In this document: positions 1-64,000 of the stretch, piece by piece
How positions within the stretch are numbered: position 1 is the first letter of the stretch
Layout of the letters: every line of letters begins with the position of its first letter
NCBI GenBank assembly: GCA_964563615.1
Contig: CAZLWF010000003.1
Location: 3,237-67,236 of the forward strand
DNA from: an uncultured Candidatus Saccharibacteria bacterium
GTDB lineage: Bacteria > Patescibacteriota > Minisyncoccia > Phycocordibacterales > UBA9973
Direction: 5' to 3'
DNA: 64,000 bases
Notes under the pieces: generated by a model
The model's database searches: none
The model's input: the letters and a program-made list of their open reading frames with translations, nothing else
Told to the model about the DNA's origin: nothing
Made by a program: the position numbers and the translations under genes

Positions 1-2151
1 TGCCAATTTGACGATGTCAGCAGTTGCTGTACCTTGGATTGGCGCATTGATCGCCATTCGTTCTGCCATAGCACGTACAAATGGCATTTTGGATTTCAAT
101 CCCGGGAAATAACGCTTACGACCAAAGAGGGTTTTGGTATAGCCATACTTATACGCATCAGCTTTGACCGTATCTAAGTAGTCCCGAATCGTAGGAAATT
201 GTGCAAAGTAATTATCATAGAATTCCTGGGCAGTTTTCCGATCAGTACCGAGATTCTCCCTCAGTGCGGTAACGCCCATACCATAGAGAATGCCAAAATT
301 AATAACTTTGGCTCGGCGGCGCATTTCATTATCAACTTTATCTTCTGGTACACCGAACACTTTCGATGCAACCGCAGCGTGCACATCTTTGTCTTCTTGA
401 AAGACTTTAATCATAAAAGGATCCTGTGACAAAAGTGCAGCAATACGAAGCTCAATTTGAGAATAATCAAATGCTAAGAGCACACTTCCCTTTTTGGCAA
501 CAAAGGCATTGCGGATATTTCTACCAAGTTCTGTTCGGGTAGGAATATTTTGTAAATTTGGATCTTGGGAGGCAAACCTACCTGTTGTTGTACCTGCCTG
601 TATAAACTTGGCATGCAATCGTTTATCGTCACTAATAAGAAGCGGCAATGTGTCTATATATGTCGAAAGTAATTTCTGCAGTTCTCGGTGCAGTAATATA
701 TCGGCTACGATTGGATGAGCATCACGAAGCTTCACAAGTTCGCTTTCGCGCGTCGAACGGGCTCCGCCTGCTGTTTTCTTGAGTTTTGTGCCCGTACCTT
801 CGTTGATCGCTAGCTCATCGAAGAGTATATCTCCTAATTGCTTTGGCGAATTGATATTAAATTCTCTCCCTGCATGTTTCCATATTTTAGCTTCGAGACT
901 ATCAAGTTCCTTGTGGTAGGTCTTCGAAAGTTTTTCTAAATAAGCCTTGTCGACTTCGATACCTGTCTCATAGATACCGTCAACGATAGGGATAATCGGA
1001 AGCTCTATTTGTTCATATACATACGATAAATCATTGGTTTTGATGTCTTCTAGTATCTTTGCACGCGCAGTATCAAATGTCTCGACATGCGCATAAGCGA
1101 GCATGTCAGCCAGGGTAATGTTAGTTAGTTCTGAATTCAAAAGCCACAGAGCGATTGCAGTTTCATTAAATAGTTTCTGATCAACTTGCTCTTCTGGTAT
1201 TACTGTTTTTTCTTCTGGTGTAATTGCAACATTAAAAATTGTCCCGACTCGAGCAATAAGGCTTCGGAATTCATATTCGCGGAAAAGTGTTTCGATTTTA
1301 GGAACATCGATAGTATCTCGAAATGTTTTCTCTGGTAGTTGAAACGCTATAGCTGCATCACGCCTAATGGTTGCTAGGGTTTTTGAAAAGAGGGCTTCAT
1401 CTTCCCCTTCTTCGAGAAGCGTAATGATGCGGTCAGTTATGCCTGCTTTCTTGAAAGCGGCTTTGTCCTTTTTTAATTTTTTATATATCTCTTCGATGGT
1501 GCCGAATGTTTGAATAAGCGTTGTCGCTGTTTTCTCACCGATGCCTTTGATACCGATAATATTGTCAGATGGATCACCGCGAAGACCTTTATAGTCAACG
1601 AGAAGTTTTGGTTTGAAACCATAGCGAGCCACGACTAAGTCTTCATTATAGAGAATCGTGTCATTGATACCTTTCTTCAAGGTAAAGACTTGGACTTTAT
1701 CATCATCGACAAGTTGCAGTGTATCCATATCGCCTGAGGCAATAATAATATCTATCTCTTTATCTTTTTTCATATTCTCAACAATAGTTCCCAAGACATC
1801 ATCAGCTTCAAATCCTGGTGCATCATACATAGGAATATTGAATGCTTCGAATATGGTCCGAGAACTTTTGATCTGCGTGACGAGATCATCATCGGCTTTC
1901 ATGCGACCAGCTTTGTACGCATCATATGCTTCGTGGCGAAATGTTTTCTGAGGCAAGTCATAGGCGGCAACAATATAGTCAGGCTTCAAATCCGTAATGA
2001 TCTTCATAAGCATTGTCGATAGACCATAGAGTGCGCCGGTCGGTTCACCTTTTGAGCTCATAAAGTCAGGCAAGGCGTGATACGCCCGGTGAATAATTGC
2101 GTGAGAATCAAGTAAAATCAGGCGCTTTTTGGTAATTTTTTCTTTTGCCAT
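1..2151 (-). CDS. polA: DNA polymerase I, partial (C-terminal end runs off window start)
   Basis: Absent from the ORF track because it is open at the window edge. The reverse complement from the ATG at 2151..2149 reads MAKEKITKKRLILLDSHAIIHRAYHALPDF... (5'-3' exonuclease domain). The same frame at position 60..1 reads RMAINAPIQGTATADIVKLA. YSQIELRIAA and RRRAKVINFGILYGMG Pol A motifs appear between them. Confidence 0.9.
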   Translation of the reverse strand, partial: MAKEKITKKRLILLDSHAIIHRAYHALPDFMSSKGEPTGALYGLSTMLMKIITDLKPDYIVAAYDLPQKTFRHEAYDAYKAGRMKADDDLVTQIKSSRTIFEAFNIPMYDAPGFEADDVLGTIVENMKKDKEIDIIIASGDMDTLQLVDDDKVQVFTLKKGINDTILYNEDLVVARYGFKPKLLVDYKGLRGDPSDNIIGIKGIGEKTATTLIQTFGTIEEIYKKLKKDKAAFKKAGITDRIITLLEEGEDEALFSKTLATIRRDAAIAFQLPEKTFRDTIDVPKIETLFREYEFRSLIARVGTIFNVAITPEEKTVIPEEQVDQKLFNETAIALWLLNSELTNITLADMLAYAHVETFDTARAKILEDIKTNDLSYVYEQIELPIIPIVDGIYETGIEVDKAYLEKLSKTYHKELDSLEAKIWKHAGREFNINSPKQLGDILFDELAINEGTGTKLKKTAGGARSTRESELVKLRDAHPIVADILLHRELQKLLSTYIDTLPLLISDDKRLHAKFIQAGTTTGRFASQDPNLQNIPTRTELGRNIRNAFVAKKGSVLLAFDYSQIELRIAALLSQDPFMIKVFQEDKDVHAAVASKVFGVPEDKVDNEMRRRAKVINFGILYGMGVTALRENLGTDRKTAQEFYDNYFAQFPTIRDYLDTVKADAYKYGYTKTLFGRKRYFPGLKSKMPFVRAMAERMAINAPIQGTATADIVKLA

Positions 2152-2203
2152 AGATTGAGTATATCACTTTGTATAGTTTATTAGATTAGTTTTACTTCAA
2201 AAC

Positions 2204-2228
2204 AAAAACCCTCACTTGGAGGGTTTTA
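2204..2228. terminator. bidirectional stem-loop terminator (aaaaccctc / gagggtttt)
   Basis: GC stem flanked by an A-run and a T-run, immediately downstream of the stop of the 2247..3086 gene. Confidence 0.6.
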
Positions 2229-2246
2229 TTAAAAAATTCTTTATGC

Positions 2247-3086
2247 TTACTTGGGTCCTATTGGGGTCAGCAAATTGACTTTATCTAATGCATCGAGGAA
2301 TGTTTTTGACTTATCGACATTAGTCTTTTTTACGATATTTTCTGCCGCCTTTTCTCCGATTAGTTCAAGTTTTAATTGCACTCTGCTACGAACAGTATCG
2401 TCAACAAATTTTCGTTCGTAAATATCTACGTAGTGTTCGTACTCATCTAAATTACAAATAACTTCTGAATCTTTTTTAGAAATCATTTTCATCCTGTCTC
2501 TCATCACAGTTGTAAGTGAAGCAAACTGCACTGAACCTTGCATATACTCAGACAGCATCGTTAATCCAATGGGCCACTTCTGGTCTGACTTCCATGTATA
2601 CATCCCAGGGCTATGTAAATACAAATACAAGTCCCAAAGTTCATCATATGAAGCCACTTTCGCGATATAATCATTGGTAAGTTTCCACATATGCAAATCT
2701 GTTTGAACAATACAGTGTGTGGTAATTAGATTTTTTGTATTCTCAAATTTACTATCCTTTGTATAGTAAACATATGCACGTCGGAATTCTTCGAGGGCAA
2801 ATGCAGCCGTTGTATTAACGACACCATGTACACTGCGAACAACTGCGTTGATTATTTTCTCCCGGAGTATTGTTTCGATATTTTTGCTAATTATTTTATT
2901 TTTATCAAAATGAACTAGGTAAACGTCTTGATATATTGAACCATCAAGATTTTGGAATACCCCCTCTCTGAATCTTGCATTACAGGCAGTGTGGTACTTT
3001 GTCAGTTTCTTATTCTTATAATGTAGTTGAGTAATGAGTATTGAGACTCCTATTACTACAAGCACTAAAAGGATGATTATTCCCAT
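2247..3086 (-). CDS. hypothetical membrane-anchored protein (279 aa)
   Basis: Long ORF with an N-terminal hydrophobic helix (MGIIILLVLVVIGVSILITQL). I recognise no family motif. Confidence 0.7.
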   Translation of the reverse strand: MGIIILLVLVVIGVSILITQLHYKNKKLTKYHTACNARFREGVFQNLDGSIYQDVYLVHFDKNKIISKNIETILREKIINAVVRSVHGVVNTTAAFALEEFRRAYVYYTKDSKFENTKNLITTHCIVQTDLHMWKLTNDYIAKVASYDELWDLYLYLHSPGMYTWKSDQKWPIGLTMLSEYMQGSVQFASLTTVMRDRMKMISKKDSEVICNLDEYEHYVDIYERKFVDDTVRSRVQLKLELIGEKAAENIVKKTNVDKSKTFLDALDKVNLLTPIGPK

Positions 3087-3145
3087 TTTTTATTTTTTAA
3101 AGGTACGATTGAATGTGCAAATAATACTATAATTAGTAAGTTTTG

Positions 3146-3595
3146 TCAATCATGTATTTGTATTGAACGTTGCTTCCCTGTGTGTTCTAGGAGAATCTCA
3201 ATTGCATTTTTCGGTATTAATTTCTTCACGCGCTCTGGCCACTCAATCAAAATCAAATTTTCTGGATCAGCTATTATTTCTTGCCAGCCAAGTTTCTCCA
3301 ATTCCATTTCACTCTCTAATCTATAGGCATCAATATGTACGAGAAATCGAAAGCCGGAAGTCGAAAGTGGCATCTTGTAATTTTTCATAATGACGTACGT
3401 AGGAGAATTGACGTTTTCCTTGATACCAAGCTGTCTGGCAATTTGCTGGGTCAACGTTGTCTTCCCTGCGCCGAGCTCACCAGAGAGTGCAATAATTTGT
3501 GCTTTGCGGTGAGTCGAAAGTCTTAAAGTCAAAAGTTGTTTCAAAATTTCTTTGGCTATACCTGGAAGTTCTTTTTCAGTAAATATCCTTTTCAT
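3146..3595 (-). CDS. tsaE: tRNA t6A37 threonylcarbamoyl-transfer ATPase TsaE
   Basis: 149 aa with the P-loop GELGAGKTTLTQ followed by SPTY and HIDAYRL, typical of the TsaE/YjeE family. Confidence 0.85.
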   Translation of the reverse strand: MKRIFTEKELPGIAKEILKQLLTLRLSTHRKAQIIALSGELGAGKTTLTQQIARQLGIKENVNSPTYVIMKNYKMPLSTSGFRFLVHIDAYRLESEMELEKLGWQEIIADPENLILIEWPERVKKLIPKNAIEILLEHTGKQRSIQIHD

Positions 3596-3632
3596 TCCTG
3601 CACTATATCACAACCTTGTCTTTGAAACGGAG

Positions 3633-3711
3633 TAATCAAATATTTTGAGCCGAACATTGTTTGAGCCCCGCTCATGCGGGGCGAGTTTGAGAGGCAAAAA
3701 ATATTTGATTA
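3633..3711 (-). repeat. intergenic long-hairpin repeat, variant copy G
   Basis: Perfect 14-bp outer stem taatcaaatatttt / aaaatatttgatta. It encloses TGTTTGA-[GCCCCGC tcat GCGGGGC]-GAGTT, the same context as copies C, D and F but with a different apical hairpin. Confidence 0.6.
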
Positions 3712-3736
3712 TGAAGTGCCAGAAAAAATAATGTAC

Positions 3737-3766
3737 AAAAAATCACCCCGTGTGGGGTGATTTTTT
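3737..3766. terminator. intrinsic terminator (atcacccc gtgt ggggtgat) flanked by A6/T6
   Basis: Perfect 8-bp GC-rich stem with U-runs on both strands, 15 nt downstream of the stop of 3781..5940. Confidence 0.8.
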
Positions 3767-3780
3767 GTTGTTGTGTTCTC

Positions 3781-5940
3781 TTAACTAAACATTGGTCCTG
3801 TTGGTCCAGGTCGGCGAGACATATAGAGTCGTCGAGCGAGGTAAACGAGAGCAAGGATGATTAGGAGAAGGAGCAACCAGCCAAATAGTGAGTTTGGAAA
3901 GAATCCAAATCCAGCTAAGAAGGCAAGACCAGCAAGTGCGTTTCTGACATTATTTACATGGTTGATTTCGTATGCTGTTGCTTCTTGCTGAGCACCATTC
4001 GTATTGGTATAGACCAAGTTTGCTGTTGCAACCAAGGTATCACCGTAGCGAGCTACACCAGCAACCTGACCTGAGAGGTAGTATGTGCCTGTCTGATTAG
4101 GGATAAGTGTACCAAGTTCTATCGTCAATGCATTATCTGCATTTGAGAAGAAGCCAGTTGAAGAGTTACGGTAGGAAATATCTTGTGGCAAGATAACACG
4201 TAAGATTGCATTCTGGAGTGTTCGTCCACTGATATTTTTGTAGATAACTGTGTAATCAATGATATCGCCGACATACACGTTTTCATATCGTGAATCGATT
4301 GTAAGCATGATGTCGCCGTTACCATTACCTGTACCAATAACGGTACCTGTATGAATAACAATTGGTGCTGGAGCAACACTAGTTGAAAGTGTTCGGAATG
4401 AAAGTATCTGACCGTACTTTAAGGTGCCATCATTTGCACGAGCAACTGCACGGAAGTAATAGGTAGTATTTGAACTAAGTCCTGTTACTGTATTGAAGAA
4501 GCTAAGTGTACTGTTGGTACCGAGTACTTGCTGCGTTGAGTATTGACCCATTGAAGTCGAAGGGCCATATTCGAACCAGCCAGTGACACTATCATTTGAA
4601 CTGTTAAGGACAAGTGCATTTAGTACTGCGCTTGATTGTGTGATTGATGAAGCAGGAGTTGTGGTAACTGATACATTACTGTATATGATACCGCCTGTCG
4701 TCGTAAAGTTTAGTACTTGTCCGCAAACTGGACCTGAACTAGACACTGTACTCTGTGCACAAGCTTTGTAGTAGTACACATGATTAGGAGATAGACCATA
4801 GAGTGAATAGTTGAAACTACCAGAGTATGATTGTGTACCTGAAGCATAGACAGTGTTACCTAAGTTATATGTACTATTTGATGTACCCCATTCAAACCAT
4901 CGAGTAATATTTGCAGATGATGAATTGTTTGTACTAACGTATCCTTGGAGTATTGCTGATGTATCAGTAATGTTTGTTGGATAGTTTGTGGTAACCGTTA
5001 GACTAGTGTTGTTTGAACCGTTGTAGAGATTTTCTGAATCAGTGTAAGAAACACAATCAGGATCATATGGGTAGTCTACATAGCCGTCACCATCGTTATC
5101 GAGATGGTCGTTACATGTATACACGGTTTGACCATTGAATACGTTTTCAGAATCAGTATATGATGTACAGTCTGGATCAGACGCGTAGCCATTATAACCA
5201 CCGTAGTCTATGTAGCCGTCACCATCGTTATCGAGGTGATCACTACAGGTAGTCAATATTTGACCGTTAAAAACATTTTCTGAATCAGTTAGTGAACTAC
5301 AATCTGGATCAGATGGATAGTCTATATAACTATCACCGTCGTTATCAATATTGTCATTACAAGTAGCAGTCGCAACTGTATCTTTACTGATAAGGTATTG
5401 TACGCGGAGGTAGCCTTGTGTTGACCAACCAGGAGCAATGTTACCAATATTAATACCACTAGTGAAAAGTTCACTATCACCTATAGTCTGTTGCGTAGTC
5501 TGATTTGGAAACCAAACTGCTGAACCAGGAATGTAGGCCATGGTTTGTGGAGATGAGATTGCAATCGTTACTGAATCTGAGATACCGCTGTATCCATCAG
5601 CAGTAATCGTTGCTGTGTAGTTGAAACTCGTGCCTTCAGTAGGGCCAGTTGTTGATGGTGACATTTTGATGCGAGTATTATTCGCAGTTGTCGTACCAGT
5701 GTTGTGGTAGTAGATATCAAAAGATATAGTATCACCGCCATCGGCAGAAACTGTTGTTGAAATCCAGTTTGAACTGTTAGGATACTTTGTCGCATTGATT
5801 GCGCGAAGTGTCGCATAGTCCTGTGGATCATTATTAAAGCTTACAAACGCTTGCGCGCTATGTGTCACACCAAATACTCCAACACTGAAAACAGCGAGGA
5901 AGGCGAACACGGTAGCGACTTTTGTTATATATGTTTTCAT
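3781..5940 (-). CDS. large secreted/cell-surface protein with 3 Cys-flanked Asp-rich (DxDxDG-like) repeats, beta-rich domains and a C-terminal TM anchor
   Basis: 719 aa. Signal peptide MKTYITKVATVFAFLAVFSVGVFGVTHSAQA. Three tandem repeats of C(N/S)D(N/H)(I/L)DNDGD(S/G)Y(I/V)DY...DPDC.S.TDSEN.(F/Y)NG. C-terminal hydrophobic segment LFGWLLLLLIILALVYLARRLY. Confidence 0.8.
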   Translation of the reverse strand: MKTYITKVATVFAFLAVFSVGVFGVTHSAQAFVSFNNDPQDYATLRAINATKYPNSSNWISTTVSADGGDTISFDIYYHNTGTTTANNTRIKMSPSTTGPTEGTSFNYTATITADGYSGISDSVTIAISSPQTMAYIPGSAVWFPNQTTQQTIGDSELFTSGINIGNIAPGWSTQGYLRVQYLISKDTVATATCNDNIDNDGDSYIDYPSDPDCSSLTDSENVFNGQILTTCSDHLDNDGDGYIDYGGYNGYASDPDCTSYTDSENVFNGQTVYTCNDHLDNDGDGYVDYPYDPDCVSYTDSENLYNGSNNTSLTVTTNYPTNITDTSAILQGYVSTNNSSSANITRWFEWGTSNSTYNLGNTVYASGTQSYSGSFNYSLYGLSPNHVYYYKACAQSTVSSSGPVCGQVLNFTTTGGIIYSNVSVTTTPASSITQSSAVLNALVLNSSNDSVTGWFEYGPSTSMGQYSTQQVLGTNSTLSFFNTVTGLSSNTTYYFRAVARANDGTLKYGQILSFRTLSTSVAPAPIVIHTGTVIGTGNGNGDIMLTIDSRYENVYVGDIIDYTVIYKNISGRTLQNAILRVILPQDISYRNSSTGFFSNADNALTIELGTLIPNQTGTYYLSGQVAGVARYGDTLVATANLVYTNTNGAQQEATAYEINHVNNVRNALAGLAFLAGFGFFPNSLFGWLLLLLIILALVYLARRLYMSRRPGPTGPMFS

Positions 5941-6128
5941 ATTTTTATTGTGATTAAGCGCACCTAATAACTTGTTATACTATAATAATAGCATATTTTA
6001 ATAAATAAGTCAATAGTATACTAACTCTAAGTTTTTGGCCTAGTTTTATTACTTTTTACCCTATTAAACTGCTAACTACATCTTTTAGGCCTCAATCAAT
6101 CTATATGACGATTAAGAACTAAAAATGT

Positions 6129-6166
6129 AGTACGATTTGTTTCATAAAAATGAAACAAATCGTACT
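6129..6166. terminator. 17-bp perfect stem-loop downstream of 6188..7147
   Basis: agtacgatttgtttcat aaaa atgaaacaaatcgtact, 22 nt after the stop codon. Confidence 0.7.
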
Positions 6167-6187
6167 TATGCTTAATTTTGCAAGCTA

Positions 6188-7147
6188 TTATTGGGGATAA
6201 TATACCCCGTTTAATACATACCCTCCACCGGACCCACCTGATGTGTTAGTCCAAGGACCATTGGTCCCCGTACTACCACCAGTGTTTGTTCCTGTGCCCG
6301 TACCCGTACTTCCATTATTAAATGGGTATCCGCTTGGGTTGGCATACCCAGGGATAGATCCTACTTGGTTGTTCCCATCTAATATCTCAGTGAGAATCCA
6401 AGCTCCAGCAACTGCGCCAGCACCTACAACATATTTCCAGTTTTTCTTCGGACACTTGTCGCAGGTAGGCTCGACAGGAGTTACTGGAGGAGGAGCAGGT
6501 GGAGTTACTGGAGGAGGCATCAAGTATACAATTTGCGGATTTGGTGGTACCGGAGGATGATAATTCGCACTGGCCAAACGAGCAGTGGTATCTGCATAAT
6601 GGTTGCCGTTGTTATTGCCATTATTATTCCCGGCATTAACAAAGATGTTTGTCACACCACCTGGTGTGGTTGATACAGATGTAACTTTTGTAAAGCCAGT
6701 AGCACGCAACTCTGCCATAAAATTAAAACAATTCACTGATTGAACCAGTTTCCCATTTGATGCGTAAACTCCCCATTCGTTAGTAAGATTACCTCGGAAC
6801 GATTTATACTGGAAGGTACCATCAGGATTCTGGCCAATGGAAATATTTACATCACCTGCATTAAAGCTTAGTGGTGCAACATATGAGCCTTGAATTGCCT
6901 CTAAAAGATCTTCTTTGAAAACAATCGGTATGCCGGCATTTCTGTAACTTTGTGCTAAACCATTTTGATAAGTTATAGCGTTATAGCTAAGAATCCCATC
7001 CGCATCGGAGTCATTTTCAACTATTGTATACATTACGCTTGTGCAGTCTTCGGGTTTAACCGATCCTGCTGTTTTTAATGTCGAAGGTCCTCCATAGGCA
7101 ACCCCGACTCCTTGCAAAATTAAGAAAATTAAGAACATTTTTTTCAT
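6188..7147 (-). CDS. hypothetical secreted protein with Pro-rich linker, TM segment and Gly/Thr/Asn-rich tail
   Basis: 319 aa. Signal peptide MKKMFLIFLILQGVGVAYG, PPVPPNPQ...PPPVTPPAPPPVTP, hydrophobic YVVGAGAVAGAWILTEIL, then low-complexity GSTGTGTGTNTGGSTG. Confidence 0.7.
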   Translation of the reverse strand: MKKMFLIFLILQGVGVAYGGPSTLKTAGSVKPEDCTSVMYTIVENDSDADGILSYNAITYQNGLAQSYRNAGIPIVFKEDLLEAIQGSYVAPLSFNAGDVNISIGQNPDGTFQYKSFRGNLTNEWGVYASNGKLVQSVNCFNFMAELRATGFTKVTSVSTTPGGVTNIFVNAGNNNGNNNGNHYADTTARLASANYHPPVPPNPQIVYLMPPPVTPPAPPPVTPVEPTCDKCPKKNWKYVVGAGAVAGAWILTEILDGNNQVGSIPGYANPSGYPFNNGSTGTGTGTNTGGSTGTNGPWTNTSGGSGGGYVLNGVYYPQ

Positions 7148-7291
7148 AGTCTATCGTTTAAGGTATTATGAATTTTTTGGTTTATTACCTATATCCTATC
7201 ATATTTAACTATATATGTCAATAGCTTATGGTAATCTAAAAAGAGCTCTATTTCCTTCGTTTTTAGCACATTTCCTTGTATTATAAGGACA

Positions 7292-8989
7292 ATGATTCAA
7301 TTCGATGAGGATAAACAAAACAAACGACTCGAAGACCTACACAAACTAGAGGAGGAAGAGTTGGTCAAAGTTCTTGCTGCTGCAAAGTATGATATTCCCT
7401 ATGTTGATCTCTCAAGCGTCACTATCGAAAATGAGGCACTTCGTATGATTAGCGAACCCGAAGCACGCAAGGCCGAAGTTGCAGCATTTAAAATCGCTGG
7501 CAAAACCATCGACGTCGCTGTACGATCTCCTGTCCGTGAAGAGCTCGCTTCGATTCGCGACTCTCTCGAGAAGCAAAACTATAGCGTACAATTTTTCATG
7601 GCATCCCATGCTAGCCTCGAGAAAGCGTGGAGTCGCTATGCTGAGCTTTCTATGGCATCAGCTTCCAAAGCCGGAGGCATCGATATTTCCGGTGAAGCGC
7701 TCGAAGAGATAGCCGAGAAAGTACATTCGATCAAAGATGTTGCACATGTCGTAGAAGAAGTTACCAGCGAAAGCAAGACTCACAAGCTCTCACACATGCT
7801 TGAGATTATTTTAGGCGGCGCGATCGCTATCAAAGCGTCCGACATCCATATCGAACCCGAAGAAGATCATGTGCGTTTGCGCTTCCGACTCGATGGTGTA
7901 CTCGAAGACATATTGACCTTTCCGCACGACACGAATAAGCTATTAAATTCACGTATCAAGCTCATTTCAGGACTTAAGCTCACCATGAAAAGCATTGCTC
8001 AAGACGGACGCTTCAGTATATTTATGAAAGATGGCACTGAGATTAGTATGCGTGTGTCGATCATTCCTGGAGCATATGGCGAGTCAGTTGTTATGCGTAT
8101 TTTGGATCCGAAATCTATTCAAGTAAAACTCGAAGACATAGGCATAGCCAAACGACTCTTTGAACTCATGGATCGTGAAATCAAGAAGCCAAACGGATTG
8201 ATATTACTCACAGGTCCGACTGGTTCCGGTAAAACGACGACACTCTATGCTTTCTTGCGCCGTATATATTCTGCTGAAATAAAAATCATCACTATCGAAG
8301 ATCCTATCGAATATCACCTGCCTGGCATTACACAGACACAAGTTGAGAATAATTATTCGTTCCTCGATGGCTTGCGGGCAGCGCTTCGTCAAGATCCAGA
8401 CGTCATCATGGTTGGTGAAATCCGAGATGCTGAAACAGCCAAAATCGCTGTTGAATCAGCATTGACTGGGCATTTGGTCTTCTCAACACTTCATACGAAT
8501 AACGCCGGTGGTGTTATTCCTCGATTGATCGATCTTGAAGTCAATCCAAAAATTATGGCAGCGGCACTGAGGCTTTCTATCGCACAACGACTCGTCCGCA
8601 AGCTCTGTCCTGTCTGCAAGAAAGAACATGTCCCGACTGACAGTGAATCTACAAAGATTAAAAGTATCCTAACGACAGCAATCGCTAATGGCAAAAACCT
8701 CACTGAGTATGGCATTGATCCAAATGCACCGATCAAGCTCTGGGATCCTGTTGGCTGTGATAAATGTAATACCACAGGTTACAAAGGCCGCATGGGTATA
8801 TACGAAGCCATCTACACTGATGAAGCAGTTGAGAAAATAATTCCCCTTAATCCAAGCGAGCGAGAAATCAAAGCTGCCGCACTTTCCCAGGGCACACTCG
8901 ATATGAAAGAAGACGGTATTGTGAAAGTACTTTTGGGTATCACTTCTTATGATGAAGTCAAAAGTGTCGTTGATTTGGATGAAGAATAA
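7292..8989 (+). CDS. pilB: GspE/PilB-family secretion or type IV pilus assembly ATPase
   Basis: 565 aa. Walker A LLTGPTGSGKTTTLY, Asp/His box region DPDVIMVGEIRD...TGHLVFSTLHTN, and tetracysteine CPVCKK...CDKCNTTGYKGR, typical of PilB/GspE. Confidence 0.85.
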   Translation: MIQFDEDKQNKRLEDLHKLEEEELVKVLAAAKYDIPYVDLSSVTIENEALRMISEPEARKAEVAAFKIAGKTIDVAVRSPVREELASIRDSLEKQNYSVQFFMASHASLEKAWSRYAELSMASASKAGGIDISGEALEEIAEKVHSIKDVAHVVEEVTSESKTHKLSHMLEIILGGAIAIKASDIHIEPEEDHVRLRFRLDGVLEDILTFPHDTNKLLNSRIKLISGLKLTMKSIAQDGRFSIFMKDGTEISMRVSIIPGAYGESVVMRILDPKSIQVKLEDIGIAKRLFELMDREIKKPNGLILLTGPTGSGKTTTLYAFLRRIYSAEIKIITIEDPIEYHLPGITQTQVENNYSFLDGLRAALRQDPDVIMVGEIRDAETAKIAVESALTGHLVFSTLHTNNAGGVIPRLIDLEVNPKIMAAALRLSIAQRLVRKLCPVCKKEHVPTDSESTKIKSILTTAIANGKNLTEYGIDPNAPIKLWDPVGCDKCNTTGYKGRMGIYEAIYTDEAVEKIIPLNPSEREIKAAALSQGTLDMKEDGIVKVLLGITSYDEVKSVVDLDEE

Positions 8990-9110
8990 TTGCTTTGATT
9001 ATATATTTAAAGAGTACGGATATTTTTGTACTCAAAAATTCCTCGAGTTCGCGCCGCCGCACTCGCTAGTCTCTTAAAATATATAATTCAAGCAATGGGG
9101 GTAGTTAGGA

Positions 9111-9196
9111 AAAATAAAAGACACAATTTTTGTAGTGAGGACAAGCGCGACCTATCGTCTGCGCCCCGCAACAAAAAAATTGTGTTTTTTATTTTT
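9111..9196 (-). repeat. intergenic bulged-hairpin repeat, copy A
   Basis: About 21-bp outer stem (aaaataaaagacacaattttt / aaaaattgtgttttttatttt, 1 mismatch) enclosing GTAGTGAGGAC-[GCGCGAC ctatc GTCTGCGC]-CCCGCAAC. Confidence 0.7.
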
Positions 9197-9215
9197 TACT
9201 CAAATTCTTTTATAC

Positions 9216-9385
9216 AAAAGAAAAAACATGAATCTCTAAACAATCCTTATAACGCTAGGCGCCATAAGTAACACAAGTTTGAAGGATGGCCCCAGCGCTC
9301 TTAATAAATTAAGTGCCAAAGCGTCCTACGCACAAGCATAGAGATAAATCTGATTGCTTAGAGATTCATGTCCTCTCAAAGTTTC
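9216..9385 (-). ncRNA. candidate small RNA (~165 nt), unclassified
   Basis: A 14-bp perfect closing stem (9226-9239 with 9358-9371) extends by CAATC/GATTG. On the minus strand it is followed by UUUUUUCUUUU. Minus-strand promoter-like TTGGTG-N16-TATACT lies at 9393-9420. There is no ORF, and the interior is GC-rich in a 585-bp intergenic gap. Confidence 0.45.
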
Positions 9386-9574
9386 TATACAAAGTATACC
9401 GTGGTTGCAAGTACCACCAAGCCTTATTTCTAAAGGTTTTGTGGAAATGCTGTGGAAAAATAAAAATCACTGGAGTTTCTAAATCTCCTTGATTTATATG
9501 GGTAATGGTATACTTGGGAGGTCTTATTAACCTAAAAGGTTTTCACTGAGGAGAGTATAGCATATATAAACTTT

Positions 9575-10591
9575 ATGTCAAGCGATTCGAAACAACCAAT
9601 CAAGTCCGATGATCATTACCTCGATACGACCTTGCGGCCAAATACATGGGATGAATACATCGGGCAAAATCATATTAAAGAAAATCTGCAAATTCTTCTT
9701 CGCGCTGCACATGAGCGCAGTCACACTGCCGAGCATATTTTGTTTTATGGTCCACCAGGTCTCGGCAAAACCACCCTTGCACACTTAATCGCCAAAGAAA
9801 CTGGCAGGCAGATGAAAACCACTTCAGGCCCAGCGATCGAGAAAGTTGGCGACCTTGCATCCATACTCACCAATCTCTCTCCAGGTGACATTCTTTTTAT
9901 CGACGAGATTCACCGGCTCAACAAAATGATCGAGGAAGTACTCTATCCCGCCATGGAGAGCGGCATTCTCGATATCATCATCGGCAAAGGTCCTTCTGCG
10001 CGAACCATCCAACTCGATTTACCACCATTTACCCTCATCGCCGCAACAACACGCATCTCACTCCTGTCGGCTCCTCTTCGATCGAGATTCTCAGGTGGCA
10101 CCTTCCGCCTCGAGTTCTACACTGAGTCTGAAATCACCGAGATTGTGAAGCGTTCAGCAAGCATTTTGGGTGTTACGATCGATGAAGAAGCCATCGGAGA
10201 AATTGCCAAACGTAGCCGCTTTACACCACGTACCGCCAACTATTTCTTGAAACGCTGTCGCGACTATGCACAAGTCCACAAGAAAGATTTGGACAAGAAG
10301 ACTGTATTTTTGGCATTATCCCTTCTGGGCATCGATGAACTTGGTCTTTCTGAAATTGATCGAGCAGTGCTCACTGTCATCATTGAGAAATTCGGTGGTG
10401 GCCCTGTAGGACTCAACACCATCGCAGCAGCGACGAGCGAAGAAGAAGCAACTATCGAAGAAGTCGTTGAGCCATATCTCATCCAGCGAGGATTACTTGA
10501 TCGAACTGCGCGCGGCCGCACAGCAACCAAGAAAGCATATGGACACTTGGGATTTGAGTATAAAGGAGATGCACCAGAGAAATTGATATAA
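9575..10591 (+). CDS. ruvB: Holliday junction branch migration helicase RuvB
   Basis: 338 aa with LRP..WDEYIGQ, Walker A GPPGLGKTTLA, Walker B LFIDEIHRL, and the RuvB C-terminal winged helix. Confidence 0.95.
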   Translation: MSSDSKQPIKSDDHYLDTTLRPNTWDEYIGQNHIKENLQILLRAAHERSHTAEHILFYGPPGLGKTTLAHLIAKETGRQMKTTSGPAIEKVGDLASILTNLSPGDILFIDEIHRLNKMIEEVLYPAMESGILDIIIGKGPSARTIQLDLPPFTLIAATTRISLLSAPLRSRFSGGTFRLEFYTESEITEIVKRSASILGVTIDEEAIGEIAKRSRFTPRTANYFLKRCRDYAQVHKKDLDKKTVFLALSLLGIDELGLSEIDRAVLTVIIEKFGGGPVGLNTIAAATSEEEATIEEVVEPYLIQRGLLDRTARGRTATKKAYGHLGFEYKGDAPEKLI

Positions 10592-10592
10592 G

Positions 10593-10618
10593 AAAACCCG
10601 ATTTAAAATCGGGTTTTT
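10593..10618. terminator. bidirectional terminator (cccgattt a aaatcggg)
   Basis: Stem-loop flanked by an A-run and a T-run, between convergent ruvB and 10620..11168. Confidence 0.7.
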
Positions 10619-10619
10619 G

Positions 10620-11168
10620 TTATCCAATCTTTATTAAAATTCTATACTCCTTTTTGTCGACAGATAAATGAATATACCTTGAAGGCAGGATTCTATATGG
10701 AAGATGCCTCATTCTAAGGTTCATACCCTTAAAAATAGAATTCTTATAGCTAGACAAAAATGGTTTTGCTAGATTCTCATTAGCTGCTTTTCTTACATCA
10801 TATAGTGACAATGAGGCTGATTGTCCTAAAGCTTTCCATATATTATAAACAAAGAGATAAGCATCATTCCCTTTAAGAGCACGGCGAATGCGATTCCAAT
10901 CATTATCAGATAGATCAATATCAAGATATGGTCCGTCTCTCCGATATTTTATTTTATTAACAAGAGCTTGATCCGTTGGATATTTGACAATGAGCCTAGA
11001 TTTGCTTTTTAGCTCAACTTCTAAGTCTTCTCCTTTGTCAATAATTATTTTACTTTTTAAGTTCTGTTTGATTTTCTTTTCAAGAGATGTTTTTTGTTTT
11101 AACAAATTTTCAAGTTCTACCATAAAAAGAATTTGCCTTATAATACGAGAATAATTTCTGTATGTCAA
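10620..11168 (-). CDS. hypothetical protein (182 aa or shorter)
   Basis: Lys-rich ORF with no recognisable motif. It sits antisense to the surrounding ruvB-yebC-ruvC genes. The true start may be the internal MVELENLL. Confidence 0.55.
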   Translation of the reverse strand: MTYRNYSRIIRQILFMVELENLLKQKTSLEKKIKQNLKSKIIIDKGEDLEVELKSKSRLIVKYPTDQALVNKIKYRRDGPYLDIDLSDNDWNRIRRALKGNDAYLFVYNIWKALGQSASLSLYDVRKAANENLAKPFLSSYKNSIFKGMNLRMRHLPYRILPSRYIHLSVDKKEYRILIKIG

Positions 11169-11208
11169 AAAACTTGAACCTATTCGCTAATCCCTATACA
11201 CTGTCTCC

Positions 11209-11733
11209 ATGTCTGGACATTCTAAGTGGTCACAAATCAAACGACAAAAAGGTGCGACTGATGCCAAGAAAAGCCAAATCTTTGGCAAACTTTCACGACT
11301 CATTTCAACAAACGTGAAATTGGCTCACGGCGACAGAAATGCTCCAGCTGTACGAGCTGTTATAGAAAAAGCCCAAATGGCAAATATGCCCAAAGACACT
11401 ATCGAACGTGCAATACAAAAAGCCACTGAGACGAAAGACATGGAGCACATTACCTACGAAGCATATGGTCCAGGCGGTGTTGGGATCATTGTTGAGACAT
11501 TGACCGACAACCGCAATCGCACCGCACAAGAAATCAAGCACATTTTTTCAAATCATACGTTCGCGCTCGCGGGCATCGGATCTGTTACGTGGGCATTTGT
11601 AAAAGAAGATGGAGAACTAAAAGCAACGACGACCATTGCCCTATCTGATGAAGACACCACCAGGCTTGAAACACTTGTTGAGGAGTTAGAAGCTAATGAA
11701 GACGTGCAGCATGTCTACACTAATGCCGAATAA
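11209..11733 (+). CDS. yebC: YebC/PmpR-family transcriptional regulator (short form)
   Basis: Starts MSGHSKWSQIKRQKGATDAKKSQIFGKL, the signature N-terminus of the YebC family. At 174 aa it is shorter than the usual ~240 aa. Confidence 0.85.
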   Translation: MSGHSKWSQIKRQKGATDAKKSQIFGKLSRLISTNVKLAHGDRNAPAVRAVIEKAQMANMPKDTIERAIQKATETKDMEHITYEAYGPGGVGIIVETLTDNRNRTAQEIKHIFSNHTFALAGIGSVTWAFVKEDGELKATTTIALSDEDTTRLETLVEELEANEDVQHVYTNAE

Positions 11734-12214
11734 TAAAATAATTTTAGGCATTGACCCAGGTTACGACAGAATCGGTGTCGCCATACTTGAAGGTAGTAAA
11801 AATCTACTTTATTCAGATTGCATTACGACAAATCCAAAAGATGATTTTTGTGACCGACTAGTTATGCTCGGTAATGATGTTGAGAAACTTATAAAAGAAT
11901 ACAAACCTCAAATACTCTCGATTGAGAAACTTTTCTTTACCACCAATCAAAAAACTGCGATGCAAGTAGCTGAGGCCAGAGGTGCGATCATGTATCTTGC
12001 CCGCCAACATGGCTTGGAAATTATGGAATTTACACCGATGGAGATCAAGGTAGCCGTCACAGGTTATGGCAAGGCAACCAAAGAAAATGTGCACGATATG
12101 GTAAGAAAATTAATCGATATTCCAATAAAAAATACTCTTGATGACGAGATCGATGCTATAGCAATAGCGCTTACCGGCGAGGCATGCCAGCAGTCATACC
12201 AGCGAGGTAAATAG
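11723..12214 (+). CDS. ruvC: crossover junction endodeoxyribonuclease RuvC
   Basis: ILGIDPGYDRIGVAILE catalytic Asp motif, followed by a RuvC-like fold sequence. The start is moved to MPNNK (the ORF-track start at 11696 overlaps yebC further). Confidence 0.85.
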   Translation: MPNNKIILGIDPGYDRIGVAILEGSKNLLYSDCITTNPKDDFCDRLVMLGNDVEKLIKEYKPQILSIEKLFFTTNQKTAMQVAEARGAIMYLARQHGLEIMEFTPMEIKVAVTGYGKATKENVHDMVRKLIDIPIKNTLDDEIDAIAIALTGEACQQSYQRGK

Positions 12215-12320
12215 TTTTCCACAGTATTGGTATTTTTGTCTTGCAAAGCTAAACAACTTTTGTTAAAACTATCGCATACACAAAAGGTGTACTATATTCA
12301 TTTTATTTTTTGTAAAAAAT

Positions 12321-12464
12321 ATGTACGAAGAAGAAGAATTGATTGGTTTGGAATTAGGAGAGGAAGAAGATCCACTAGCAGATGATATTGATTCAGATCT
12401 TGATCCTTTAGCCGACGATGCAGTTGATGTGCCAGAAGAAGAGGAAGAAGAGGCAGGATACTAA
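12321..12464 (+). CDS. candidate small, extremely acidic protein (47 aa)
   Basis: Not in the ORF track (<60 aa). ATG at 12321 gives MYEEEELIGLELGEEEDPLADDIDSDLDPLADDAVDVPEEEEEEAGY, ending in TAA directly before a strong terminator. No obvious SD. Confidence 0.4.
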   Translation: MYEEEELIGLELGEEEDPLADDIDSDLDPLADDAVDVPEEEEEEAGY

Positions 12465-12465
12465 T

Positions 12466-12492
12466 AAAAACACCCCGATACGGGGTGTTTTT
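12466..12492. terminator. bidirectional intrinsic terminator (acaccccg ata cggggtgt)
   Basis: 8-bp GC stem flanked by A5 and T5, between the small acidic ORF (+) and tyrS (-). Confidence 0.8.
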
Positions 12493-12493
12493 A

Positions 12494-13906
12494 TTAGTCT
12501 GTGGCAATCTTTATGAAACGGTGTTTACCGATGCGAATCACGAGACTCTCAACAATTGGCATCTTGGTATCAGTGACAATAGTTTCCTTTTCACCATTGC
12601 CCATCACTATCTTGATTGCATTTTGAGCAATCAGTCTTGCAAACTCTGATTTTGATTCAACGATCCCTTTGTCCAATAGAAAATCAACAAGTGGGGTGCC
12701 GAGCTTTACCGCATGTTCTGGTATATGATCAGGCATTTCTTTTTTCTGGAATGTATTAACGAAAAAAGTTTCAGCACCACTCGCTTTCTGCTCACCGTGA
12801 TAGATAGCCACAATTTCCCGCGCTAGTCGCATTTTAAGATCCTTAGGGTTTACGTTGGCGTCAGTAAGCTTTGCTTTTATTTCATCGATTTCACTAAGTG
12901 GCGTAAAAGTAGCTAGTTCGAAGTAATTTGCGATTGATGCGTCCGGTATCGACATAACTTTGCCGTACATATCTTCTGGTGTATCAGTAATTGCAATATA
13001 ATTATCAAGACTTTTAGACATTTTTTCTTTACCATCGGTGCCGACAAGAAGATCACAAGCAAGAACTGCTTGCTCAGGTTGGGCATTAGCTTTCATAACA
13101 TCACGACCCATAAGCATGTTGAATGTTTGGTCAGTGCCACCAATTTCCAAATCACAGGTAGTATATATTCGCGCAAGCGCAAATGAGTCAATACCCTGTA
13201 GCACCGGGTAGAGCATTTCGTGCATATAGAGTTCCCGGCCATCTTCCATCCTCTTTTGAAACATATCCCGCTCGATAAGACGTGCATGAGTAATATGCTT
13301 GAGAGTCCATAAAAGTCCACGGAGTGTGATGGCAACAATGTTATCTGTATTATGTAGATGGGTAATTTGCATTCGTGTCTTTTCAAATAAAACAGATTTA
13401 CCAATAAATGAATTTGGTGCAAATGGCACACTCATTTTTTTGTGCTCACTATCTTCTATATCAAGCGATATAGCAGTGTCTTCTGATGGAGCAATATCAG
13501 TAATGCCAAAAAACCAATCCGAATTTCTAATCCACGAAAATACTCCGGGATCAATCGTGAGAATATTGCCTACTTGATCCAAATACGTTTGCATATTTAC
13601 TTCAACCTCCTTTTGATCCATTTCTGGCCGTATTTTATCTTTACCAGTTGGATCACCGATTCGTGCAGTAAAATCTCCAATAAGAAAAATAACTTTGCAG
13701 CCCATATCTTGAAATTTTCGCAATTTTCTAAGTACAACAGCATGACCTAAATGTATATCAGGACGTGTAGGATCAACACCAAATTTGATAACAACTTTTT
13801 CTGGAGTTTCTAAAATTTTCTTTTTGAACAATCCGTCAGGATCTATGAAAGAGCCCACACCACGGGAAAGGAGTTCATCTATTTCTTTTTCGGTTGGCTT
13901 TGCCAT
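12494..13906 (-). CDS. tyrS: tyrosine--tRNA ligase
   Basis: 470 aa. HIGH-type motif PDIHLGHAV, GDFTARIGDPTGK, KMSKS motif EKMSKSLDNY, and a C-terminal S4-like RNA-binding region. Confidence 0.85.
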   Translation of the reverse strand: MAKPTEKEIDELLSRGVGSFIDPDGLFKKKILETPEKVVIKFGVDPTRPDIHLGHAVVLRKLRKFQDMGCKVIFLIGDFTARIGDPTGKDKIRPEMDQKEVEVNMQTYLDQVGNILTIDPGVFSWIRNSDWFFGITDIAPSEDTAISLDIEDSEHKKMSVPFAPNSFIGKSVLFEKTRMQITHLHNTDNIVAITLRGLLWTLKHITHARLIERDMFQKRMEDGRELYMHEMLYPVLQGIDSFALARIYTTCDLEIGGTDQTFNMLMGRDVMKANAQPEQAVLACDLLVGTDGKEKMSKSLDNYIAITDTPEDMYGKVMSIPDASIANYFELATFTPLSEIDEIKAKLTDANVNPKDLKMRLAREIVAIYHGEQKASGAETFFVNTFQKKEMPDHIPEHAVKLGTPLVDFLLDKGIVESKSEFARLIAQNAIKIVMGNGEKETIVTDTKMPIVESLVIRIGKHRFIKIATD

Positions 13907-13975
13907 AGTGAGAGCCTAGCATATTTTGACTATTTTGTCCTTATAGAGCCCACTCATATGGTAGAATAAAGCTCT

Positions 13976-16480
13976 ATGAAATTAACGAAAAAAGAGAGAC
14001 ACTTTTTACGAAGCACTGCTCTCGTATCACTTTCTGTAGTAGTACTTATTTTATCAGCTGCTTTTATTTGGGTAGCAACACTACAAGTCCCTGACTTCCG
14101 AGCATTTGAAGACAGAAAAATTTCAAATTCAACAAAAATATATGACAAGACAGGACTCGTACTACTCTATGATGTCCATCATGACTACAAACGGACAGAG
14201 ATTCAACCTGAAGCCATGGGCACTAATATTAAAAATGCTACTGTCGCAATCGAGGATGCTGAATTCTACCAGCATAAAGGCATTCGTATTACTTCCATTA
14301 TACGTGCCGTGCTCATCAACCTTGCCCATGGAGAATTTTCCCAAGGCGGTTCGACGATTACCCAACAAATAGTCAAAAATACACTTCTCACCAAAGAAAA
14401 AACAATTACGCGCAAATTCAAAGAGTGGATTCTCGCGCTTAAACTTGAGCGAACAATGACAAAAGAGGAGATTCTCACCATTTATCTCAATGACAATCCA
14501 TACGGTGGCAGTATTTATGGTATTGAAGAAGCTTCAGTAACATACTTTGGGAAACATCCCTTGGATCTTACGCTCGCTGAAGCAGCATATTTGGCTGCTA
14601 TTCCTAAAGCTCCTAGCTACTATTCTCCTTTTGGAAAAAACCAGGATAAATTAGAGGAAAGAAAAAATCTTGTTTTGAATCGAATGAATGACTTGCATTT
14701 TATTACTCCCGAAGAATATGCCACTGCAAAAGCAGAGGCAGTTGTATTTTTACCGCAAGAACCGACAGGCATTAAAGCGCCACACTTCGTATTTTTTATT
14801 AAAGACTACTTAGTTCAAAAATATGGCGAAGATGTTGTAGAAAATGGAGGACTTAAAGTTATCACCACACTTGATTGGGATTTACAAGCAAAAGCGGAAG
14901 AAATCGTCAAACGAAACGCACTACTTAACGAGAAAAATTGGAACGCAACGAATGCTAGTATGGTTGCTATTGATGCAAAAACCGGGCAAATAATTACTAT
15001 GGTTGGTTCCAGGGATTACTTTGACAAGCAAATCGATGGTAATTTTAATATCGCAACAGCAAAACGTCAGCCTGGATCTTCATTTAAACCGTTTGTTTAT
15101 GCAACTGCATTTAATAAAGGATACACTCCAAATACCGTCGTCTTTGATGTGGCAACAGAATTTCAGAGTAGTTGTGATCCATATGGCAATGCCTATCCTG
15201 GACACTCTCAAAATGACTGCTACAGCCCGTCAAACTATGACAATAAGTATGTCGGCCCTATCAATCTCAGGAACGCACTTGCTCAATCTCGAAATATACC
15301 TGCAGTTAAGTTGTTATATTTAGCGGGAATTAAAGATGCAATAACGGTTGCCAGAAATATGGGTATTAGTACTCTTACTGATGCTTCAGTCTACGGCCTG
15401 ACGCTTGTGCTTGGAGGCGGTGAAGTTAGTTTACTCGATATGACATCCGCTTACAGTACATTTGCTACCGCAGGCATTCATCATGATCCAACAGGTATTA
15501 TAAGCGTCACTGATGAAGATGGTGCAACCCTTGAAACATACACTGACTCTTCAGAAACTGCGATTCCTAAAAACACTGCACTTATGATTTCTGATATCTT
15601 ATCTGATAACACTGCTCGCACACCACTTTTTGGAGCTAATTCATTTTTGTATTTTCCTGGACATGAAGTTGCAGGCAAAACAGGAACAACTAATAACAAC
15701 AAAGATGCTTGGCTTTTGGGATACACACCTGATGTTGCACTTGGTGTATGGTCTGGTAATAACGACAACAAACCAATGAAAAAAGGTTCAGCTATTGATG
15801 GACCTATGTGGAATGAATTCATGAAATTATTACTTGCTAAATATCCAAATTCTTCATTTGAAAAACCACTCATCAATAATGATCCATCGCTAAAACCAAT
15901 ACTACGCGGTGTATGGCAAGGAAATCAAAGCGTTGTTATCGATACTGTTTCTGGAAAACTAGCCACTGAATTGACCCCACCAGAAACGAGAAAAGAACTC
16001 GTCGTTACCGATGTCCATTCAATACTGTATTGGGTAAATAAAAATGACCCATTAGGACCCCCACCCGCTAATCCTGCCAGTGATCCAGAATTTGATCATT
16101 TTGAAACAACAGTACAAAACTGGTGGAATGCCAATAAATTTGCATATCCAAGTATTGTACCCAGCATGATTCCGACACTCGTCGATGATGTCCATACGAT
16201 AGGTCACATACCGACTGCAAAGCTCAATAGTCCTTCAGAAGAAGTAACCTATGGAGCAGCCAACCCTATTACCGTCGCCCTGCTCTATCAGGGTTTCTAC
16301 CCATTTCAAAAAATGGATATTTATGCCAATGATCAATATATAGGTACAACTTCATCACATACGTATACCTTTGTACCAAATGAATTAAATTCAACTAGTT
16401 CTATAAATAATCTAAAAGTTATCGTCTACGATAGCGTCTACAACCAGCAGATACTAAACTCAACCTTTAGTATTAATTAA
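13976..16480 (+). CDS. class A penicillin-binding protein (glycosyltransferase + transpeptidase)
   Basis: 834 aa with an N-terminal TM. GT51 motifs EDAEFYQHKGI, GGSTITQQ, RKFKEWILALKLE. Transpeptidase motifs SSFKP (SxxK), SRN, KTGTT. Confidence 0.9.
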   Translation: MKLTKKERHFLRSTALVSLSVVVLILSAAFIWVATLQVPDFRAFEDRKISNSTKIYDKTGLVLLYDVHHDYKRTEIQPEAMGTNIKNATVAIEDAEFYQHKGIRITSIIRAVLINLAHGEFSQGGSTITQQIVKNTLLTKEKTITRKFKEWILALKLERTMTKEEILTIYLNDNPYGGSIYGIEEASVTYFGKHPLDLTLAEAAYLAAIPKAPSYYSPFGKNQDKLEERKNLVLNRMNDLHFITPEEYATAKAEAVVFLPQEPTGIKAPHFVFFIKDYLVQKYGEDVVENGGLKVITTLDWDLQAKAEEIVKRNALLNEKNWNATNASMVAIDAKTGQIITMVGSRDYFDKQIDGNFNIATAKRQPGSSFKPFVYATAFNKGYTPNTVVFDVATEFQSSCDPYGNAYPGHSQNDCYSPSNYDNKYVGPINLRNALAQSRNIPAVKLLYLAGIKDAITVARNMGISTLTDASVYGLTLVLGGGEVSLLDMTSAYSTFATAGIHHDPTGIISVTDEDGATLETYTDSSETAIPKNTALMISDILSDNTARTPLFGANSFLYFPGHEVAGKTGTTNNNKDAWLLGYTPDVALGVWSGNNDNKPMKKGSAIDGPMWNEFMKLLLAKYPNSSFEKPLINNDPSLKPILRGVWQGNQSVVIDTVSGKLATELTPPETRKELVVTDVHSILYWVNKNDPLGPPPANPASDPEFDHFETTVQNWWNANKFAYPSIVPSMIPTLVDDVHTIGHIPTAKLNSPSEEVTYGAANPITVALLYQGFYPFQKMDIYANDQYIGTTSSHTYTFVPNELNSTSSINNLKVIVYDSVYNQQILNSTFSIN

Positions 16481-16734
16481 CGAATATCAATTATTGGAGA
16501 TGTTTCAAACACTTCATTAATTTCTTTCAGTACTGTATCTTTTTGTAAAAAAAGTTGGCTTTTTATGATTGGTTTTACAGAAAGATATATCACATTATTG
16601 GTGATTGCGATTTGATCAATAGAAATATTTTCCGCTACTGCTTTCGACAGTATAGAAGCTACAGCATCAAACGATTTCTTTTTTTTAAAAGTTTTACCTA
16701 ACGATGTAAGTAGTAATTCTTTGACTGTCTTCAT
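16477..16734 (-). CDS. small protein downstream of dnaN, possibly DUF721/DciA-like
   Basis: 85 aa, 3 nt after dnaN. The position and the pattern NNVIYLSVKPIIKSQLFLQKDTVLKEIN resemble DUF721 proteins. The assignment is tentative. Confidence 0.5.
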   Translation of the reverse strand: MKTVKELLLTSLGKTFKKKKSFDAVASILSKAVAENISIDQIAITNNVIYLSVKPIIKSQLFLQKDTVLKEINEVFETSPIIDIR

Positions 16735-16737
16735 ATA

Positions 16738-17835
16738 CTATCTATTCATAGGCATAATAAGATAACGGAATGTTGCATCTGATCCACCTTTAAGAATTAA
16801 AGGCTTATTTATTCCATTAAAGTTAAGTATTATACTATCTGCATTTATTGACTGGAAACAATCAATAATATACTTATAATTAAAACTAATCGTTATAGGC
16901 TCTCCTTCTAATGTTCCATCAACCATGGTCTTATTTTCGCCTACATCATTGTTTTTTGTCGCTAGGAAAAAGGCTTTTTGTGCTGGATCAATAGTAAAAG
17001 TAATCTGATTAAATTTATCAGAGAAAATATTTGCTATTTTTAAAGCCCGCATAAAATCTTCCTTTAGAACAACAACACTTGTTGTAATTTCTTTGGGAAT
17101 AATTTGTTTATAATCAGGAAAAATTGCATCAATAATGCGCGATGTGAGATATATGCCATCATATGCTATTGCTAGCTGGTTTTTACTTGCAGTAATAGTT
17201 ATATCATCATTTATTTCTTCAAAAATTCTTATTATTTCAATAATATTTTTATAAGGAATAAGAATACCAGGAAATTCAGAGTCATGGGAAATTTTTATTT
17301 TCTTTTCAGCAAGTCTAAATGAATCAGTAGCCACAAAACTAAGTACATCTGCATCAGTATATATATAAATACTTGCAATTTCAGGCTTTATATCTGATGT
17401 TGATGAACTATAATAAACTGATTTGATCCCTTCAATAAATTTCTTACATGAAATATGATGCTGTACCCCCTCAACGATAGGTATAGTTGGAAAATCCTCA
17501 TAGGAGGCAGTCTTTATCCTAGAAAAATTATTTTTACTCGTACAGACTAAACTATCATTTTCAAGAGTTAATGTTATGTTTTTTGTATCTGTTATTGTTG
17601 CTAAAAAGCGTGACAATACATCACCTTTTATTGCAACGACACCTTCTTTTTCAACGATAGCTGGAATTTCAATCTCAATACCTAAACTTAAATTAGTAGA
17701 GCGTAATTTTATTGATTTTCCTGAAGCGATAAGCAATATGCTTCCTAAAATAGGGAGTGATAAATTTTTCCCAGTAATTCTTTCTGCATATAGTATGCCT
17801 CGCAATAATTTTTCAACTGAGCATTCTAGTTTCAT
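16738..17835 (-). CDS. dnaN: DNA polymerase III beta sliding clamp
   Basis: 365 aa, three-domain clamp-like sequence ending LIMPMNR, located directly downstream of dnaA. Confidence 0.9.
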   Translation of the reverse strand: MKLECSVEKLLRGILYAERITGKNLSLPILGSILLIASGKSIKLRSTNLSLGIEIEIPAIVEKEGVVAIKGDVLSRFLATITDTKNITLTLENDSLVCTSKNNFSRIKTASYEDFPTIPIVEGVQHHISCKKFIEGIKSVYYSSSTSDIKPEIASIYIYTDADVLSFVATDSFRLAEKKIKISHDSEFPGILIPYKNIIEIIRIFEEINDDITITASKNQLAIAYDGIYLTSRIIDAIFPDYKQIIPKEITTSVVVLKEDFMRALKIANIFSDKFNQITFTIDPAQKAFFLATKNNDVGENKTMVDGTLEGEPITISFNYKYIIDCFQSINADSIILNFNGINKPLILKGGSDATFRYLIMPMNR

Positions 17836-18044
17836 AGTAGTAGTATTTATTTTATATAAAAATTAATTATTACTATTAGTCCTGTGGATATGTGGATTAC
17901 TATATAGAGTCATACATACCAACCTATTTTTCTGAATACTATTTTTTTGTAACTGCGATTGTATGGTTTTATTTTTCATAGCTATACTTTTTGCTTTTAA
18001 TTTTTTTATTTATACACAGTCTACACATCTCTATCCACACGTTA
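17836..18044. promoter_or_regulatory. probable oriC segment (AT-rich dnaA-dnaN spacer with DnaA boxes)
   Basis: TGTGGATA at 17883-17890 and TGTGGATTA at 17891-17899 are adjacent. TTATACACA is at 18010-18018 and CTATCCACA at 18031-18039. The rest of the spacer is strongly AT-rich. Confidence 0.65.
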
Positions 18045-19394
18045 TTATTTAAACATACCGCGTATTTGTTCAAGTTCTTGGGATAGATTTGGATTTCTTT
18101 TTAAATCCTCCTTAATCTTTAAAAATGAATGGATGACGGTAGTATGATCTTTACCACCTAGTTTCTGTCCTATGAGGGGATATGAAACATTAAAATCCTC
18201 ACGGAGAATATACATAATCATTTGCCTTGCGTGTACGATCTCTTTGCGTCGTGTTTTTTCATATATTGAGGATTCATCGATATTGTAAAATGTGGAAATA
18301 ATGTGTACGACTTCATCAATAGAAACATTTTTCTTTGGTTTGATGTTATTTTTTATAAGTCCTTTAACCTCACTCATTGAAATATCCTTATTTTTCAATC
18401 TCGTTTGGCAAATAATAGCATTTAAACTCCCTTCAAGTTCTCGAATACTACCACTTATAACTGATGCAGTATATTCTAAAACCTCATCAGAAATTTCAAT
18501 TTTCTGCTCTTGTAGTTTTGTTCTTAGTATTGCAAGCCTTGATTCATAATCAGGCTCAGTAATATCTACTATCATGCCCGCAGAAAACCTAGATTTTAGT
18601 CGATCCTCGAGTCCAGGGATATAATTTGGATGTTTATCTGAAGAAAAGATTATTTGTCGGTTACTCTCATAGAAAGTATTAAATGTATGAAATAATTCTT
18701 CTTGTGTTTTCTCCATCTTCCCTACAAATTGGATATCATCAATGATAAGGACGTCATACTTCCTGTATTTTTCTTTAAAATTGTTTGCTTTATTTGTTTG
18801 GAAAGAATTAATCAAGTCCGTTGCAAACTTCTCGAGGGTAATATAATGCACTTTTTTCTCAGGATACTTTGTTTTTATAGCATTACCAACACCCTGGATC
18901 AGGTGGGTCTTTCCTAGTCCTGTTCCACCATAGATGAAAAATGGGTTATAACTAGCGCCAGGTTTGCTAACAATAGCCTGCGCCGCTGCAAATGCTAGTT
19001 CATTGAATGATCCAACAATAAAGCTTTCAAATATATAGCGCGGATTTAAATTATCCTCTTTATTGATATATAAATCTTGGAGAGGTAATTCTTTGTTAAT
19101 AAAAGATTTCTGCTCAGTACTAGTCTCCTCTTTTGGTTTAATATCATAGCGAGTAATAGTATATTCTACAGCTCTGACATTTTCTGAATACTGCATCAAT
19201 GTCTTCAGTATCAGCTTGTGGTATTTATTACAAAGCCAATCTTTAACAAATTCATTTGGTACACCAATACAAGCGGTGCCATTTTCTTGACGAGTAATCG
19301 TCGTATTTTTAAACCATGTACTATAGTTTGCCCGCGAAACTGCTTGCTCTATATCGCCTAAACATTGTTCCCAAAGTTGTTTTGTATCTTGCAT
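18045..19394 (-). CDS. dnaA: chromosomal replication initiator DnaA
   Basis: 449 aa. Walker A GGTGLGKTHL, Walker B VLIIDDIQF, and the C-terminal DNA-binding domain ...HARQMIMYILRE...GGKDHTTVIHS. Confidence 0.95.
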   Translation of the reverse strand: MQDTKQLWEQCLGDIEQAVSRANYSTWFKNTTITRQENGTACIGVPNEFVKDWLCNKYHKLILKTLMQYSENVRAVEYTITRYDIKPKEETSTEQKSFINKELPLQDLYINKEDNLNPRYIFESFIVGSFNELAFAAAQAIVSKPGASYNPFFIYGGTGLGKTHLIQGVGNAIKTKYPEKKVHYITLEKFATDLINSFQTNKANNFKEKYRKYDVLIIDDIQFVGKMEKTQEELFHTFNTFYESNRQIIFSSDKHPNYIPGLEDRLKSRFSAGMIVDITEPDYESRLAILRTKLQEQKIEISDEVLEYTASVISGSIRELEGSLNAIICQTRLKNKDISMSEVKGLIKNNIKPKKNVSIDEVVHIISTFYNIDESSIYEKTRRKEIVHARQMIMYILREDFNVSYPLIGQKLGGKDHTTVIHSFLKIKEDLKRNPNLSQELEQIRGMFK

Positions 19395-19541
19395 AAGGTT
19401 GAAGTTAACCTATTATAGTCCCTTGTGAGGAAATGCCAACAGGGGTCAATTGGGATACCTTTGTTAATATCGTGTTAATAAGTTTTTCATCAATTTTTAG
19501 CTAGATATTGTTTTTTATTCAAATTCGCCTATACTAGCACT

Positions 19542-19688
19542 ATGCAAACCTATAAACCTAAAAAGCGTAAGCGAGCAAAGACTCACGGCTTTCTTGTCCG
19601 AAATAAGACAAAAAATGGCAAAAATGTCCTTCTTAGACGTCGCCGAAAGGGACGAGCGAAGCTTACTGTGTCCAAACCACGTAAATAA
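19542..19688 (+). CDS. rpmH: 50S ribosomal protein L34
   Basis: Not in the ORF track (48 aa). Translates to [48 protein letters not shown], ending in TAA. Confidence 0.9.
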
Positions 19689-19695
19689 GCCTTAC

Positions 19696-20025
19696 ATGTT
19701 AGCCAAACAAAAGCGTATTACCAAACAAAGCTTTCCTAGAAAAGCTGATTTTCGTCTGTCTGACAATACACTATCGGCCACTATTACCCATATAAATCAA
19801 GGTAAAATACGTTTTTCTGTCGTTATCTCAAAAAAGGTCGCTAAAATTGCTGTTACAAGAAACAAAGCCAGACGCCGTATTTATGCCATTCTTGAGTCAT
19901 ATAGCACAACCAATTCCCCAATGCTTATTGTCATATATGTTAAAAAAAGTATAGAAAAGCTTACAAATCAAGAATTAAAAGAAGAAATTAAAAGGTTATT
20001 TCGCCAAACACCCCTAGATATATAA
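19696..20025 (+). CDS. rnpA: RNase P protein component
   Basis: Follows rpmH. Contains the RNR-type motif VTRNKARRRIY. The start is set at MLAKQKR, because the track ORF start at 19594 would overlap rpmH. Confidence 0.8.
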   Translation: MLAKQKRITKQSFPRKADFRLSDNTLSATITHINQGKIRFSVVISKKVAKIAVTRNKARRRIYAILESYSTTNSPMLIVIYVKKSIEKLTNQELKEEIKRLFRQTPLDI

Positions 20026-20032
20026 AGTCTCA

Positions 20033-20284
20033 GTGCATTCTATGGTAAAAAAAATTGTACTCATTGGTATTCGTGTCTATCAGAAGGTATTTTCACTAGA
20101 TACTGGCATATTGTCGTGGTTGGGCTTGGTCAAAACAAAGAGCTGTGTTTTTTATCCAACATGTTCTGAGTATACATACCAAGCAATAGCTAAATATGGC
20201 ATCTGGAAAGGCAGTAACCTTGGCATACGAAGGCTTTCCAAGTGCCACCCTTGGGCAAAACCTACCATTGATCCACTTGTGTAA
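20033..20284 (+). CDS. yidD: membrane protein insertion efficiency factor YidD
   Basis: CVFYPTCSEYTYQAIAKYGIWKG...RRLSKCHPW is the YidD signature. The true start is possibly MVKK at 20042. Confidence 0.85.
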   Translation: MHSMVKKIVLIGIRVYQKVFSLDTGILSWLGLVKTKSCVFYPTCSEYTYQAIAKYGIWKGSNLGIRRLSKCHPWAKPTIDPLV

Positions 20285-20323
20285 TATTCTTTCGTAATCC
20301 TTACTTTCTGCTACAATGGGAGA

Positions 20324-21079
20324 ATGTTACTATTACTTTGGAATTTTTTACTCTATAAACCCCTCCTTAATGCTTTAGTCTTTCTTACAACGATTGCTCC
20401 GGCGCACGATGTCGGTATTGCTGTTGTTCTCCTTACTATTGTCGTTAAATTGATTCTTTTCCCTCTGACACAGAAATCGATTATTAATCAGGCGAAAATG
20501 AAGAATATAGAGGGTGAAGTCGCAAAAATAAAGGCTGAAACACCTGATAAGACCGAACAAGCTAAAAAAACCTTTGAACTATATAAGGCAAATAAGGTTA
20601 ATCCATTTTCAAGTTGCCTCGTTGTGCTTATCCAGTTCCCTATCATTATTGCCCTATACCAGACATTCAAGAATGGACTAGATCAATATCCAGAACTTCT
20701 TTACTCTTTTGTTCATTACCCTGAACATATACGGACATTTTTCCTTGGATTTATTGATATAACCAAACACAGTCTACCGTTAGCAATTTTGGCTGGCGTA
20801 ACACAGTTTATACAAGCTCATCTATCCTTTTCATCAACTGCTTCACGCGTTCCTGTAAGCAAGGATGCATCGTTTAGTGCTCAATTGGGACAAAGCATGC
20901 AATTTCAAATTAAGTATCTCTTGCCGCCATTTATAGCCTTTATTGGCTATACCGTATCAGCAGCTATTGTGCTGTATTGGGTAACCAGTAACATAGTAAG
21001 TATTATTCAGGAAGTTATCATTAGAAAAAAAGCTGGCTTATTGGATACTAAATCGCTTTTTAAGTTTAGAAATAAATGA
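20324..21079 (+). CDS. yidC: YidC/Oxa1-family membrane insertase (short form)
   Basis: 251 aa polytopic protein with KLILFPLTQKS, ELYKANKVNPFSSCL..LIQFPI and LYWVTSNIVSIIQE motifs. Its TGA stop overlaps the jag ATG. Confidence 0.85.
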   Translation: MLLLLWNFLLYKPLLNALVFLTTIAPAHDVGIAVVLLTIVVKLILFPLTQKSIINQAKMKNIEGEVAKIKAETPDKTEQAKKTFELYKANKVNPFSSCLVVLIQFPIIIALYQTFKNGLDQYPELLYSFVHYPEHIRTFFLGFIDITKHSLPLAILAGVTQFIQAHLSFSSTASRVPVSKDASFSAQLGQSMQFQIKYLLPPFIAFIGYTVSAAIVLYWVTSNIVSIIQEVIIRKKAGLLDTKSLFKFRNK

Positions 21080-21537
21080 AAGATGAAACCAAAAAATTAT
21101 TAGATGATCTCATACTGAAAAGTGGTTTTGATGTTGTTAAAACTGAAGTGATTCTTGATGAGACTGGTTCGTACTATTGGTATCACATCGAAACTAGTGA
21201 GCCGAAATACTTGATTGGCCACAATGGAGAGACTCTACAAGCGCTTAACCATATAGCCAGAAGAATGCTTGAAACAACAGAGACCGCAGAAGATAAAACC
21301 ATACTGATCGATGTTAATAACTACCAAAAGACTCGAGTAGATAACTTGAAAACAATAGCCCATATGATGGCTGAGCGAGCGAGATTTTTCAAATCTAGTG
21401 TTGAGATTGACCCAATGACAGCTTTTGAAAGGAAAATCATTCATACTTTTTTAGAAAATAAAAACGACATCAAAACAGAATCAACAGGCATTGGTCGTGA
21501 CCGACGAGTAGTCATTAGATATATAGGGAACATCTAG
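21076..21537 (+). CDS. jag: Jag/KhpB-like RNA-binding protein (KH + R3H)
   Basis: 153 aa. R3H region FERKIIHTFLENKNDIKTESTGIGRDRRVVI. Conserved position after yidC. Confidence 0.8.
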   Translation: MKDETKKLLDDLILKSGFDVVKTEVILDETGSYYWYHIETSEPKYLIGHNGETLQALNHIARRMLETTETAEDKTILIDVNNYQKTRVDNLKTIAHMMAERARFFKSSVEIDPMTAFERKIIHTFLENKNDIKTESTGIGRDRRVVIRYIGNI

Positions 21538-21594
21538 GTAATTACGAATGCATACTCTATTTCAATTCGTCATTAGTAATTTTTAATTACAACT

Positions 21595-21664
21595 AAAATA
21601 AAACGATTATTTTCTTCTTGTAGGATGTAGGTCCTCAGTGCGAAAATAATCGTTTTATTTTTTT
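21595..21664 (+). repeat. intergenic hairpin repeat, degenerate copy B
   Basis: Perfect 19-20 bp outer stem aaaataaaacgattattttc / gaaaataatcgttttatttt enclosing cttgTAGGAtgtagGTCCTCAGTGC. It shares the GTCCTCAxTGC core but has no apical hairpin. Confidence 0.55.
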
Positions 21665-21667
21665 ATT

Positions 21668-23077
21668 TTAGTTGAGTTCATAACTCCAAAGTGATCCGTC
21701 AATTTTGTTGGTGAAATATATAAATTTCTCAGATGGATCAGCAAACAGTTTCGTCATGTCGATCGGGGATTGATTGATTGTGCTTGGATCGACAAGGTTG
21801 GCAAAGATGTTTGTTGTCAGGTTGATTCTCCAAAGTGAATCATCGAAGGCTACTTTGCCTTGGTACCATGCATCGGGGTATGTTTCGACTGGTAATGCCT
21901 TAGGTATACCGCAATATAGCATCTGGCTACCTATTCCCCAGGTGCATTTTTCAGGTAACGTCGCTAGTCCAAGATTTGCTGATACGTGGGTTAATAAATC
22001 ATACGAATAGAGCGAGTAACTGCCTGCAATTGTTGCGCCGTAGATAATTTTTTTTCCGTCAGGACTCATGAGAGTAGTTACCCCAGGAACATTGCCAAGT
22101 ATTTTTGTCATAGTGCCTGTTGTTGCATTGATAGAATACACATAGCCGCCAAGTATACCTGCTGGTTTAGTTGTTGCGATAATCGTTGAGCTATTTGCGT
22201 ATTGGATGAGCCACTCAGTAAATGCTGAATTCCAAAATTGTGATTTTTTAATACCAGTAAAATCCGTACTTGTCCCGAGTAGTCCCCCATCTGTTGGAGA
22301 TGTATAGAATATTTTTGTGCCATCGCTTGATTTTGCCATTTCAGTAATGTTTTCTGGCATAAAAGTGCCTTCGAGTGTATATGGTGTTGTAGCGAGTGGC
22401 ACTTCCTTTATTTGAAGTGACTCTTCTTCCAGGGAATGTGTGTCGAGAGGTAGTTGAGGTATGAGTGTTGCCATGTAGGTCTTGATTTTGCCTGTCGCGT
22501 CATCAAGATAGCGAAGAATAACTGATGTGCCAGACGCATCCCATATTGCCTCATGAATTCTTGGAATAGTTGTATTAGAAATCCTTTTTGTTTGCAAGGA
22601 ATCGGTATATGTTTCGTAGGCATGTGCCGTCTTGGTTTCAATGTACCGGATAGCTGTTGCTGGCTCCGTGGTAATGATTGGAGGTGGAACGATCGACAAT
22701 GATCCAGGTATGCCACCTGAATCCCCTTCAATTGCTGCTGGTGCGACAGGTGTCACTATGGTACGTGTTGTTAGAAATGCAATTGCTCCGGCCACAGGTT
22801 CAGTTGTAATATGGCGAAGTTTAGGCACTAGAGGCTCCTCGACTATTGGTTGAGGTTCACCAGAGACACTATCTGGAGGTATGCCATCATTTGTTGGAGG
22901 TAGTGGTGTAGGATTGTCATTCGTCTTTTGTCCAAACGGGAAAAGGTTTCGTAGGGTTATTTCGATATTGCTTGGATTTTGATTCATATCTGTTTTTTTC
23001 AAGAAAAATCCAATAGTAATGCATACAATGAGCAATATTCCAGCGATTAATAGTACTAATTTAAGTTTCTTATTCAT
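21668..23077 (-). CDS. membrane-anchored protein with PD40/TolB-like beta-propeller repeats (last gene of T4SS-like operon)
   Basis: 469 aa with N-terminal TM LVLLIAGILLIVCITIGFFL. Repeated SSDGTKIFYTS / SPDGKKIIYGA motifs. Confidence 0.7.
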   Translation of the reverse strand: MNKKLKLVLLIAGILLIVCITIGFFLKKTDMNQNPSNIEITLRNLFPFGQKTNDNPTPLPPTNDGIPPDSVSGEPQPIVEEPLVPKLRHITTEPVAGAIAFLTTRTIVTPVAPAAIEGDSGGIPGSLSIVPPPIITTEPATAIRYIETKTAHAYETYTDSLQTKRISNTTIPRIHEAIWDASGTSVILRYLDDATGKIKTYMATLIPQLPLDTHSLEEESLQIKEVPLATTPYTLEGTFMPENITEMAKSSDGTKIFYTSPTDGGLLGTSTDFTGIKKSQFWNSAFTEWLIQYANSSTIIATTKPAGILGGYVYSINATTGTMTKILGNVPGVTTLMSPDGKKIIYGATIAGSYSLYSYDLLTHVSANLGLATLPEKCTWGIGSQMLYCGIPKALPVETYPDAWYQGKVAFDDSLWRINLTTNIFANLVDPSTINQSPIDMTKLFADPSEKFIYFTNKIDGSLWSYELN

Positions 23078-23086
23078 AGATAGCTA

Positions 23087-24523
23087 TTAGCCGTTGCTAA
23101 GGCAAGATTGGTAAATACCGTATGCATTTTGGCCATATGCGCTCGGTGATGTTGCGCTGCACATACTGTTGCCGCCATTGTAGGCTGAGAATGTTTTTGC
23201 GTAGTCACCCGTGCATCCAGGCAGGCCATTAAAGTATTTCCAGATTTTAGCACCTTCAGTCAAATTTTTTGTCATATCTAACATGTCAGCTGGGGTAAAA
23301 CCATCACGAGTTGGGTAGATATTCCTACTCTCCCATGATGGTGGATTTGTGGTGTAGGTTCCAGAATCATACCCATTTGGGAAAAAAGTAACTTGTACGA
23401 GACCTATGCCATTACTAAATCTCCAATCAAGTCCGAGTCCGGGGGTGTTGGTAATCTCATTTTTACTAACATCATTTTTTTTATTTGGATCACTTGCACC
23501 ATTAAAGGTTACTCCTTTGTATGTTTTACCTGAGCTTAAGAAAGCTTTGTTGGATTTTGTACCTTTTACATTTGCGTCCATACCTATTTGTCCTGCTTGC
23601 CCTCCTTTAGTCTCTACTTGCAAAAGTGCGTGTAATACACAATATGGAATGCCAGTGTTTGTGGCAACGGTATGTGCTGCCGCATCAATCGCACCTGGAA
23701 GTGGTACAGCATTGCCAGTAATTGATTGGTAGACGGTATCTGGAATGATAATATCTTCGACAGCAATGCTCTGGGTGCTAATACCAAGGTGTAAGCGAAC
23801 TAAGTTAGGATTAATAGTATTAAGTATGAGGAATGCAGCTAGTGCAAGTAGTAGTCCCCCAATAGCATGCCCAATCATACCTTTGGCGTCTTCTTTTTTA
23901 GTAAATGACTCACTGCCCATGTAGGTAATCCCACCGAGTACTATCATGACAACAGCAAGTACCCCCGCAAAACCTATAGTAAATTTGACCACAATATTGA
24001 GATAATCCCCTAGTCCGGTTGTAGGAGTGACTTTTACAATGTTTGGCAATGGTGCAAGTAGACAATATTCGCCAGCTCCCTCATCGCACTTGATCTCACC
24101 ATTTTGAGTTGGCGCTGCAGGCAAGTTAACATCTGCATCTTGTCCATTTACTGTTCCCTTTGAGGTATCAGGTGTTTTAAACTGGTTTAAATTACTGACT
24201 GGAGCTTGATTGCTCGCATTATATAATTCAAAGTAGTAGGTCGTATTTGGTAGTACACCATCAATTTTCCCAGTAAACGTATTATCACTCAATGGTGTAA
24301 TAGTTTGCCCGGTTTTATCAAGTGACGAGGTACTGGTGCCGTATTTAACCTGCATAACCAAGTTTTGATATTCAAATACTTCCCCATTAAAGCTAAATGA
24401 AGTTGGAGTTGCTTCTGTAATGCTGTAGATGATTACTTGCTGGTCCGCATAGAGCAATCCATGGGGCAGGATTATTACAGCAATGAGTGCGAAAAAAAAT
24501 ATAATTCGTTGTATTTTTTGCAT
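23087..24523 (-). CDS. secreted FN3-like / two-TM hairpin / lytic transglycosylase-like protein (VirB1/PrgK-like role)
   Basis: 478 aa with a signal peptide. Central hydrophobic pair VVKFTIGFAGVLAVVMIVLGGITYM and GHAIGGLLLALAAFLILNTI. The C-terminal region with LLQVETKGG ... GIGLVQVT resembles the SLT catalytic Glu and GLMQ motifs. Confidence 0.6.
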   Translation of the reverse strand: MQKIQRIIFFFALIAVIILPHGLLYADQQVIIYSITEATPTSFSFNGEVFEYQNLVMQVKYGTSTSSLDKTGQTITPLSDNTFTGKIDGVLPNTTYYFELYNASNQAPVSNLNQFKTPDTSKGTVNGQDADVNLPAAPTQNGEIKCDEGAGEYCLLAPLPNIVKVTPTTGLGDYLNIVVKFTIGFAGVLAVVMIVLGGITYMGSESFTKKEDAKGMIGHAIGGLLLALAAFLILNTINPNLVRLHLGISTQSIAVEDIIIPDTVYQSITGNAVPLPGAIDAAAHTVATNTGIPYCVLHALLQVETKGGQAGQIGMDANVKGTKSNKAFLSSGKTYKGVTFNGASDPNKKNDVSKNEITNTPGLGLDWRFSNGIGLVQVTFFPNGYDSGTYTTNPPSWESRNIYPTRDGFTPADMLDMTKNLTEGAKIWKYFNGLPGCTGDYAKTFSAYNGGNSMCSATSPSAYGQNAYGIYQSCLSNG

Positions 24524-24524
24524 A

Positions 24525-25499
24525 TTATTCTAAATTAACGATTACTGATTTTTCTGCTGATTGAAAGAGGCGTGAAATACTTGCAATCGATACAGCGATC
24601 GATGCGCTCCCTGCAATACCTTCGGGTTTTTTGATAACTAACCAGTTCTTTTTGCTTGGTGTTGATATATTCTGACCATTTAATTTCCAACTATATTTCA
24701 AATCACTACTTACTGGATCAAGTGGTGAGAAAAAGTATGGCTCTGCGACAATCGTTGCCTCGCTGCTTTCTAGGCTAAATATGCTGCCTAGCTCATGGTT
24801 GTATAATATGCCTTCGAGTGGATTATAAATATAAAAAAGAATCTGTGGTTTACCGGTTGTGAGCGTGATGGTCTGTGTTCCTGTTGCTCCAGAGCTTACG
24901 TCGGTTGCTTTGACGCTTATTTGCTCTTTGGCATTCAAGTAACTTGTTTGAAACAAAAAGCTATTTTTACTATAGCCAGAAAAATCTGGGTATGCGTTAA
25001 AATTTCTTTGCCAGGCAAACGTCATGCTCGTAGGGTTTGCAATAGTGCCAGCTTTTACTTGTGGCATTGCAACAACTTTGATTACTGACTGGGATGATGG
25101 CATCGCTTTGCCTTTATAAAATGGTGGTACATGCGAATCAACGGCTTGCCAAAGAAGATCGATCGAGGTTGGCACTATCAGAACACTTTTTGTTATTGAT
25201 GAGCCATCAACTGAAATGATTGCTTCAACGGTGACTGATGTTCCGACACTGTCAGTTTTTACTTGATAGCTTATTGCTCCCGTTTTATTGAGTCCAATTT
25301 TGCCATTTACCTTCCAGGTAATGTCTGCGCGGCTTAAATCAATAGCAAAACTAGTTAATTTTATGGTGACAATTTGATCAGGCCCTGGAATTTCTGGCAC
25401 TGTCGATACACTGACATCGCTTTGTACTAGTTCTGCGTATGCGACAATAGTTAATCCGAAATATATCGAAATAATGAGGAGGATAAAAGCTTTTTTCAT
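24525..25499 (-). CDS. secreted hypothetical protein (324 aa)
   Basis: Signal peptide MKKAFILLIISIYFGLTIVAYA followed by beta-rich sequence. There is 1 nt between its start and the stop of the upstream... downstream neighbour is separated by a single base, so it is tightly packed in the operon. Confidence 0.7.
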   Translation of the reverse strand: MKKAFILLIISIYFGLTIVAYAELVQSDVSVSTVPEIPGPDQIVTIKLTSFAIDLSRADITWKVNGKIGLNKTGAISYQVKTDSVGTSVTVEAIISVDGSSITKSVLIVPTSIDLLWQAVDSHVPPFYKGKAMPSSQSVIKVVAMPQVKAGTIANPTSMTFAWQRNFNAYPDFSGYSKNSFLFQTSYLNAKEQISVKATDVSSGATGTQTITLTTGKPQILFYIYNPLEGILYNHELGSIFSLESSEATIVAEPYFFSPLDPVSSDLKYSWKLNGQNISTPSKKNWLVIKKPEGIAGSASIAVSIASISRLFQSAEKSVIVNLE

Positions 25500-25564
25500 T
25501 GCCTAAAGTATAGCATAGGAGCATAAAACGTAAATCACGTTCCTATTGAAATCAGTGTAACTTA

Positions 25565-27400
25565 TTACGCACTACCCTTTTCGCTTGCCTCTAGTTCTTT
25601 TTTTGCTTTTTGTATGGCGAGAACTTGCGAAGGATCAGAGGTAATAATCTGATCTTCGGTATATGAAGCAATCGTCTTAATCGCTACGTGTTTGAGTCCT
25701 GCAAAGAATATGCCTTCGCCAACACCAGATTCGAGGAGTAGGTATTTCTCTTCGTCTGTTAGGTTAAACGTTTTTTGTAGTAAATCGATCGATGATGGGG
25801 ACTGTTTCAAAAGAAATTGGATTGAAGAGTTCGTTACAATTGGTATACCGTAGGGACTTTTCATAAAGTCTGCAACGTCTTGGGTAATCGTAGCAAGTCC
25901 GAGATAGTATTTGCGGCCACGTTTTGCAATCGAGTAAAGAAACGATGCTGTATCTTCTGATTTCATCATCCACCAGGCTTCGTCAACAACCAGAAGGCGT
26001 TTCCTTAAGTTTTTACGGACAGAGTTCCATATATAGTGGGTCACAATATACATAGCAACAGGTTTGAGCTCGTCTTCCATATCACGAACAGAAAAGACAA
26101 CAAATTTCTTGTTGATGTCTACATTTGATGGTTTATTGATAAATCCTGCCCATGAACCGCGGGTATACTTGGTGAGCTTTTGAATGATTGACTCAGTTCC
26201 CTCCATGCCAGAGAGCACCATTTCAAAATCAGACATGAGCGGTGGCTCAATGTTTGAGAAATCAGAATTTGGAGTGATATCTTTGATGCCGTACGTTTCA
26301 GTGATCGCTCGGTCAATAATAGAATCTTCTTCAGGAGTGAGACCACCGAGCATGATGCGGAATAGTCCAACTAAGTTGATCGTATTTGACCTTAATACAT
26401 CAGCTGCTGTCTCGTCATCGTGTGGAATCGGCAAATCAAAAGGATTGATATGGTGATCAGATGATAGTGAAATATTAAAGTATCGTCCTCCGACTGCTTC
26501 AGCTAGGTATTCATACTCGCGCTCCGGATCGATAACGATTACTTCCGTATCAAACATAAGCGTACGAATGATTTCGAGCTTGGTTGCATATGATTTACCA
26601 GAACCTGATTTGGCAAAGGTAATCGAATTGTAGTTTTCGAGAGAAAACCGGTCAAAGATAACTAAGCTTGAATTGTGGCGGTTAATACCATAGAGAATGC
26701 CTTTGTCTGAGGTTAAATCAAAAGAAACAAAGGGAAAAATTGAAGATAGAGGCTCAGAATTAAGCTTCTGGTGCACATTCAAAAGATCGGTGCCAATCGG
26801 TATAACACTCTTGAAGCCTTCTTCTTGCTGGAAAAGTGCTGGTTTCAAATACACGAGCTTAGCATCGAGTATTGATTTGATTTCATTTTCAATTTTAAAA
26901 AGCTCATTTTCATTGTCGGCATACATAGTGAGGTACAGTCCAACATCAAACATTTTCTCCTGTGCTTGTTGTAGATTGTCACGGAGCGTTTCAATATCGC
27001 GATAGGCAGTATCGAGCATTGGGTCGCGCACCAAGCCGCGCGATTCGCGCATGTTGATCTGACTCTGTACCTCGGCAACTTTCTTTTGAAATTGTCTCAG
27101 AATGGTTGCGGTATCAATCGGATGGATGAAAATCGAAACATCAAAAATCTTATCGAGGTTGATAATCGGTGCAAACCAATTGTCAGTCAAATATCTCGGA
27201 TACGAAATCACGAAGAAAGTTCGTGCAATCTTGTCCCCTAGGTGCAATGCTTTGGGTTCAACTTGGAGTGCCGATGGTGCAATAACATCCTGCAGTTCAA
27301 GAGTTGCGGCTTCGTATATTTCCTGGGGTAAAACAGGCAACACTTGCTTGTCGCTCCCGCTTCCTTTTTTTGATTTTCCTAAAAGTCCAAAAAGTGCCAT
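25565..27400 (-). CDS. virB4: VirB4/TraC-like type IV secretion ATPase, C-terminal two thirds
   Basis: 611 aa. Walker A FAKSGSGKSYATK, Walker B RLLVVDEAWWMM, and the middle-domain pattern ARTFFVISYPRYL typical of Gram-positive-type VirB4 (PrgJ/TcpF-like). Confidence 0.85.
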   Translation of the reverse strand: MALFGLLGKSKKGSGSDKQVLPVLPQEIYEAATLELQDVIAPSALQVEPKALHLGDKIARTFFVISYPRYLTDNWFAPIINLDKIFDVSIFIHPIDTATILRQFQKKVAEVQSQINMRESRGLVRDPMLDTAYRDIETLRDNLQQAQEKMFDVGLYLTMYADNENELFKIENEIKSILDAKLVYLKPALFQQEEGFKSVIPIGTDLLNVHQKLNSEPLSSIFPFVSFDLTSDKGILYGINRHNSSLVIFDRFSLENYNSITFAKSGSGKSYATKLEIIRTLMFDTEVIVIDPEREYEYLAEAVGGRYFNISLSSDHHINPFDLPIPHDDETAADVLRSNTINLVGLFRIMLGGLTPEEDSIIDRAITETYGIKDITPNSDFSNIEPPLMSDFEMVLSGMEGTESIIQKLTKYTRGSWAGFINKPSNVDINKKFVVFSVRDMEDELKPVAMYIVTHYIWNSVRKNLRKRLLVVDEAWWMMKSEDTASFLYSIAKRGRKYYLGLATITQDVADFMKSPYGIPIVTNSSIQFLLKQSPSSIDLLQKTFNLTDEEKYLLLESGVGEGIFFAGLKHVAIKTIASYTEDQIITSDPSQVLAIQKAKKELEASEKGSA

Positions 27401-27403
27401 ATA

Positions 27404-28045
27404 TTATTCTAATTTAATATTTTGCTCTGTCTCGCCTGGATTAAATATCTTATAAAAAAGCTCAATGATTTCTTCAGTGCCAAGCTGAGTGCTTCGAATA
27501 CCGCATCGGTTAAGTCCTTGCTGGATGACAGTAATACGCTCTTCGAGTTGTGACCGTTTTTCTTCAAAAGCCGCTAATGCATCTTCTTTGGCTTCTTTTG
27601 ATGATTTATTGAAGCCAGTGAACATTTGGGTAATGCCGCCAGTATTACCTATGGTAGTTGCCGAATACGGGATAACGATAAAGAAATTCTTCGTCATGAT
27701 GTTTACCTGCTCGGTAAAGCTTTTGATGAATTCAATGTATTCTTTGGTCTGTACTTTGAGAAGTGGCTCTAACTGCTCCTTCATTCTGTTTTCAAGAGTT
27801 ACGAGATACGGCTGAATATTTAACCGGCGTGATTGGATAATAATCTGAGTTGAAAATTCAATCGAATTCAAGAAATTTTGAAATTGCAGAAGAATCGCAT
27901 GTTGTTCATCAGCTGACTTGAGCGACAGATTGATCGATGAAGCTATAACAACAGCTCGTAAGCCGCCATCTTTAAGTACGATGATGCCGTCGCGAACTTC
28001 TTTGATTGGCACAAACCCTTGGGTGGCCTTCGCATTGATTGCCAT
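27404..28045 (-). CDS. VirB4 N-terminal domain encoded as a separate ORF
   Basis: FVPIKEVRDGIIVLKDGGLRAVVIASSINLSLKSADEQHAILLQFQNFLN matches the N-terminal domain pattern of Gram-positive VirB4 homologues. It ends in TAA, in frame with the ATPase ORF, which starts 3 nt later. Confidence 0.7.
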   Translation of the reverse strand: MAINAKATQGFVPIKEVRDGIIVLKDGGLRAVVIASSINLSLKSADEQHAILLQFQNFLNSIEFSTQIIIQSRRLNIQPYLVTLENRMKEQLEPLLKVQTKEYIEFIKSFTEQVNIMTKNFFIVIPYSATTIGNTGGITQMFTGFNKSSKEAKEDALAAFEEKRSQLEERITVIQQGLNRCGIRSTQLGTEEIIELFYKIFNPGETEQNIKLE

Positions 28046-28081
28046 ATAGGGACAGTATACCATCCCTGAGCATGGTTATTG

Positions 28082-28483
28082 TTATTTTTTGTTGATATCA
28101 AGCACATCCAAGCTCCAAGAAATCTCTTTGAGCTTGCTGCCGGAGAGTCGTGGGATAACTGAGGCTGGCAATTCAGTGTCTTTTTTCTCGACAATTTTCT
28201 TTTTAGGTTCGCGTTTCCAAATGTAGAGCTTTGACTGGAAAAAATATCGTAAACTATTTTCAAGTACGAATATAAATGGCTTATTATTTACTTTATAGAA
28301 TGCAAGCGCGAGGGCAAGTCCCCCAATCGGTGCAATAAAAAGTACAGCAAAGAAAAAAGGCAGTAATCTATATGCAATAAAGCAAAGTCCTGCTCCACCT
28401 GCGAGGTAGACGAATTGTTTGAAGGTAAATGGTCCGAATATCTTGTCTTCAATGTCAATAAATTGTGGAACTTGGAATCGCAT
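28082..28483 (-). CDS. PrgI-family (VirB3-like) two-TM protein
   Basis: MRFQVPQFIDIEDKIFGPFTFKQFVYLAGGAGLCFIAY... then a second TM. This is the classic PrgI-family N-terminus, in the expected position directly upstream of VirB4. The start is moved to M17 of the track ORF. Confidence 0.7.
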   Translation of the reverse strand: MRFQVPQFIDIEDKIFGPFTFKQFVYLAGGAGLCFIAYRLLPFFFAVLFIAPIGGLALALAFYKVNNKPFIFVLENSLRYFFQSKLYIWKREPKKKIVEKKDTELPASVIPRLSGSKLKEISWSLDVLDINKK

Positions 28484-28490
28484 GTATGTA

Positions 28491-29357
28491 TTATATAGCT
28501 TCTCGATATAAATCTTTTTGTTTATCTGCACTACCTGTCACTTGAGGTAATGTGTAATTGCTTTCTTGTTTTGGAATCTTAAATGTCGTCTGTAATTTTT
28601 GAGCGACAACATTACCTTGAGGTGCTGGAGCTTGTGTTGGAGTAGGTGTTGATGGTGCAGTAGATTCTGGTTGATTTTTAGGCATGCCGACAAATTGCTG
28701 TGGCACTGGCATGTCTTGGAGTTTTACTGTAGGTGGGATGATTTTTGGTGTTTGGACAGCACTTGCTATGCCAACATTAGCAGGCTTTTGTATTTGTAGA
28801 TGAGGCATCGATGTGTCGTTTCTGGTTGGATTCTCGAGTGACTTTATGAGAGCATCTCGGGTTAACGCTTGAGCGTCTGTAGTATCTAATGCATCACTAA
28901 TAGTGGTCTCTCTCGGTTTGATGAGTTCGATCTTTGCATCCTTTAGAATATTTATGGTGTTTTTCTCTTGAGTTGGACTGTTGAGATCAACAGAAATTAT
29001 TTCATCCTTATGGATTACTGGAGTATCTTCTGATGAAAGTGTTTGACCTTCAATCATTCTCTGTCGCAAGGCACCAAAAATAAGTTCATTAACGTTATCT
29101 ATAAATTTTTGGCTATCCTCTCTCTCAAGCCCTAATTCGTCTATGACCATTGCTGAAAATGCGTCAGCACTTATAAGTCCAACTATAAACATAGTCACTG
29201 AATTGATAAATATACCAGCTTTGTCCGTATGTAGTTTATATTTTTCAATCAAGAAATGCTCTCGATCGTCAATATCAAGTTCAAGCATTGCAGTGGTTAC
29301 TTCAGGTGGTAATACATTGAAAGCACTATCGATTTCTTCAGGGGTAAATGTCCTCAT
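28491..29357 (-). CDS. hypothetical protein with one hydrophobic segment and a Pro/Gln/Thr-rich C-terminal half
   Basis: 288 aa. GIFINSVTMFIVGLISADAFSAMV. C-terminal PQQFVGMPKNQPESTAPSTPTPTQAPAPQ. Confidence 0.65.
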   Translation of the reverse strand: MRTFTPEEIDSAFNVLPPEVTTAMLELDIDDREHFLIEKYKLHTDKAGIFINSVTMFIVGLISADAFSAMVIDELGLEREDSQKFIDNVNELIFGALRQRMIEGQTLSSEDTPVIHKDEIISVDLNSPTQEKNTINILKDAKIELIKPRETTISDALDTTDAQALTRDALIKSLENPTRNDTSMPHLQIQKPANVGIASAVQTPKIIPPTVKLQDMPVPQQFVGMPKNQPESTAPSTPTPTQAPAPQGNVVAQKLQTTFKIPKQESNYTLPQVTGSADKQKDLYREAI

Positions 29358-29362
29358 ATGTA

Positions 29363-29851
29363 CTATAGTTTTTTAGTAATACTTGATTCTTTTAGGGTTT
29401 TTTTCAACATATCGATTTGGTGCATTCCTACTTTTTGATCAATTGATGTTGCTTCATGCATGCCATGGGTAGTTTGCTTATATTCGTCTAAAATATTTAT
29501 TGCATTCTCATGATTTTCTTCCTTAGTAAGTTCAAAGGCTTTTGCAAGACTAGGTTTGATATTCTTGAGCACTTGCTCTTCAATGGCAAATGCTACTGCG
29601 CCTGCTTTTTCACCAGTAATTTGTGTCCGTGTCATGATTTGGTAGGTAAATTTACTTGGATCAGCAAGACCAAGAAGGACCAAAATAGTTTCTTGCAGTG
29701 TCAAACTTGATTCTGTTTCTTTTAGTTCATATTTCTTCATTATAGTTGCCACTTGATCTTGCCAATTCGAATTTGCTAAGAATATTTGAATTTCTTTGGG
29801 AAGTTTTGTCCATCTGTCTGCAACTATTTTTTTAATTTTTTCTTCGTTCAT
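29363..29851 (-). CDS. hypothetical protein (162 aa)
   Basis: ORF packed between operon neighbours (gaps of 5 and 25 nt). No recognisable motif. Confidence 0.65.
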   Translation of the reverse strand: MNEEKIKKIVADRWTKLPKEIQIFLANSNWQDQVATIMKKYELKETESSLTLQETILVLLGLADPSKFTYQIMTRTQITGEKAGAVAFAIEEQVLKNIKPSLAKAFELTKEENHENAINILDEYKQTTHGMHEATSIDQKVGMHQIDMLKKTLKESSITKKL

Positions 29852-29876
29852 AATACTACTTCTATATTAGCTTAAA

Positions 29877-32800
29877 CTAAGGGGTTCCTGGTGGTGGATT
29901 AGCCGGAGGATTGTTCGGTGGTGGAGTATTGCCAGATGGAGGAGGGTTATTAGGTGGGTTTGGTGGAGGTGGAGGCGGTGTGTTATTTGGTGGAGGTGGT
30001 GTCACGATGGGAGGAGTTCCTGGTGGTATATTTGGCGGAATGGTGGTGGTACCGCCTTGTTGCGGACTAGCTGTTCCCCCGCCTCCACTATTTGCTAGGC
30101 CCTGAATGGCTGCTAGAATAGCCTGGTTTGTAGCTACGATCTGTTGGTTAGAGTTTAATGTTGCCTGGTTGACTTGTTGTTGATTCGTTGGGTCAGTTGT
30201 AGCAGGGCCACGAATATCATTTGCTGTTCTTTCGTTGTAAATATCAACCGGTCCTCTTTGGATGGCACTAATATCGGTTTGTGCTTGGCCAATAGTTGTA
30301 AGTGTAGCATTAACTGCATTTTGAGCTTGAGTAACTACTTGAGTTTGATTTTGTACGGCAGGGTCATTTGCAGGAAGAGTTCGTCTTAATGTAGTCAGTC
30401 TAGCTTGTTCTGCCTGGAGTGCGGCATTTTGTCCAGCTAATGCTTGCTGTGCAGTGGTTAATTGTTGATTGAGTACTCCAAGTTGTGGTGCTTGAGTTGC
30501 TCGGTTTGCAGCTGCACCTAGGCGATTGATAATGTAGTCAAGTCCAGCTCCTTGTTCGGTAACATTTGCTGCGCCTTGTCGGCGTTGGTTATTTCTTGCA
30601 GTAATTGCAGCGGTTGCAGTTGCTGATGCTTGTCTTGCTCCATCAATTTGTGTTTGACTGACTCTGTTTCCTGTTCTTGGGTCAACATTTCCCACGCCAA
30701 TTCCTCCAAGTCTACGTTCTTCGTTTTGTAATTGTGTAGCACGAGCTTGCTCTCTTGGTCCTGCTCTAAGTGAGTCAGCGTATGCTTTATCTTTTGCAGC
30801 TTGAGCTGATTTGTCTTTAATAAATCCACCAGATTTGACAGCTCCAACTTTCCAACCAGTTTCAGAAGCAAAACTTTTACCCGCAACAGATATGTTCCGA
30901 GCATCATAGGAAGCATTACTTGCTGCAACGCTCGTGTTAAGTGCTCTCCTTGCCAAGAATCCCCGAACCCCAGTTTCAGAAGCTGCATCTTTAAGTGCTC
31001 CACTTTCAGCAAGTCGTGCTGCTCCCGCTCCAATTACTCTGCGACCTGCATATGCTACCCCGCCTGTTGCAACACCAACTGCGGCTCCGCCAACTTTGTT
31101 CATAACAGATAATGATGCGGCGCCAATATCACCGGATAGCTTTACAGCCATATCAACCGCTGTTTTTATCAAGAAATATATAATCGCAAACGGTATGATG
31201 AGGCCGATAAGCCCTTGGATGTTACTCTCGAGGCTACCGCCAGTTGGACTGTTACTTGCTGCGATTGGTAATAGCTTAAGATCAGTCGCCATAATAATGA
31301 TGTAGAGGAAAAAGAGGAATACTGGCGCCATGAATGCTTGCGCTACTAGCTCGCTCCACCAATTAGTCCAGCCAATTTTCATCCAGCTTTTCATCGACGG
31401 TACAATCCATGATACGAAGGCAAAAGGTGAAAGTATCATCGATACCATCAGTCCTATGACGCGGCCGAGAAACAGTACAGCAACCTTGAGAAACATGAGG
31501 AACATGAATATATTGATTGCAATAGCAATGAGGAGCACAAAGAAGAACCAGCCAGTATTTTCATTGGCATCAATGTCACTCGTCTTGAATATTTTTTGTG
31601 GATTGAATTTAGAAACAAGTCCAAGGGTGATGCTCTTCTCACCGCTAGTTGACGCAGAGCTTTGCCCTGTCACACTTACTGAGTCATACATGATCCGAGC
31701 AAGGATGTTTGAGGTGTCGATAATGATTTTAGTAAAAAAGAGACTGAAGTTGATAAGGAGTGCCACGACGACAAGCGAGGCAATCATTTTTTTGGCATCG
31801 ACGCCATTGAGTCTCAAAATAGTACCGATAGCGATATACAGGAGTACGAATATGAAAAGAATATTTGAAATATCACGAACGATGCGCCAGCCTTGGGGCA
31901 CAAATTCTGTTGCAGTGTAGCTTGAGCTTTGCAAAGAAAAGTGTAAGAACCAATCGAGGAACCCAGCAGCAAGTCTCGCAAGTGCAGCAGTTGGAATGTA
32001 TAAGACGTAATATACAAGCTGAGTAAAACAACCGAGCATGTTGATTGCTGCCCTACCAGATGTCAGACTGAAATCTAAACAATATGGCAAGTTGCCAGGA
32101 TTGCCTGTATCTGTTGAGCCTTCGACAGTATTTTGACCTGCTGTTGGATTTGTCGTTACCTCAGGAGAGCCAGCTGGTAATGTTTTAAAGGATGCAATTT
32201 TCTCTTCGTCGTCACTAAGTGCGCTTAGAGTGTCATTGCTGAGTTCGCCCACACAATTACGAATTAGTGGGATAACCGAACAAGTTTCTTCGAGTCTCCC
32301 TTGGCTCACATATGGAGTATTTGGCTTTAAACCTGTAACAGTAATATTGATTGTTTGGGTACCAAGAAAAAGGTCTGGAATAACAACAATGCTCTGTCCA
32401 GTATTTTGATCGAAGGCAATTCCTGGAATAGGTTTGCCTGCGCGATCTAAAATTTTGCCGTTGATGACTTCTTCATCAGAAGGTGTTGTTGCTTCCTTTT
32501 TAGCTATGGTGCTCAAGTTGTCGGTACTTGTAGCGATATCTAAATAGACGCCGCAGCCATACCCATTACATTCGAGTGGATCATAGGATCCTAGTGCCCC
32601 ACCATTGCCTGGGATTTCTTCATTGCCTTGAGACGAATTGGATTGTCCAGAAAGTACTTCGTAAATAGGATTGCCGTCTTGCCCTTCGATGTATGTCCAC
32701 CCAGTAATTCCATTGGTGCTTCCGTTAGGAGCAATTCTTCCTTTATAAATATCATGACCAATATTGCCATCATTACCGCCATTAACTTGTAAATGGAATT

Positions 32801-32957
32801 GAAGTACTGCAGTTGTTGCTCCGATACTTATGACCTTAACCTCAGGTATATTAAAATTATCATCCAAATAAGCTTCAGCTTTGTGCGAGGTAAAAATCGG
32901 CAAAAAGCTTCCTGACAGGATAGTGATGAAGAGCACATAGAGCAGGAATTTTTTCAT
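29877..32957 (-). CDS. VirB6/TrbL-like polytopic membrane protein with a large N-terminal exodomain and a Gln/Ala-rich + polyproline C-terminal tail
   Basis: 1026 aa. Signal peptide, ~300-aa extracytoplasmic region, at least 6 hydrophobic helices (residues ~320-620), then repetitive Q/A/N-rich sequence ending TPPIVTPPPPNNTPPPPPPNPPNNPPPSGNTPPPNNPPANPPPGTP. Confidence 0.7.
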   Translation of the reverse strand: MKKFLLYVLFITILSGSFLPIFTSHKAEAYLDDNFNIPEVKVISIGATTAVLQFHLQVNGGNDGNIGHDIYKGRIAPNGSTNGITGWTYIEGQDGNPIYEVLSGQSNSSQGNEEIPGNGGALGSYDPLECNGYGCGVYLDIATSTDNLSTIAKKEATTPSDEEVINGKILDRAGKPIPGIAFDQNTGQSIVVIPDLFLGTQTINITVTGLKPNTPYVSQGRLEETCSVIPLIRNCVGELSNDTLSALSDDEEKIASFKTLPAGSPEVTTNPTAGQNTVEGSTDTGNPGNLPYCLDFSLTSGRAAINMLGCFTQLVYYVLYIPTAALARLAAGFLDWFLHFSLQSSSYTATEFVPQGWRIVRDISNILFIFVLLYIAIGTILRLNGVDAKKMIASLVVVALLINFSLFFTKIIIDTSNILARIMYDSVSVTGQSSASTSGEKSITLGLVSKFNPQKIFKTSDIDANENTGWFFFVLLIAIAINIFMFLMFLKVAVLFLGRVIGLMVSMILSPFAFVSWIVPSMKSWMKIGWTNWWSELVAQAFMAPVFLFFLYIIIMATDLKLLPIAASNSPTGGSLESNIQGLIGLIIPFAIIYFLIKTAVDMAVKLSGDIGAASLSVMNKVGGAAVGVATGGVAYAGRRVIGAGAARLAESGALKDAASETGVRGFLARRALNTSVAASNASYDARNISVAGKSFASETGWKVGAVKSGGFIKDKSAQAAKDKAYADSLRAGPREQARATQLQNEERRLGGIGVGNVDPRTGNRVSQTQIDGARQASATATAAITARNNQRRQGAANVTEQGAGLDYIINRLGAAANRATQAPQLGVLNQQLTTAQQALAGQNAALQAEQARLTTLRRTLPANDPAVQNQTQVVTQAQNAVNATLTTIGQAQTDISAIQRGPVDIYNERTANDIRGPATTDPTNQQQVNQATLNSNQQIVATNQAILAAIQGLANSGGGGTASPQQGGTTTIPPNIPPGTPPIVTPPPPNNTPPPPPPNPPNNPPPSGNTPPPNNPPANPPPGTP

Positions 32958-33092
32958 TACGTAGGATGAATAAGAAAGCTATAATCTGCCTTACTATTTT
33001 ATCACTAGAGCCTTTGTTTAGATAGCAAAAAACTGTTAATTAAAACAAAATACACTTCGCTAAATTAGGAAGTGCATTTGTAAGAAGATTAT

Positions 33093-35345
33093 TTAGTAAT
33101 TTTGTGGAAGATAATCACTGATTGAGCTGTGGTAGAATTTGTTACATTCCATTTTAAACGGCTCATTATTGTACCCTTTTGTATAGGTATATCCACCTCC
33201 TTCACCTGCATGATAGACAAATGGTATCTCTGAGAAAATCCATTGCCAGCCTGGTTCAGCGAGTGGATCGGCGTCATGATTTGCATCAGTTCCACAAAAT
33301 AGTAACTGTGCAGCATCTTTACCGACTGCTTCTTTTACAATAGGGTTCGTGCTATTTTTTTCGACCATGCAAGCCTGCTGGAGAGATGGTTCACTAATGG
33401 TAGTTCCGGGCGTATAGTGCGCAGGGTCAGATGAGCATTTTTTGTATAATGCATTAACATCTTCGCCATTTACTTTAAATGCGTAGGCTAGATCAGCAAC
33501 ATAGCCGTTACATTCATTTTGGGCATCGCTAATCGTATCACTGCGGCTAATTTTATCTTTTAAAACTACGTATTGTCCTGCGAGTTGGTTTTTGTATTGG
33601 GCAACACTTGCAGAATCAGGGCTGCCATCAGAAGGCTTTGGATGTGCAGCTATGCCCGCAACGATACTCTTTAATAATGCAAGAGATCGTACTTTATCAG
33701 AAATTTTATTCTGTAGATTACTTTGGTCTTGGTTGTACTCTTCTACTTTTTTAACTTGATCAACAATTGCTGCTGCAGAAGTAATATTCTTGATAAGGAT
33801 ATTAGTCTGGAAATTAGCGAGAATATATGACATTGCATTATTCAAATATTTTAGTTGATCCTGGGCTTGTTCCCCATTATTTGTATTATTATCTGATTTT
33901 GATTCCAGCTTCCGTGATTCAGTGGTAAATTCTGATTGCATTCTCGATGCGTATTTATAATCTGGGCCCGGCAAACATTGGTCAAGCTGCATTGTTCTAA
34001 TTGGAAATGTTTTTAATAGATCGCGACTTGCTGTTAGAATCGTAAGCTCTGTTTGAGTTTTATTGATTGCATCAAGTAATTCCGATGATGGTGTTCCAGG
34101 AGCTGTCCCTTCGAGAGGTACTGCATCAGCAACATTCCAGCTGAACGTCCCACTTGTATCTGACACAAATGCACTGTTATCTCCAGGTCCTTCGACGGTT
34201 TCATCGCCACTGCCAGTTGCAATGCTACCAATCAGTTGGCTCAAGCCTTTACTGATAAGTCCTGCAGCTAAATTTGAGACAGCGTCAACAACAGGGCTAC
34301 CACTTGCAGAATCAAGGAGGGCTTTCTCAAGTGGCGCAGTGACAGATTGGTTGAGCTGGTCAGCAACAAGTTTGCCTGGAGTTACAGTTTCATACCTTGA
34401 GCAGTCATCACTAGCGTCAAATTGGATACTACTTCCAAGGCTTAGGCTTAAGCTATTTAGATAATCATTTGCATTTGTGCCACTACTTACGCATTCGCTG
34501 GTTGCGTTTGGATTGCTTGTAGAATCAGATTGGCATTCGGTTTTCGTAGTAAATGGGCCGACAGTGTATGGTTGTAGATTGTCGTTCACTGCTGTGTATG
34601 TCCAATCTGTTGCTGTAATTGCACTTTGACCACTTGAGCCATTTTTGTACTCAACACATTTTTTTGCTGAGAGGAATCCTCCGCTTTGATTGAGTTCGTT
34701 TTGGATTGTGCCCTGTGCCTCTTTTGCCCGATTCTCTAATTCTTCAGCGGTTCGTAGATATGAACCAACAGGGTTGTTCGCGTCATTTTGAGTAAATGCC
34801 ATCCAACCATCCCATCCTCCTACAGCAAAATCGCCGTCAGTAAAGTCTTGCCAATTGGGGCCAATTACTTTGTCTAAAGTGAATTTTGATTTATCTGCGA
34901 ACACACTTGAATTGGTTGCTAAATACGAGGTAATGAGGTTTTTGGCAACCCCCTGGGAATACGGAAACTTGGTTATATCACCAGTGATTTCATTAACGAA
35001 TGATTCAACTTTCTGATCAGCAATGCTTTTAAAAAAGCTTGATTGGTCACGGACAAAAAAAGGATTGCCGTTAAATCCAGTTGACCCCCAGTTGATGATT
35101 TGCTGGGTCATATTGAGTGCAACCTGGGAACTTATACGCTTGAGAGATTTTTGGAGCAAAGTACCAGCTAAAGTTTTGCCGGCACTCGCAGCTGATTGGG
35201 ATCCAAAAATAGTCTGTATAATTTGTTGGGGCAAATTCGGCAAATCTACAACTGGTAGTCCTGCGTGTGCTTGATTAATCTGTACTGTCAGCAATAAGAA
35301 AAGACTAAGAAAAGAAATAATACTATACTGATAGCGCTTTTTCAT
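33093..35345 (-). CDS. large secreted hypothetical protein (750 aa)
   Basis: Signal peptide MKKRYQYSIISFLSLFLLLTVQINQAHA. No recognisable catalytic motif. Confidence 0.75.
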   Translation of the reverse strand: MKKRYQYSIISFLSLFLLLTVQINQAHAGLPVVDLPNLPQQIIQTIFGSQSAASAGKTLAGTLLQKSLKRISSQVALNMTQQIINWGSTGFNGNPFFVRDQSSFFKSIADQKVESFVNEITGDITKFPYSQGVAKNLITSYLATNSSVFADKSKFTLDKVIGPNWQDFTDGDFAVGGWDGWMAFTQNDANNPVGSYLRTAEELENRAKEAQGTIQNELNQSGGFLSAKKCVEYKNGSSGQSAITATDWTYTAVNDNLQPYTVGPFTTKTECQSDSTSNPNATSECVSSGTNANDYLNSLSLSLGSSIQFDASDDCSRYETVTPGKLVADQLNQSVTAPLEKALLDSASGSPVVDAVSNLAAGLISKGLSQLIGSIATGSGDETVEGPGDNSAFVSDTSGTFSWNVADAVPLEGTAPGTPSSELLDAINKTQTELTILTASRDLLKTFPIRTMQLDQCLPGPDYKYASRMQSEFTTESRKLESKSDNNTNNGEQAQDQLKYLNNAMSYILANFQTNILIKNITSAAAIVDQVKKVEEYNQDQSNLQNKISDKVRSLALLKSIVAGIAAHPKPSDGSPDSASVAQYKNQLAGQYVVLKDKISRSDTISDAQNECNGYVADLAYAFKVNGEDVNALYKKCSSDPAHYTPGTTISEPSLQQACMVEKNSTNPIVKEAVGKDAAQLLFCGTDANHDADPLAEPGWQWIFSEIPFVYHAGEGGGYTYTKGYNNEPFKMECNKFYHSSISDYLPQNY

Positions 35346-35369
35346 GTTGTTTTTAGTATAGCACCCGCT

Positions 35370-36314
35370 TTATTGTGAACCAAAGCCTCCTGCAATATAG
35401 ATATCATTTTGAAGTATATTTAAATTTGTCTCGAGTGAAGTCAAAATATCATTTGACTGGTAAATACTAGCAAGCGCTGGGATTGGATCAATGGGATATT
35501 TAGCAATATCAGCAAACATATCAGCTGTTCTGTTGATGCTATTAATGAGAGCAAGATGTGTTGATGCCTCGCTTTCAGGTACAGGTAAAGCGAGAAGTGT
35601 CGTAACTAATGCATGATACTTGTCAGCGATTTTTTGTATATTTGCATCAGGTGTCGTTAAGTCCGGAGTAACAACAATGCTGCCAAGGGTAATAAAATCT
35701 TCTTGTTTAATTGGGTATTTGAGTAATGCATTACCAAAACCTGTAATATATGCCGATGAGTTAGTGCTCGTATTGGCATTACTTTTAATATCACTAATTG
35801 TGTAAGTTTTGCCTGGAGGTTTAGTTTTTATAAACGTGATTATTTCAGCAGTAATACTTGCTGATGATTCATCAGTTAGTTTTCCATTTTCTTGTAATGC
35901 TGCAATCGTTGAGAAAAGCTCTCTGGTAAATGTATCTGTTTGGCTTAAAATTTCAGGGGCCAGTTCATTTGGTGTTGCTGTTGATGCATTGATCGATGTG
36001 CGTAGACTGGCAACTTCTTCACCATCGCTTATTCCATTGCCATTTGTGTCTGGGTTTTTCGGGTCCATATCCCATAGTGGCTCTTCCCAATCTGCTAATC
36101 CATCGTTGTCTGTATCTGTTTCGACAAGCGTACCTAATGCGACAGTAGGTCCTGCGGGAATACGAGTATCTTTGATCTCATTTGTTTTGTTAAAAACAAT
36201 GCGAGTACGTATATATGATATGCAAACACCGACAATGATAACAATGCCGATAATCAAAAGCACGCGAAGCATCTTTTTGCTAGGTAAATATGAGATGACT
36301 TTAGGTGGTTCCAC
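35370..36314 (-). CDS. membrane-anchored protein with thrombospondin-type-3-like Asp-rich repeats (first gene of T4SS-like operon)
   Basis: 314 aa. TM VLLIIGIVIIVGVCISYI. ETDTDNDGLADWEEPLWDMDPKNPDTNGNGISDGEE. Confidence 0.7.
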   Translation of the reverse strand: MEPPKVISYLPSKKMLRVLLIIGIVIIVGVCISYIRTRIVFNKTNEIKDTRIPAGPTVALGTLVETDTDNDGLADWEEPLWDMDPKNPDTNGNGISDGEEVASLRTSINASTATPNELAPEILSQTDTFTRELFSTIAALQENGKLTDESSASITAEIITFIKTKPPGKTYTISDIKSNANTSTNSSAYITGFGNALLKYPIKQEDFITLGSIVVTPDLTTPDANIQKIADKYHALVTTLLALPVPESEASTHLALINSINRTADMFADIAKYPIDPIPALASIYQSNDILTSLETNLNILQNDIYIAGGFGSQ

Positions 36315-36347
36315 AGAGTACAGTATACACGTTTTAGATTTCTTTTT

Positions 36348-37154
36348 CTAAAGAGTTTTGCAGTAGCTTTTTGCAATACGAAACCAGGTTTCTAAATCTA
36401 TGTCCTCTGCACGTATTTGTTCTGATAAAGTTTCTGCTTGCCAAATATGGGTCAGTGCATCATATGGCATAGGTAATGATGTGAGATTTCTGATGAGTAC
36501 TTTGCGTTTATGAGCAAACCCTGTGCGAAGGACATTGAAAAAATGTTTTTCTGATACAGCATACTTTGTAAAAAGGGTTTTAGATATTTTTTCAATGGAA
36601 AGTATGGCTGAGTCGACGCGAGGTGGAGGCGTAAAACTGCCGCGCCCTACCTTGGCTATGATCTTTGGATTGCCGTAGGCCTTCACTGCGATTGAGAGTA
36701 TGCTTTCTTTGTTGTCTTTAGCAATAATTCTCTCGGCGACTTCTTTTTGCACCAAGAGAACCATCTGTTCTGGTATACAAGAAGCACTCAAGATATGTTT
36801 TACTATTGCGCCAGTGATATTGTATGGAATATTAGCAATGACTTTGTAAGTAAGATCATGATAAAAGGCAAATACACCTGGATCAAAATCGAGAATATCT
36901 TTTTCAATAAGCTCAAGCTTACCGCTCGCAATTTCTTTTGCAAATGTAGTCGAAAGTTCTTTGACTAATGCACGATCTTTTTCGATTGCGACCACTTTGC
37001 CAGCAAAGAAAAGTAATTTTTTGGTAAGTACACCGTGCCCGGGTCCAATTTCAAGAATAATATCAGTCGGCTGTATATCCCCACTTTCTATGATAGTGTC
37101 GAGTGCATGTTGGTTATGGAGAAAGTGTTGTCCTAAAGATTTTTTGGCAAGCAT
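36348..37154 (-). CDS. rsmA: 16S rRNA (adenine1518/1519-N6)-dimethyltransferase
   Basis: MLAKKSLGQHFLHNQHALDTII, SAM motif ILEIGPGHGVLT, NIPYNIT. The start is set at 37154, because the track ORF extension to 37460 overlaps pcrA. Confidence 0.9.
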   Translation of the reverse strand: MLAKKSLGQHFLHNQHALDTIIESGDIQPTDIILEIGPGHGVLTKKLLFFAGKVVAIEKDRALVKELSTTFAKEIASGKLELIEKDILDFDPGVFAFYHDLTYKVIANIPYNITGAIVKHILSASCIPEQMVLLVQKEVAERIIAKDNKESILSIAVKAYGNPKIIAKVGRGSFTPPPRVDSAILSIEKISKTLFTKYAVSEKHFFNVLRTGFAHKRKVLIRNLTSLPMPYDALTHIWQAETLSEQIRAEDIDLETWFRIAKSYCKTL

Positions 37155-37155
37155 G

Positions 37156-39066
37156 TTATTCAAAGTATAATATTTTTTCACTGTGACCTCTCGGTTGGTA
37201 AAGTTCCTGCTCAACAAGCTCTGGTGGAATGTCATAAATAAATTCTGAAGGTATATTGATTTGGCGCATGCCAAATATAGTTCTCGTTTCTGCATAGGAG
37301 AGATAAAGAAATTCCTTAGCTCGGGTGACAGCGACATAAAACAATCTGCGCTCTTCTTCGGCATCTTCGATTGTCTTACTATCGAGTCTGGCATGAGGGA
37401 AAAGATCTTGCTCCAGGCCAACAATAAAGACAACTTTAAATTCCAGACCCTTCGCCGCATGAACAGTCATGAGTCTAACTCCGCCCCTGTCTTCTTCTAG
37501 ATTATCTTGATCGCTCGCGAGTGCCGCATCAGTTAAAAGCTTATCCATGCCTTCATCAATCCCCCACGCGTCATATTTGGTCGCAAGTGTTACGAGTTCC
37601 TCTAAGTTCATGAGTCGGTCTTCATCATCTGCACCTCCAGCTCGTAATGTCTCATCGATCTTGGCTTCATGAAGAATATATTTAAATACTTCTGATGGCA
37701 GCATAGTTTTTTTACATTCGTTGATACGATCGAGTAGTTCATAGAATGCATTGATTTTTACTTGCATAGGCTTTGGCAATGCTTCTAGCTCTCCAGCAAA
37801 TAATTTTACCAATGTCACTTTGCCAATGCCACGTGTTGGGAAATTGATGATGCGTTTGATGTCAGATAGCGAATTGCGATTGTGTGCTGCTCTCACATAA
37901 GCGAGCATGTCTTTGATTTCTTTACGCTCAAAGAATTTCGTTCCAACAACTTGATATGGAATATTGGCACCAAGCATGGCTTCCTCGAGTACGCGTGATT
38001 GGAAGTTGGCTCGATATAAAACGGCAATATCCTTTGGAGCTGTTCCCTCTCGAATAAAGTTGTCTGCTGTATCAGCGACGAACCCAGCTTCATCATTCTC
38101 GCCAAAGGCAGTGTAGAGCTTGATACTATCGCCGTCTTTACCGGTATGGAGGAGAAGTTTTGGTATTCGTACGGTATTTTTTTTGATAATAGCGTTGGCC
38201 GCATCGAGGATAACTTTTGTCGATCGGTAATTATGTTCAAGAAAGACAATCTTGGCTTCTGGATAGTCCTTTTCAAATCGGAGCATATTTTTCATATTGG
38301 CACCCCGCCAGCTATAAATGTTTTGGTCCATATCACCCACGACGCAGATATGATGGTCACTGCCGACCAATAGCTTAGCGAGCTCATATTGCACGGTATT
38401 GGTGTCTTGGTATTCGTCGATATGGATGTAGCGCCAGCGCGACTGATATTCATCACGTATGGTTTGGTTGCGAAGTGCGATAAGTGCATAGAGCAAGAGA
38501 TCATCGAAATCAACCGAACCCTCCTTCTTTTTCTTCTCTTCATATTTCTGCCAAACGCTGTTAATAAGCTCCTCACTATAGTTTGAAGCTTTAGTGGCAA
38601 ATTGTTCTTGGGTCTCGCCTTCACCCTTGGCCTTTGATATAACATATCGGAATTTGCGAGGTTCTTGGGCTTTAGGATCAAGGCCGAGCTCTTTGATGGA
38701 TTCTTTGATGAGGGATATCGTATCTCCGTCATCTAAAATAGTAAAATACCTTGTTAGATTAAAAAGTTTGGCATGTTCGCGCAGGATAGTCGCTGCCAAT
38801 GCATGAAATGTTGCCACAAATGGCACTTCAGTTATACCTTTTGGCAGTACACTTATCACACGTTCACGCATTTCTTTGGCTGCTTTGTTCGTGAAAGTAA
38901 TAGCAAGAATCTGATTCGGAAGTACACCTTCCTTGATAAGGTGTACAATGCGGTGTGTAATTGTTTTTGTTTTACCTGCACCAGCACCGGCCACAATGAG
39001 AAGTGGTCCATGTATAGAAAGTGCGGCTTCTTTTTGCTTTTCATTGAGTCCATCGAGATATTCCAT
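37156..39066 (-). CDS. pcrA: UvrD/PcrA-family ATP-dependent DNA helicase
   Basis: LNEKQKEAALSIHGPLLIVAGAGAGKTKTITHRI, IHIDEYQDTN, YRS, VHAAKGLEF, RRLFYVAVTRAK. The start is set at MEYLDGLN, because the upstream extension overlaps repeat copy C. Confidence 0.9.
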   Translation of the reverse strand: MEYLDGLNEKQKEAALSIHGPLLIVAGAGAGKTKTITHRIVHLIKEGVLPNQILAITFTNKAAKEMRERVISVLPKGITEVPFVATFHALAATILREHAKLFNLTRYFTILDDGDTISLIKESIKELGLDPKAQEPRKFRYVISKAKGEGETQEQFATKASNYSEELINSVWQKYEEKKKKEGSVDFDDLLLYALIALRNQTIRDEYQSRWRYIHIDEYQDTNTVQYELAKLLVGSDHHICVVGDMDQNIYSWRGANMKNMLRFEKDYPEAKIVFLEHNYRSTKVILDAANAIIKKNTVRIPKLLLHTGKDGDSIKLYTAFGENDEAGFVADTADNFIREGTAPKDIAVLYRANFQSRVLEEAMLGANIPYQVVGTKFFERKEIKDMLAYVRAAHNRNSLSDIKRIINFPTRGIGKVTLVKLFAGELEALPKPMQVKINAFYELLDRINECKKTMLPSEVFKYILHEAKIDETLRAGGADDEDRLMNLEELVTLATKYDAWGIDEGMDKLLTDAALASDQDNLEEDRGGVRLMTVHAAKGLEFKVVFIVGLEQDLFPHARLDSKTIEDAEEERRLFYVAVTRAKEFLYLSYAETRTIFGMRQINIPSEFIYDIPPELVEQELYQPRGHSEKILYFE

Positions 39067-39114
39067 CTGATTACTATAGCATGACGTAGAATTCCTCTTT
39101 CCTTTGTGTTTTTT

Positions 39115-39214
39115 AAGAAAGTTTGGAAGAATATTTTTCTTGTTGCGGAACTCATCCAATTAAAATTGGATTCAAACAGTCCTCACTGCAAAAAATATTT
39201 CCCCAAACTTTCTT
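39115..39214 (+). repeat. intergenic bulged-hairpin repeat, copy C (archetype)
   Basis: Outer stems aagaaagtttgg/ccaaactttctt (12 bp) and aatattttt/aaaaatatt (9 bp) enclose TTGCGGAACTC-[ATCCAATT aaa AATTGGAT]-TCAAACAGTCCTCACTGC. Confidence 0.75.
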
Positions 39215-39276
39215 TGGGTCTGTTCATAAACAATAAAAGTGCCGTAGGATACTACAGCACTTTTATTGTTTATTTT

Positions 39277-39585
39277 TTAGTTCCCAATTTGGCTCATCAC
39301 ATCCATGCTCTCTTGTTGAAATCGCTCTGCCTCTTCTTTGGCCATAGCGTCGAAGTTCTCAACATTGGTTCGTAGGTATTCCATAAGTTCTTCTGGACTT
39401 GCGTCGTTATCGAGCATTTTCTCAAATGCTTTTTGCATTGTGTCATCCATTGTTTCCATTGCTTTGATAAGAACACTTTGGAAGATTAATCCGCCGATTC
39501 GCTCGATAGTATCGTTCTGCTCTGCTTCTGATAATCCACCTAAGTTATAAGCAGCAATAATTGTTTTTCGTAATGTTGGATCCAT
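39277..39585 (-). CDS. small helical hypothetical protein (102 aa)
   Basis: ORF 45 nt downstream of the 1075-aa gene. Acidic, Met-rich, with no motif recognised. Confidence 0.65.
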   Translation of the reverse strand: MDPTLRKTIIAAYNLGGLSEAEQNDTIERIGGLIFQSVLIKAMETMDDTMQKAFEKMLDNDASPEELMEYLRTNVENFDAMAKEEAERFQQESMDVMSQIGN

Positions 39586-39630
39586 ATAGATAGTGTATCG
39601 TATTAATAATTTTTTACAAACTACGTTTTA

Positions 39631-42600
39631 TTATTTTGGTATATTGCCTGTTGGTATGGTAGCTCCTGGTCTGTTGGCAACATTCGGAATTCCCCCATTG
39701 TTTACGCCTGGTCGACTGGTAACATTCTGGAGTCCGCCATTACTCACTCCTGGTCTGTTGGCAAGTTTCTGTAATCCGCCACCAGTTGCTCCCTGTCCGT
39801 CAGTTGCATTACTGAGTCCTGCTGGTCGTGATGGTAGTGGCTGCAAGTTTGGATTATTAGGTAATGGTTTTAGTGCCTGTCCGCCAGTGCCAGGTTTATT
39901 GTTGTAGCCATATTCGTAGCTATCTGGGTTTGATTCAAACGGAGTACTGCCGATGATGTGCATTTCTTTTGGTATGCCATCCATATATTCACGAACAACA
40001 TATCCTCCACCAAAAGGATTTTTCTCAATAGCGTATGATGCATGACCAATACTGCCTGTAGCGAGGCGAACCTCATGTCCGTTTTGGAAGTAGCCAGTTT
40101 TACTTGCAATCTCATGCGCCTGGTGTTGGGCGAATTCATGCAAATCGCCGCTCGTCCAGCCCATTTTTGCAGCTAGTGCGCCGTTGTTGGCTTCAAGTTG
40201 TCGTATGAATACATTTTCAACACCGTCACCCTTTTGTACCAATGCATATTCGCTAAGTGGGGTTGGAGTTTCTACTGTTGGATGGTCAATGGTGCTTGGG
40301 TGGTCTACAGTTCCTGGTGCTTGATTTGCAAAATGCTCAGTGGCGTAGTGTCCTGCCCATAGCCCAAAGCCAATGCTCGATGCACCACGAATACCTGCGT
40401 TCAAGTAACGATCAAGGCTCTCACTCTTTTGCTTTCTTTTGTGGACGCTTTGATAGAGAGCTTCATTTCTCGTGAGCCACTCATTGCCAAATCCCTCACC
40501 GTATTTATTGAGACGCCTCATGCGCTCCATGTCTCTCTCAAAGTCTCTGTCAATTATTTTTTGATTATGGAAAAGATTTTTTATCCCAATACCAACTTCA
40601 CCAGCTGCCGCACCACCGACAACTCTCGCACCTACGCCAGCTGCTGCTGCGCCAAAGGCAGCCAAGCTTCCGCCGCCTGTAAGTGTTGTGATTGCTGCAA
40701 CGCCTGTACCTATGCCGATTGATAGTAGTATGCGTTTCCAACGAGGTTGAATCTTGCCATACCATGCGATGCCTTTTTCCAAAATACCGCGCTCGCGTGT
40801 TGGTAATGCCTCAAGCTTTGCTCGGGCAAGCGTGTCACCTTCATCGAGAATGAGTGTTTTAAAGAGAACCCCATTTTGGAAACTATCGAGAGCCAATTTC
40901 TTTTCTGCTGGGCTCGCATGATTACGGTCAAGCTTATCGTTTTCTTGTTTAAGTAAATGTTTGCCGTAGGCGATTTTGGCGTCCTTGTACGTTTGTTGGG
41001 TACGTTCGTGCGCGAGTCGCACTGGGTCAGTCGCCTGGAGATCTTCTTTGGCGATTTTTTCACCGACAAGTTTGTTCCAAATATTTCTTTGGAACCATGC
41101 ACCGAAACCTTTTTTATTACGAGCTTGATCTTGTCGTTCTTCGAGCATGTCACGGTAGGTTTCGATATAGAGTGCTCGAGCTTCATTGAGTGATTGCTCA
41201 GGAGTTTTTATTTGTTCTTGTTTAGCTGTATCACTCACAGCTTTTGCAAGTACTGCTTCTGGAGTGTCTTTACTTTTTGCTGCCGTTGGCTTTATAGCTT
41301 CTTTAGGATCAAATATTTCTATGCGGTCTGCCCCCTCGTGCTCACGGATATCTTCATCGCTTGCTATTCGTAGCTCGCCGCTTTCAAATTGCCCTAAGAA
41401 CTGTCTTTCAGGTATATATTTTGTTTGATTTGAGACAAAATAGACATTATATTTTATTCCCCTGGCATTAGTTTTTTCTTGGATATCAGTAATAGAAAAT
41501 AGTTCTTTTCCTACTGTATCGAAAATAAAGTCACCCTTTTTCAGTTCGAGAGGTTTTTTAACCTCTGGAGCTTTTGCTGCTGTATCAATTGGTGCTTCGG
41601 TAAGTTCGAGTGCCTTTGATGCAAATCCTTCGGCTAATGTCTCTGCCGATACTTCATCAGGGCTTCCATCGAATACATAGACATTGTATTTTTCACCTTC
41701 AGGACTTGTCTTTTCTCTAATTTCTGAAACGACAGTAATTTTGCCAAACTTTTTACCATCATTGATATTCCATATGCGGCTACCAACGACAAGTTTATTT
41801 ACAATGTCCATACCAGCAGTAATTTCTGGTTTTCCTGGGACTGCCTCCACTTTCTTTACTGGTGGAGTTGTTTTGGTCTCTACTGTTGGTATTTCACTCT
41901 CAGTCATTAATCTAATTTTTCCTGTTGCGAATGCTAAGGCAAGGCCTTTTGCCGATACTCTATTTGTTTTATTGCTAAATGTGTATGAATTAAACTTCTC
42001 GTTTTTATCATTAATTTCCTCTTTTATTTCTAAAACAGTATGTTGTTTCCTCCCTTTAGCATTTTCTGTGGCTTCCCCGACAACACTCCCAACCTTAAGT
42101 GCGTTAACTTTCTCCCATGCTTGAGCCAAGGATTCTGCAGTAACTTTGTCTTCAAATTTTCCAACCTTTTTTTCCCTACCCCCTGTTTTTGCTGGATGTT
42201 TAGATAGTATAGCTACCTTCGGTATACGCTTTGCTTGTGCTGTGTATGTTGTATAATGTTCACCTTTTTTCTTTTTATTTGCCATTGGTCCAAGTAAATT
42301 CTCAATGGCCTTATTCGTATATATTTCTGTAGTTGCATTTGTATTCTTATCTAAGTCTTCTTTACTTGCGAATACACTTACGGTAAAACGATTGATACCT
42401 TTTTCGTCAGCTTCTTCCTTATCGATTCGATAATAGTTAGTATCTTTTTGCCAGGTGTCTCCTTCGTGGAAAGTCTTTAATGGTGACATGTAAAATCCAC
42501 TATTTTCTTTGTACCCTTCTAACTTCACTTTTTGTTCTTTTGAACTAAAAAGATTTACACCTTGTGCAACCATATCTTCATACGGAATAGTTTTCTTATT

Positions 42601-42858
42601 ATTTTTTGAATCTTCAAGTTCGACAGTAGATGCTTTTGGATCTCCAGGAACTATAGTAACTTCACTTATTGTGTAATTTTTTTGATCTCCAGGAAATTTC
42701 CATATCTCACCCTTTTTAAAATTAAAATTCCCCTCTATCGTCCCTACTGGTTCGTTCATAAGTTTATCTAAATTTTCAAACGTGGTGTCTATATCAGCTA
42801 ATCTTTTATTTGAAGCCATCAGTAACAAATCTTTAGTTTTTTTTGAATCGAAAGCCAT
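39631..42858 (-). CDS. giant hypothetical protein (1075 aa): N-terminal array of ~60-aa beta-type repeats, Gly-zipper TM region, C-terminal domain and NRPG-repeat tail
   Basis: At least 5 degenerate repeats of the pattern G(D/S)x(I/V)W...(Y/F)x(I/V)...(I/V). Hydrophobic ILLSIGIGTGVAAITTLTGGGSLAAFGAAAAGVGARVVGGAAAGEVGIGI. Tail LANRPGVSNGGLQNVTSRPGVNNGGIPNVANRPGATIP. Confidence 0.75.
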   Translation of the reverse strand: MAFDSKKTKDLLLMASNKRLADIDTTFENLDKLMNEPVGTIEGNFNFKKGEIWKFPGDQKNYTISEVTIVPGDPKASTVELEDSKNNKKTIPYEDMVAQGVNLFSSKEQKVKLEGYKENSGFYMSPLKTFHEGDTWQKDTNYYRIDKEEADEKGINRFTVSVFASKEDLDKNTNATTEIYTNKAIENLLGPMANKKKKGEHYTTYTAQAKRIPKVAILSKHPAKTGGREKKVGKFEDKVTAESLAQAWEKVNALKVGSVVGEATENAKGRKQHTVLEIKEEINDKNEKFNSYTFSNKTNRVSAKGLALAFATGKIRLMTESEIPTVETKTTPPVKKVEAVPGKPEITAGMDIVNKLVVGSRIWNINDGKKFGKITVVSEIREKTSPEGEKYNVYVFDGSPDEVSAETLAEGFASKALELTEAPIDTAAKAPEVKKPLELKKGDFIFDTVGKELFSITDIQEKTNARGIKYNVYFVSNQTKYIPERQFLGQFESGELRIASDEDIREHEGADRIEIFDPKEAIKPTAAKSKDTPEAVLAKAVSDTAKQEQIKTPEQSLNEARALYIETYRDMLEERQDQARNKKGFGAWFQRNIWNKLVGEKIAKEDLQATDPVRLAHERTQQTYKDAKIAYGKHLLKQENDKLDRNHASPAEKKLALDSFQNGVLFKTLILDEGDTLARAKLEALPTRERGILEKGIAWYGKIQPRWKRILLSIGIGTGVAAITTLTGGGSLAAFGAAAAGVGARVVGGAAAGEVGIGIKNLFHNQKIIDRDFERDMERMRRLNKYGEGFGNEWLTRNEALYQSVHKRKQKSESLDRYLNAGIRGASSIGFGLWAGHYATEHFANQAPGTVDHPSTIDHPTVETPTPLSEYALVQKGDGVENVFIRQLEANNGALAAKMGWTSGDLHEFAQHQAHEIASKTGYFQNGHEVRLATGSIGHASYAIEKNPFGGGYVVREYMDGIPKEMHIIGSTPFESNPDSYEYGYNNKPGTGGQALKPLPNNPNLQPLPSRPAGLSNATDGQGATGGGLQKLANRPGVSNGGLQNVTSRPGVNNGGIPNVANRPGATIPTGNIPK

Positions 42859-42873
42859 GTAATTTTATTTAGA

Positions 42874-44742
42874 TTATTTTTTTGATTCCTCAATCTCAAT
42901 TATTGGTAATTCTGCTATTTTCTTGTTAATTATATCTTCCTTTGTTCTTACTTTTGCGGTAATTAATTTGTATTCTTGACCATTGATTTTTAATGCATGA
43001 ATAACTTTTGCATATTCTGGCTTATCACGTCTACTGAGAATGCTATTCATCCACCCCTCAATAAGTTGCTCGTATTTATTAAGTGTAATTCTATATATAC
43101 GATCTGTATTTTGAGAAGTAAACTCTAGTATATCCTCATTTTTTTCAAGATCGAAGTATGCTCTTTTTACAATAAATGTATCTTTGGATTTAAAAAAATT
43201 TTCGAGTATAAATCGTTGGTAATCCTCAGTAACTGTTTCGCCTGGCTTGTATATTTGTCCAGCAATATTTATTGGCGTTTCTTCAAGTCGTCTTGTCTGA
43301 TCTTTCAATATTTTCAAAACAATCATTCCTTGTGCGACAACAAATTCTCCATTTTGATTTTCCTCAGGAGTAAGTACTAGCATAATATTATTTTTTTCCT
43401 CCTTTATTTCCTTCAGTATGTATTTTGGTGAATTTTGGGTTGTAACTGCATTTATTGCTTCAATAAATAAAGGTTCAGTAATTACATCACCAGGTTTTAT
43501 CATTTTACCCCCAATATATGTACGTGTAATCTCTACATCACTGCCAATTTGGGTTCTGCTTTCAGCAGTATCTTTAGTCCTCTTTTCGTGCTTAATGTTT
43601 CGTAGCTCATAGCCATGCCTATATCTCATTACATTCGTTAATTTTGAAACAGTCATAGCTTGTTCGCCTTTTTTCTCATAGTCGCCTTTTCTGACTTGAA
43701 CTTTCCTTGCTCTTATATCATTTAACCATTCTCTTTTGCCACATAATATATTAATTATTTCATCATCAATTTCTCCCAACTCCTCATATAATTCACTAAG
43801 CTCTCTTTCAAGCGTTTCCATGGTAACTCCCCTTTCACCATTACTGATGCCAGCTTTAAATCGATCAAATTCATCAGGTTTACCTACCTCCTTGTAACGA
43901 TTTGTAATTCCATATTCAATATTTTTTAATTGCACCTCTGCTTCTTGTTTGGCTTTCTTACTTTTTGCATGCGTAAGTTCGTCAAGTTTTTCTACATAAC
44001 GTTTTAATAGTTCTTTTTTTTCATATTCTTTACGCAATGTATCTTGTTCAGCCATCTTTTTCTTATATGCTTTCAGTTCACTTTCACTTAGTGTTTTTTT
44101 GTCTTTTTTTATAAAACCACTATTTGGATCTGGTGGGTTTGTGTCAGTAACTTCAATTACTTGACCCCACATTGCATCATAAATACGATCTCCAGTTTTG
44201 AAAACATCTGGTATTCTTCTATTAATACGCTCCATTTCTTCAGCTGAAAGGTTTAAAATCCCTTTCATTCGTTTTTTAAAAGCTTCTGAAAACTTTCCTA
44301 ATGGTTTCGAGTCGATGTTACTAAGGGGGCCATGGCCATTATCAACATATTCAATAATTTTATCTTTTGACCAGCTCTTTACACCTTCATGCCACCCTCG
44401 TGATTCAAGGATTGCAATACCTGTTTCAATTAGATTCTGGTTTATTTCCTGACGTTCATGCACGCTCATGCCTCCTGATTCTATTTGTTCTCGTAACAAA
44501 TCAAAAAATTTAGATAGAGTTGTCTCTGCTTCATCTGGCTTTTTTACAATATCTTTTGTTTCTAGCTGCGTCTCTTTCTCATTCTTCTTTACTTTTTTCT
44601 TCTGACTAGCTACCTTTTTGGGTATTGTTTTTTCATTTTCTGGTTTAGATTTGAGAACATCCTTAATTTTTGATAGGTCATTAGTTTCTGTAGAAGCCTT
44701 TTCATTCTGATCTTTCTTTGTACCCTCAAATTGTTTCGCCAT
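42874..44742 (-). CDS. large Lys/Glu-rich hypothetical protein (622 aa)
   Basis: Long ORF 15 nt upstream of the 1075-aa gene. It has similar G(D/E)x(I/V)...beta-type modules (GDRIYDAMWGQVIEVTD, PGDVITEPLFIEAINAV, KPGETVTEDYQRFI). No known motif. Confidence 0.75.
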   Translation of the reverse strand: MAKQFEGTKKDQNEKASTETNDLSKIKDVLKSKPENEKTIPKKVASQKKKVKKNEKETQLETKDIVKKPDEAETTLSKFFDLLREQIESGGMSVHERQEINQNLIETGIAILESRGWHEGVKSWSKDKIIEYVDNGHGPLSNIDSKPLGKFSEAFKKRMKGILNLSAEEMERINRRIPDVFKTGDRIYDAMWGQVIEVTDTNPPDPNSGFIKKDKKTLSESELKAYKKKMAEQDTLRKEYEKKELLKRYVEKLDELTHAKSKKAKQEAEVQLKNIEYGITNRYKEVGKPDEFDRFKAGISNGERGVTMETLERELSELYEELGEIDDEIINILCGKREWLNDIRARKVQVRKGDYEKKGEQAMTVSKLTNVMRYRHGYELRNIKHEKRTKDTAESRTQIGSDVEITRTYIGGKMIKPGDVITEPLFIEAINAVTTQNSPKYILKEIKEEKNNIMLVLTPEENQNGEFVVAQGMIVLKILKDQTRRLEETPINIAGQIYKPGETVTEDYQRFILENFFKSKDTFIVKRAYFDLEKNEDILEFTSQNTDRIYRITLNKYEQLIEGWMNSILSRRDKPEYAKVIHALKINGQEYKLITAKVRTKEDIINKKIAELPIIEIEESKK

Positions 44743-44796
44743 AGTCTTTAAATTATGTATAAAATATTAGTTCCTGTCAATTTTTAGCCTTTTTTC

Positions 44797-44820
44797 TTAT
44801 CCACATGTCGGTGTGGATAT
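44797..44820. promoter_or_regulatory. inverted pair of DnaA-box sequences (TTATCCACA tgtcgg TGTGGATAT)
   Basis: Exact DnaA-box consensus at 44797-44805, with a reverse-oriented 8/9 copy at 44812-44820, 55-78 bp upstream of the 622-aa gene start. Confidence 0.5.
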
Positions 44821-45106
44821 CGTGATTGACTCACCCAGTCGGAGGCGGTACCCTTGTATCTGTGGGTGGTATAGAGCTAGTATATATCCTACAAATTTGT
44901 TTACCTAGTAGATATCCCCATTTTCAAGCAATTTCCTCATATTTCTGAACTGATCGTAACGACTGTCTAAGCTTGTGTAATCCTTGCAGCCTTCTTATGT
45001 AGCCATAAGGTCGTTCTGTGAGAGAGCTTTGCAGTTATTTTTTTAGTATATAAAACCCTTTTTAAAAGATTCTTCAAGCGACAACGCTGTCTCAGATCGC
45101 TCAAAG

Positions 45107-46204
45107 ATGATAAAACCTTTATTTTACAAGCACGGAGCATCCGGGGTTGTTTTTATGTTGTTGGCTATCGGTTTGCTGCTCTACCCACTCGAGTCATATG
45201 CCAATTTTTTCTCAACCGCTTTATTTCAAAAGCCTGAAAAAGCCTATGCTCAAAACGTGCCAATGGCTAAAAATTCACAGACATTACCAATTTTGCAGGC
45301 AGAAAATACGACAGTAGCCATAAAAGCGACTGAAAGTGCTGATATTATTATCTCAGATGATACTGCCTTAGTGCCGCAAGCAGGACCTTCAGGCACTGTT
45401 GCTGATCTATCAGAAGATGTAACGAGTGGTCAGATTAGCACGTATGTTGTTAGGTCGGGCGATTCCCTGTCAGTTATAGCTGACATGTTTAATGTTTCTA
45501 TTAATACGATTCTTTGGGCAAATGATTTAAAGAAAGGCCAAGCGCTCCAAACTGGTGATACGCTTATTATTTTGCCTGTGACAGGACTAAAATACACAGT
45601 AAAGAAAGGCGATACAGTAAACTCAATTGCTAAAAAGTTTAGCCTTGATTCATCAGAAGACATTATTTCATACAATAACTTAGAAACAGCCACTGTTTCG
45701 GTTGGCGATGTACTCATTATCCCTGGCGCAGAATTGCCTGCTGAAGTTCCAGTAGCACCAAAGAAAACCCCAGTCAAACAAGGCGGTAGCAGTAGTGTCT
45801 TTGCCAAGAATCAATCTGCAGGAAGCAAAATCGCTGGTTACTTTATAAAGCCAATACCGTGTGGTCTTACCCAAAACAAGCATGACAAATATGCTGTCGA
45901 TATGAGTTGCGGCGGTTCTGGTATGTCAGTTAAAGCTGCAGCCAGTGGTACCGTCAAATTTGCAAAGACTGGCTGGAATGGTGGTTTCGGTAATCTCATT
46001 GTTATTGCTCATGCCAATGGTACTCAAACATTCTATGCCCATCTATCTAAGATTAATGTTTCCATAGGTGCGACAGTCGAACAAGGTACTGTCATCGGTA
46101 ATGTCGGCTCGACAGGACGCTCGACTGGACCACACCTTCACTTTGAAGTTCGCGGTGCATATAATCCTGGCTTCGACACATCAGGTCAGCTTTGGAAAAG
46201 ATAG
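45107..46204 (+). CDS. LysM-domain M23 family metallopeptidase
   Basis: 365 aa. N-terminal TM/signal. Two LysM repeats (YVVRSGDSLSVIADMFNVSINTILWAN; YTVKKGDTVNSIAKKF). M23 motifs HDKYAVDM and GSTGRSTGPHLHFEVR. Confidence 0.9.
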   Translation: MIKPLFYKHGASGVVFMLLAIGLLLYPLESYANFFSTALFQKPEKAYAQNVPMAKNSQTLPILQAENTTVAIKATESADIIISDDTALVPQAGPSGTVADLSEDVTSGQISTYVVRSGDSLSVIADMFNVSINTILWANDLKKGQALQTGDTLIILPVTGLKYTVKKGDTVNSIAKKFSLDSSEDIISYNNLETATVSVGDVLIIPGAELPAEVPVAPKKTPVKQGGSSSVFAKNQSAGSKIAGYFIKPIPCGLTQNKHDKYAVDMSCGGSGMSVKAAASGTVKFAKTGWNGGFGNLIVIAHANGTQTFYAHLSKINVSIGATVEQGTVIGNVGSTGRSTGPHLHFEVRGAYNPGFDTSGQLWKR

Positions 46205-46211
46205 TATATAT

Positions 46212-46307
46212 ACAAAAAACAGAAGAAGTTTTTCTTATTGCGGGACTCATCCAATTAAAATTGGATTCAAACAATCCTCATCGCGAAAAACTTCTTCTGT
46301 TTTTTGT
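46212..46307 (+). repeat. intergenic bulged-hairpin repeat, copy D
   Basis: 22-bp perfect outer stem acaaaaaacagaagaagttttt / aaaaacttcttctgttttttgt enclosing TTGCGGGACTC-[ATCCAATT aaa AATTGGAT]-TCAAACAATCCTCATCGC. Confidence 0.75.
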
Positions 46308-46440
46308 ATTTTTTATGCCATACCAGCGTGCAAACTTATTTCTCTCCTCTCAAACTTGCATACTATTTTTATTGATACGAGGAATGCTCAAACAGTGTTC
46401 GGTTCGAAATAAGTTTGCACGCTGGTATACACTGATATTT

Positions 46441-47976
46441 CTATAATGCTTTCGGTCGATACTGTAGTGCTTCTAGTATATGTGGCGTACTGACAGTTTC
46501 ATCTCCATTAACATCAGCGATAGTTCTCGCTAGTTTTAACACTCGGTGATACGCACGTGGTGAGAGGTTGAGTTTGGTTGCACTTTGATTGAAGAATGCC
46601 TGGGTTTTAGGATCTAGTGTAATCAGCGCACTAATATCTTTGGCATTCATATCGCTATTGGTGGTGTGGGGTCGATTTGCATTTTCGAAACGTGTGCGTT
46701 GTTTGGCTCTTGCTACTTGAACTCTATCCCGAATGGTTTCTGTTTTCTCGCCGATCGGAGCGTCACTGCCTAATTTCTCATAACCGATCGCGCCGACTTC
46801 AACCCAGATATCGACACGGTCCATGATGGGTCCTGAGAGTTTGCGATTATATCTCGCTATGTCGCCTGCGGTGCAAGTACATTCTTTTGCCCTCGTGCCG
46901 CGATAGCCGCAAGGACATGGATTCATAGCAGCGATCAATATAAAATGCGACGGAAACAGTGCAGTGCCTTTAGCCCTAGAAATAGATACTATCTTATCTT
47001 CGAGTGGTTGTCGCAGAGATTCGATAACTCGTTTGTCGAATTCTGGAAATTCATCCATAAATAATACTCCTCGGTGGGCGAGTGTTATTTCTCCAGGCTT
47101 TGGCGTGCTGCCGCCGCCGATAATCGATACATAGGATGATGTGTGATGCGGTGCACGAAATGGTGGCAGTGTAATCACATCAGCATTGAGATTGCCAGCA
47201 ACAGAATGAATACTCGTGATCTCGAGTGCTTCAGTAAGTGTGAGTGATGGCAAAAGTGTTGCAAATGCTCTCGCGAGCATGGTTTTGCCTGTGCCTGGTG
47301 GGCCATACATAGCGATATTGTGACCGCCAGCTGCTGCTATTTCGAGTCCGCGCTTTGCGCCTTCTTGTCCGCGTATATCTGAGAAATCAATATCACTGAT
47401 ATGTCTAGAAACATCGATTGGTGTTTTTTCTTTGGGTTGTATTTTAGCAGCCTCTTCTGTTGCAGTAAGATGAGTAATCAATTCACTCAGTGTGTGTACG
47501 CCAAATACTTTAATACCATCAACCAGTGCTGCTTCACGTGCATTTGCTTCTGGTACATAGAGTTCTCCAAATCCATCGCGTTTGGCCTTCTCAGCAAGCG
47601 GTAGTGTTCCTTTGATTGGTAGTATTTCCCCATTGAGTGCGAGTTCTCCCAAGAACAACTTTTTTTGAATATCAAACGTAATTTCTTCGGCGGCCAACAA
47701 ATAACCGAGTGCAATACCAATATCAAATGTTGAGCCTTCTTTTTTCGTTTCAGCCGGAGAGAGTGAGACTATGATTTTCTCGTTTTTGCTTTTTGGTGAC
47801 GTATAGCCGGAATTTTTAATTGCAGAGCTTACGCGATCGCGCGCTTCCTCGACCGCTTTATCAGGTAACCCAACAATAGAGAATGTGTGGAGTCCCTTTG
47901 AGAGGTCTACTTCAATAGTAATAAGTTCTCCTCGAAGGAGTGATGTTTGTGCCGAATATAATCTGGCAAAAGACAT
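46441..47976 (-). CDS. comM: YifB/ComM-family Mg-chelatase-like AAA+ protein
   Basis: 511 aa. Lon-protease-like N-domain, Walker A MYGPPGTGKTML, Walker B GVLFMDEFPEF, and the NPCPCGY zinc motif. Confidence 0.9.
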   Translation of the reverse strand: MSFARLYSAQTSLLRGELITIEVDLSKGLHTFSIVGLPDKAVEEARDRVSSAIKNSGYTSPKSKNEKIIVSLSPAETKKEGSTFDIGIALGYLLAAEEITFDIQKKLFLGELALNGEILPIKGTLPLAEKAKRDGFGELYVPEANAREAALVDGIKVFGVHTLSELITHLTATEEAAKIQPKEKTPIDVSRHISDIDFSDIRGQEGAKRGLEIAAAGGHNIAMYGPPGTGKTMLARAFATLLPSLTLTEALEITSIHSVAGNLNADVITLPPFRAPHHTSSYVSIIGGGSTPKPGEITLAHRGVLFMDEFPEFDKRVIESLRQPLEDKIVSISRAKGTALFPSHFILIAAMNPCPCGYRGTRAKECTCTAGDIARYNRKLSGPIMDRVDIWVEVGAIGYEKLGSDAPIGEKTETIRDRVQVARAKQRTRFENANRPHTTNSDMNAKDISALITLDPKTQAFFNQSATKLNLSPRAYHRVLKLARTIADVNGDETVSTPHILEALQYRPKAL

Positions 47977-48044
47977 GCTAGTAATTTAAATTACAATACG
48001 TAATATAATAATCTAAGCGCACGCAGTCTCCAGTCTAGGTTTGA

Positions 48045-48395
48045 TTATATGTGCTTCATGCACGTACGAGCAGCAGGGTTGGCCTCGAGTCGTTCTTCTT
48101 CGATTTTCTCCCCGCCTATTTCGCATGTTCCATATGCATTGTCTTTGATTTTCTGAAGTGCATCTTGAATATCTTTGAGTCGGCTCGTGAGAGTTCTAAC
48201 AAGTCCAGTTTTCTCTTCATAATCTTCTGCGCGATCTGCACGATCATTTTCATCAGCTTCAGCCATGCCTTCGAGTGGTCTCGCGTCCCAAAGTCCGGTT
48301 TCAGGGTTAAGTAATGCGCCTTCTGATTCAAGTTGTGACAAAAGCATTTTCTGCTCTTCTTCAAGTTTTTGTTTGTATTGGTCTGTTGATTTCAT
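48045..48395 (-). CDS. DksA/TraR-family C4-type zinc finger protein
   Basis: 116 aa. Coiled-coil N-terminal part, then C-terminal CEIGGEKIEEERLEANPAARTCMKH. Confidence 0.75.
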   Translation of the reverse strand: MKSTDQYKQKLEEEQKMLLSQLESEGALLNPETGLWDARPLEGMAEADENDRADRAEDYEEKTGLVRTLTSRLKDIQDALQKIKDNAYGTCEIGGEKIEEERLEANPAARTCMKHI

Positions 48396-48433
48396 GTGCT
48401 TATGATAGCAGTCAGGCCAGTCATGTGCAAATG

Positions 48434-49351
48434 TTACAGTGGCGTTTGCAATCGTACGAGTATTTCTTTGACTGTATCAATCGTAGTGGTGATGAGAATA
48501 GTTTCTGTATCCAAAAATACGTATACCATCACAATATTCCCTGCACCGTCTCGTAATACGCGACCATCGCGATTCTCAACAATAATATCCTCAAATTTTT
48601 TCTGAAAGAGTGCTGCATTATCACCTTCGATAGACAGACCAAAGAGTTCATACATATTATCAAAGAGTTTGCGCTCCCAGATGAGCATGCCTGAGAAGGC
48701 TGTGTCGTAGGAATTTGTTTTAAATATGAGAAACGGTGCATTGGCTATCTCCATATGCGTTCCGAACATGTACTCTTCATCAAATGATCGTATAAGTGTT
48801 GGGTTGGCATCACTTTCGAGCTTTTTCAAAAATTCTTCTGTCGTAAGCATTCGCGCACCCGGATAGGTTGGTGCAGTTAAAAGCATTGCAGTAATCTTCC
48901 CTGCATCTTGCGGTAGTGTCAATTTCTCTCGTATAGCATCTATAAGCTGTTTTTTCGTCAGGAGACTACCAGTATCGACGCTTTGATGTGCGTCTGCAAA
49001 GATGAGTGTCTCTATGGTCGGTTTTTTCTCGACGACGATTGGGTCACTATTGTGAAAGAAATACAAATATCCAAAGATACCACCTGCGATAACGAGGCAG
49101 GCAATCGAACCAACGAGGAATGCAATATTTTTCTTTGCAACTGGAGAAATAAGTTTGGCAGTATCTTCTTTTTTCTTTTGTTCGGCGATGGCGATCTTGA
49201 TCACTGAGCCTTGCTGTTCACGAAGTGCCTCAGCCATGTCGGACTGGTAGGTTCGAAGTGGTTCAATATTTTTTGCAAACAGAGGTTTTACTTCTGGTGT
49301 CGCAGGTTTAGGCTCTTCTGGTATTTTTTGATCTGGAGATAATGGATCCAT
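48434..49351 (-). CDS. hypothetical single-pass membrane protein (305 aa)
   Basis: Central TM IAFLVGSIACLVIAGGIFGYLYFF. No recognised domain. Confidence 0.7.
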   Translation of the reverse strand: MDPLSPDQKIPEEPKPATPEVKPLFAKNIEPLRTYQSDMAEALREQQGSVIKIAIAEQKKKEDTAKLISPVAKKNIAFLVGSIACLVIAGGIFGYLYFFHNSDPIVVEKKPTIETLIFADAHQSVDTGSLLTKKQLIDAIREKLTLPQDAGKITAMLLTAPTYPGARMLTTEEFLKKLESDANPTLIRSFDEEYMFGTHMEIANAPFLIFKTNSYDTAFSGMLIWERKLFDNMYELFGLSIEGDNAALFQKKFEDIIVENRDGRVLRDGAGNIVMVYVFLDTETILITTTIDTVKEILVRLQTPL

Positions 49352-49355
49352 AGCT

Positions 49356-50261
49356 CTATAGTAGCGTATTAGTTGTTTCTTTTCGAGCGTCTTGAGATTT
49401 ACTTTTCTTTATAAAAAAATATTTTCTGAATATTCGTTTAATTTTGTCAGCTTTATGCTTATTGTGGCTTATGGTCAATTTGTTCTTTCCTCGAGTTTTA
49501 ATGATTTCTTTTAATGCTACTTCCACAGCAGGACTCCATTCAGAAGTGGTTTTATAAAATTCATCAATTGCATGTTGAGTTTTCTGATCAAGCCAAGCCT
49601 CAATAAGGAAATCACCAAAAATATTCACATAGTAGTTATTTCTAGGAAACAACTTCTCTTCTGTCATGTAGTAAAAGCTTTTCTTATTATCAAATTCTTT
49701 ACTTGTGTACTTATCAAGTGGTGTTTTTCCTCCCACAATCATATATATATCTTTCCCTCGATCGAGTACTTCATCGAAAAGTACTCTCTCACTCGCATGT
49801 CGTGCGAGGAAGAACCATTCGTGTGGGTCGTACATATAGAGAGGCTCGTGTTCCGTTGTTGCGTTGTTGAGAATTCCAAATGCGTGTCCCCAAAACTGAT
49901 CCGTGAGATCTGAGTTTTTAAATGTGTAGGAAATTTTGTCACCATCTGCAAGTTTCAAGAAGTCTTCACTTGGTGTACTTGTCGACGTGTACATACTCTC
50001 TGCTATGCGAAAATATTCTGCCATTTTATTAATCCAAATATGTGAAAGCGATACGCGCTTAGCGTAGACAATGACCACTTCATCCTTTTTTAACTTACGG
50101 AGTGCTTGGTAGAAACCTTGCTTCGTAGTAGATGGGCGGACTTTGCGAATTTTCTCTTGAAGTTCAATAGTTCCGAATGATCCTTTTTGGAGAGCGTTAA
50201 GGATATGTTCCTCAAGTGTTTTTGGCTCATAAATCATCATATAAGTATAGCAAATAGTCAA
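49356..50261 (-). CDS. wHTH-like hypothetical protein, paralogue 1
   Basis: 301 aa. TTKQGFYQALRKLKKDEVVIVYAKRVSLSHIWI, YTF, HEWF. Clearly homologous to 52471..53334. Confidence 0.7.
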   Translation of the reverse strand: MTICYTYMMIYEPKTLEEHILNALQKGSFGTIELQEKIRKVRPSTTKQGFYQALRKLKKDEVVIVYAKRVSLSHIWINKMAEYFRIAESMYTSTSTPSEDFLKLADGDKISYTFKNSDLTDQFWGHAFGILNNATTEHEPLYMYDPHEWFFLARHASERVLFDEVLDRGKDIYMIVGGKTPLDKYTSKEFDNKKSFYYMTEEKLFPRNNYYVNIFGDFLIEAWLDQKTQHAIDEFYKTTSEWSPAVEVALKEIIKTRGKNKLTISHNKHKADKIKRIFRKYFFIKKSKSQDARKETTNTLL

Positions 50262-50410
50262 ATAAAAGTAAACATATTGATTACTTTAATACCGTAATAA
50301 GCTTATTTATAGACATATATTTATATTTATGTCATAGTATGCACAGATCTGATTTGATTGGTGAAATGGGGCGATTCTAGAGTCCCCTCTCACCAATTAA
50401 ATCTAAACAA

Positions 50411-51211
50411 ATGAAAAAACTAATTATTATCTCGGGAATAACAGGCGCAATTGGAAATGCCCTATTGCCAGCACTTGTGAAAGACTACGTAATTTACGGA
50501 ATAAGTCGTAAGGGCTTACCAATGTCAAAGTTCATTAATGAAAAAACCCAAAAATTCTTCGATGCAACATTTATCTGTTCAATCGATGGTCTGGATGCAT
50601 CTGCGGTTGAGAAATTTACCTCTTCGATTGACTACCACTTATTTTCTAAGGTTATATACATCCATGCAGTAGGCCTGTATCCATTTGAAGTAAATGAACA
50701 TGGTGAACATGTCGTAGAGAATGATATTGACGGTGATGGCATTAATGATGATGTTATGAATTTAACTCATAACTATCTCACCGAAATGATCAGTTCAATA
50801 GGATGGAAGTGTTTAACAAACAATATAAAACCATTTAGTGCAGTTACCTTTGGTGGTATTGCTGATGTACACCAGCCGATTGTTCATGAGTCATGGTGGA
50901 AAACTATGCAAAAAACCAAAATATTTTTGAAGCAAATTGGACAGGGGTCAGCCACTATGCATATTTTGAATCTAAGTTCAGTTATCTGTGCTCATGAGGT
51001 AATGACGCGACCATTTGTATTTATTAACACAAATGCTGAGCCGCAATATTGGCTAACACCTGAAGAGGTCGCACAAAAGGTAAAGAATCTTATTGCTGAT
51101 GATAGACCAGGATTTTTTGAAGAGGACCTTTTCCACTGGAGTCCATATTACAAAGATGGATATTATTCAAACGAAAAATTTACTCCAAGAAAAGTTAAGG
51201 AATTATTTTAA
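50411..51211 (+). CDS. NAD(P)-binding Rossmann-fold (SDR-like) protein
   Basis: 266 aa. N-terminal KLIIISGITGAIGNAL glycine-rich dinucleotide-binding motif. I did not see a classical YxxxK. Confidence 0.65.
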   Translation: MKKLIIISGITGAIGNALLPALVKDYVIYGISRKGLPMSKFINEKTQKFFDATFICSIDGLDASAVEKFTSSIDYHLFSKVIYIHAVGLYPFEVNEHGEHVVENDIDGDGINDDVMNLTHNYLTEMISSIGWKCLTNNIKPFSAVTFGGIADVHQPIVHESWWKTMQKTKIFLKQIGQGSATMHILNLSSVICAHEVMTRPFVFINTNAEPQYWLTPEEVAQKVKNLIADDRPGFFEEDLFHWSPYYKDGYYSNEKFTPRKVKELF

Positions 51212-51214
51212 CGA

Positions 51215-51254
51215 AATGGGATTCTCGTAAATAAAATTTTACGAGAATCCCATT
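51215..51254 (+). terminator. 17-bp perfect stem-loop terminator
   Basis: aatgggattctcgtaaa taaaat tttacgagaatcccatt, immediately after the 50411..51211 stop. Confidence 0.75.
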
Positions 51255-51310
51255 ATTATTCAGCTCATGAAATTTCGTGAGTTGATACTGAAATAAACGA
51301 CGAAACTAAT

Positions 51311-51697
51311 ATGGAAAACTCAAACTGGAGAAATTTAGCTCCCAAACTCTGTCGACAACGTATCATCATTGAAGCCATTACAGATCACTGCGTCACGCCC
51401 GATGAATTCAAAGATTATTTGTTTAAGTTGTCTCAAATTGTTGGGATGCGATTACTCGAGCATGGAAGCGATCCCAATCCTTCTGCATATGATGCAGAGA
51501 ATATGGGTTACGGTGGTTGGATTCACTGGGTGACTTCTGGTGCACACATGTATTCGTATCCTGAAGAGGTAACGAGTGGTGCAGGGCATTTGCTCAGTGT
51601 TGATGCGTATACATGCAAACCATTCTCCGTCGAGAAAGCTGTCGAATTCACTCGAGACTATTTCAAACCAAAAGACATAGTCTGGCGACAATTGTAA
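51311..51697 (+). CDS. S-adenosylmethionine decarboxylase-related protein (SpeH-like fold, divergent processing site)
   Basis: 128 aa. WVTSGAHMYSYPE...SVDAYTCKPF aligns by eye with Bacillus SpeH IISESHLTIHSFPE...SIDVYTCG. Confidence 0.55.
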   Translation: MENSNWRNLAPKLCRQRIIIEAITDHCVTPDEFKDYLFKLSQIVGMRLLEHGSDPNPSAYDAENMGYGGWIHWVTSGAHMYSYPEEVTSGAGHLLSVDAYTCKPFSVEKAVEFTRDYFKPKDIVWRQL

Positions 51698-51861
51698 ATA
51701 CTCTTTATTTTCAAAACGTACTTTATAGAGATAAGGTGCGTATTTTTATTGGCTAGTAAATTTAAAGTTTACTAATGTATAATAACAAACAATAAATTAT
51801 ATATCTGTCAATATTCTTGCTATATTTATCACAGAAATAAGTTCACTAAAATTGAAAAAAA

Positions 51862-52431
51862 ATGAAAGAAAAAAATTCTGTAATAGCACGCATTGCTTTC
51901 TTGTTAGCTTTGGCTACTATTCTGACCTCTGTATCTTCTTGTGGTTTCCACCTAGTGAAATTTGAGTCACAACGCGCTTTCATTATGAAAACTGGGAAAA
52001 TAGTTTCAGTTCGTAGTGTTCCTACTGATAAGGAAATCGGGGATACAATAATTATATTCCACACTAGTGACCAATCAGATACAACATATGTTTGGATAGA
52101 AGATGACTTTGCTCCAACATATGAGCAGGAGGGAATAAAAAATCAAAGCGGTGAGTGTCGATACAGAGCTGTTATTCTTAACCCAGATTTTCAGTCGATT
52201 GTCCCAACGAATACTTTTACCGTTGATGCGTTCGCAAGTTCTTATAATCCAAACACAAATTCTTTTGAAGTTAGTTTTGATATTAATGGTAGAAACACGA
52301 CCGCAAAAGCTGAAATATTTGTAAAGCAAGGTGAAGATTATAGAATAACCAGTTATAAGATTTTTGATAGTTTATTAGTGGTAACCCAGTATGCAGACAT
52401 CTATAGATTTATTTCATTTAAAGAACGTTAG
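51862..52431 (+). CDS. hypothetical lipoprotein
   Basis: 189 aa. Lipobox-like LTSVSSC after a hydrophobic N-terminus. Confidence 0.65.
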   Translation: MKEKNSVIARIAFLLALATILTSVSSCGFHLVKFESQRAFIMKTGKIVSVRSVPTDKEIGDTIIIFHTSDQSDTTYVWIEDDFAPTYEQEGIKNQSGECRYRAVILNPDFQSIVPTNTFTVDAFASSYNPNTNSFEVSFDINGRNTTAKAEIFVKQGEDYRITSYKIFDSLLVVTQYADIYRFISFKER

Positions 52432-52470
52432 AGTTCCAAGTTCCAAAAACCAGGCAAAATGTCTGGTTTT

Positions 52471-53334
52471 TTATATTTTGCCTTGCAGATTTTTAGCAAT
52501 GACAAAATTTTTTGCAAAGCGTTTTTTGAGTATGTGAGCTTTTAATTTATTGTGATCGACAAGTATCTTTGACTTCCTGTGCTTGGATAATATTGCTCGT
52601 AGCCTCATATCAGCTTCCTCGTTGTATACTTTTAGCGCTCTAAATAATACGTCGATTTCACTTGAAATTTTTTCATCATAGCGAGTCGTAATGACATAGT
52701 CCCCCATCACGACAATATTATCTGTGAGGGGGAAAATGAAACTCTCATCGATTGCAACTTGGACAGTATCGGTCTGATATTTTTTCTTAAAGGAAATTGC
52801 CATTGGTGTCTGCACGCCAAGTGTTGTGAAGAGTTGATGTTTTTTCTTTTTGATTAAATCAAATAAGTTATTTTCAGCTTCTGGTCTGTCATACATAAAC
52901 CACTCATGATGGTTATAGAAAAATATCGGTTCACCTCTTAGTTCTTCTGCCAGCAGTAGAAAAAGATGTGCCCAATAAATATCAAGTTCGGCAGTTGATG
53001 TGAACGTATATGACTGGATACGTCCTTCTCGCTTGGAAAGTCTTTTAACAATGCCGTATGCACTCTCCGCTTCTTCAACAAATTTAGCAATTTTTGCAAT
53101 CCAAACAATATTTAACGATACACGTCGCCCATGCTTTATTATCTGTTCTTCTTTAATAAGCTCACGAAGTGCTTTGTAATAGGCTTGCTTCGTTGCATCA
53201 AATGGTCTTACAACCAAATCCATTAGTTCAAGACTATCCTTTTCACCATTAACTAGTTCAAGTATGATTACCTCTTTCAACCCCATAGCACTTCCCGGGA
53301 AAATATTATTGGTAAACTTTTTATTTACTTTCAT
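52471..53334 (-). CDS. wHTH-like hypothetical protein, paralogue 2
   Basis: 287 aa. ATKQAYYKALRELIKEEQIIKHGRRVSLNIVWI, YTF, HHEWF. Homologous to 49356..50261. Confidence 0.7.
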   Translation of the reverse strand: MKVNKKFTNNIFPGSAMGLKEVIILELVNGEKDSLELMDLVVRPFDATKQAYYKALRELIKEEQIIKHGRRVSLNIVWIAKIAKFVEEAESAYGIVKRLSKREGRIQSYTFTSTAELDIYWAHLFLLLAEELRGEPIFFYNHHEWFMYDRPEAENNLFDLIKKKKHQLFTTLGVQTPMAISFKKKYQTDTVQVAIDESFIFPLTDNIVVMGDYVITTRYDEKISSEIDVLFRALKVYNEEADMRLRAILSKHRKSKILVDHNKLKAHILKKRFAKNFVIAKNLQGKI

Positions 53335-53383
53335 ATTTTAATTATTTCATTTTTAAAATTTTTGTCCAACTTTTATACAAAAG

Positions 53384-53412
53384 AAAAACCGACTCCTACG
53401 AGTTGGTTTTTC
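53384..53412 (-). terminator. intrinsic terminator of pnp
   Basis: aaccgactc ctac gagttggtt. On the minus strand it is followed by tttttctttt. Confidence 0.75.
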
Positions 53413-53425
53413 TTTTTGAAATTTA

Positions 53426-55624
53426 TTATTGCGCAGATGGTGGAGTTGGTTTCGGAGGTAGTGGTGCAGTAGGCGGATATGGATTTTTGATGAAGTCTTT
53501 GTCGGCTTCACGAATCGAAAGTGATATACGATTGCGCTCTTTGTCGACACCGACGACTTTGACTGGCACGCGCATGCCTTCTTTCAAAACATCAGTGACG
53601 CGATTCACACGGAAGTTACCGATCTCTGAAATGTGTACGAGACCTTCGGCTTGCATGCCGATTTTGACAATCGCACCGACTTCGATTATTTTTACCACTT
53701 CCCCTTCATATCGTTCGCCCGGTACAAATTCGTGTGTCATTTCTTCGATTATTTTTTTAGCTTTTTCTGCGGCGCCTTCTTTGCCGGTGACATACACGGT
53801 CCCATCATCTTCGATCGTAATCTCTGCACCAGTGTCTTCACGAATAGCGTTGACTGTCTTGCCGCCTGAACCGATGACCATGCCGATCTGGTCAGGTCTA
53901 ATTTTGATGACAAGAATCTTCGGTGCTTTTGGAGAAATATCTGCGCGTGGTTTCGGTAATGTCGTTTCCATGACATCGAGAATTTCGAGACGCGCTTTTT
54001 TTGCTTGGACGAGTGACTCTTTCAATATTTCTGGTGGTATACCATCAACTTTGATATCGAGTTGGAGTGCAGTGACACCAACACGAGTACCTGCAACTTT
54101 GAAATCCATATCACCGTAGTGATCTTCAGGGCCTTGGATATCAGTTAGGATTTTATAATTTTTGTGTGATGTCGTGTCGAGCATGAGTCCCATCGCGATA
54201 CCTGCGACAGGTCGACTAATCGGCACACCGCCATCCATGAGTGCGATCGATGCAGCGCAGATCGATGCTTGTGATGTTGAGCCATTCGACGCCATTGATT
54301 CTGAGACGACACGGATTGTGTATGGGAAGTCGAGCTTGTTTGGCATGACTGGCCAGAGTGCTTTCTCTGCGAGGAAGCCATGTCCCATTTCACGGCGATT
54401 GATGCCACCGAGTCGTCCAGTCTCGCCAGCTGAGTACGGTGGGAAGTTGTAATGGTGCATGAAACGTTTCTCACCTCTGACTTCCATGCCTTCTTGCATG
54501 TACGTATCAGCAGGCCCACCAAGTGTTAACACTGAGAGTACATGTGTTTCGCCGCGATAGAAAATACCTGAACCATGGAGTGATATTGAGAGTCCACCTG
54601 CGATCGCTTCGAGTGATCGAACTTGATCCATTGTGCGCAAGTCCGCACGCTTGTTCTCCTCGAGTGCACCTTTGTGGAGAAATGCATCAACTTCATTACT
54701 GAAGTAATCTTTTGCAGTTGCGAGGAGTTCTTTATTTTTCTCATCAGCGCCATACTTTTCTGCGACGAGTTCGTTCCATTTGTCTTCGAGTCCATGAATC
54801 ATTTTCTTGCTCTCAGTGCCAAAGAGATCTGTCATCATGCTTTTCTCGATATGAGTATGAAACAAGTCTTTGATGTCATCTGTTACGGTCGGGACAGTGA
54901 AGATTTTTTTTGTTTTGCCGATATCGCTCACGATTTGCTTCTGGAATGTCTCTAGGATCGTGATATGTTTCACAGCTAGATCAAATGCATCACCTAATTC
55001 ATTTTCAGGAATTTCAAATGCAAGTGCTTCGATCATATTGATATGCCCTTCCCGTCCGCAGACAGTGAGGTCAAGATCATATTGTGGTTCGCCACCGGGA
55101 GTAGCATAAAGATTGATGCCAGTCTCTGGTGTACCTTTGAGCCGACCAACATGCACAGCACCGACGGGACCATTCCACGGTATGTCAGAAACCGCGATCG
55201 CAAGTGATGCAGCATTGATGCCCAAGATCGTCGGATCACAGTCACCGAGTGCAATGACCGTGACGACGACTTGCACAGCATTTTTAATATGGTGCTCGAA
55301 AAGCGGTCTGATCGTTCGGTCGATGACACGTGATGCGAGAACCGCCTTATCTGAGGGCCTACCCTCTCGACGGTTGTACTGGCTACCCAATATAGAGCCA
55401 GATGCATAAAACTTTTCTAAGTATTCAACCGTGAGGTTAAAAAATCCTGGGTTGTTATTGCCGTCTTTTGACATGACAGCAGTAGCTAGAATGACCGTGT
55501 TGTCACATTTAAGCATGACTGAACCATGTGCCTGATCAGCTAGATCAGAGAACACTGCGGTTATCGTTCGCCCAGCGAGCTCAAGTGTATATTCTTTTAT
55601 TTTCATAGTATTTTTTGAGATCAA
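53426..55624 (-). CDS. pnp: polyribonucleotide nucleotidyltransferase (PNPase)
   Basis: 732 aa. Two RNase PH-like domains, KH (PDQIGMVIGSGGKTVNAIRE) and S1 (GERYEGEVVKIIEVGAIVKI). Pro-rich C-terminal tail. Confidence 0.95.
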   Translation of the reverse strand: MISKNTMKIKEYTLELAGRTITAVFSDLADQAHGSVMLKCDNTVILATAVMSKDGNNNPGFFNLTVEYLEKFYASGSILGSQYNRREGRPSDKAVLASRVIDRTIRPLFEHHIKNAVQVVVTVIALGDCDPTILGINAASLAIAVSDIPWNGPVGAVHVGRLKGTPETGINLYATPGGEPQYDLDLTVCGREGHINMIEALAFEIPENELGDAFDLAVKHITILETFQKQIVSDIGKTKKIFTVPTVTDDIKDLFHTHIEKSMMTDLFGTESKKMIHGLEDKWNELVAEKYGADEKNKELLATAKDYFSNEVDAFLHKGALEENKRADLRTMDQVRSLEAIAGGLSISLHGSGIFYRGETHVLSVLTLGGPADTYMQEGMEVRGEKRFMHHYNFPPYSAGETGRLGGINRREMGHGFLAEKALWPVMPNKLDFPYTIRVVSESMASNGSTSQASICAASIALMDGGVPISRPVAGIAMGLMLDTTSHKNYKILTDIQGPEDHYGDMDFKVAGTRVGVTALQLDIKVDGIPPEILKESLVQAKKARLEILDVMETTLPKPRADISPKAPKILVIKIRPDQIGMVIGSGGKTVNAIREDTGAEITIEDDGTVYVTGKEGAAEKAKKIIEEMTHEFVPGERYEGEVVKIIEVGAIVKIGMQAEGLVHISEIGNFRVNRVTDVLKEGMRVPVKVVGVDKERNRISLSIREADKDFIKNPYPPTAPLPPKPTPPSAQ

Positions 55625-55756
55625 AAAACTTTAGTATTGTTCTTCATTGAACACTACTACCTGTCTTTTGACCTCGATTATTGCTAATAATTTTAGCCTA
55701 GCAGAAAATGAATGATTCTGGAAGGTTATTTGACTATATAAAGGAATTAATGTACT

Positions 55757-56584
55757 GTGGCCAAAAAGATACTTATGAATTTTGAAAAAAGAATAGAAAG
55801 AATCTTTAAGCTCGCCGAACTTGAACTTCCGGCTTTCCTTGAAGCACACAGAGATGAATTAGGAGATAAGATTGGTATTCATATCGATATTGAACCCATA
55901 CATACACCTCCAGGGTTTATGGCGAAGGATAAAATGATTGGACTCATACCTTATGGTAAGCGAGCTGAGAAACAGGGATTTGCCCGAGAGAAAAATTTCC
56001 GACAAAAAAGTCGGATGAAAAAATATCCGAATGAATGTTGCAGTTTTGAAAGCGAGCGTGTTGTCGGGAAAAAATTTGGTGGCGGCATCAAAGCACGAGA
56101 CTTTTTTGCATCAGGCAGCAACTTCCCTCCGCATCTGGATCAGAAATTTCTGACCCATGTCTTTTCTTTGGCTGATGAAATAGATTATCATCAGTGTCAA
56201 AAGATTATGGATGCGTCTTTTCTCAAAAGATTAAAATGGGAAAAAGATGTTATGTTCTACGGACTAGGAATTAATCGTCCTGGCTACGATGGCACTGAAA
56301 ATTTTGTCTGGGGTATTTGCACAGTGAAAAAAGGATCCAAACGGATGGAAGAAGATATTGAGAAAATCTCTGGCGAGAAACCTGCTGGATATGAATTCTT
56401 TAAAAAGATTGAGCCTTTACTTCCAACAGATTGGGAGAAAAGAATTTATTATCCTGGTCAAGGACCAGAGCATACTATTTTTATGATGAAACTTTTAGAG
56501 TTTTCAAATATAAATAAACCCAGATTAAAAGAAATATTGCAAAAACAATTTCCTCTTGCAAATAAAATATTGGAAATATGGTAA
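55757..56584 (+). CDS. hypothetical protein (275 aa)
   Basis: Long ORF with a clean bidirectional terminator downstream. No recognised motif. Confidence 0.65.
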   Translation: MAKKILMNFEKRIERIFKLAELELPAFLEAHRDELGDKIGIHIDIEPIHTPPGFMAKDKMIGLIPYGKRAEKQGFAREKNFRQKSRMKKYPNECCSFESERVVGKKFGGGIKARDFFASGSNFPPHLDQKFLTHVFSLADEIDYHQCQKIMDASFLKRLKWEKDVMFYGLGINRPGYDGTENFVWGICTVKKGSKRMEEDIEKISGEKPAGYEFFKKIEPLLPTDWEKRIYYPGQGPEHTIFMMKLLEFSNINKPRLKEILQKQFPLANKILEIW

Positions 56585-56587
56585 ACA

Positions 56588-56620
56588 AAAATTCCCCGAA
56601 CTAATTAGTTCAGGGAATTT
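56588..56620. terminator. bidirectional terminator (aaattccccgaac / gttcagggaattt)
   Basis: Imperfect 13-bp stem with A- and T-runs, between convergent genes. Confidence 0.7.
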
Positions 56621-56625
56621 TTTTG

Positions 56626-57144
56626 TTATCGTCGACCTTGGCCGAGTAAATATTTTCTTGGATTTTCTGATAGGTCCATGAAGTCATCGGCGACTTCTTT
56701 GAGTTTCATTGATGATGATTTGCCGAATGATACGACTTCGACTTGGATACCTGAATGGATCTGCAAGTACTCGACGAGCGGGATGAAGTCTCCATCACCT
56801 GCGACGAGTATGATTGCATCGAGTTTCGGAGCCATGGTGATTGCATCAACAGCGAGTCCCACATCCCAGTCGCCTTTCTTAGCACCACCCATAAATATTT
56901 GGAGGTCTTTGGTTTTGGTTTCGATGCCCATTTTCGTCAAGGCTTCGAAAAATGCTTTCTCATCACCAGCTTCAGTGTTGATGACGTAGGCGATCGCTCG
57001 TACGAGCTGACGACCTGCGACAGCGTCTTTGACGATGGCGCCGAAGTTCACTCTCGCTTTGTATAAATTGCGCGCGCTGTGATAGAGATTTTGTGTATCG
57101 ATAAATACGGCGACGCGTTGTTCTTTGTGTTTAATAATGCTCAT
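56626..57144 (-). CDS. NYN-domain (LabA-like) putative ribonuclease
   Basis: 172 aa. VAVFIDTQNLYHSARNLY ... ILVAGDGDFIPLVEYLQ, the hallmark acidic motifs of NYN/LabA proteins. Confidence 0.8.
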   Translation of the reverse strand: MSIIKHKEQRVAVFIDTQNLYHSARNLYKARVNFGAIVKDAVAGRQLVRAIAYVINTEAGDEKAFFEALTKMGIETKTKDLQIFMGGAKKGDWDVGLAVDAITMAPKLDAIILVAGDGDFIPLVEYLQIHSGIQVEVVSFGKSSSMKLKEVADDFMDLSENPRKYLLGQGRR

Positions 57145-57185
57145 ATAAAAATGTATTACTTAGTATTAAAATTATAGCTAGTGAA

Positions 57186-57258
57186 ATAGTATTTTTTTTC
57201 GAAATGAGGACGAGCGTGTCTTATCTTGTCAGCGCCCTGCAGTGAGAAAAAATACTAT
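57186..57258 (-). repeat. intergenic bulged-hairpin repeat, copy E
   Basis: Outer stem atagtatttttt / aaaaaatactat enclosing GAAATGAGGAC-[GAGCGTGTC ttatc TTGTCAGCGC]-CCTGCAGTGAG. Same subfamily as copy A. Confidence 0.65.
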
Positions 57259-57274
57259 GAACTGGCTGCTTCTC

Positions 57275-57358
57275 CATGAGAAAGAATTTTCTTACTGCGG
57301 AACTCACCTTGTTGTACCAAGGTTCAGACAGTCCTCGTTGCGGAAATTCTTTCTCATG
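57275..57358 (+). repeat. intergenic bulged-hairpin repeat, copy F
   Basis: 15-bp perfect outer stem catgagaaagaattt / aaattctttctcatg enclosing CTGCGGAACTC-[ACCTTG ttgtac CAAGGT]-TCAGACAGTCCTCGTTGC. The apical hairpin differs from C/D but remains complementary. Confidence 0.75.
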
Positions 57359-57430
57359 AAGAATATAACTACTGAAACTATAAATTGATTATAACACCCA
57401 CACGAATGATTGTTCAGTTAGTAACAGAAA

Positions 57431-57448
57431 ACCGGCGAGATGCCGGAT
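57431..57448 (-). terminator. intrinsic terminator of rpsO
   Basis: Minus strand reads ccggc atctc gccgg ttttctg, directly after the rpsO stop. Confidence 0.7.
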
Positions 57449-57454
57449 TTCTCA

Positions 57455-57715
57455 TTACTCTTTGATTTTTTTGAGGGCTTTGGCGTAGCGAGTCTTGTCT
57501 TTCTTCTCGAGGTATTTCAAATGTGTTCGGCGATCAGAAACCATTTTGATAAGTCCGCGCCTAGAATGGTTGTCTTTCTTGTGTTTCTTGAGGTGGGTCG
57601 CAAGTTCGCCGATTGAGGCTGAAAGCATAGCAATCTGGACTTCAGGAGAGCCGCTATCTGTAGCGTGCGCCTGGTTTTCCTTGATGATTTTCTGTTTTTT
57701 CTTTGTCGTTAACAT
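57455..57715 (-). CDS. rpsO: 30S ribosomal protein S15
   Basis: 86 aa. [30 protein letters not shown]...V..RR..L.YL is the S15 signature. Confidence 0.95.
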
Positions 57716-57772
57716 GGGGAAATAGTAGCATATTTAAAGGAAAAATGCAAGCCCCCATGCTATACTGACCAT

Positions 57773-58693
57773 ATGAGCGCCTCTATTGATACCTTAAAGC
57801 GTCAATTCCTCGAATATATGGAAATCGAGCGCGGTTCGAGTCTCAAAACCGTCGCCAACTACTCGCACTACCTCACCAAATTCTTTGCCTTTGCCAAAAT
57901 CTCCGATGTTAGCGAGATTAGCGATGATACGATCCGAGAATTTCGACTTCACTTGAACCGTCAGGCTGGTTCGCGTACTCGCGGTCAGCGTAGTGGCACC
58001 ATGAAGAAAAATACGCAGAACTATTACTTGATTGCCGTCAGGAGATTTCTCAAATACTTGATGAAGCGAGGCATTACATCACTTTCCCCTGAACGGATAG
58101 AGCTTGCCAAAGTCGGCGCACGAGAACTTGATCTCATCGGCGGTGATGAACTTACTCGGCTCCTCGATGCACCTGCCAAAACTGATATCCAAGGGCTTCG
58201 TGATCGAGCAATCCTCGAATTATTTTTCTCCACAGGGCTACGTCTCTCTGAGCTTTGCTCGCTCAATCGAGATTTGGATTTATCAAAAGATGAGTTCTCA
58301 ATTCGCGGTAAAGGAGAGAAAGTCCGTGTGGTTTTTCTATCAGACGAAGCCAAAGATGCTATTCGTGTGTATTTAAAATTACGGAAAGACATGGATGAGC
58401 CACTTTTTACCCAGACTTCCAAGAAAAAAAGCATGGATGGTAGCACTCGCCTCTCTCCTCGATCTATCGAACGAATGGTTAGACACTATGCGATCAAAGC
58501 TGGTATATCAAAAAAGGTAACGCCCCACATCATCCGTCACTCATTCGCGACGGACCTACTATCGAATGGCGCAGACATCCGAAGTGTGCAGATGATGCTC
58601 GGTCATGCGAACATTGCAACGACGCAAGTATATACGCATGTTACAGACAGGCAACTAAAAGAAATACACAAAAAGTATCACTCAAAAAAATAA
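57773..58693 (+). CDS. XerC/XerD-family tyrosine recombinase
   Basis: 306 aa. N-terminal SAM-like core-binding domain. Catalytic residues appear in RDRAILELFFSTGLRLSEL, HIIRHSFAT, LGHANIATTQVYTHV. Confidence 0.9.
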   Translation: MSASIDTLKRQFLEYMEIERGSSLKTVANYSHYLTKFFAFAKISDVSEISDDTIREFRLHLNRQAGSRTRGQRSGTMKKNTQNYYLIAVRRFLKYLMKRGITSLSPERIELAKVGARELDLIGGDELTRLLDAPAKTDIQGLRDRAILELFFSTGLRLSELCSLNRDLDLSKDEFSIRGKGEKVRVVFLSDEAKDAIRVYLKLRKDMDEPLFTQTSKKKSMDGSTRLSPRSIERMVRHYAIKAGISKKVTPHIIRHSFATDLLSNGADIRSVQMMLGHANIATTQVYTHVTDRQLKEIHKKYHSKK

Positions 58694-58702
58694 AAAACTT
58701 TG

Positions 58703-58739
58703 TCCCGTACCATCTTGCGAATGCGAGATTGGTTCGGGA
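58703..58739 (+). terminator. long stem-loop after the recombinase gene
   Basis: tcccgtaccatcttgc gaat gcgagattggttcggga (imperfect ~16 bp) followed by tttaat. Confidence 0.6.
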
Positions 58740-58764
58740 TTTAATAGTAAGAAATAAAAAATAC

Positions 58765-59108
58765 CCCCAAATGAATGGGGGCATTAAATAATTAACTCCA
58801 GATCAGATCATTTTTTTGCGGTAGTCCCGGGTTTTCCGGTGCGGGATATGCCGCGCAGCGAGTGTACAATTTTCTGCTTACTCCTACATTATTACGTTGG
58901 TACGTACGTTAGGCTCGCCTAGGCCACGGAGAGACGGTTAGATTTTTAAACCTGTTTTTCTGCTTGCATGGCCGGGTTTATCCGGTGGCAGCAGTGCCGG
59001 CGATGTGATTTACGAACATGAACATTTTTTGCTGAAGGATGCGTCCGCCATCCTTGGGGCCAGCGCGGCCCGGTGCCGAATTGAACTGTTTCATAGGCTT
59101 TATGATTT
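58765..59108 (-). ncRNA. candidate ~345-nt GC-rich structured RNA, unclassified (weak RNase P RNA-like features)
   Basis: Minus-strand promoter TTGACA-N17-TATGAT (59115-59143). Many local GC helices, e.g. AAGGAUG..CAUCCUU, GGGCC..GGCCC, UCCCG..CGGGA, CUGCU..AGCAG. Minus-strand terminator GCCCCC auucauuu GGGGGU + UUUUUU at 58765-58790. The only overlapping ORF (80 aa) looks non-coding. Confidence 0.6.
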
Positions 59109-59114
59109 GTAAGT

Positions 59115-59143
59115 ATCATATACCAAACAAGTTGATTTGTCAA
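59115..59143 (-). promoter_or_regulatory. sigma-70-type promoter TTGACA-17-TATGAT
   Basis: Perfect -35 hexamer at 59138-59143 and -10 at 59115-59120 (minus strand). Confidence 0.6.
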
Positions 59144-59531
59144 GTGCCTGACAATCTGCAAAAAAATAGACTTATTTTGTAAGGCCATCTGGCAGTTTTG
59201 ACTTAGATAGACATTAACATGCCGTCATACTTATGGATGCAGAAGGTTTTCCTTCTGTCGCCGTAGTGCCGTCTTGTGCGCCACTTTTTGAACGTCTCTT
59301 TTTTCTGGGTTTTATATCTGGATCAAACTCTTGTTTAAATATTTTGAACTTCTTTTTGCCTGGCATTAAATCAGCCACCATAAATGATTCAGTTTGATTT
59401 TGCATAGAGTATTTTTTAAGAACGATGAAAAATGTCTAGGAACGAGTATACCTCTTTTATATAAAATGAAAAGTCTCCTCTGTGCATATATGCACTTCAT
59501 CTAATGTATGTCATGCGCTATACTAGTAGTA

Positions 59532-60179
59532 ATGGATTATTCTTCTGCGAAAAAATATTTTCAACGAGCGTATCGTACGGGTAGTGATTTCTGGACATTG
59601 ATGCCGTACAAATTAAAAGGCCGCGATTTGCTTCGCTACTTACCTGCCGGATCAATGCTACTCGATGTTGGTTCGGGTCGTGGCAGATTCCCGCTTGAGC
59701 TAGCACGCTTGGGCTACAAAGTGATTGGACTCGACTACGTGAAGAAAATAGTTACTGACAATAATGAAGAAGTGCGTGTGAATGACATGGCAAGCTCTCT
59801 TCGTTTTGTCGAAGGCAATGCACTCGATATTCCCTTTACTGATGCGTCGTTTGATGGAGTCTTGGACTTTGGACTCATGCAGCATTTCTATCCGCCTGAC
59901 CGCATAACCTATGTTCGAGAAATCAATCGTGTACTCAAGCCTGGTGGCTATGCACTCCTCGTGCTTCTCTCTCGCGAGACAACGTCATATCTTACCTGGA
60001 CTCCGAAGGCACACGCAGATGCTGAGTATGACTATGAAGATGTGCATTATCACTTCTTTACGCCAGAAGAAATCATGGAACTCTTTGGTGAGGAATATGC
60101 GCTCATGAGTAAACGTATCGAATATATTGAAGGTCGCGAAAGTCTCGCCTACCTCGTCATGCTACTTAGGAAAAAATAA
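59532..60179 (+). CDS. class I SAM-dependent methyltransferase
   Basis: Motif I LLDVGSGRGRFPLELARLGYKVIGLD and post-I/II motifs. The start is probably MDYSSAKKYF (59532), only ~8 nt after a TATACT -10-like hexamer. The track start is 59508. Confidence 0.8.
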   Translation: MDYSSAKKYFQRAYRTGSDFWTLMPYKLKGRDLLRYLPAGSMLLDVGSGRGRFPLELARLGYKVIGLDYVKKIVTDNNEEVRVNDMASSLRFVEGNALDIPFTDASFDGVLDFGLMQHFYPPDRITYVREINRVLKPGGYALLVLLSRETTSYLTWTPKAHADAEYDYEDVHYHFFTPEEIMELFGEEYALMSKRIEYIEGRESLAYLVMLLRKK

Positions 60180-60180
60180 A

Positions 60181-60203
60181 AACCCGAACATGTTGTTCGG
60201 GTT
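60181..60203 (+). terminator. intrinsic terminator (acccgaaca tgt tgttcgggt)
   Basis: 9-bp stem immediately after the methyltransferase stop, followed by ttt. Confidence 0.7.
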
Positions 60204-60484
60204 TCGCACATTATAATTTTTACTTCACTGATATGTCTAGTTAGTTGCCTAGACATTCCATAGAGGGTTGGATATGTACTCCTCGTTAGAGTTTTCATAC
60301 TACTAGTCACTGACTAAGTATTGTATAGATATAAATCAATACAACAACCAATAACTGCTATGGCCCTATATGCGAACTTTGCGTCGGGTCTTTCTTTGCT
60401 TCCTTTAGAACTTTATTTACTGTTGGTACAAGTGTATCATAGAATAAATATTCTGTCAAGTTACTTATATTTCTTTGAGGGAAT

Positions 60485-60856
60485 AAAAAAGGGTCACGGT
60501 ACATTTGTCCGGACCCCATTACGCAACTCGGATACGAAGCATGTGCTTCAGTCGGAGTTGCAAGTTGTAGGAGGATTGCTCTTCACCCCTCCATTTTTCA
60601 TAATTGCTAACCAAACCCCCACCGTCCTTTTGGGAAATTCCCTCAAACGAAAGAGTGTCGTACTTGCTGCAAATCTTTTGGTTGCAATGTTTTGCCGGGA
60701 TTTAACCACGGCTCTCGTAGTGCGTGCTCACCCATTACATCTTTTGATGCGGTAGGCTGCTACGCTTGTAGATTACTGCCGAAGATCGATCGTTCGGCAA
60801 ACTGCTGAATGCGCCACTAGCTGCTTCAATAGCGGCTGCGCGTGCTAAGAACTATT
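60485..60856 (-). ncRNA. candidate ~370-nt structured RNA, unclassified
   Basis: Minus-strand promoter TTGACA-N16-TAAGAT (60863-60890). GC-rich helices, e.g. GCAACUCCGACUGAAGC acau GCUUCGUAUCCGAGUUGC, GGAGG..CCUCC, GCCGAACGAUCGAUCUUCGGC. Terminator GGGUCCGG..CCGUGACCC + U6 at 60485-60516. Confidence 0.55.
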
Positions 60857-60862
60857 TGCTAT

Positions 60863-60890
60863 ATCTTAGCATATGATAATATATTGTCAA
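60863..60890 (-). promoter_or_regulatory. sigma-70-type promoter TTGACA-16-TAAGAT
   Basis: Perfect -35 at 60885-60890 (minus strand). Confidence 0.55.
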
Positions 60891-60899
60891 GTTTTCTGA

Positions 60900-61027
60900 A
60901 TAATAAAAGCCCCCTTCGTGTAGAAGGGGGCTTTAGTAATCAGTAATCAAGTCCGGTAATGCTGGGCGGGCGTGTATATAAGCGCTAGGTAGCATAATAT
61001 CCGACAGGTGGTAATGAACTAATGAAC
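60900..61027 (-). ncRNA. candidate ~130-nt small RNA, unclassified
   Basis: Minus-strand promoter TTGACA-N16-TATATT (61034-61061). 9-bp GC terminator AGCCCCCUU..AAGGGGGCU + UUUUAUU at 60902-60932. No ORF. Confidence 0.5.
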
Positions 61028-61033
61028 CCAAGA

Positions 61034-61061
61034 AATATAGCATACTATAATATTTTGTCAA
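61034..61061 (-). promoter_or_regulatory. sigma-70-type promoter TTGACA-16-TATATT
   Basis: Perfect -35 at 61056-61061 (minus strand). Confidence 0.55.
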
Positions 61062-61138
61062 TGACCATGTGCTAAAATGAAACCGAGCTTTATTTGCTAT
61101 ACTGTTTTCATAATTTTTAATTATTAATTTTTTACCAA

Positions 61139-61921
61139 ATGAGAATTATTTCCTGGAACACCAATGGTATACGTGGGACACACAAAGCGGGACTTTTCTT
61201 GCTACTTTTTGCCAAATACAAGCCTGATATGGTTTGTATACAAGAAACCAAAGCTGAGGCAGAACAATTGCCTGATGAAATTAGAAATATCCCTTCCTAC
61301 CAAGCATTCTTCTCTCACTCCAAAGGTCGCAAAGGTTACAGTGGTGTTGGAACGTATGCAAAAATAAAAACCACGAGCACGCATGTCGGATTTACGGTAA
61401 AAGATCTCGATGATGAAGGTCGGACGATGGTGACTTATTTTGATTCACCCGTAGGTGAAGTTGCGCTCATCAATTGTTACTTCCCTAACGGTGGTGGTGG
61501 TCCAGTACGACTTGAATTCAAGCTCAAGTTCTATGATGAATTTCTTAAATTTATCGATCGACTTCGCAAAGAAGGTAAGAAAGTTATTTTCTGTGGTGAT
61601 GTCAATACGGCTCATGAAGAGATCGATCTCGCGAGGCCAAAAGCCAATGAAGAGAATACTGGCTTCCTCCCTATCGAGCGCGCCTGGATCGATGAAGTGA
61701 TAGCTCATGGCTATGTCGATGTCTTTCGTCATAAATATCCAACCAAGGCCGATGCCTATACCTACTGGGACCAAAAGACTGCAGCTCGTGACCGCAATGT
61801 CGGCTGGCGGATTGATTACTTCTTCGTTTCTCCGGAACTCGTCAAAGATATCAAGGCAACGAGTATTCTCTCGGATTACTATGGCAGTGATCACTGCCCG
61901 ATACTGCTTGACATATTTTAG
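61139..61921 (+). CDS. xth: exodeoxyribonuclease III
   Basis: 260 aa. MRIISWNTNGIR, CIQETK, GDVNTAHEEIDL, SDHCPILLDI, the EEP-family Xth motifs. Confidence 0.9.
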   Translation: MRIISWNTNGIRGTHKAGLFLLLFAKYKPDMVCIQETKAEAEQLPDEIRNIPSYQAFFSHSKGRKGYSGVGTYAKIKTTSTHVGFTVKDLDDEGRTMVTYFDSPVGEVALINCYFPNGGGGPVRLEFKLKFYDEFLKFIDRLRKEGKKVIFCGDVNTAHEEIDLARPKANEENTGFLPIERAWIDEVIAHGYVDVFRHKYPTKADAYTYWDQKTAARDRNVGWRIDYFFVSPELVKDIKATSILSDYYGSDHCPILLDIF

Positions 61922-61958
61922 CCAGTTGGGGTTTGGTGTTTACCCCAGCTGGTTTTTT
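61922..61958 (+). terminator. intrinsic terminator of xth
   Basis: ccagttgggg tttggtgttta ccccagctgg followed by tttttt. Confidence 0.8.
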
Positions 61959-62110
61959 ATTACCTCAGGATGTTTGACTACCCAAGAGCTTCTCTTAATG
62001 GCCCGAGGACTTCTGTTGCAAGACGGGAATTATTAGAAAGACGGCCGAATTTGTTAGAAGTCTTCGAAATTATAGAAGCAGAAATATCTTCAGTTACAGT
62101 TTAATAACAA

Positions 62111-62138
62111 AACCCCGAAGCAGTGATGCTTCGGGGTT
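62111..62138 (+). terminator. second stem-loop terminator (aaccccgaagc agtgat gcttcggggtt)
   Basis: 11-bp perfect stem followed by tatttg. It closes a ~150-nt unit with no convincing ORF. Confidence 0.6.
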
Positions 62139-62141
62139 TAT

Positions 62142-62170
62142 TTGACAATAAAATTATATCATGCTATGAT
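62142..62170 (+). promoter_or_regulatory. sigma-70-type promoter TTGACA-17-TATGAT for 62232..63014
   Basis: Perfect -35, 17-nt spacer and -10 TATGAT, ~60 nt upstream of the ATG. Confidence 0.65.
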
Positions 62171-62231
62171 GTAAATATTGCTGGATGAGCAGTCATTTTC
62201 TTTCAAATTTAAAAACAAAAACAACTTCTAA

Positions 62232-63014
62232 ATGAAAAAAATCTTTTCTCTTCTGTTGCTTCTTTCTGGGGCATTTTTTTTGGCTCAACCTGTAGTGAAT
62301 GCGCAGGATTGTGGTGCGAATGCTCCAGATCTTCAAATGAAATGGACACATTATGTTGTTCAGCATCCTGTCGATATGACAAATGAGGTGCACGTTTGCC
62401 CTGGAGCCCAATTAGGATTGCAGGTAAACATTGAGCCTGCACAAACCTACCAAACTAATAATGTGGTTTGGTCCACAGGGGTGAACTCCCAATATCTGGA
62501 ACCAGTAATTGAAGAAGGTGCGTATTTTTATACACTAACGAATCCCAATAATGGATGCGTCTACACTTCACAAACAGTGTGGGTATATAAAGATGCAACC
62601 CCCGATGAGCAGGCCTCAGTTACAAATAACAATAATCTGATAACTGTTACAAATGCTTCATCATTTGAAACAATCCGGTGGATGCGAAACGGGTCTTTCT
62701 TAAAGAAACCGGACGGGACTGTAATTACTGGGTCAACATATACCATGAAAAGAGCTGGTACATACTGGGCATTTGCAACATCAGAAGGTTGTGATGTTTC
62801 ATCACAGCAGTTCATGTACCTAAATAATGGTCTGATGCTGCATTCCGTTGCTGAGATTGACCTGACAAAAGATGAAACAATTGTCATGATTGTAGATAGA
62901 ATGGGCGTGCAAATGCGTACCGACGGTAGTAATCTGCAAAACGGTCAGCTTTACTTCGTGATCATTAAAAGCAGCACCGGCGAAATTGACAAGGTTCCTA
63001 TTTTGAAAGAATAG
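62232..63014 (+). CDS. secreted hypothetical protein with a possible T9SS-type C-terminal sorting-domain-like tail
   Basis: 260 aa. Signal peptide MKKIFSLLLLLSGAFFLAQPVVNAQ. C-terminus ...SNLQNGQLYFVIIKSSTGEIDKVPILKE. Confidence 0.7.
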   Translation: MKKIFSLLLLLSGAFFLAQPVVNAQDCGANAPDLQMKWTHYVVQHPVDMTNEVHVCPGAQLGLQVNIEPAQTYQTNNVVWSTGVNSQYLEPVIEEGAYFYTLTNPNNGCVYTSQTVWVYKDATPDEQASVTNNNNLITVTNASSFETIRWMRNGSFLKKPDGTVITGSTYTMKRAGTYWAFATSEGCDVSSQQFMYLNNGLMLHSVAEIDLTKDETIVMIVDRMGVQMRTDGSNLQNGQLYFVIIKSSTGEIDKVPILKE

Positions 63015-63025
63015 TTTTTACTAAG

Positions 63026-63049
63026 CCAGCGCTCATCCGCTGGTTTTTT
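63026..63049 (+). terminator. intrinsic terminator (ccagcg ctcatc cgctgg + T6)
   Basis: Directly downstream of the 62232..63014 stop. Confidence 0.75.
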
Positions 63050-63097
63050 CTTTGCAATTTTTATAAAAAAGCGTAAGGTTGAACCAAATGATTCTCT

Positions 63098-63247
63098 ATG
63101 CAACTACCCGCATTTTTTCTCATGCTTTTCATTGCTGGATACAGTATTGTGCAAATCGATGATATAGGTATTCTCTTGGCTATTATTTGTATAGCAGCGC
63201 CCGTCTATATTGCAATATTTTTAAGTCTAATAGTAGAAAAAGAATAA
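63098..63247 (+). CDS. candidate small two-TM membrane protein (49 aa)
   Basis: Not in the ORF track. MQLPAFFLMLFIAGYSIVQIDDIGILLAIICIAAPVYIAIFLSLIVEKE, stop TAA, immediately followed by the stem-loop aaccactc ttgc gagtggtt. Confidence 0.4.
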   Translation: MQLPAFFLMLFIAGYSIVQIDDIGILLAIICIAAPVYIAIFLSLIVEKE

Positions 63248-63281
63248 ACCACTCTTGCGAGTGGTTTTGTTATTCCCCATT

Positions 63282-64000
63282 TTAATAATTAAACCATTTA
63301 AACAATCCAACTTTGACTGCGGGTGTATTACAGCCGAGAAACTTGTTCAAGAATTTATTAGTGAGTGATGATTTGATGCCTGGAGTAAAACCGCCCGGAT
63401 CGAGCACGTAGCTATGGAATGTTTGTTGGAATTCACTGAGAGAGTTTTTTAGAGTTTCATCGAACATAGCATTCACTGGACCATCGTAGTAGCCGAGTGC
63501 TGTAAGCATACGTTTTGTTTTGAAGACTTCTGCTGAAGTACTATTTCGACTGATGGAATTATATTCCGTAAATGCTGGGCATGCATCGAGTATCGGCATG
63601 CAGGAAATAATGTTGATCTCGTTTTGTGTCAGTGAACCAACGTTTCCAAGTGATAGATTTATACCAGGTAATGAAGGAATACGATCAGTATAGGATATTT
63701 GAAATCGCTTTACTGCGGCAATGTCGTTGACATCAAATATGCCGTCGATACTAAGTTTCTCACCTTCATGTTCATTCAAGAATTTTTCTAGCTTCTTTAC
63801 TTCATCTGGATTGTTGGCTTTCTCAATATATATTGGCTCTTTGAGATATGGGCATACAAGATTTGCTTGCGCGGTTGATGTATCAGTTGATTTGTTTTCG
63901 ATTGGAAGTAAAGGACTGCCGCCAGAAACCGTTCCTCCTCCCCCGCCGCCGCTTGTTGTGCCTGTGGTCTGGTCAACGACCGTTGTCCCGTCTGTTGGTA
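63282..64000 (-). CDS. peptidoglycan-binding-domain protein, partial (N-terminus beyond window end)
   Basis: The reading frame stays open from 64000 down to the stop at 63282; the track shows only the part from an internal TTG. There are two PG_binding_1-like units (VKKLEKFLNEHEGEKLSIDGIFDVNDIAAVKRFQ; VFKTKRMLTALGYYDGPVNAMFDETLKNSLSEFQ) and a Gly-rich linker upstream. Confidence 0.75.
   Translation of the reverse strand, partial: PTDGTTVVDQTTGTTSGGGGGGTVSGGSPLLPIENKSTDTSTAQANLVCPYLKEPIYIEKANNPDEVKKLEKFLNEHEGEKLSIDGIFDVNDIAAVKRFQISYTDRIPSLPGINLSLGNVGSLTQNEINIISCMPILDACPAFTEYNSISRNSTSAEVFKTKRMLTALGYYDGPVNAMFDETLKNSLSEFQQTFHSYVLDPGGFTPGIKSSLTNKFLNKFLGCNTPAVKVGLFKWFNY

Follow-up and report, generated by a model that had tools for sequence, protein, structure and literature searches.

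The two adjacent open reading frames that resemble a virB4 gene broken by a stop codon, found in a 64-kb window (the whole 64,000-nt stretch of DNA analysed here), are best explained as a conserved two-gene VirB4 and not as a lesion. With a probability of roughly 90%, the separate, co-transcribed ORF A and ORF B jointly supply one VirB4 ATPase. A natural two-subunit VirB4 was one of four options that the original prediction left unranked, and the comparison of fused and split orthologues that it called for strongly supports this option, as each half has its own gene, beside the other, in all 79 related loci that retained downstream DNA. The two-gene arrangement itself has already been described in thousands of ultra-small Patescibacteria. 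The features of the locus are as follows.

25565..27400, minus strand: ORF B, VirB4 core, 611 aa
27398..27406, minus strand: junction, with TAA at 27404-27406, TAT at 27401-27403, and the ORF B ATG at 27398-27400
27404..28063 (including the TAA), minus strand: ORF A, TrsD-like or "TraC-like" (PF26593), 219 aa as listed
28082..28531, minus strand: PrgI-family (VirB3-like) small membrane protein, directly upstream of ORF A
18045..19394, minus strand: dnaA (Bac_DnaA 5e-66, DnaA_N, and Bac_DnaA_C)
36348-37460: RrnaAD/KsgA domain match

The minus-strand junction reads ...AAT ATT AAA TTA GAA TAA TAT ATG GCA CTT TTT..., with a 3-nt spacer. The sequence and the ORF list confirm the earlier description of a 219-aa and a 611-aa ORF that share one reading frame, with TAA and then TAT before the ATG. 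Since homologues align to ORF A only from residue 7 (MAINAK...; consensus MALNAKATQ), its true start is probably the ATG at 28045, which gives 213 aa. A Shine–Dalgarno-like motif was not found upstream of ORF B, and only four of the 79 related loci have one. A promoter and terminator scan between the two ORFs gave nothing over the shuffle background. Translation is probably coupled across the 3-nt stop–start spacer, which would yield near-equal amounts of A and B.

The earlier assignment of ORF A to the N-terminal part of VirB4 and of ORF B to the ATPase part holds in both profile and structure matches. ORF A has 7924 homologues, of which the best 120 are all stand-alone proteins of 211 to 235 aa, and 71 columns are invariant among 41 A sequences. 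It matches positions 102-285 of 894 in the VirB4_plasma profile NF045975 (5e-13) and positions 9-123 of the CD1110 profile (1.6e-5). The best 14 PDB matches of an AF2 model of ORF A alone are all TrwK/VirB4, with weak Foldseek E-values (4e-3 to 8e-2), and the confidence of the structure models is no more than moderate (pLDDT 73 and 71). A phmmer search of ORF A against PDB sequences returned chance matches only. PF26593, "TraC-like", is present in the precomputed annotations of the exact protein (P0001) and of fused forms, and Pfam scans run locally on ORF A, both with default parameters and with E up to 10, gave neither PF26593 nor another useful match.

The NCBIfam TrsD model NF041427 scores ORF A at 30.2 bits (E 3.6e-7), far below its curated cut-off of 200, and when the A profile was aligned to pGO1 TrsD with hhalign, the match was not significant (probability 2.4%). 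These scores leave orthology between ORF A and TrsD itself unproven, and the splits in pGO1 and in Patescibacteria could be independent. Judged from its position and homology class, ORF A is TrsD-like and falls outside the narrow NF041427 subfamily. In functional terms, it is analogous to TrsD/TraD in being a small, stand-alone homologue of the VirB4 N terminus encoded between a VirB3-like gene and virB4.

ORF B combines the latter part of the N-terminal domain with a RecA-like ATPase domain. It matches P-loop_TraG/AAA_10 (PF19044, 2e-24), TrwK (446-741, 9e-7), and, over residues 232-587, the VirB4 C-terminal domain 4AG5 (7e-38). It also passes the cut-off of 325 for the VirB4-like, CD1110-family model NF045971 with 380.6 bits. 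The Walker A motif AKSGSGKS (FAKSGSGKSYATK) and the Walker B motif LLVVDEAW (...RLLVVDEAWWM...) are intact, and the corresponding residues are invariant in the alignment of fused forms (G460, G462, K463, and S464; D667 and E668). In addition, residues 1-35 of ORF B form a conserved N-terminal tail, M-x-x-F-D-K-L-F-G-K-K ... VLPVLPEEIYESA, which is found only in the split clade and is absent in fused forms. The order of secondary-structure elements looks similar in A and in the first part of B. Duplication of the A fold in that part of B lacks sequence support (hhalign probability 0.8%).

Taken together, A and B provide a complete N-terminal domain and are colinear with full-length VirB4. They abut on the single profile NF045975 (102-285, then 288-892), and they are complementary on the CD1110 profile, where ORF B covers positions 183-734 of 752 and lacks the N-terminal ~180 positions. 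Their combined length of 830 aa is close to the 823 aa of R388 TrwK (PDB 7O41/8RTD). The CD1110 family, the Mycoplasma ICE VirB4, and the fused Colwellbacteria-type VirB4 likewise have colinear domains and both Walker motifs, whereas at the present locus the first ~200 residues are a separate polypeptide. Numerous intact fused homologues of ~790 aa were found in a sister lineage, in Colwellbacteria-type MAGs, where they share the PrgI ... rnpA/yidC/dnaA context. One of them, P0232 (797 aa), is colinear with the two ORFs: residues 7-214 of A correspond to 1-214 at 38% identity, and residues 36-601 of B to 230-796 at 56%. For one fused homologue, an AlphaFold model aligns with R388 TrwK/VirB4 along its full length, over ~870 alignment columns (E 8.5e-27, TM 0.58).

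A comparable organization is known from the staphylococcal plasmids pGO1/pSK41, in which TrsD/TraD and TrsE/TraE (MPF-FATA, pGO1 subclass) are encoded in the same order, trsC (VirB3-like)-trsD-trsE. The pGO1 genes, trsD (227 aa) and trsE (672 aa), are tightly packed, as they are here. TrsE starts at an equivalent position of the VirB4 profile (265 versus 288 for ORF B), and the alignment of the two proteins begins at residue ~25 in both (E 1e-32). The settings differ: the pGO1 system is conjugative, plasmid-borne, and equipped with a relaxase and a coupling protein, and the present locus is chromosomal and origin-proximal.

The closest parallel is the chromosomal T4SS of Patescibacteria (Quinonero-Coronel et al. 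2025, Microb Genom, PMC12102498), in which a small homologue of the VirB4 N terminus likewise lies directly upstream of virB4 and is preceded by PrgI/VirB3, near dnaA and ksgA, in Paceibacteria/Nomurabacteria MAGs. We found nothing of substance that differs between that system and the present locus. That study describes TrsD as remotely homologous to the VirB4 N terminus, counts 2,272 TrsD homologues in Patescibacteria, of which 1,664 adjoin virB4, and places virB4 near dnaA, dnaN, ksgA, and rnpA (PMC12102498). We cite the homology from this source because the main text of Guglielmini 2014 (PMC4027160) does not mention TrsD. The known pairing of TrsD with VirB4 had gone unrecognized in the original prediction. 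In a text search of PMC12102498, "split" was absent and "fused" or "fusion" occurred only for VirB3–VirB4 fusions that were not seen; it thus appears that virB4 as a split gene and the ~790-aa fused lineage are not described there. A full-text literature search for "split VirB4" found no papers.

At the present locus, the PrgI-family protein is recognized by PF12666 (1.5e-9, 38.7 bits against a cut-off of 27), and the order PrgI–A–B recurs in loci L081, L085, and L086. A PrgI gene and a TrsD-like gene thus stand beside virB4, with dnaA and KsgA in the same window, as in the Patescibacteria T4SS locus. The dnaA gene, included purely for context, indicates a chromosomal position near the origin, as is typical of these systems. 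With regard to the VirB2-like pilin and the VirB6-like membrane protein that such loci carry near virB4, the ORF at 23087-24523 has a weak T4SS_pilin match (E 0.0046, 17.4 bits) below the cut-off of 26.6, and no Pfam match was found for the 1026-aa ORF at 29877-32957.

The census of related genomes covered the 79 loci that retained downstream DNA. Identity to these loci ranges from 59 to 74% for A and from 75 to 93% for B, and A evolves faster than B. The gap between the halves varies from -8 to 442 nt (median 6 nt), and the relative frames are 0 in 16 loci, +1 in 36, and +2 in 27. The stop codons ending A are TAA, TAG, and TGA in 63, 14, and 2 loci, respectively. One locus (L030) has the same TAA TAT ATG junction as the window. 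Because only 16 of the 79 loci are in frame, compared with the one third expected, the frame shared by the halves in the present genome is a coincidence. The stress formerly laid on a "single in-frame TAA" was thus correct as to fact and misleading as to meaning.

This census bears directly on the possibility that a recent nonsense mutation struck a once-fused virB4 and that translation re-initiates at the adjacent ATG, which would make the locus a nascent pseudogene or a very recent fission. Here TAA TAT alone separates the two in-frame halves, and ~790-aa fused forms do exist in the sister lineage. However, all 79 loci show the split, including those whose A is as little as 59% identical; 80% of the loci are out of frame, gaps reach hundreds of nucleotides, and the tail on B is conserved specifically in the split clade. 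Moreover, an NJ tree built on the ATPase part separates the split and fused forms into two reciprocally monophyletic groups, with only 50 to 61% identity between them. We therefore reject this option as very improbable. The decayed, frameshifted orthologues that would have pointed to a pseudogene are likewise contradicted by the census. Programmed readthrough of the stop, or reassignment of TAA, would produce one polypeptide of ~831 aa, and it draws on the same shared frame and single stop. Yet 63 of the 79 orthologous junctions are out of frame, at least two stops lie between the halves in 7 of the 16 in-frame loci (for example TAG TGA in L016), and in relatives A most often ends in TAA. No tRNA, suppressor or other, is encoded in the 64-kb window, which says little about the remaining genome. 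Readthrough was accordingly set aside as highly improbable.

An assembly or sequencing error, the last of the explanations proposed earlier, has nothing specific in its favor beyond the origin of the window from a metagenome-assembled contig. Its probability is close to negligible, given that Logan assemblies made independently from two sequencing runs (SRR12487045 and SRR23702519) contain exactly the same 80-nt junction and that the split is universal in relatives. True artefacts, by contrast, were encountered in the fused clade: P0294 and P0390 (~600 aa, 77-88% identical to that clade), considered as recent independent fissions, were discarded because in both loci a scaffold gap of 100 N interrupts the A region. 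It is also conceivable, although quite unlikely, that ORF A encodes a separate accessory protein of the T4SS with only a resemblance to the VirB4 N terminus, such as a regulator or adaptor paralogue, and that ORF B is a self-sufficient short VirB4. PMC12102498 treats TrsD as a separate component without an assigned function, many stand-alone A-type proteins bear long low-complexity C-terminal extensions (300-440 aa) that hint at extra roles, and the faster evolution of A would fit such a role. Against this, the profile matches of A and B meet with zero overlap on full-length VirB4 profiles, the segment missing from B is exactly what A supplies, natural fused forms join A and B at the same point, and adjacency and order are invariant across the 79 loci.

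Under the preferred two-gene reading, the host system would be a chromosomal, monoderm-type (MPF-FATA-derived) T4SS of a Paceibacteria/Nomurabacteria-type Patescibacterium. ORF A would represent the first ~200 residues of the VirB4 N-terminal domain as a stand-alone protein, called TrsD in the literature on pGO1 and Patescibacteria T4SS, and ORF B would represent the remainder. The split point presumably lies in a variable linker between sub-domains, and the split appears to be old and to have been kept by selection throughout the clade. On the basis of homology and the fused forms, we infer that A and B come together, without a covalent link, as a VirB4-like protomer. The PrgI-family protein is likely the membrane anchor for the VirB4 N-terminal part, so that A would sit between this PrgI/VirB3 anchor and the ATPase, and the conserved tail of ORF B may help dock the halves.

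In annotation, both genes should be treated as intact, one as a TrsD-like N-terminal subunit of VirB4 and the other as the VirB4 ATPase core. Pseudogene, readthrough, or assembly-error flags are inappropriate, and the shared frame gives no ground for merging the ORFs. As a modest addition to published knowledge, it provides a further example of the widespread origin-proximal T4SS of Patescibacteria, which was reported to be essential in the single strain examined. For that strain, Ca. Southlakia epibionticum ML1, a TrsD homologue is listed as essential by Tn-seq (Wang et al. 2023, Cell, as cited in PMC12102498), and a requirement of the T4SS for epibiotic growth is known only from these Tn-seq results. 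Fused and split lineages side by side also serve as a natural "Rosetta stone", which indicates that a TrsD-like protein corresponds to a sub-domain of VirB4 and could help direct structural studies of inner-membrane complexes in monoderm T4SS.

A more tentative and rather doubtful proposal is that the VirB4 N-terminal sub-domain has switched between fused and free-standing states within Patescibacteria and that the free form gained the MxxFDKLFGKK...VLPVLPEEIYESA segment as a docking tail. If so, Colwellbacteria-type lineages would carry the fused form (~790 aa) and Nomurabacteria-type and many other lineages the free form, which would amount to more than neutral fission. The docking tail, along with the long disordered extensions of the small subunit in some lineages, could then make it possible for an essential, host-contact T4SS to be assembled in a regulated or sub-stoichiometric manner. 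An NJ tree for the A domain, itself weak, nests the fused forms inside the stand-alone diversity, and the fused form would therefore be a secondary re-fusion.

On the minus strand, ORF A, a TrsD-like VirB4 N-terminal protein, and ORF B, the VirB4 ATPase core, share one reading frame with nothing but TAA and TAT between them (...AAT ATT AAA TTA GAA TAA TAT ATG GCA CTT TTT...). The coordinates and the in-frame TAA of the original prediction were right, as judged from the minus-strand sequence and the ORF list.

27404..28063, minus strand: ORF A, 219 aa as listed
25565..27400, minus strand: ORF B, 611 aa

The alignment of ORF A homologues begins at residue 7 in all cases (consensus MALNAKATQ...), and QQR50595.1 (NCBI, Candidatus Nomurabacteria), from the same 90% cluster, is a 213-aa protein, pointing to the ATG at 28045 as the probable true start of ORF A.

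Judged by its profile matches, ORF B is a VirB4-type ATPase. A Pfam scan detected PF19044 P-loop_TraG and AAA_10, and the translation contains Walker A (AKSGSGKS) and Walker B (LLVVDEAW) motifs. Residues 232-587 match the C-terminal domain of Thermoanaerobacter VirB4 (4AG5, 7e-38), and residues 258-562 match 446-741 of TrwK, the VirB4 of R388. Moreover, ORF B passed the cut-off of the NCBIfam CD1110 VirB4-like family (380.6 bits, cut-off 325), covering only positions 183-734 of the 752 in that profile. The missing part is of the kind found in ORF A. Local Pfam scans of ORF A gave no match, and PF26593 'TraC-like' is a precomputed label on it. In NCBIfam, ORF A aligns with the N-terminal portions of two full-length VirB4 models, NF045975 (VirB4_plasma; residues 12-217 on positions 102-285 of 894, E 5e-13) and NF045971 (CD1110; residues 22-135 on 9-123 of 752, E 1.6e-5), as well as the TrsD model NF041427 (residues 19-131 on 20-142 of 201, E 3.6e-7). 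Since ORF B covers positions 288-892 of NF045975, the two ORFs lie end to end, with no shared positions, on a single profile of full-length VirB4, and their sum of 830 aa is a normal VirB4 size (TrwK, 823 aa). The 14 best PDB matches of the AlphaFold2 model of ORF A (pLDDT 73) are TrwK/VirB4 chains of the R388 T4SS, with modest statistics (probability 0.85-1.0, E 4e-3 to 8e-2, TM 0.32-0.43).

Of the 7,924 homologues returned by a search with ORF A, each of the best 120 stands alone, has 211-235 aa, and comes from a Nomurabacteria, Paceibacterota, or Parcubacteria MAG. For the junction analysis, 80 genome loci from distinct species were fetched, of which 79 retain downstream DNA. A separate ATPase ORF directly follows the A-type gene in 79/79, which settles the proposed check of fused versus split orthologous loci in favor of split. 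The ATPase start lies in frame 0 relative to the A stop in 16 loci, +1 in 36, and +2 in 27, with a gap of -8 to 442 nt (median 6), and the A stop codon is TAA in 63, TAG in 14, and TGA in 2. Identity to the window proteins is 59-74% for A and 75-93% for B, and 71/219 ORF A residues are invariant in a 41-sequence alignment. The TAA TAT ATG junction recurs in locus L030.

These separate ORFs in all three frames, with both halves conserved, bear out a natural two-subunit VirB4, one of the explanations originally offered; by these comparisons, the loci show two genes held under purifying selection, and the frame common to A and B in the window is chance. A recent nonsense mutation followed by reinitiation cannot account for this pattern, nor, given the conservation, can decay of virB4, and both were rejected. 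Stop-codon readthrough is likewise rejected, as 63 of the 79 junctions are out of frame and 7 of the 16 in-frame ones carry at least two in-frame stops in the gap (e.g., TAG TGA in L016). The remaining proposal, an assembly error, is removed by two independent Logan assemblies of separate sequencing runs (SRR12487045 and SRR23702519), each of which has the 219-aa protein unchanged and the same 80 nt across the junction.

A few ATPase ORFs among these loci are far from the usual 600-620 aa: that of L075 (4647 onward) is double-length (1266 aa), that of L012 is truncated (286 aa), and others are extended C-terminally by 60-110 aa (L055, 723 aa; L070, 694 aa; L007 and L049, 682 aa; L030, 678 aa); any of these may reflect fusion to the next gene downstream, a frameshift, or an error.

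Fused relatives were also found. An ORF A profile search of 1.8 billion cluster representatives gave 3,024 matches; nearly all of the best 150 are stand-alone (116-443 aa), and one is the 797-aa P0232, a count that does not reflect abundance because the library is clustered at 50% identity. A search with P0232 retrieved numerous fused forms of ~775-807 aa carrying PF26593 and P-loop_TraG, many labelled Candidatus Colwellbacteria. The P0232 gene follows a PrgI gene near R3H, yidC, rnpA, dnaA, and dnaN. ORF A residues 7-214 correspond to P0232 1-214 (38% identity) and ORF B 36-601 to P0232 230-796 (56%), placing the break in a variable linker of ~15 residues. With 55 fused homologues as input, AlphaFold2 gave a P0232 model (pLDDT 71) that matches TrwK/VirB4 over ~870 alignment columns (E 8.5e-27, TM 0.58).

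A neighbor-joining tree built on the ATPase part, with pGO1 TrsE as the root, resolves 73 split and 118 fused sequences into two reciprocally monophyletic groups that are 50-61% identical to each other, so that one fission or fusion event suffices to account for the sampled sets. The neighbor-joining tree of the short A domain, with a distant outgroup, places the fused forms inside stand-alone diversity, a weak hint that the fused form may be a secondary re-fusion. Two ATPase genes of ~600 aa that appeared as splits inside the Colwellbacteria-type fused clade (P0294 and P0390; L082:1213-1667 and L083:1171-2052) were rejected as assembly artefacts; at both loci, a scaffold gap of 100 N interrupts the region encoding the N-terminal domain.

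In the P0232 model, the A-type sub-domain (residues 29-207) and the ~150 residues after it (251-393) run through the same succession of secondary-structure elements (strand, helix, strand, two helices, strand, helix, strand, helix), suggesting from the model that the VirB4 N-terminal domain may be a tandem repeat; profile-profile comparison gave this repeat no sequence support (probability 0.8%). Among stand-alone A-type proteins of other lineages, ~35 plus P0216 (443 aa) and P0196 (406 aa) are extended by 100-230 aa at the C terminus; in P0216 and P0196, the two whose sequences were inspected, the added part is of low complexity, with many Pro, Gln, Ala, and Glu residues.

The arrangement resembles that of the Staphylococcus conjugative plasmid pGO1, in which trsC (VirB3-like, 135 aa), trsD (227 aa), and trsE (672 aa) are tightly packed in the same order as in the window. 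TrsE and ORF B align from residue ~25 of each (E 1e-32) and start at equivalent positions on the VirB4 profile (265 and 288, respectively). However, ORF A falls under the NCBIfam TrsD cut-off (30 bits versus 200), and hhalign of ORF A against pGO1 TrsD was not significant. By homology, ORF A thus behaves like TrsD and is of the same class, the VirB4 N terminus, but would not be filed in the narrow TrsD subfamily. A 2025 Microbial Genomics paper (PMC12102498) covering 3,035 Patescibacteria genomes reports that no T4SS component was more abundant than TrsD (2,272 homologues, of which 1,664 were associated with virB4). It lists the TrsD homologue among the essential genes of Ca. Southlakia epibionticum ML1 and places the T4SS usually near dnaA, dnaN, ksgA, and rnpA. 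The window locus is a typical instance of this published system, as it has PrgI directly upstream of ORF A and the following genes nearby:

18045-19394, minus strand: dnaA
36348-37460, minus strand: KsgA-type methyltransferase, 370 aa as listed, RrnaAD profile match from residue 105 only

The TrsD plus VirB4 arrangement is already known in pGO1-type plasmids and across Patescibacteria; what remains of value is that Patescibacterial lineages divide into fused and split forms and that the ATPase bears a conserved tail.

A and B are complementary, colinear, always adjacent, and conserved parts of VirB4 that are covalently joined in a sister lineage. Their products could form a VirB4-like protomer by non-covalent assembly, in which the ORF A product would sit next to the PrgI/VirB3 anchor, and the short distance between A stop and B start may allow translational coupling. 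In only 4/79 loci do the 20 nt before the ATPase start codon contain a Shine-Dalgarno-like motif, and the leaders (27401-27420 in the window) are strongly A-rich (49% A), which suggests Shine-Dalgarno-independent or coupled initiation in this clade. ORF B residues ~1-35 form a split-clade-specific tail, seen likewise in L001-L039, that consists of an M-x-[ILF]-[FL]-[DN]-K-L-[FL]-G-K-K motif (MxxFDKLFGKK), a variable Lys/Ser-rich linker, and the conserved segment VLPVLPEEIYESA (also given as VLPVLPEEIYESAxLEL). Fused homologues, by comparison with P0232, lack such elements. The tail may serve in docking or membrane association and could make up for the covalent link that is lost.

Among neighboring genes, the KsgA-type ORF overlaps the 3' end of a UvrD-type helicase ORF (37156-39159, minus strand) by ~300 nt and probably starts at a later codon than listed. 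ARAGORN detected no tRNA or tmRNA within the whole window (1-64000). Upstream of the PrgI gene, a 1026-aa ORF (29877-32957, minus strand) without a Pfam match has an N-terminal signal-like segment, a mid block of hydrophobic segments, a Gln/Ala/Asn-rich region, and a Pro/Asn-rich C-terminal tail (..PPPPPPNPPNNPPPSGNTPPPNNPPANPPPGTP); its product may be VirB6-like or a surface part of the T4SS. Two minus-strand ORFs follow closely downstream of the ATPase gene, 24525-25499 (324 aa), which had no matches, and 23087-24523 (478 aa), which gave weak matches, below threshold, to a fibronectin-like N-domain and, at E 0.0046, to T4SS_pilin in the area of a hydrophobic stretch; their products may be pilin-like or surface components.

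Follow-up and report, generated by a model that had tools for sequence, protein, structure and literature searches.

Intergenic hairpins of a Saccharibacteria genome belong to a structured repeat family whose core recurs across bacterial phyla

Hairpins between the genes of the window

The 64-kb stretch analysed here (64,000 nt from an uncultured Candidatus Saccharibacteria bacterium; hereafter, the window) carries nine long intergenic hairpins: three canonical copies, three deletion variants, two copies of a sister type and one unclassified hairpin. The copies lie 5–18 kb apart among housekeeping genes, with adjacent pairs at 8989/9110, 46210/46320 and 57186/57270. A sequence-only reading of the window had listed seven hairpins and described all of them as intergenic, which holds once spurious ORFs are discarded and the over-long TTG start of a PcrA-like ORF is corrected. 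Its count is too low, as it missed the copies at 46320–46428 and 8989–9096. The seven stretches lie at the coordinates it gave and are long imperfect hairpins, as it had described, with z-scores of −2.8 to −9.5 against dinucleotide shuffles when folded as single-stranded DNA; none of the 200 shuffles per copy folded as well as the copy itself, except for copy 57186 (2/200).

The canonical core consists of TGCGGRACTCA, a variable hairpin and TTCARACARTCCTC. In the canonical copy at 39115–39214 (plus strand), the outer stem is formed by 39115–39138 and 39191–39214 and encloses the left core TGCGGAACTCA (39144–39154), the apical hairpin P2, TCCAATTAAAATTGGA (39155–39170), and the right core TTCAAACAGTCCTC (39171–39184), all on the plus strand. 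This copy is situated approximately 50 nt upstream of the likely start of the PcrA-like gene and downstream of a plain hairpin at 39226–39273; it is matched by covariance model R2 (described below) at 39132–39196 (50.7 bits, E = 2.3e-12), and its DNA fold has a z-score of −4.4. The canonical copy at 46210–46309 (plus strand) has a perfect outer stem (25/25, 46210–46234 and 46285–46309), a P2 identical to that of the 39115 copy and a near-identical core, while the stems of the two copies are unrelated. It begins 6 nt past the stop codon of a LysM-M23 peptidase gene, in a convergent gap with yifB, and exhibits an R2 match at 46227–46291 (36.5 bits, E = 3e-8) and a z-score of −9.5. The third canonical copy (57270–57363, plus strand) has CCTTGTTGTACCAAGG as P2 and lies downstream of rpsO (57455–57715, minus strand), with an R2 match at 57284–57348 (45.4 bits, E = 8e-11) and a z-score of −5.2.

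The motif pair YTGCGG(A/G)AC and GTCCTCAYYGC, which had been assigned to all seven copies, is complete only in the copies then placed at 39115, 46212 and 57275, i.e., the three canonical ones. Three internally deleted copies (then placed at 9111, 57186 and 21595) retain part of it, the outer frame TGCRG ... GTCCTCA. Variant A2 at 9110–9196 (minus strand) keeps the frame TTGTTGCGGGGCGC...GCGCTTGTCCTCACTAC and is devoid of AACTCA and TTCAAACA; situated between pilB and ruvB, it occurs with the same sequence in four metagenome contigs and is matched by model R1 at only 11.1 bits (E = 0.6; fold z = −6.8). The second A2 variant (57186–57258, minus strand; frame CTGCAGGGCGC...CGCTCGTCCTCATTTC; z = −2.8) lies 11 nt from the 57270 copy in the opposite orientation, and a gene for a Xer-like recombinase (57773–58693) adjoins this pair. 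In the copy at 21590–21674 (plus strand), only the frame TTGTAGGA-TGTA-GGTCCTCAGTGCGAAAA remains at the apex of a stem of ~34 bp, whose complementarity is 20/20 between 21595–21614 and 21642–21661; this copy occupies the entire gap between jag and the uncharacterised gene that converges with it (z = −8.3).

The motif pair is absent from the copy at 3633–3711 (minus strand), where neither TGCGG nor GTCCTCA is found. This copy has a different, related core, CTCAAACTC-[hairpin]-CTCAAACAATG, which it has in common with the hairpin at 46320–46428, and the two constitute sister type B. The apex at 3633 reads CCTCTCAAACTC-[GCCCCGC..GCGGGGC]-TCAAACAATGTTCGGCTC and yields a partial R2 match at 3656–3687 (15.7 bits, E = 0.03) with the alignment AACUC-hairpin-CUCAAACA; a plain hairpin stands alongside at 3735–3768, and the fold z-score is −6.1. 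The second type B copy (46320–46428, plus strand) has a perfect outer stem (23/23) and lies 10 nt past the 46210 copy (z = −8.8). The unclassified hairpin at 8989–9096 (no strand assigned) contains GCGAACTC on the minus strand and no clear core (z = −8.2); it begins at the stop codon of pilB and is separated from the 9110 copy by 13 nt.

The outer stems are copy-specific and nevertheless self-complementary, as had been claimed, with 84–100% of positions paired. Hairpins of the window that carry no element have stems of 15–22 bp, which are paired at 100% in five of seven cases and at 94–95% in the other two. The stems of 9110, 21595 and 46210 exhibit the A-tract/T-tract polarity of the genome's own long-stem terminators; a T-run follows these three copies only, and in no copy does a G+C-rich stem stand beside the run. 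The separate simple hairpins that had been reported next to several copies are found beside two of them (3735–3768 and 39226–39273).

Distribution and structure of the core

A pattern scan covering one genome per species located the core in more than 45 genomes from at least 10 phyla, with hosts including Saccharibacteria, other Patescibacteria, Campylobacterota, Bacillota, Gamma- and Betaproteobacteria, Myxococcota and Chloroflexi, and with an apex of ~25–30 nt conserved nearly letter for letter. The family apex is C-TGCGGAACTCA, a variable hairpin and YTCARACAGTCCTC-G, and its most general form is AACTC-hairpin-YTCARACA; the core formed the apex of a copy-specific stem in every case. The cores agree in features that the pattern did not force, namely the C before TGCGG, the G after CCTC, the hexamer YTCARA, a palindromic P2 and complementary flanks. 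Two covariance models, R1 and R2, together detected 82 copies in 100 loci, among them second copies outside the pattern selection. R2 was built without window sequences, and this model from other genomes recovered the three canonical window copies with E-values of 2e-12 to 3e-8; the loose frame pattern occurs four times in the window against 0.1 expected from 200 dinucleotide shuffles. The window hairpins are members of this family, and the structure of the family covaries.

The covariation was measured on 31 cores from many phyla, selected by the two core motifs only. Paired cells amounted to 80%, as against 58% after shuffling and 30–48% in slid controls, and the covariation score was 0.535 against 0.166 for shuffled sets, with none of 500 shuffles reaching the observed score. 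Helices P1a and P2 show compensatory changes among the 31 cores, and the internal loops are kept across phyla. The unit thus described comprises an asymmetric conserved apex, a short covarying helix and a long stem of free but paired sequence. The window by itself offers three to four informative copies, two of them with an identical apical hairpin, and the selection on structure proposed in the sequence-only reading is supported mainly by compensatory changes in the flanking and apical helices of cores outside the window. A conserved 5-nt bulge ANUGA, which that reading had also proposed, is one possible register for the copies of this genome and is not shared by the family, whose consensus has a short internal loop (UGC opposite UC) at this place, beside a 5-bp covarying helix, of which ~2 bp are formed in the window copies. 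Read from its letters, the reverse strand presents GA on both strands beside P2, a GGAC/G(U)UCC stem and a 5-nt bulge UGUYU.

Of 68 elements, 64 fold better as the reverse strand; with the outer stems folded alone, this holds for 59 of 70. Wobble-type mismatches in de-duplicated arms are more frequent on the reverse strand (136) than on the forward strand (99; p = 0.019). This asymmetry is modest because G.T and A.C mismatches are about equally common near the apex (24 vs 21 and 60 vs 50), and part of it may come from the conserved loops. The smallest forms of P2 on the reverse strand are C-GNA-G (GCGAAGC, GCGCAGC), found in several lineages. Five of the six type A copies in the window place the better-folding strand in the sense orientation downstream of a gene.

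No counterpart of the family was encountered in the reference collections searched. Rfam 15 gave no match at gathering score in the window or on the elements of 18 loci from other phyla, and nothing on the elements even at E ≤ 1–10. Viral contigs held no match, a plasmid collection held only chance matches to the canonical core, E. coli has no counterpart, and 493 kb from 80 relatives of the window organism contained no match. The open-access literature yielded no description of the family, the core and terminal-hairpin sequences matching unrelated primers only; keyword searches of it returned general surveys of REPs, MITEs and stem-loops, none of which described this family.

Composite organisation and placement

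In many other genomes, the element takes a fuller form in which two hairpins face each other and are bracketed by small terminal hairpins, NNCTTTTG-loop-CAAAAGNN, each with a third copy of CAAAAG behind it. These composites are mirror-symmetric and 450–550 bp in length. Convergent pairs 160–280 nt apart with terminal small hairpins occur in Saccharibacteria, Parcubacteria, Arcobacteraceae, Methylophilaceae, Thauera and Halioglobus, and composites of a related kind, built around another apex, are present in Pasteurella multocida (e.g., between DUF484 and dapF) and in Ralstonia (e.g., at glgX/glgB of GMI1000). Two loci (L022 and L042) hold clusters of alternating orientation, and many loci combine alternating or inverted copies with other short motifs into mosaics, a feature of BIMEs. 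Element pairs were seen up to 650 nt apart, in a pattern search whose span was shorter than a transposase-sized gap. The intergenic regions of the window contain neither the small terminal hairpins nor CCAGACTTCTG or CTGCAGAKGT. The arms are conserved within the genome in Johnsonella, Halieaceae and Ralstonia and unrelated between copies in the window; conserved termini are therefore lineage-dependent.

The distribution of the family is patchy and its position variable. In one syntenic five-gene cluster of three Saccharibacteria species, the element occupies three different intergenic positions, and we conclude from this that the family is or was mobile; a composite is likewise present at locus L060 where the orthologues at locus L121 abut. 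The flanking gene pairs include 14 convergent and four divergent ones, orientation relative to neighbouring genes is random across phyla (12 vs 9), and copies also lie upstream of genes, in promoter regions and between divergent genes. No clean empty site of an insertion was seen. Three Ralstonia alleles of one locus (a full composite, a solo small hairpin and an 'empty' form) had suggested an insertion with an inverted flank copy of ~22 bp. A second Ralstonia locus has the same 'flank', which is therefore part of the element, and the alleles are nested deletions; the apparent empty site is a remnant of an internal deletion. Allelic variation is seen among 135 Ralstonia megaplasmids. The nine window hairpins are flanked by no direct repeats or target-site duplications and have no conserved termini, and contigs with identical RuvB or Jag carry identical intergenic regions, so that no strain polymorphism of the window copies was found.

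No gene linked to the family was found. The ORFs next to the elements are housekeeping genes unrelated to each other. Neither a transposase nor a RAYT nor any other gene is enriched near 70 elements (70 element-bearing 8-kb loci), and all-against-all clustering of the ORFs of these loci returned response-regulator receiver domains only. In the window, a scan of 40 ORFs, which left aside another 11 of 80 aa or more, revealed no transposase, no Y1 (RAYT) gene and no recombinase gene apart from the Xer-like one.

Nature of the repeats

Our best reading is that of a REP/BIME- or MITE-like structured repeat acting as a folded single strand, and we give about even credence to the view that the window hairpins represent the miniature, one-hairpin form of a widespread non-coding family of nested-palindrome repeats with such an organisation. 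The likeness to the REP/BIME/REPIN systems of E. coli, Pseudomonas and Stenotrophomonas lies in intergenic palindromes, inverted pairs forming larger hairpins, mosaics with other short motifs, a position mostly at gene 3' ends and a presumed action as folded single strands. Correia elements of Neisseria, ERIC/IRU of enterobacteria and BOX, RUP and SPRITE of S. pneumoniae are likewise non-coding, hairpin-forming and 70–500 bp long, and MITE-like repeats of this kind are modular (BOX), often clustered or nested, patchy and sometimes terminator-like (SPRITE). Classical MITEs, in contrast, have conserved terminal inverted repeats, target-site duplications and a variable interior, whereas in the present family the centre is conserved, the termini are copy-specific in the window and no duplication is seen. 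The REP/BIME-like or miniature mobile character put forward in the sequence-only reading thus fits the organisation and the patchy distribution, while strict membership in REP/RAYT systems or classical MITEs is contradicted by the lack of a GTAG/CGTC tag, conserved termini and target-site duplications.

On this best reading, the elements move, or once moved, within genomes and would settle in intergenic DNA, preferably at the 3' ends of genes. The copies of this genome seem to be placed in the apex of the host's long-stem terminator hairpins, and such a site would account for outer stems that are perfectly paired, flanked by A/T-tracts and copy-specific. Mobile DNA that targets hairpins is known: IS1397 and ISKpn1 insert into REP loops, and group IIC introns insert next to terminators. 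By analogy, such targeting would explain a conserved insert in or beside unrelated host hairpins at gene ends; those elements are autonomous and encode enzymes, whereas the window units are 60–65 nt, non-coding and found with no partner. The conserved apex is most likely where a trans-acting protein docks and reads the strand in its folded form, and the extended hairpin, once placed, would probably serve as a bidirectional terminator or a 3'-end-protecting structure as well.

The conservation of the core across phyla exceeds by far what selfish repeats usually show; it suggests a function and counts against this reading, as do the lack of a clean empty site, of target-site duplications and conserved termini, and of an enriched neighbouring gene. 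We put forward, tentatively, that the apex AACUC-hairpin-YUCARACAG is an undescribed single-stranded module extending from CPR to Proteobacteria and Firmicutes and recognised by a widely distributed trans-acting factor, and that the nested palindromes around it represent a new class of genome architecture element and not lineage-specific junk. The canonical apex form of this module reads CUGCGGAACUCA...YUCARACAGUCCUCG. Candidates for the factor would be a new mobilisation system targeting hairpin apexes or a host protein that reads hairpins in RNA or single-stranded DNA.

It is possible, if rather doubtful, that the element is instead a structured RNA module, GAGGACUGUYUGAR-hairpin-UGAGUUCCGCA, that would be transcribed from a promoter of its own or within 3' UTRs and intercistronic regions and would, through a kink-turn-like apex, bind a conserved protein or govern decay or termination. 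The compensatory changes in two helices, the better folding and the more numerous G.U pairs of the reverse strand and the conservation of internal loops across phyla speak for it, and the sense orientation of five of six type A copies downstream of genes in the window is compatible with an RNA role too. Action at the RNA level has also been reported for ERIC, Correia and BOX, elements of this size (PMC10969869). The composites, however, hold the module in both orientations, gene-relative orientation is unbiased, the neighbouring genes have no common function and Rfam is negative at permissive thresholds. Furthermore, C-GNA-G triloops are known as a motif of DNA stability rather than as an RNA motif. 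A standard kink-turn comprises a C-stem, a 3-nt bulge, tandem sheared G.A/A.G pairs and a non-canonical stem, whereas the bulge here is 5 nt. Under an RNA interpretation, tandem G.A-type loops would flank a 3-bp GGA/UCC helix, and the copies would make up a regulon-like set.

A true REP/RAYT (REPIN/BIME) system, in which the hairpins are mobilised by a Y1 (RAYT) transposase whose single-copy gene lies elsewhere in each genome, is unlikely. Inverted pairs forming larger hairpins, the alternating clusters at L022 and L042, the mosaics with other small palindromes, the intergenic 3'-end location and the strand asymmetry expected of single-strand Y1 enzymes would all suit it. REPs are known as species- or genus-specific, however, whereas the present core is common to at least 10 phyla, and the family conserves an asymmetric apex while leaving its stems free. 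One account (PMC3733652) gives REPs as palindromes of 20–40 bp tagged with GTAG or CGTC at one end; the units of the present family are 70–250 nt (70–109 nt in the window) and bear no conserved GTAG or CGTC at the hairpin foot, GTAG occurring in two of nine copies (9111 and 21595). A Y1 gene was neither found in the window ORFs scanned nor enriched in the 70 loci.

That the hairpins are ordinary intrinsic bidirectional terminators, with loop sequences alike through common descent or local duplication, is very unlikely. Their position at gene ends, the A-tract/stem/T-tract layout of 9110, 21595 and 46210 and the similarly long, near-perfect stems of the genome's plain terminators would agree with it, and the polarity of these copies tempers the earlier claim that the hairpins are not merely terminators. 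That claim is otherwise plausible in view of the core kept across phyla, the 450–550 bp composites and the occasional position between divergent genes. The cross-phylum core of 25 nt, its covarying helices and the matches to a model built outside the window contradict the terminator explanation; in addition, copies adjoin separate plain hairpins (3735 and 39226), lie upstream of genes and between divergent ones, and have conserved interiors of 60–65 nt with their own covarying helices, far above the size of a terminator loop.

We attach hardly any credence to folded-strand sites of a tyrosine recombinase, comparable to integron attC or the attP hairpin of the CTX phage, with the small terminal hairpins as core sites. 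Like attC, the elements are imperfect hairpins that keep fold over sequence, contain unpaired bases and prefer one strand, a Xer-like recombinase gene adjoins the 57186/57270 pair, and the terminal hairpins are laid out as arm, spacer and arm plus an extra arm. On the other side, attC has conserved triplets at the hairpin foot, a variable apex and cassette arrays next to intI, whereas the window hairpins have copy-specific, A/T-rich feet with no RYYYAAC/GTTRRRY boxes, no cassette arrays or integron integrase were found, the window copies are spread among housekeeping genes and lack the small terminal hairpins, and no recombinase is enriched near the 70 elements. When read as recombination sites, the terminal hairpins consist of two inverted arms of 9–12 bp, a spacer of 4–8 bp and a third, direct arm.

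Other candidates were discarded. The core does not fit the hammerhead (CUGANGA...GAAA), twister, pistol or hatchet ribozymes, domain 5 of group II introns, SRP RNA, 6S RNA, Y RNA or retron msr/msd, and Rfam was also negative. The likeness of GCGGAACUCA to the 5S rRNA stretch GCCGAACUCA and that of parts of the core to Tn3-family terminal repeats were judged coincidental.

Palindromic intergenic repeats are normally genus-specific, whereas the asymmetric core described here occurs in at least 10 phyla, including the small, streamlined genomes of Saccharibacteria. Such conservation, together with compensatory helix changes, implies a conserved partner, which may be a mobilising enzyme or a host factor. 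This partner, if found, could reveal a new route by which short non-coding DNA spreads, e.g., by settling in hairpin apexes, a new module of RNA– or single-stranded DNA–protein recognition, or a marker of horizontal exchange among very distantly related bacteria. With a covariance model of the family, many structured intergenic regions that lack annotation in metagenome-assembled genomes would be accounted for.

Hairpins of the window and their genomic setting

All seven stretches listed in the sequence-only reading folded into a long hairpin (7/7) and are real, but the count was incomplete: an inverted-repeat scan added 8989–9096 and 46320–46428. The pairs 8989/9110, 46210/46320 and 57186/57270 therefore indicate that elements often lie in adjacent pairs. 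The motif pair that had been regarded as shared is whole in the three canonical copies (39115, 46210 and 57270), which have the core TGCGGRACTCA followed by the apical hairpin P2 and TTCARACARTCCTC. However, the deletion variants at 9110, 57186 and 21590 (type A together with the canonical copies) keep the frame TGCRG...GTCCTCA alone, and 3633 has a different core. This copy and 46320 represent a sister type (type B) with the core CTCAAACTY-[hairpin]-CTCAAACARTGTTCGG, and the hairpin at 8989 is unclassified. In all nine hairpins the conserved stretch opens with a T-run (TTTTTCTT) and closes with an A-run (GCRAAAAA). Outside these limits the paired arms are unrelated from copy to copy, in line with the earlier claim of copy-specific stems; 39115 and 46212 match exactly in P2 and almost exactly in the core, yet their stems are unrelated. 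Direct repeats were looked for in the flanks of the window hairpins, and none was found.

The window also contains seven element-free hairpins (3735–3768, 6129–6166, 12460–12498, 39226–39273, 51215–51254, 53379–53416 and 56587–56622), with stems of 15–22 bp, perfectly complementary in five and 94–95% complementary in two, and loops of 0–6 nt. The stems of the plain gene-end hairpins of this genome are unusually long. In four of the seven (3735, 12460, 53379 and 56587), an A-tract marks the left side and a T-tract the right, an appearance shared by 9110, 21595 and 46210 in their outer stems. Most simply, these sequences suggest that terminator-type hairpins of the host carry a unit of ~60–65 nt at their apex, which would explain why each copy owns its stem. 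Alternatively, the arm sequences may be free to drift as long as they still pair, or template switching between the arms may keep them complementary.

The G+C content of the window is 39.8%. The replication-origin region (16738–21537) includes dnaA (18045–19394, minus strand) and rnpA-yidD-yidC-jag (19594–21537, plus strand), with G+C down to 33–35%, and the cumulative GC skew has its minimum near 20 kb. Other genes are pilB, ruvB, yifB, rpsO, pnp and those for a class A penicillin-binding protein, a LysM-M23 peptidase and a VirB4/TraG-like ATPase, along with many ORFs without a family match. Identical proteins were found in metagenome contigs only, and for YifB the nearest relatives share 50–62% identity and come from metagenomes of groundwater and similar sources. 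These matches point to a member of the Patescibacteria (CPR) as the source, probably one akin to Saccharibacteria. Large co-oriented ORFs, nearly all without a Pfam match, run through 21668–35345 on the minus strand, with the VirB4/TraG-like P-loop ATPase gene (25565–27400) in their midst; this is a candidate type IV secretion-like cluster, and its genes appear head-on to replication if the origin is at ~20 kb. Element orientation flips at the putative origin: the left-hand copies (3633 and 9111) are on the minus strand, and those to the right (21595, 39115, 46212, 46320 and 57275) lie on the plus strand, the sole exception being 57186. Orientation also clusters by region in the complete Halieaceae chromosome OZ242189.1, with an apparently opposite sign; the numbers in both genomes are too small for any conclusion. 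The opposed pair 57186/57270 lies between rpsO (57455–57715, minus strand) and an NYN-domain gene, and a Xer-like tyrosine recombinase gene (57773–58693, plus strand) adjoins rpsO. A related composite of Pasteurella multocida lies one gene from xerC; the proximity of xer-type genes at both sites (57186–58693 in the window) is probably a coincidence. Between the 9110 hairpin and ruvB, ~145 nt (9226–9370; CATGAATCTCTAAACAATC...GATTGCTTAGAGATTCATG) are strongly structured, with RNA minimum free energies of −47 kcal/mol (plus strand) and −62 kcal/mol (minus strand) and no match in Rfam.

A structured core conserved across phyla

Scanning one genome per species with TGCGGRACTCA-N(10–40)-CARTCCTC gave at least 119 matching stretches, ~70 of which, among those listed, show features beyond the search pattern: TGCGG preceded by C and CCTC followed by G, the hexamer YTCARA ahead of CAGTCC, a palindromic insert between the motifs and mutually pairing flanks. 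Hosts among the matches listed were Saccharibacteria (at least 11 genomes), Kaiserbacteria, Parcubacteria, Arcobacteraceae, Campylobacteraceae, Johnsonella and other Lachnospiraceae, many Gammaproteobacteria (Halieaceae, Pseudohongiella, Porticoccaceae and others), Thauera, Methylophilaceae, Gallionella, Myxococcota, Chloroflexi, Elusimicrobia, Omnitrophota and Nitrospiraceae.

Covariation was examined in an alignment of 31 cores from other genomes with 12-nt flanks. The tested fold comprises P1b (4 bp), a 3×3 loop, P1a (5 bp), UGC, GGA, ACUCA and P2, followed by YUCARACAG, UCC, UC and the returning P1a strand. Paired cells amounted to 80% (58% in shuffles; 30–48% in slid controls), and doubly changed cells numbered 119 (44 in shuffles). 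The covariation score, 0.535 versus 0.166, was reached by none of 500 shuffles, and two-sided changes occurred in 10–18 of the 31 sequences at the three central P1a pairs and every P2 pair. The proposed selection on structure was thus supported. With a covariance model (R1), 100 of the loci yielded 82 copies, and many of these were second copies missed by the pattern. Its successor (R2), built from these 82 copies and free of window sequence, scored 50.7, 45.4 and 36.5 bits on the three canonical window copies; for 3633 it gave 15.7 bits, with the apex aligned as AACUC-hairpin-CUCAAACA. The window copies depart from the family consensus, with P1a shortened to ~2 bp, and this shortening gives rise to the ANUGA bulge described earlier, one possible pairing register.

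Neither Rfam 15 nor viral contigs gave a match, a plasmid collection gave only chance matches to the canonical core, and no counterpart was found in E. coli. Searches of the open-access literature found general surveys of REP, MITE and stem-loop families and no account of the core. As far as these sources were checked, the family has not been described previously.

The strand GAGGACTGTYTGAR...TGAGTTCCGCA was the better folder in 64 of 68 elements and in 59 of 70 with a neutral loop in place of the core. Measured directly by wobble-type mismatches in de-duplicated arms, the strand signal is modest (136 versus 99 favouring this strand, p = 0.019); mismatch counts were even in near-apex helices. 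The element may act as RNA or as single-stranded DNA. Consistent with RNA, this strand places GA dinucleotides on either side of P2, beside the GGAC / G(U)UCC stem, in a layout resembling that of a kink-turn, albeit with a 5-nt bulge, and it is sense and downstream of a gene in five of the six type A window copies. However, the smallest P2 forms on the same strand, found in several lineages, are GCGAAGC or GCGCAGC. The C-GNA-G triloop is a stability motif of DNA mini-hairpins, and these forms hint at a single-stranded DNA form.

Composites and probable mobility

Outside the window, the core is the apex of a ~180-nt imperfect hairpin with more conserved internal loops. Ahead of this hairpin lies a smaller one, NNCTTTTG-loop-CAAAAGNN, which is itself followed by a third CAAAAG copy. 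Units paired convergently, 160–280 nt apart, form a mirror-symmetric non-coding composite of 450–550 bp. BLAST with the terminal hairpin as the query revealed composites of the same layout with other apexes, namely GCAGACTAC-[hairpin]-TTCGCTGAC in P. multocida and GGGGGCAAACTC-GCTGCGC-TCAGACAGCCCCC in Ralstonia, where the entire 520 nt folds into a single giant palindrome (z = −34); the terminal hairpin alone was matched in Burkholderia, Aeromonas and Variovorax. The window type B apex resembles the Ralstonia apex, which yields the superfamily signature AACTC-hairpin-YTCARACA. The window copies are miniature single hairpins, and no composite-specific modules were found in the intergenic regions of the window.

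Several loci have further repeat structure. At a Halieaceae locus (OZ242189.1, L096 4300–5700), and likewise at L008, L079 and L093, the element lies within a ~690–750 bp tandem macro-repeat that also holds a 10-bp microsatellite, (CACCCGACCA)n, of ~16 units. At a Methylophilaceae locus (L056 6190–6290), a different small palindrome, GTCATTCCCGCGTAGGCGGGAATCC, occupies the composite centre; it is matched by intergenic repeats from records of Neisseria gonorrhoeae, Legionella and Photobacterium, which points to the nesting of unrelated repeat families. In Johnsonella (L052 4900–5160), one long hairpin has three tandem copies of its left arm (...agaaaaagatccatataattcaatcagacacgcagacttttt...), suggesting slippage within arms.

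R1 found no copy when 80 relatives of the window organism, with 493 kb of sequence in all, were searched. Three Saccharibacteria species have a five-gene cluster in common, with the element at a different site in each: beyond gene A, between genes A and B, or beyond the response regulator. At one locus (L060), a composite separates genes whose orthologues abut in another (L121). The Ralstonia glgX/glgB locus has allelic forms with a full composite, a solo small hairpin or a shorter remnant. The remnant was considered as an empty site with an inverted target duplication, which was ruled out by the same arms at a second locus; the alleles are therefore nested deletions within the element. Ralstonia megaplasmids (L205, L206, L207 and L209; glgX-glgB and cbiE-proximal loci) carry the composite at 2–5 places each. 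In the various phyla, 14 cases were found between convergent genes versus 4 between divergent ones; with respect to co-directional neighbours, neither orientation of the element is preferred (12 versus 9), and the neighbourhoods have no recurring protein family.

The hairpin family of the window is thus real; it is a structured repeat with an apex conserved across phyla, and it is probably mobile. It works like a REP/BIME or a miniature mobile element (MITE), as had been suggested, yet it failed the tests that were applied for membership in each class. The Ralstonia megaplasmids, with three glg allelic forms, provide a ready-made population data set, and the finding is more interesting than the single window indicated.

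Follow-up and report, generated by a model that had tools for sequence, protein, structure and literature searches.

A modular membrane protein from a so far undescribed family of Patescibacteria and its small DUF5663-like neighbor

Do the three adjacent minus-strand genes at 39277..44742 of the window, i.e. of the whole 64,000-nucleotide stretch of DNA analyzed here, form one functional unit, and what could such a unit do? Genes A (42874..44742, 622 aa), B (39631..42858, 1075 aa) and C (39277..39585, 102 aa) were recovered as ORFs of the lengths given in the preliminary description, separated by gaps of 15 nt (A-B) and 45 nt (B-C); all other features described below lie on the same minus strand. 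Compared with an ortholog genome their dN/dS values are 0.32, 0.24 and 0.016, respectively, and A, B and C are real genes under purifying selection. They are probably co-transcribed as one unit, which agrees with the operon proposed earlier. A candidate promoter, TTGACA-17 nt-CATAAT (44752..44780), matching the consensus at 11 of 12 positions, ends 9 nt from the ATG of A, so that the mRNA would be nearly leaderless, and directly 3' of C, ahead of pcrA, there is a hairpin resembling an intrinsic terminator (39226..39268), with a 17-bp stem, -23 kcal/mol and a z-score of -8.3, followed by the U-tract UUUAU. One could suspect spurious ORFs here, or else an element that is mobile, derived from a phage or involved in defence, given the low GC of gene A (0.33) and weak sub-threshold matches of C to tail/tape-measure-like proteins in the PHROG search (E 0.02-0.1) and of A to PbeC in the PADLOC search (E 0.005). 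The low GC is, however, accounted for by the Lys/Glu-rich coding of A (K 13.5%, E 12.4%), and each of the three genes has a dN/dS far below 1. The region contains neither an integrase nor repeats, tRNA or Rfam elements, and its chromosomal position among housekeeping genes is fixed in more than 90 loci. Synteny and selection data essentially refute this suspicion, to which we attach a negligible likelihood. The Lys/Glu richness previously ascribed to both large proteins is evident in A, while B is only moderately rich in these residues (K 9.8%, E 8.5%).

Conservation of the three genes is uneven. A is a young, poorly constrained, lineage-specific (species-level) orphan, probably co-transcribed with its neighbors and outside the conserved unit. 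Its homologs are confined to one Nomurabacteria lineage (82% identity; one genome that is ~80% identical), none is present in the 93 related loci, and in relatives with ~45% identity in the B core the slot 5' of B is either empty or occupied by unrelated proteins. Neither a TM segment nor a signal peptide is predicted in A, and Pfam, NCBIfam, PHROG and PADLOC searches gave no family match. It had been thought that A carries about three modules and that these are common to A and B; HMM, jackhmmer and hhalign searches all failed to detect B-type modules in A, whose internal repetition amounts to one 18-aa motif occurring twice (residues 405-422 and 491-508, hhalign probability 9%). The picture of two giant proteins sharing modules was rejected, as there is no detectable relationship between A and B. 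Nor is the trio the conserved unit it was taken to be: that unit is B and C only, with pcrA on one side and a divergent LysM-M23 peptidase gene on the other.

On the evidence of its sequence, C is a member of the DUF5663 family (PF18908), ~100 aa long, acidic and all-helical, and a conserved partner of B. C itself scores 17.7 bits against the Pfam model, under the threshold of 23.7, while a syntenic ortholog 61% identical to C scores 27.7 bits, over the gathering threshold. No mention of DUF5663 was found in a literature search, and its link to one particular membrane protein as partner adds to what is known of it. A C-like gene adjoins the B-like gene in 41 of 93 loci (downstream in 33, upstream in 8), typically with a gap of 21-26 nt, and about half of the B-like genes are without an adjacent C. 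The recurrence of the block near pcrA or M23 genes, raised in the preliminary description, was found for B and C, not for A: of 27 loci, 17 have the divergent M23-LysM gene upstream, and among 50 evaluable loci, 35 have pcrA on the downstream side. These genes are part of a longer syntenic block, ComM-M23-B-C-PcrA-KsgA-p314-p750, of mixed unrelated functions; pcrA and ksgA are unrelated housekeeping genes. The M23/PcrA/KsgA neighborhood may reflect no functional linkage and simply be synteny inherited in a lineage whose gene order changes slowly. Taken further, A, B and C would be mere neighbors, a stand-alone B beside an unrelated C, and the synteny of the whole ComM-to-p750 block, the absence of C in about half of the loci and the evident dispensability of A all fit such a reading. 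We nevertheless regard it as improbable, because C still adjoins B where the order is inverted, across very short gaps (mode 21-26 nt), because the candidate promoter and terminator enclose all three genes, and because C is extremely constrained (98% identity to the ortholog genome).

B, a polytopic membrane protein of modular build, belongs to a family of ultra-small Patescibacteria (Paceibacterota/Nomurabacteria) that is so far undescribed. An exhaustive profile search (E<=1e-3) yielded 148 representative clusters at 50% identity, all matching B residues ~550-1000, and 130 of 152 members can be aligned over the family core. Pfam, NCBIfam, PHROG, PADLOC and PDB-sequence searches returned no match for B, in keeping with the earlier remark that it has no recognizable catalytic or structural motif. 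The core begins with a conserved helical juxtamembrane region (residues 545-705, 40744..41226), matched in 110 of 152 members, with a C-terminal consensus LPxKEKG...WY (LPTRERG...WY in B), long helices in the AF2 model (pLDDT up to 80) and dN/dS 0.09. It is followed by a Gly/Ala-zipper hydrophobic region (residues 706-760, 40579..40743; dN/dS 0.07) which most likely forms a two-helix TM hairpin. Within it, residues 709-760 are Gly/Ala-rich with a maximum Kyte-Doolittle (KD) value of 1.68, and this is the glycine-zipper membrane segment and the anchor noted previously; across 124 members the region is kept with a median length of 56 aa, a maximum KD of 1.69 and both flanks basic. The next element is a helical loop, predicted to be cytoplasmic (residues 761-818, 40405..40578), with 14 K/R in 59 residues (family median 13) and dN/dS 0.01, and then a third hydrophobic helix, the putative TM3 (residues 819-843, 40330..40404). 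Its hydrophobicity is weak in B (KD 0.58; 0.58-0.9 in its own subfamily) and TM-grade across the family (median KD 1.4, at least 1.0 in 86% of members), and its sequence is 100% identical in the ortholog.

After the core, syntenic members have a conserved alpha/beta domain of ~125 aa, in B at residues 866-990 (39889..40263) and predicted to be extracytoplasmic. Of 152 family members 60 carry this domain, as do all 93 loci that were fetched. Its AF2 model, from 44 sequences, packs two long helices against a 5-strand sheet (pLDDT 86.2, pTM 0.80). Foldseek searches of PDB (best E 0.58) and BFVD found no match for the model, nor was there any Pfam or PDB-sequence match for the domain; dN/dS is 0.06. 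The remaining residues 991-1075 (39634..39888) are a Pro/Gly/Asn-rich tail, predicted to be disordered (pLDDT <30), in which the NRPG repeats mentioned earlier appear as a 42-nt (14-aa) unit in 2.8 copies (TRF, 39663-39781). This tail is limited to the present lineage, and relatives have other C-terminal extensions. The ~230-aa globular C-terminal region of the preliminary description resolves into the basic loop, the weak third helix, a P/T linker and the ~125-aa domain.

From these features we infer an N-in/C-out topology, with the repeats in the cytoplasm and the conserved domain and tail facing the wall. The N-terminus is placed inside because no signal peptide was found in B, because the flanks follow the positive-inside pattern in 124 members and because in relatives the domains N-terminal to the core, all above Pfam thresholds, are the cytoplasmic FtsK_gamma (n=3), DnaJ (n=3) and PP2C (n=1). 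The outside position of the C-terminus follows from P/T/S-rich acidic linkers after TM3, from the domain never being followed by a hydrophobic segment (60 of 60 members), and from P0138, in which the domain comes after a single basic-flanked N-terminal signal-anchor. As TM3 is weakly hydrophobic in the subfamily of B, the location of B's own domain is read from these relatives. About 700 of the 1075 residues, all repeats included, would then be cytoplasmic, which speaks against the cell-surface or cytoskeletal system suggested previously.

The N-terminus of the family is variable, with lineage-specific modules, and constraint differs accordingly: dN/dS is 0.00-0.09 in the core and outside domain versus 0.2-0.8 in N-terminal modules and linkers. 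Of the at least five modules claimed for B, three are solid, namely the homologous tandem repeats of ~70 aa at residues 250-323, 352-424 and 438-504 (modules 3-5, 41347..42111), with blastp E values of 7e-13 (3-4), 2e-6 (4-5) and 2e-4 for the remaining pair. An HMM was built from them, and the same type is also found in P0006, P0007, P0049 and P0153-155. Modules 1 (residues ~46-106, 42541..42723; dN/dS 0.17) and 2 (~126-192, 42283..42483; dN/dS 0.16) are not detectably related in sequence to one another or to modules 3-5 (hhalign probability <1%); what they share is a secondary structure rich in beta strands in the AF2 model, with strands 52-54, 61-68, 78-82 and 88-92 and helix 93-98 in the former (pLDDT 60-74), and strands 135-138, 141-150, 156-163 and 176-181 and helices 166-171 and 182-189 in the latter. 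Modules 3-5 are modeled as beta-beta-beta-beta-alpha-beta (pLDDT 60-80). With respect to the SH3/Tudor-like fold proposed for them, nearly all of the ~37 top Foldseek matches in PDB are tandem or triple Tudors, the best being SETDB1, Spindlin1, UHRF1 and SAWADEE, with probability up to 0.97 and E ~2e-3 for a low-confidence query model (mean pLDDT 50) that gave no match at E<=1e-3; sequence profiles lend the fold no support. The repeats plausibly adopt a Tudor/SH3-like barrel with an added helix and are putative binding modules. Modules 3 and 4 diverge rapidly, module 4 with 42% identity and dN/dS 0.63 relative to the ortholog.

Such divergence, together with the alternative C-terminal domains among family members, could be expected of an adhesin or host-interaction system in which A and B, for the most part, and with them the repeats, would be exposed on the outside for episymbiont attachment. 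An episymbiotic way of life is assumed for Patescibacteria, and most of the families enriched in CPR are membrane or extracellular ones (PMC6744442). However, A and B are without a signal peptide and A without a TM segment, a highly charged 700-aa N-terminus of B precedes its first, basic-flanked TM, and the corresponding position in relatives is held by DnaJ, PP2C or FtsK-gamma. Only the 125-aa domain and the tail are predicted to lie outside, and selection on them is strongly or moderately purifying and not diversifying. The search for adhesin, S-layer or wall-binding repeat families, homology to the latter two having been named in advance as evidence against the preliminary interpretation, was negative. 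We therefore judge surface display improbable, and slightly more so than the mere adjacency of the genes.

As a whole, the locus is best explained if B is a membrane tether or scaffold working with C, an explanation that we hold with about even confidence and that follows from the N-in/C-out topology combined with Tudor/SH3-like modules. The N-terminal modules would bind a cytoplasmic partner and the outside domain an envelope ligand, the Gly-zipper core, probably oligomeric, would couple the two physically, and C would assist the core from the cytoplasmic side through a putative interaction. That B serves envelope remodelling or division is speculative, an idea based on the fixed place by the divergent LysM-M23 gene and on relatives with an FtsK-gamma fusion. 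The same architecture would suit a trans-membrane sensor, in which the outside domain reads an envelope or extracellular cue and passes it through the core to swappable cytoplasmic outputs (Tudor-like repeats in B; PP2C, DnaJ and FtsK-gamma in relatives), with C as adaptor or regulator. Receptors typically combine a conserved sensor and core with a cytoplasmic domain that varies, PP2C and DnaJ are regulatory-type outputs, constraint is tightest on the loop, TM3 and outside domain, and the long juxtamembrane helices could relay a signal. On the other hand, HAMP, PAS, kinase, GGDEF and anti-sigma domains were not found, most family members, B included, are without enzymatic or DNA-binding output, enzyme fusions are rare (7 of 245), and a passive tether suits the architecture equally well. 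Sensing is thus the less likely function, at something like one chance in five.

Among known systems, the three consecutive beta-barrel-type modules of B most resemble the tandem and triple Tudor arrays of SETDB1, Spindlin1, UHRF1 (TTD) and SAWADEE, their best Foldseek matches (probability 0.7-0.97). They differ in lacking sequence-profile similarity, in the extra C-terminal helix and strand of each module, and in context, chromatin versus a bacterial membrane protein. A bacterial Tudor/SH3-like interaction domain is known from the C-terminus of PcrA/UvrD (PMC5397179). Modules of this kind serve known proteins for binding and not for catalysis.

RodZ, FtsK (gamma domain) and the FtsEX-controlled M23/LytM hydrolases are bitopic or polytopic scaffold systems of the bacterial envelope that combine cytoplasmic binding with an outside domain. 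B is without homology to RodZ, FtsK or FtsX, no FtsE-like ATPase is present in the locus and the M23 link is one of adjacency; what B has in common with these scaffolds is the sequence of cytoplasmic module, TM segment and extracytoplasmic domain, the FtsK_gamma domain of some relatives and the M23-LysM peptidase gene as a conserved divergent neighbor. Similarly, no Pfam Gly-zipper model matches B, where the motif forms part of a multidomain protein of 1075 aa, but the repeated (G/A)xxx(G/A) spacing at 709-760 is that of glycine-zipper two-TM motifs and is kept across the family.

The three minus-strand genes between the LysM-M23 gene and pcrA, A (44742..42874, 622 aa), B (42858..39631, 1075 aa) and C (39585..39277, 102 aa), lie back to back with gaps of 15 nt (A-B) and 45 nt (B-C), exactly as in the preliminary description of this region. 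A near-consensus sigma-70-type site (TTGACA-17-CATAAT) ends 9 nt ahead of the ATG of A and a 17-bp hairpin with a U-rich tail (-23 kcal/mol, z = -8.3) is situated directly 3' of C, which makes a single A-B-C transcript plausible. No Shine-Dalgarno sequence is evident before any of the three genes and this, together with the promoter-like site so close to the start of A, suggests leaderless or SD-independent initiation. The same site is contained in the 364-nt intergenic region (44743-45106) between A and the divergent LysM-M23 gene. Relative to their orthologs in the Ca. Nomurabacteria genome CP064958 (locus L001), A, B and C have dN/dS values of 0.32, 0.24 and 0.016, and the neighboring housekeeping genes 0.016-0.11; A, B and C are all genuine protein-coding genes. 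Both large proteins had been described as Lys/Glu-rich, which is true of A (K 13.5%, E 12.4%) but only moderately so of B. Between 42001 and 44000 the GC content falls to 0.33, with a GC skew of -0.22 and an AT skew of -0.28 on the + strand, which we attribute not to foreign origin but to the Lys/Glu-rich, purine-rich coding strand of A with which this stretch coincides.

Homologs of A are restricted to one ~80%-identical genome and were present in 0/93 related loci. Where the B core is ~45% identical, an unrelated 638-aa protein (blastp E 0.23) fills the slot upstream of B; other loci have proteins of two or more additional unrelated groups in this slot, or nothing. The "trio" thus does not form a conserved unit. 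The possibility that the proteins in this slot form one family was rejected, as they fall into at least three unrelated groups, and so was the possibility that A is a paralog or a detached N-terminus of B-family proteins, as no match was found in 152 members or in the ORFs of the loci. Modules common to A and B had been proposed, but no B-type module is detectable in A by HMM, jackhmmer or hhalign, and the only resemblance within A is between two copies of an 18-aa motif, I-x-G-x-x-x-K-P-G-[DE]-x-[IV]-T-E. Neither A nor B gave anything at threshold against Pfam, NCBIfam, PHROGs and PADLOC, and PDB sequence searches with ortholog profiles were empty; the single PADLOC match of A was PbeC (13.3 bits, E 0.005), along a coiled-coil-like stretch. 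In loci L002 and L005, from the genome of family member P0006, the slot holds ORFs of 554 and 140 aa which jointly match the single 638-aa protein of L003, so here a frameshift or split gene is likely.

Near relatives were all that word-indexed homolog searches with B, with A and with a 26-sequence family alignment brought up, and it took an exhaustive profile search with B against 1.84 billion cluster representatives (clusters at 50% identity) to find the family of B: 148 proteins reach E<=1e-3, and 46 of them E<=1e-10. These matches all cover B residues ~550-1000 and never the repeats. A common core can be aligned in 130 of 152 sequences. Its parts are, in order, a helical region with LPPKEKG..WY (LPxKEKG) at its end, a hydrophobic stretch of ~56 aa rich in Gly/Ala, a basic loop of ~55 aa and one more hydrophobic helix (TM3). 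The hydrophobic stretch of B shows repeated GxxxG spacing by inspection, and no Pfam Gly-zipper model matches it. No Pfam domain was found in ten relatives scanned, nor in six more. B falls in no described family and belongs to a large undescribed one. Paralogs of B, C or the C-terminal domain of B were not found elsewhere in the window. N-terminal to the core some relatives carry recognizable domains: FtsK_gamma in P0021, P0046 and P0051, PP2C in P0020, and DnaJ in P0018 and in two more proteins detected by jackhmmer, the relatives with one of these three domains before the core being P0021, P0046, P0051, P0018, P0066, P0135 and P0020. The core therefore appears to serve as an anchor for interchangeable cytoplasmic domains.

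The distribution of constraint along B follows the same division. The dN/dS values are 0.09 in the helical region, 0.07 in the TM hairpin, 0.01 in the basic loop, 0 in TM3 and 0.06 in the C-terminal domain, which is predicted to lie outside; modules 1-3 are at 0.16-0.18, the tail at 0.24, the N-terminal 45 residues and linkers at 0.4-0.8 and module 4 at 0.63 with 42% identity. The invariant part of B is the membrane core with the outside domain, and the cytoplasmic end is evolving and swappable.

At least five repeated modules resembling SH3 or Tudor folds had been claimed for B. Three homologous units of ~70 aa (250-323, 352-424 and 438-504, that is modules 3-5) are supported by pairwise blastp (B3-B4 E 7e-13, B4-B5 E 2e-6, B3-B5 E 2e-4), and further copies of this module occur in the nearest of the distant relatives. 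Modules 1 and 2 (about 46-106 and 126-192) show no detectable sequence homology to modules 3-5 or to each other (hhalign probability <1%). The claim of five thus holds for three repeats; in the structure model all five regions are small and beta-rich. In this full-length AF2 model, made from a 7-sequence alignment and with a mean pLDDT of 50, each module has 4-5 strands and a helix at pLDDT 60-80, and modules 3-5 have a common beta-beta-beta-beta-alpha-beta pattern; a Tudor or SH3-like domain is an antiparallel barrel of ~60 aa with 4-5 strands. A Foldseek search with it against PDB gave no match at E<=1e-3 (best E 1.9e-3, with low TM-scores), but tandem or triple Tudor arrays, such as SETDB1, Spindlin1, UHRF1 TTD, SAWADEE and Papi eTudor, account for almost all of the top ~37 matches, with probability up to 0.97 and alignments of ~250-280 columns. 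No Tudor, Agenet, SH3, KOW or similar profile was found in B in Pfam/NCBIfam at E<=1, and we found nothing relevant in the literature on Tudor domains in Patescibacteria. An SH3/Tudor-like fold is thus the best available reading of the repeats, though a weakly supported one that leans on the model. Homology to S-layer or cell-wall-binding repeats, which the preliminary description had named as a result that would speak against its view, was not seen either, as the modules and the C-terminal domain have no profile match to SLH, CWB, SH3b or other such repeats.

The ~125-aa C-terminal domain of B (866-990) was found in 60 members, with the consensus ..AIVHKGEGIEHAFIRQIEHNP.LA..LG[WF].G..LH.FA..EAH..A...GY....G.E.R.. 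and the family signature KGxG(I/V)E..RQ(I/L)E..LG(W/F)..GY. Residues Q887 and G900 are invariant, while conservation reaches 90% or more at G877, G879, R886, G922 and Y923. Its start, "YALVQKGDG", prompted us to consider a LysM identity, which was rejected: 0/44 domain sequences match LysM, and instead of the ~45-aa beta-alpha-alpha-beta LysM fold the confident model has two long helices and a 5-strand sheet over ~110 aa. This model matched nothing among solved or viral structures, and by this comparison the domain has no detectable relative. Other family members bear different C-terminal domains. Many members, P0017, P0019, P0023, P0026, P0029 and P0035 among them, swap in another conserved domain, ..SSRGAIQTI.DLK..I..DYPDISKAP.SVQEFMKTNSTQEAIKLGFYNP.., and most of the domain-swapped relatives also end in a conserved ..TGL.P......ET.EEYI.RALQKAAE.G.L.. 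module, which B does not have.

No TM-grade segment is present in A or C, and no signal peptide in B. In 124 members the Gly-zipper lies between two basic flanks, with K/R 6 vs D/E 2 on its N-terminal side and a loop of 13 K/R on its C-terminal side, from which a hairpin with both ends cytoplasmic is predicted. TM3 has a median KD of 1.4 in the family, at least 1.0 in 86% of members, and leads into a slightly acidic linker rich in P/T/S; in the subfamily of B itself it is weak (KD 0.58-0.9), which is the main uncertainty of the topology. In P0138 the C-terminal domain comes after a single basic-flanked N-terminal signal-anchor, and no member has a hydrophobic segment after this domain. The flank charges, the cytoplasmic fusion domains N-terminal to the core and these last two observations together favor a predicted N-in/C-out topology. 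This evidence speaks against A and B being an adhesin or a cytoskeletal element, and the cell-surface or cytoskeletal system suggested in the preliminary description is accordingly disfavored.

The window comes from a genome of Paceibacterota/Nomurabacteria type. To place B in its genomic context, we examined 4 loci found by protein identity together with 14 loci from genomes and 79 from metagenomes, which were found with a tight outside-domain alignment as the query. The recurring block is ComM> M23-LysM< [variable slot] B-like> C-like> PcrA> KsgA> p314> p750>, with the divergent M23 gene upstream in 17 of 27 and pcrA downstream in 35 of 50 evaluable loci. Readings of the genes as mobile, as defence-related or as spurious ORFs are excluded by this synteny and by selection; a defence system and phage origin were rejected, with no match of A or B at threshold in PADLOC and PHROGs, and so were RNA elements. 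The C-like gene is directly downstream of B in 33 loci (gaps mostly 21-26 nt) and directly upstream in eight (L070, L071, L075, L079, L081, L082, L093 and L097), and is adjacent in 30 of the 57 loci that extend 500 nt or more in each direction. Adjacency kept through a change of order, together with the extreme constraint on C, argues for a functional B-C pair. C itself scores 17.7 bits (E 0.005) against Pfam DUF5663, under the gathering threshold of 23.7, but its 61%-identical syntenic ortholog (L003:13368-13673) reaches 27.7 bits, so C can be assigned to the uncharacterised DUF5663 family by transitive homology; the literature searched holds no mention of DUF5663. In almost every related locus ksgA is followed, in conserved synteny, by the hypothetical proteins p1026, p750 and p314 (29877-36314, minus strand). 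Neither p750 nor p1026 has a Pfam domain, whereas p314 combines an N-terminal TM with a weak match to bacterial TSP3 repeats; p1026 is fast-evolving (72% identity, dN/dS 0.29). Locus L016 (JAMPXW010000001.1) is a 277-kb contig labelled as a Burkholderiales MAG which carries the Patescibacteria block M23 - B-like - PcrA - KsgA - p314 - p750 and is probably mis-binned.

We give about even chances to B being a trans-membrane tether or scaffold. Its conserved, probably oligomeric Gly-zipper core would display a ligand-binding domain and a flexible Pro/Gly/Asn tail outside, the cytoplasmic side would present lineage-specific binding modules, here Tudor/SH3-like, and the small helical protein C would serve as a cytoplasmic partner. 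The PP2C and DnaJ fusions of relatives also fit a sensor with the same architecture and variable cytoplasmic outputs, which we consider rather unlikely. A role in envelope remodelling or division is speculative and is based on the conserved divergent LysM-M23 neighbor and the FtsK_gamma fusions. A much bolder and quite improbable proposal is that B and C make up a coupling device across the envelope that is specific to Patescibacteria, linking chromosome handling to septal wall remodelling in organisms without much of the canonical divisome. The Tudor-like modules (FtsK_gamma in relatives) would then fasten the nucleoid, or the transcription/segregation machinery, to the membrane, and the outside domain would engage the wall or the neighboring LysM-M23 hydrolase. 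The C-terminal Tudor domain of PcrA is known to bind RNA polymerase (PMC5397179). The PcrA/UvrD of the window (37156-39069, minus strand, ~637 aa) ends 43 aa past the UvrD_C domain and Pfam does not detect a Tudor domain in it, nor in the PcrA of L014 and L016 (709 and 719 aa); its lack in the window would fit a redistribution of the RNA-polymerase-binding function.

Patescibacteria account for a large part of bacterial diversity. Most of the membrane proteins specific to their lineages lack an assigned role and CPR-enriched membrane families of unknown function are numerous (PMC6744442), so the existence of the B family is not surprising in itself. What is gained is one defined family, with 148 clusters, a chromosomal position that is fixed, an outside domain modelled with confidence, a small conserved DUF5663 partner and a plug-in cytoplasmic end, which is a target for structure determination and interaction screens, as well as a first contextual clue for DUF5663. 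Known regulators of M23/LytM hydrolases of the FtsX type have the FtsX fold (4 TM and ECD) and an FtsE partner, and B shows neither: an FtsX identity was rejected, with no FtsX match in Pfam/NCBIfam, and no FtsE-type ABC-ATPase gene lies beside B in the window or in the neighborhoods of related loci. The repeats are likened in function to Tudor/SH3-type binding modules, yet no sequence profile places them among these. Of its own family B carries every defining part, the helical region, Gly-zipper hairpin, basic loop and TM3, and also the outside domain, which not every member has, and its novelty sits at the level of protein family and domain, not of mechanism.
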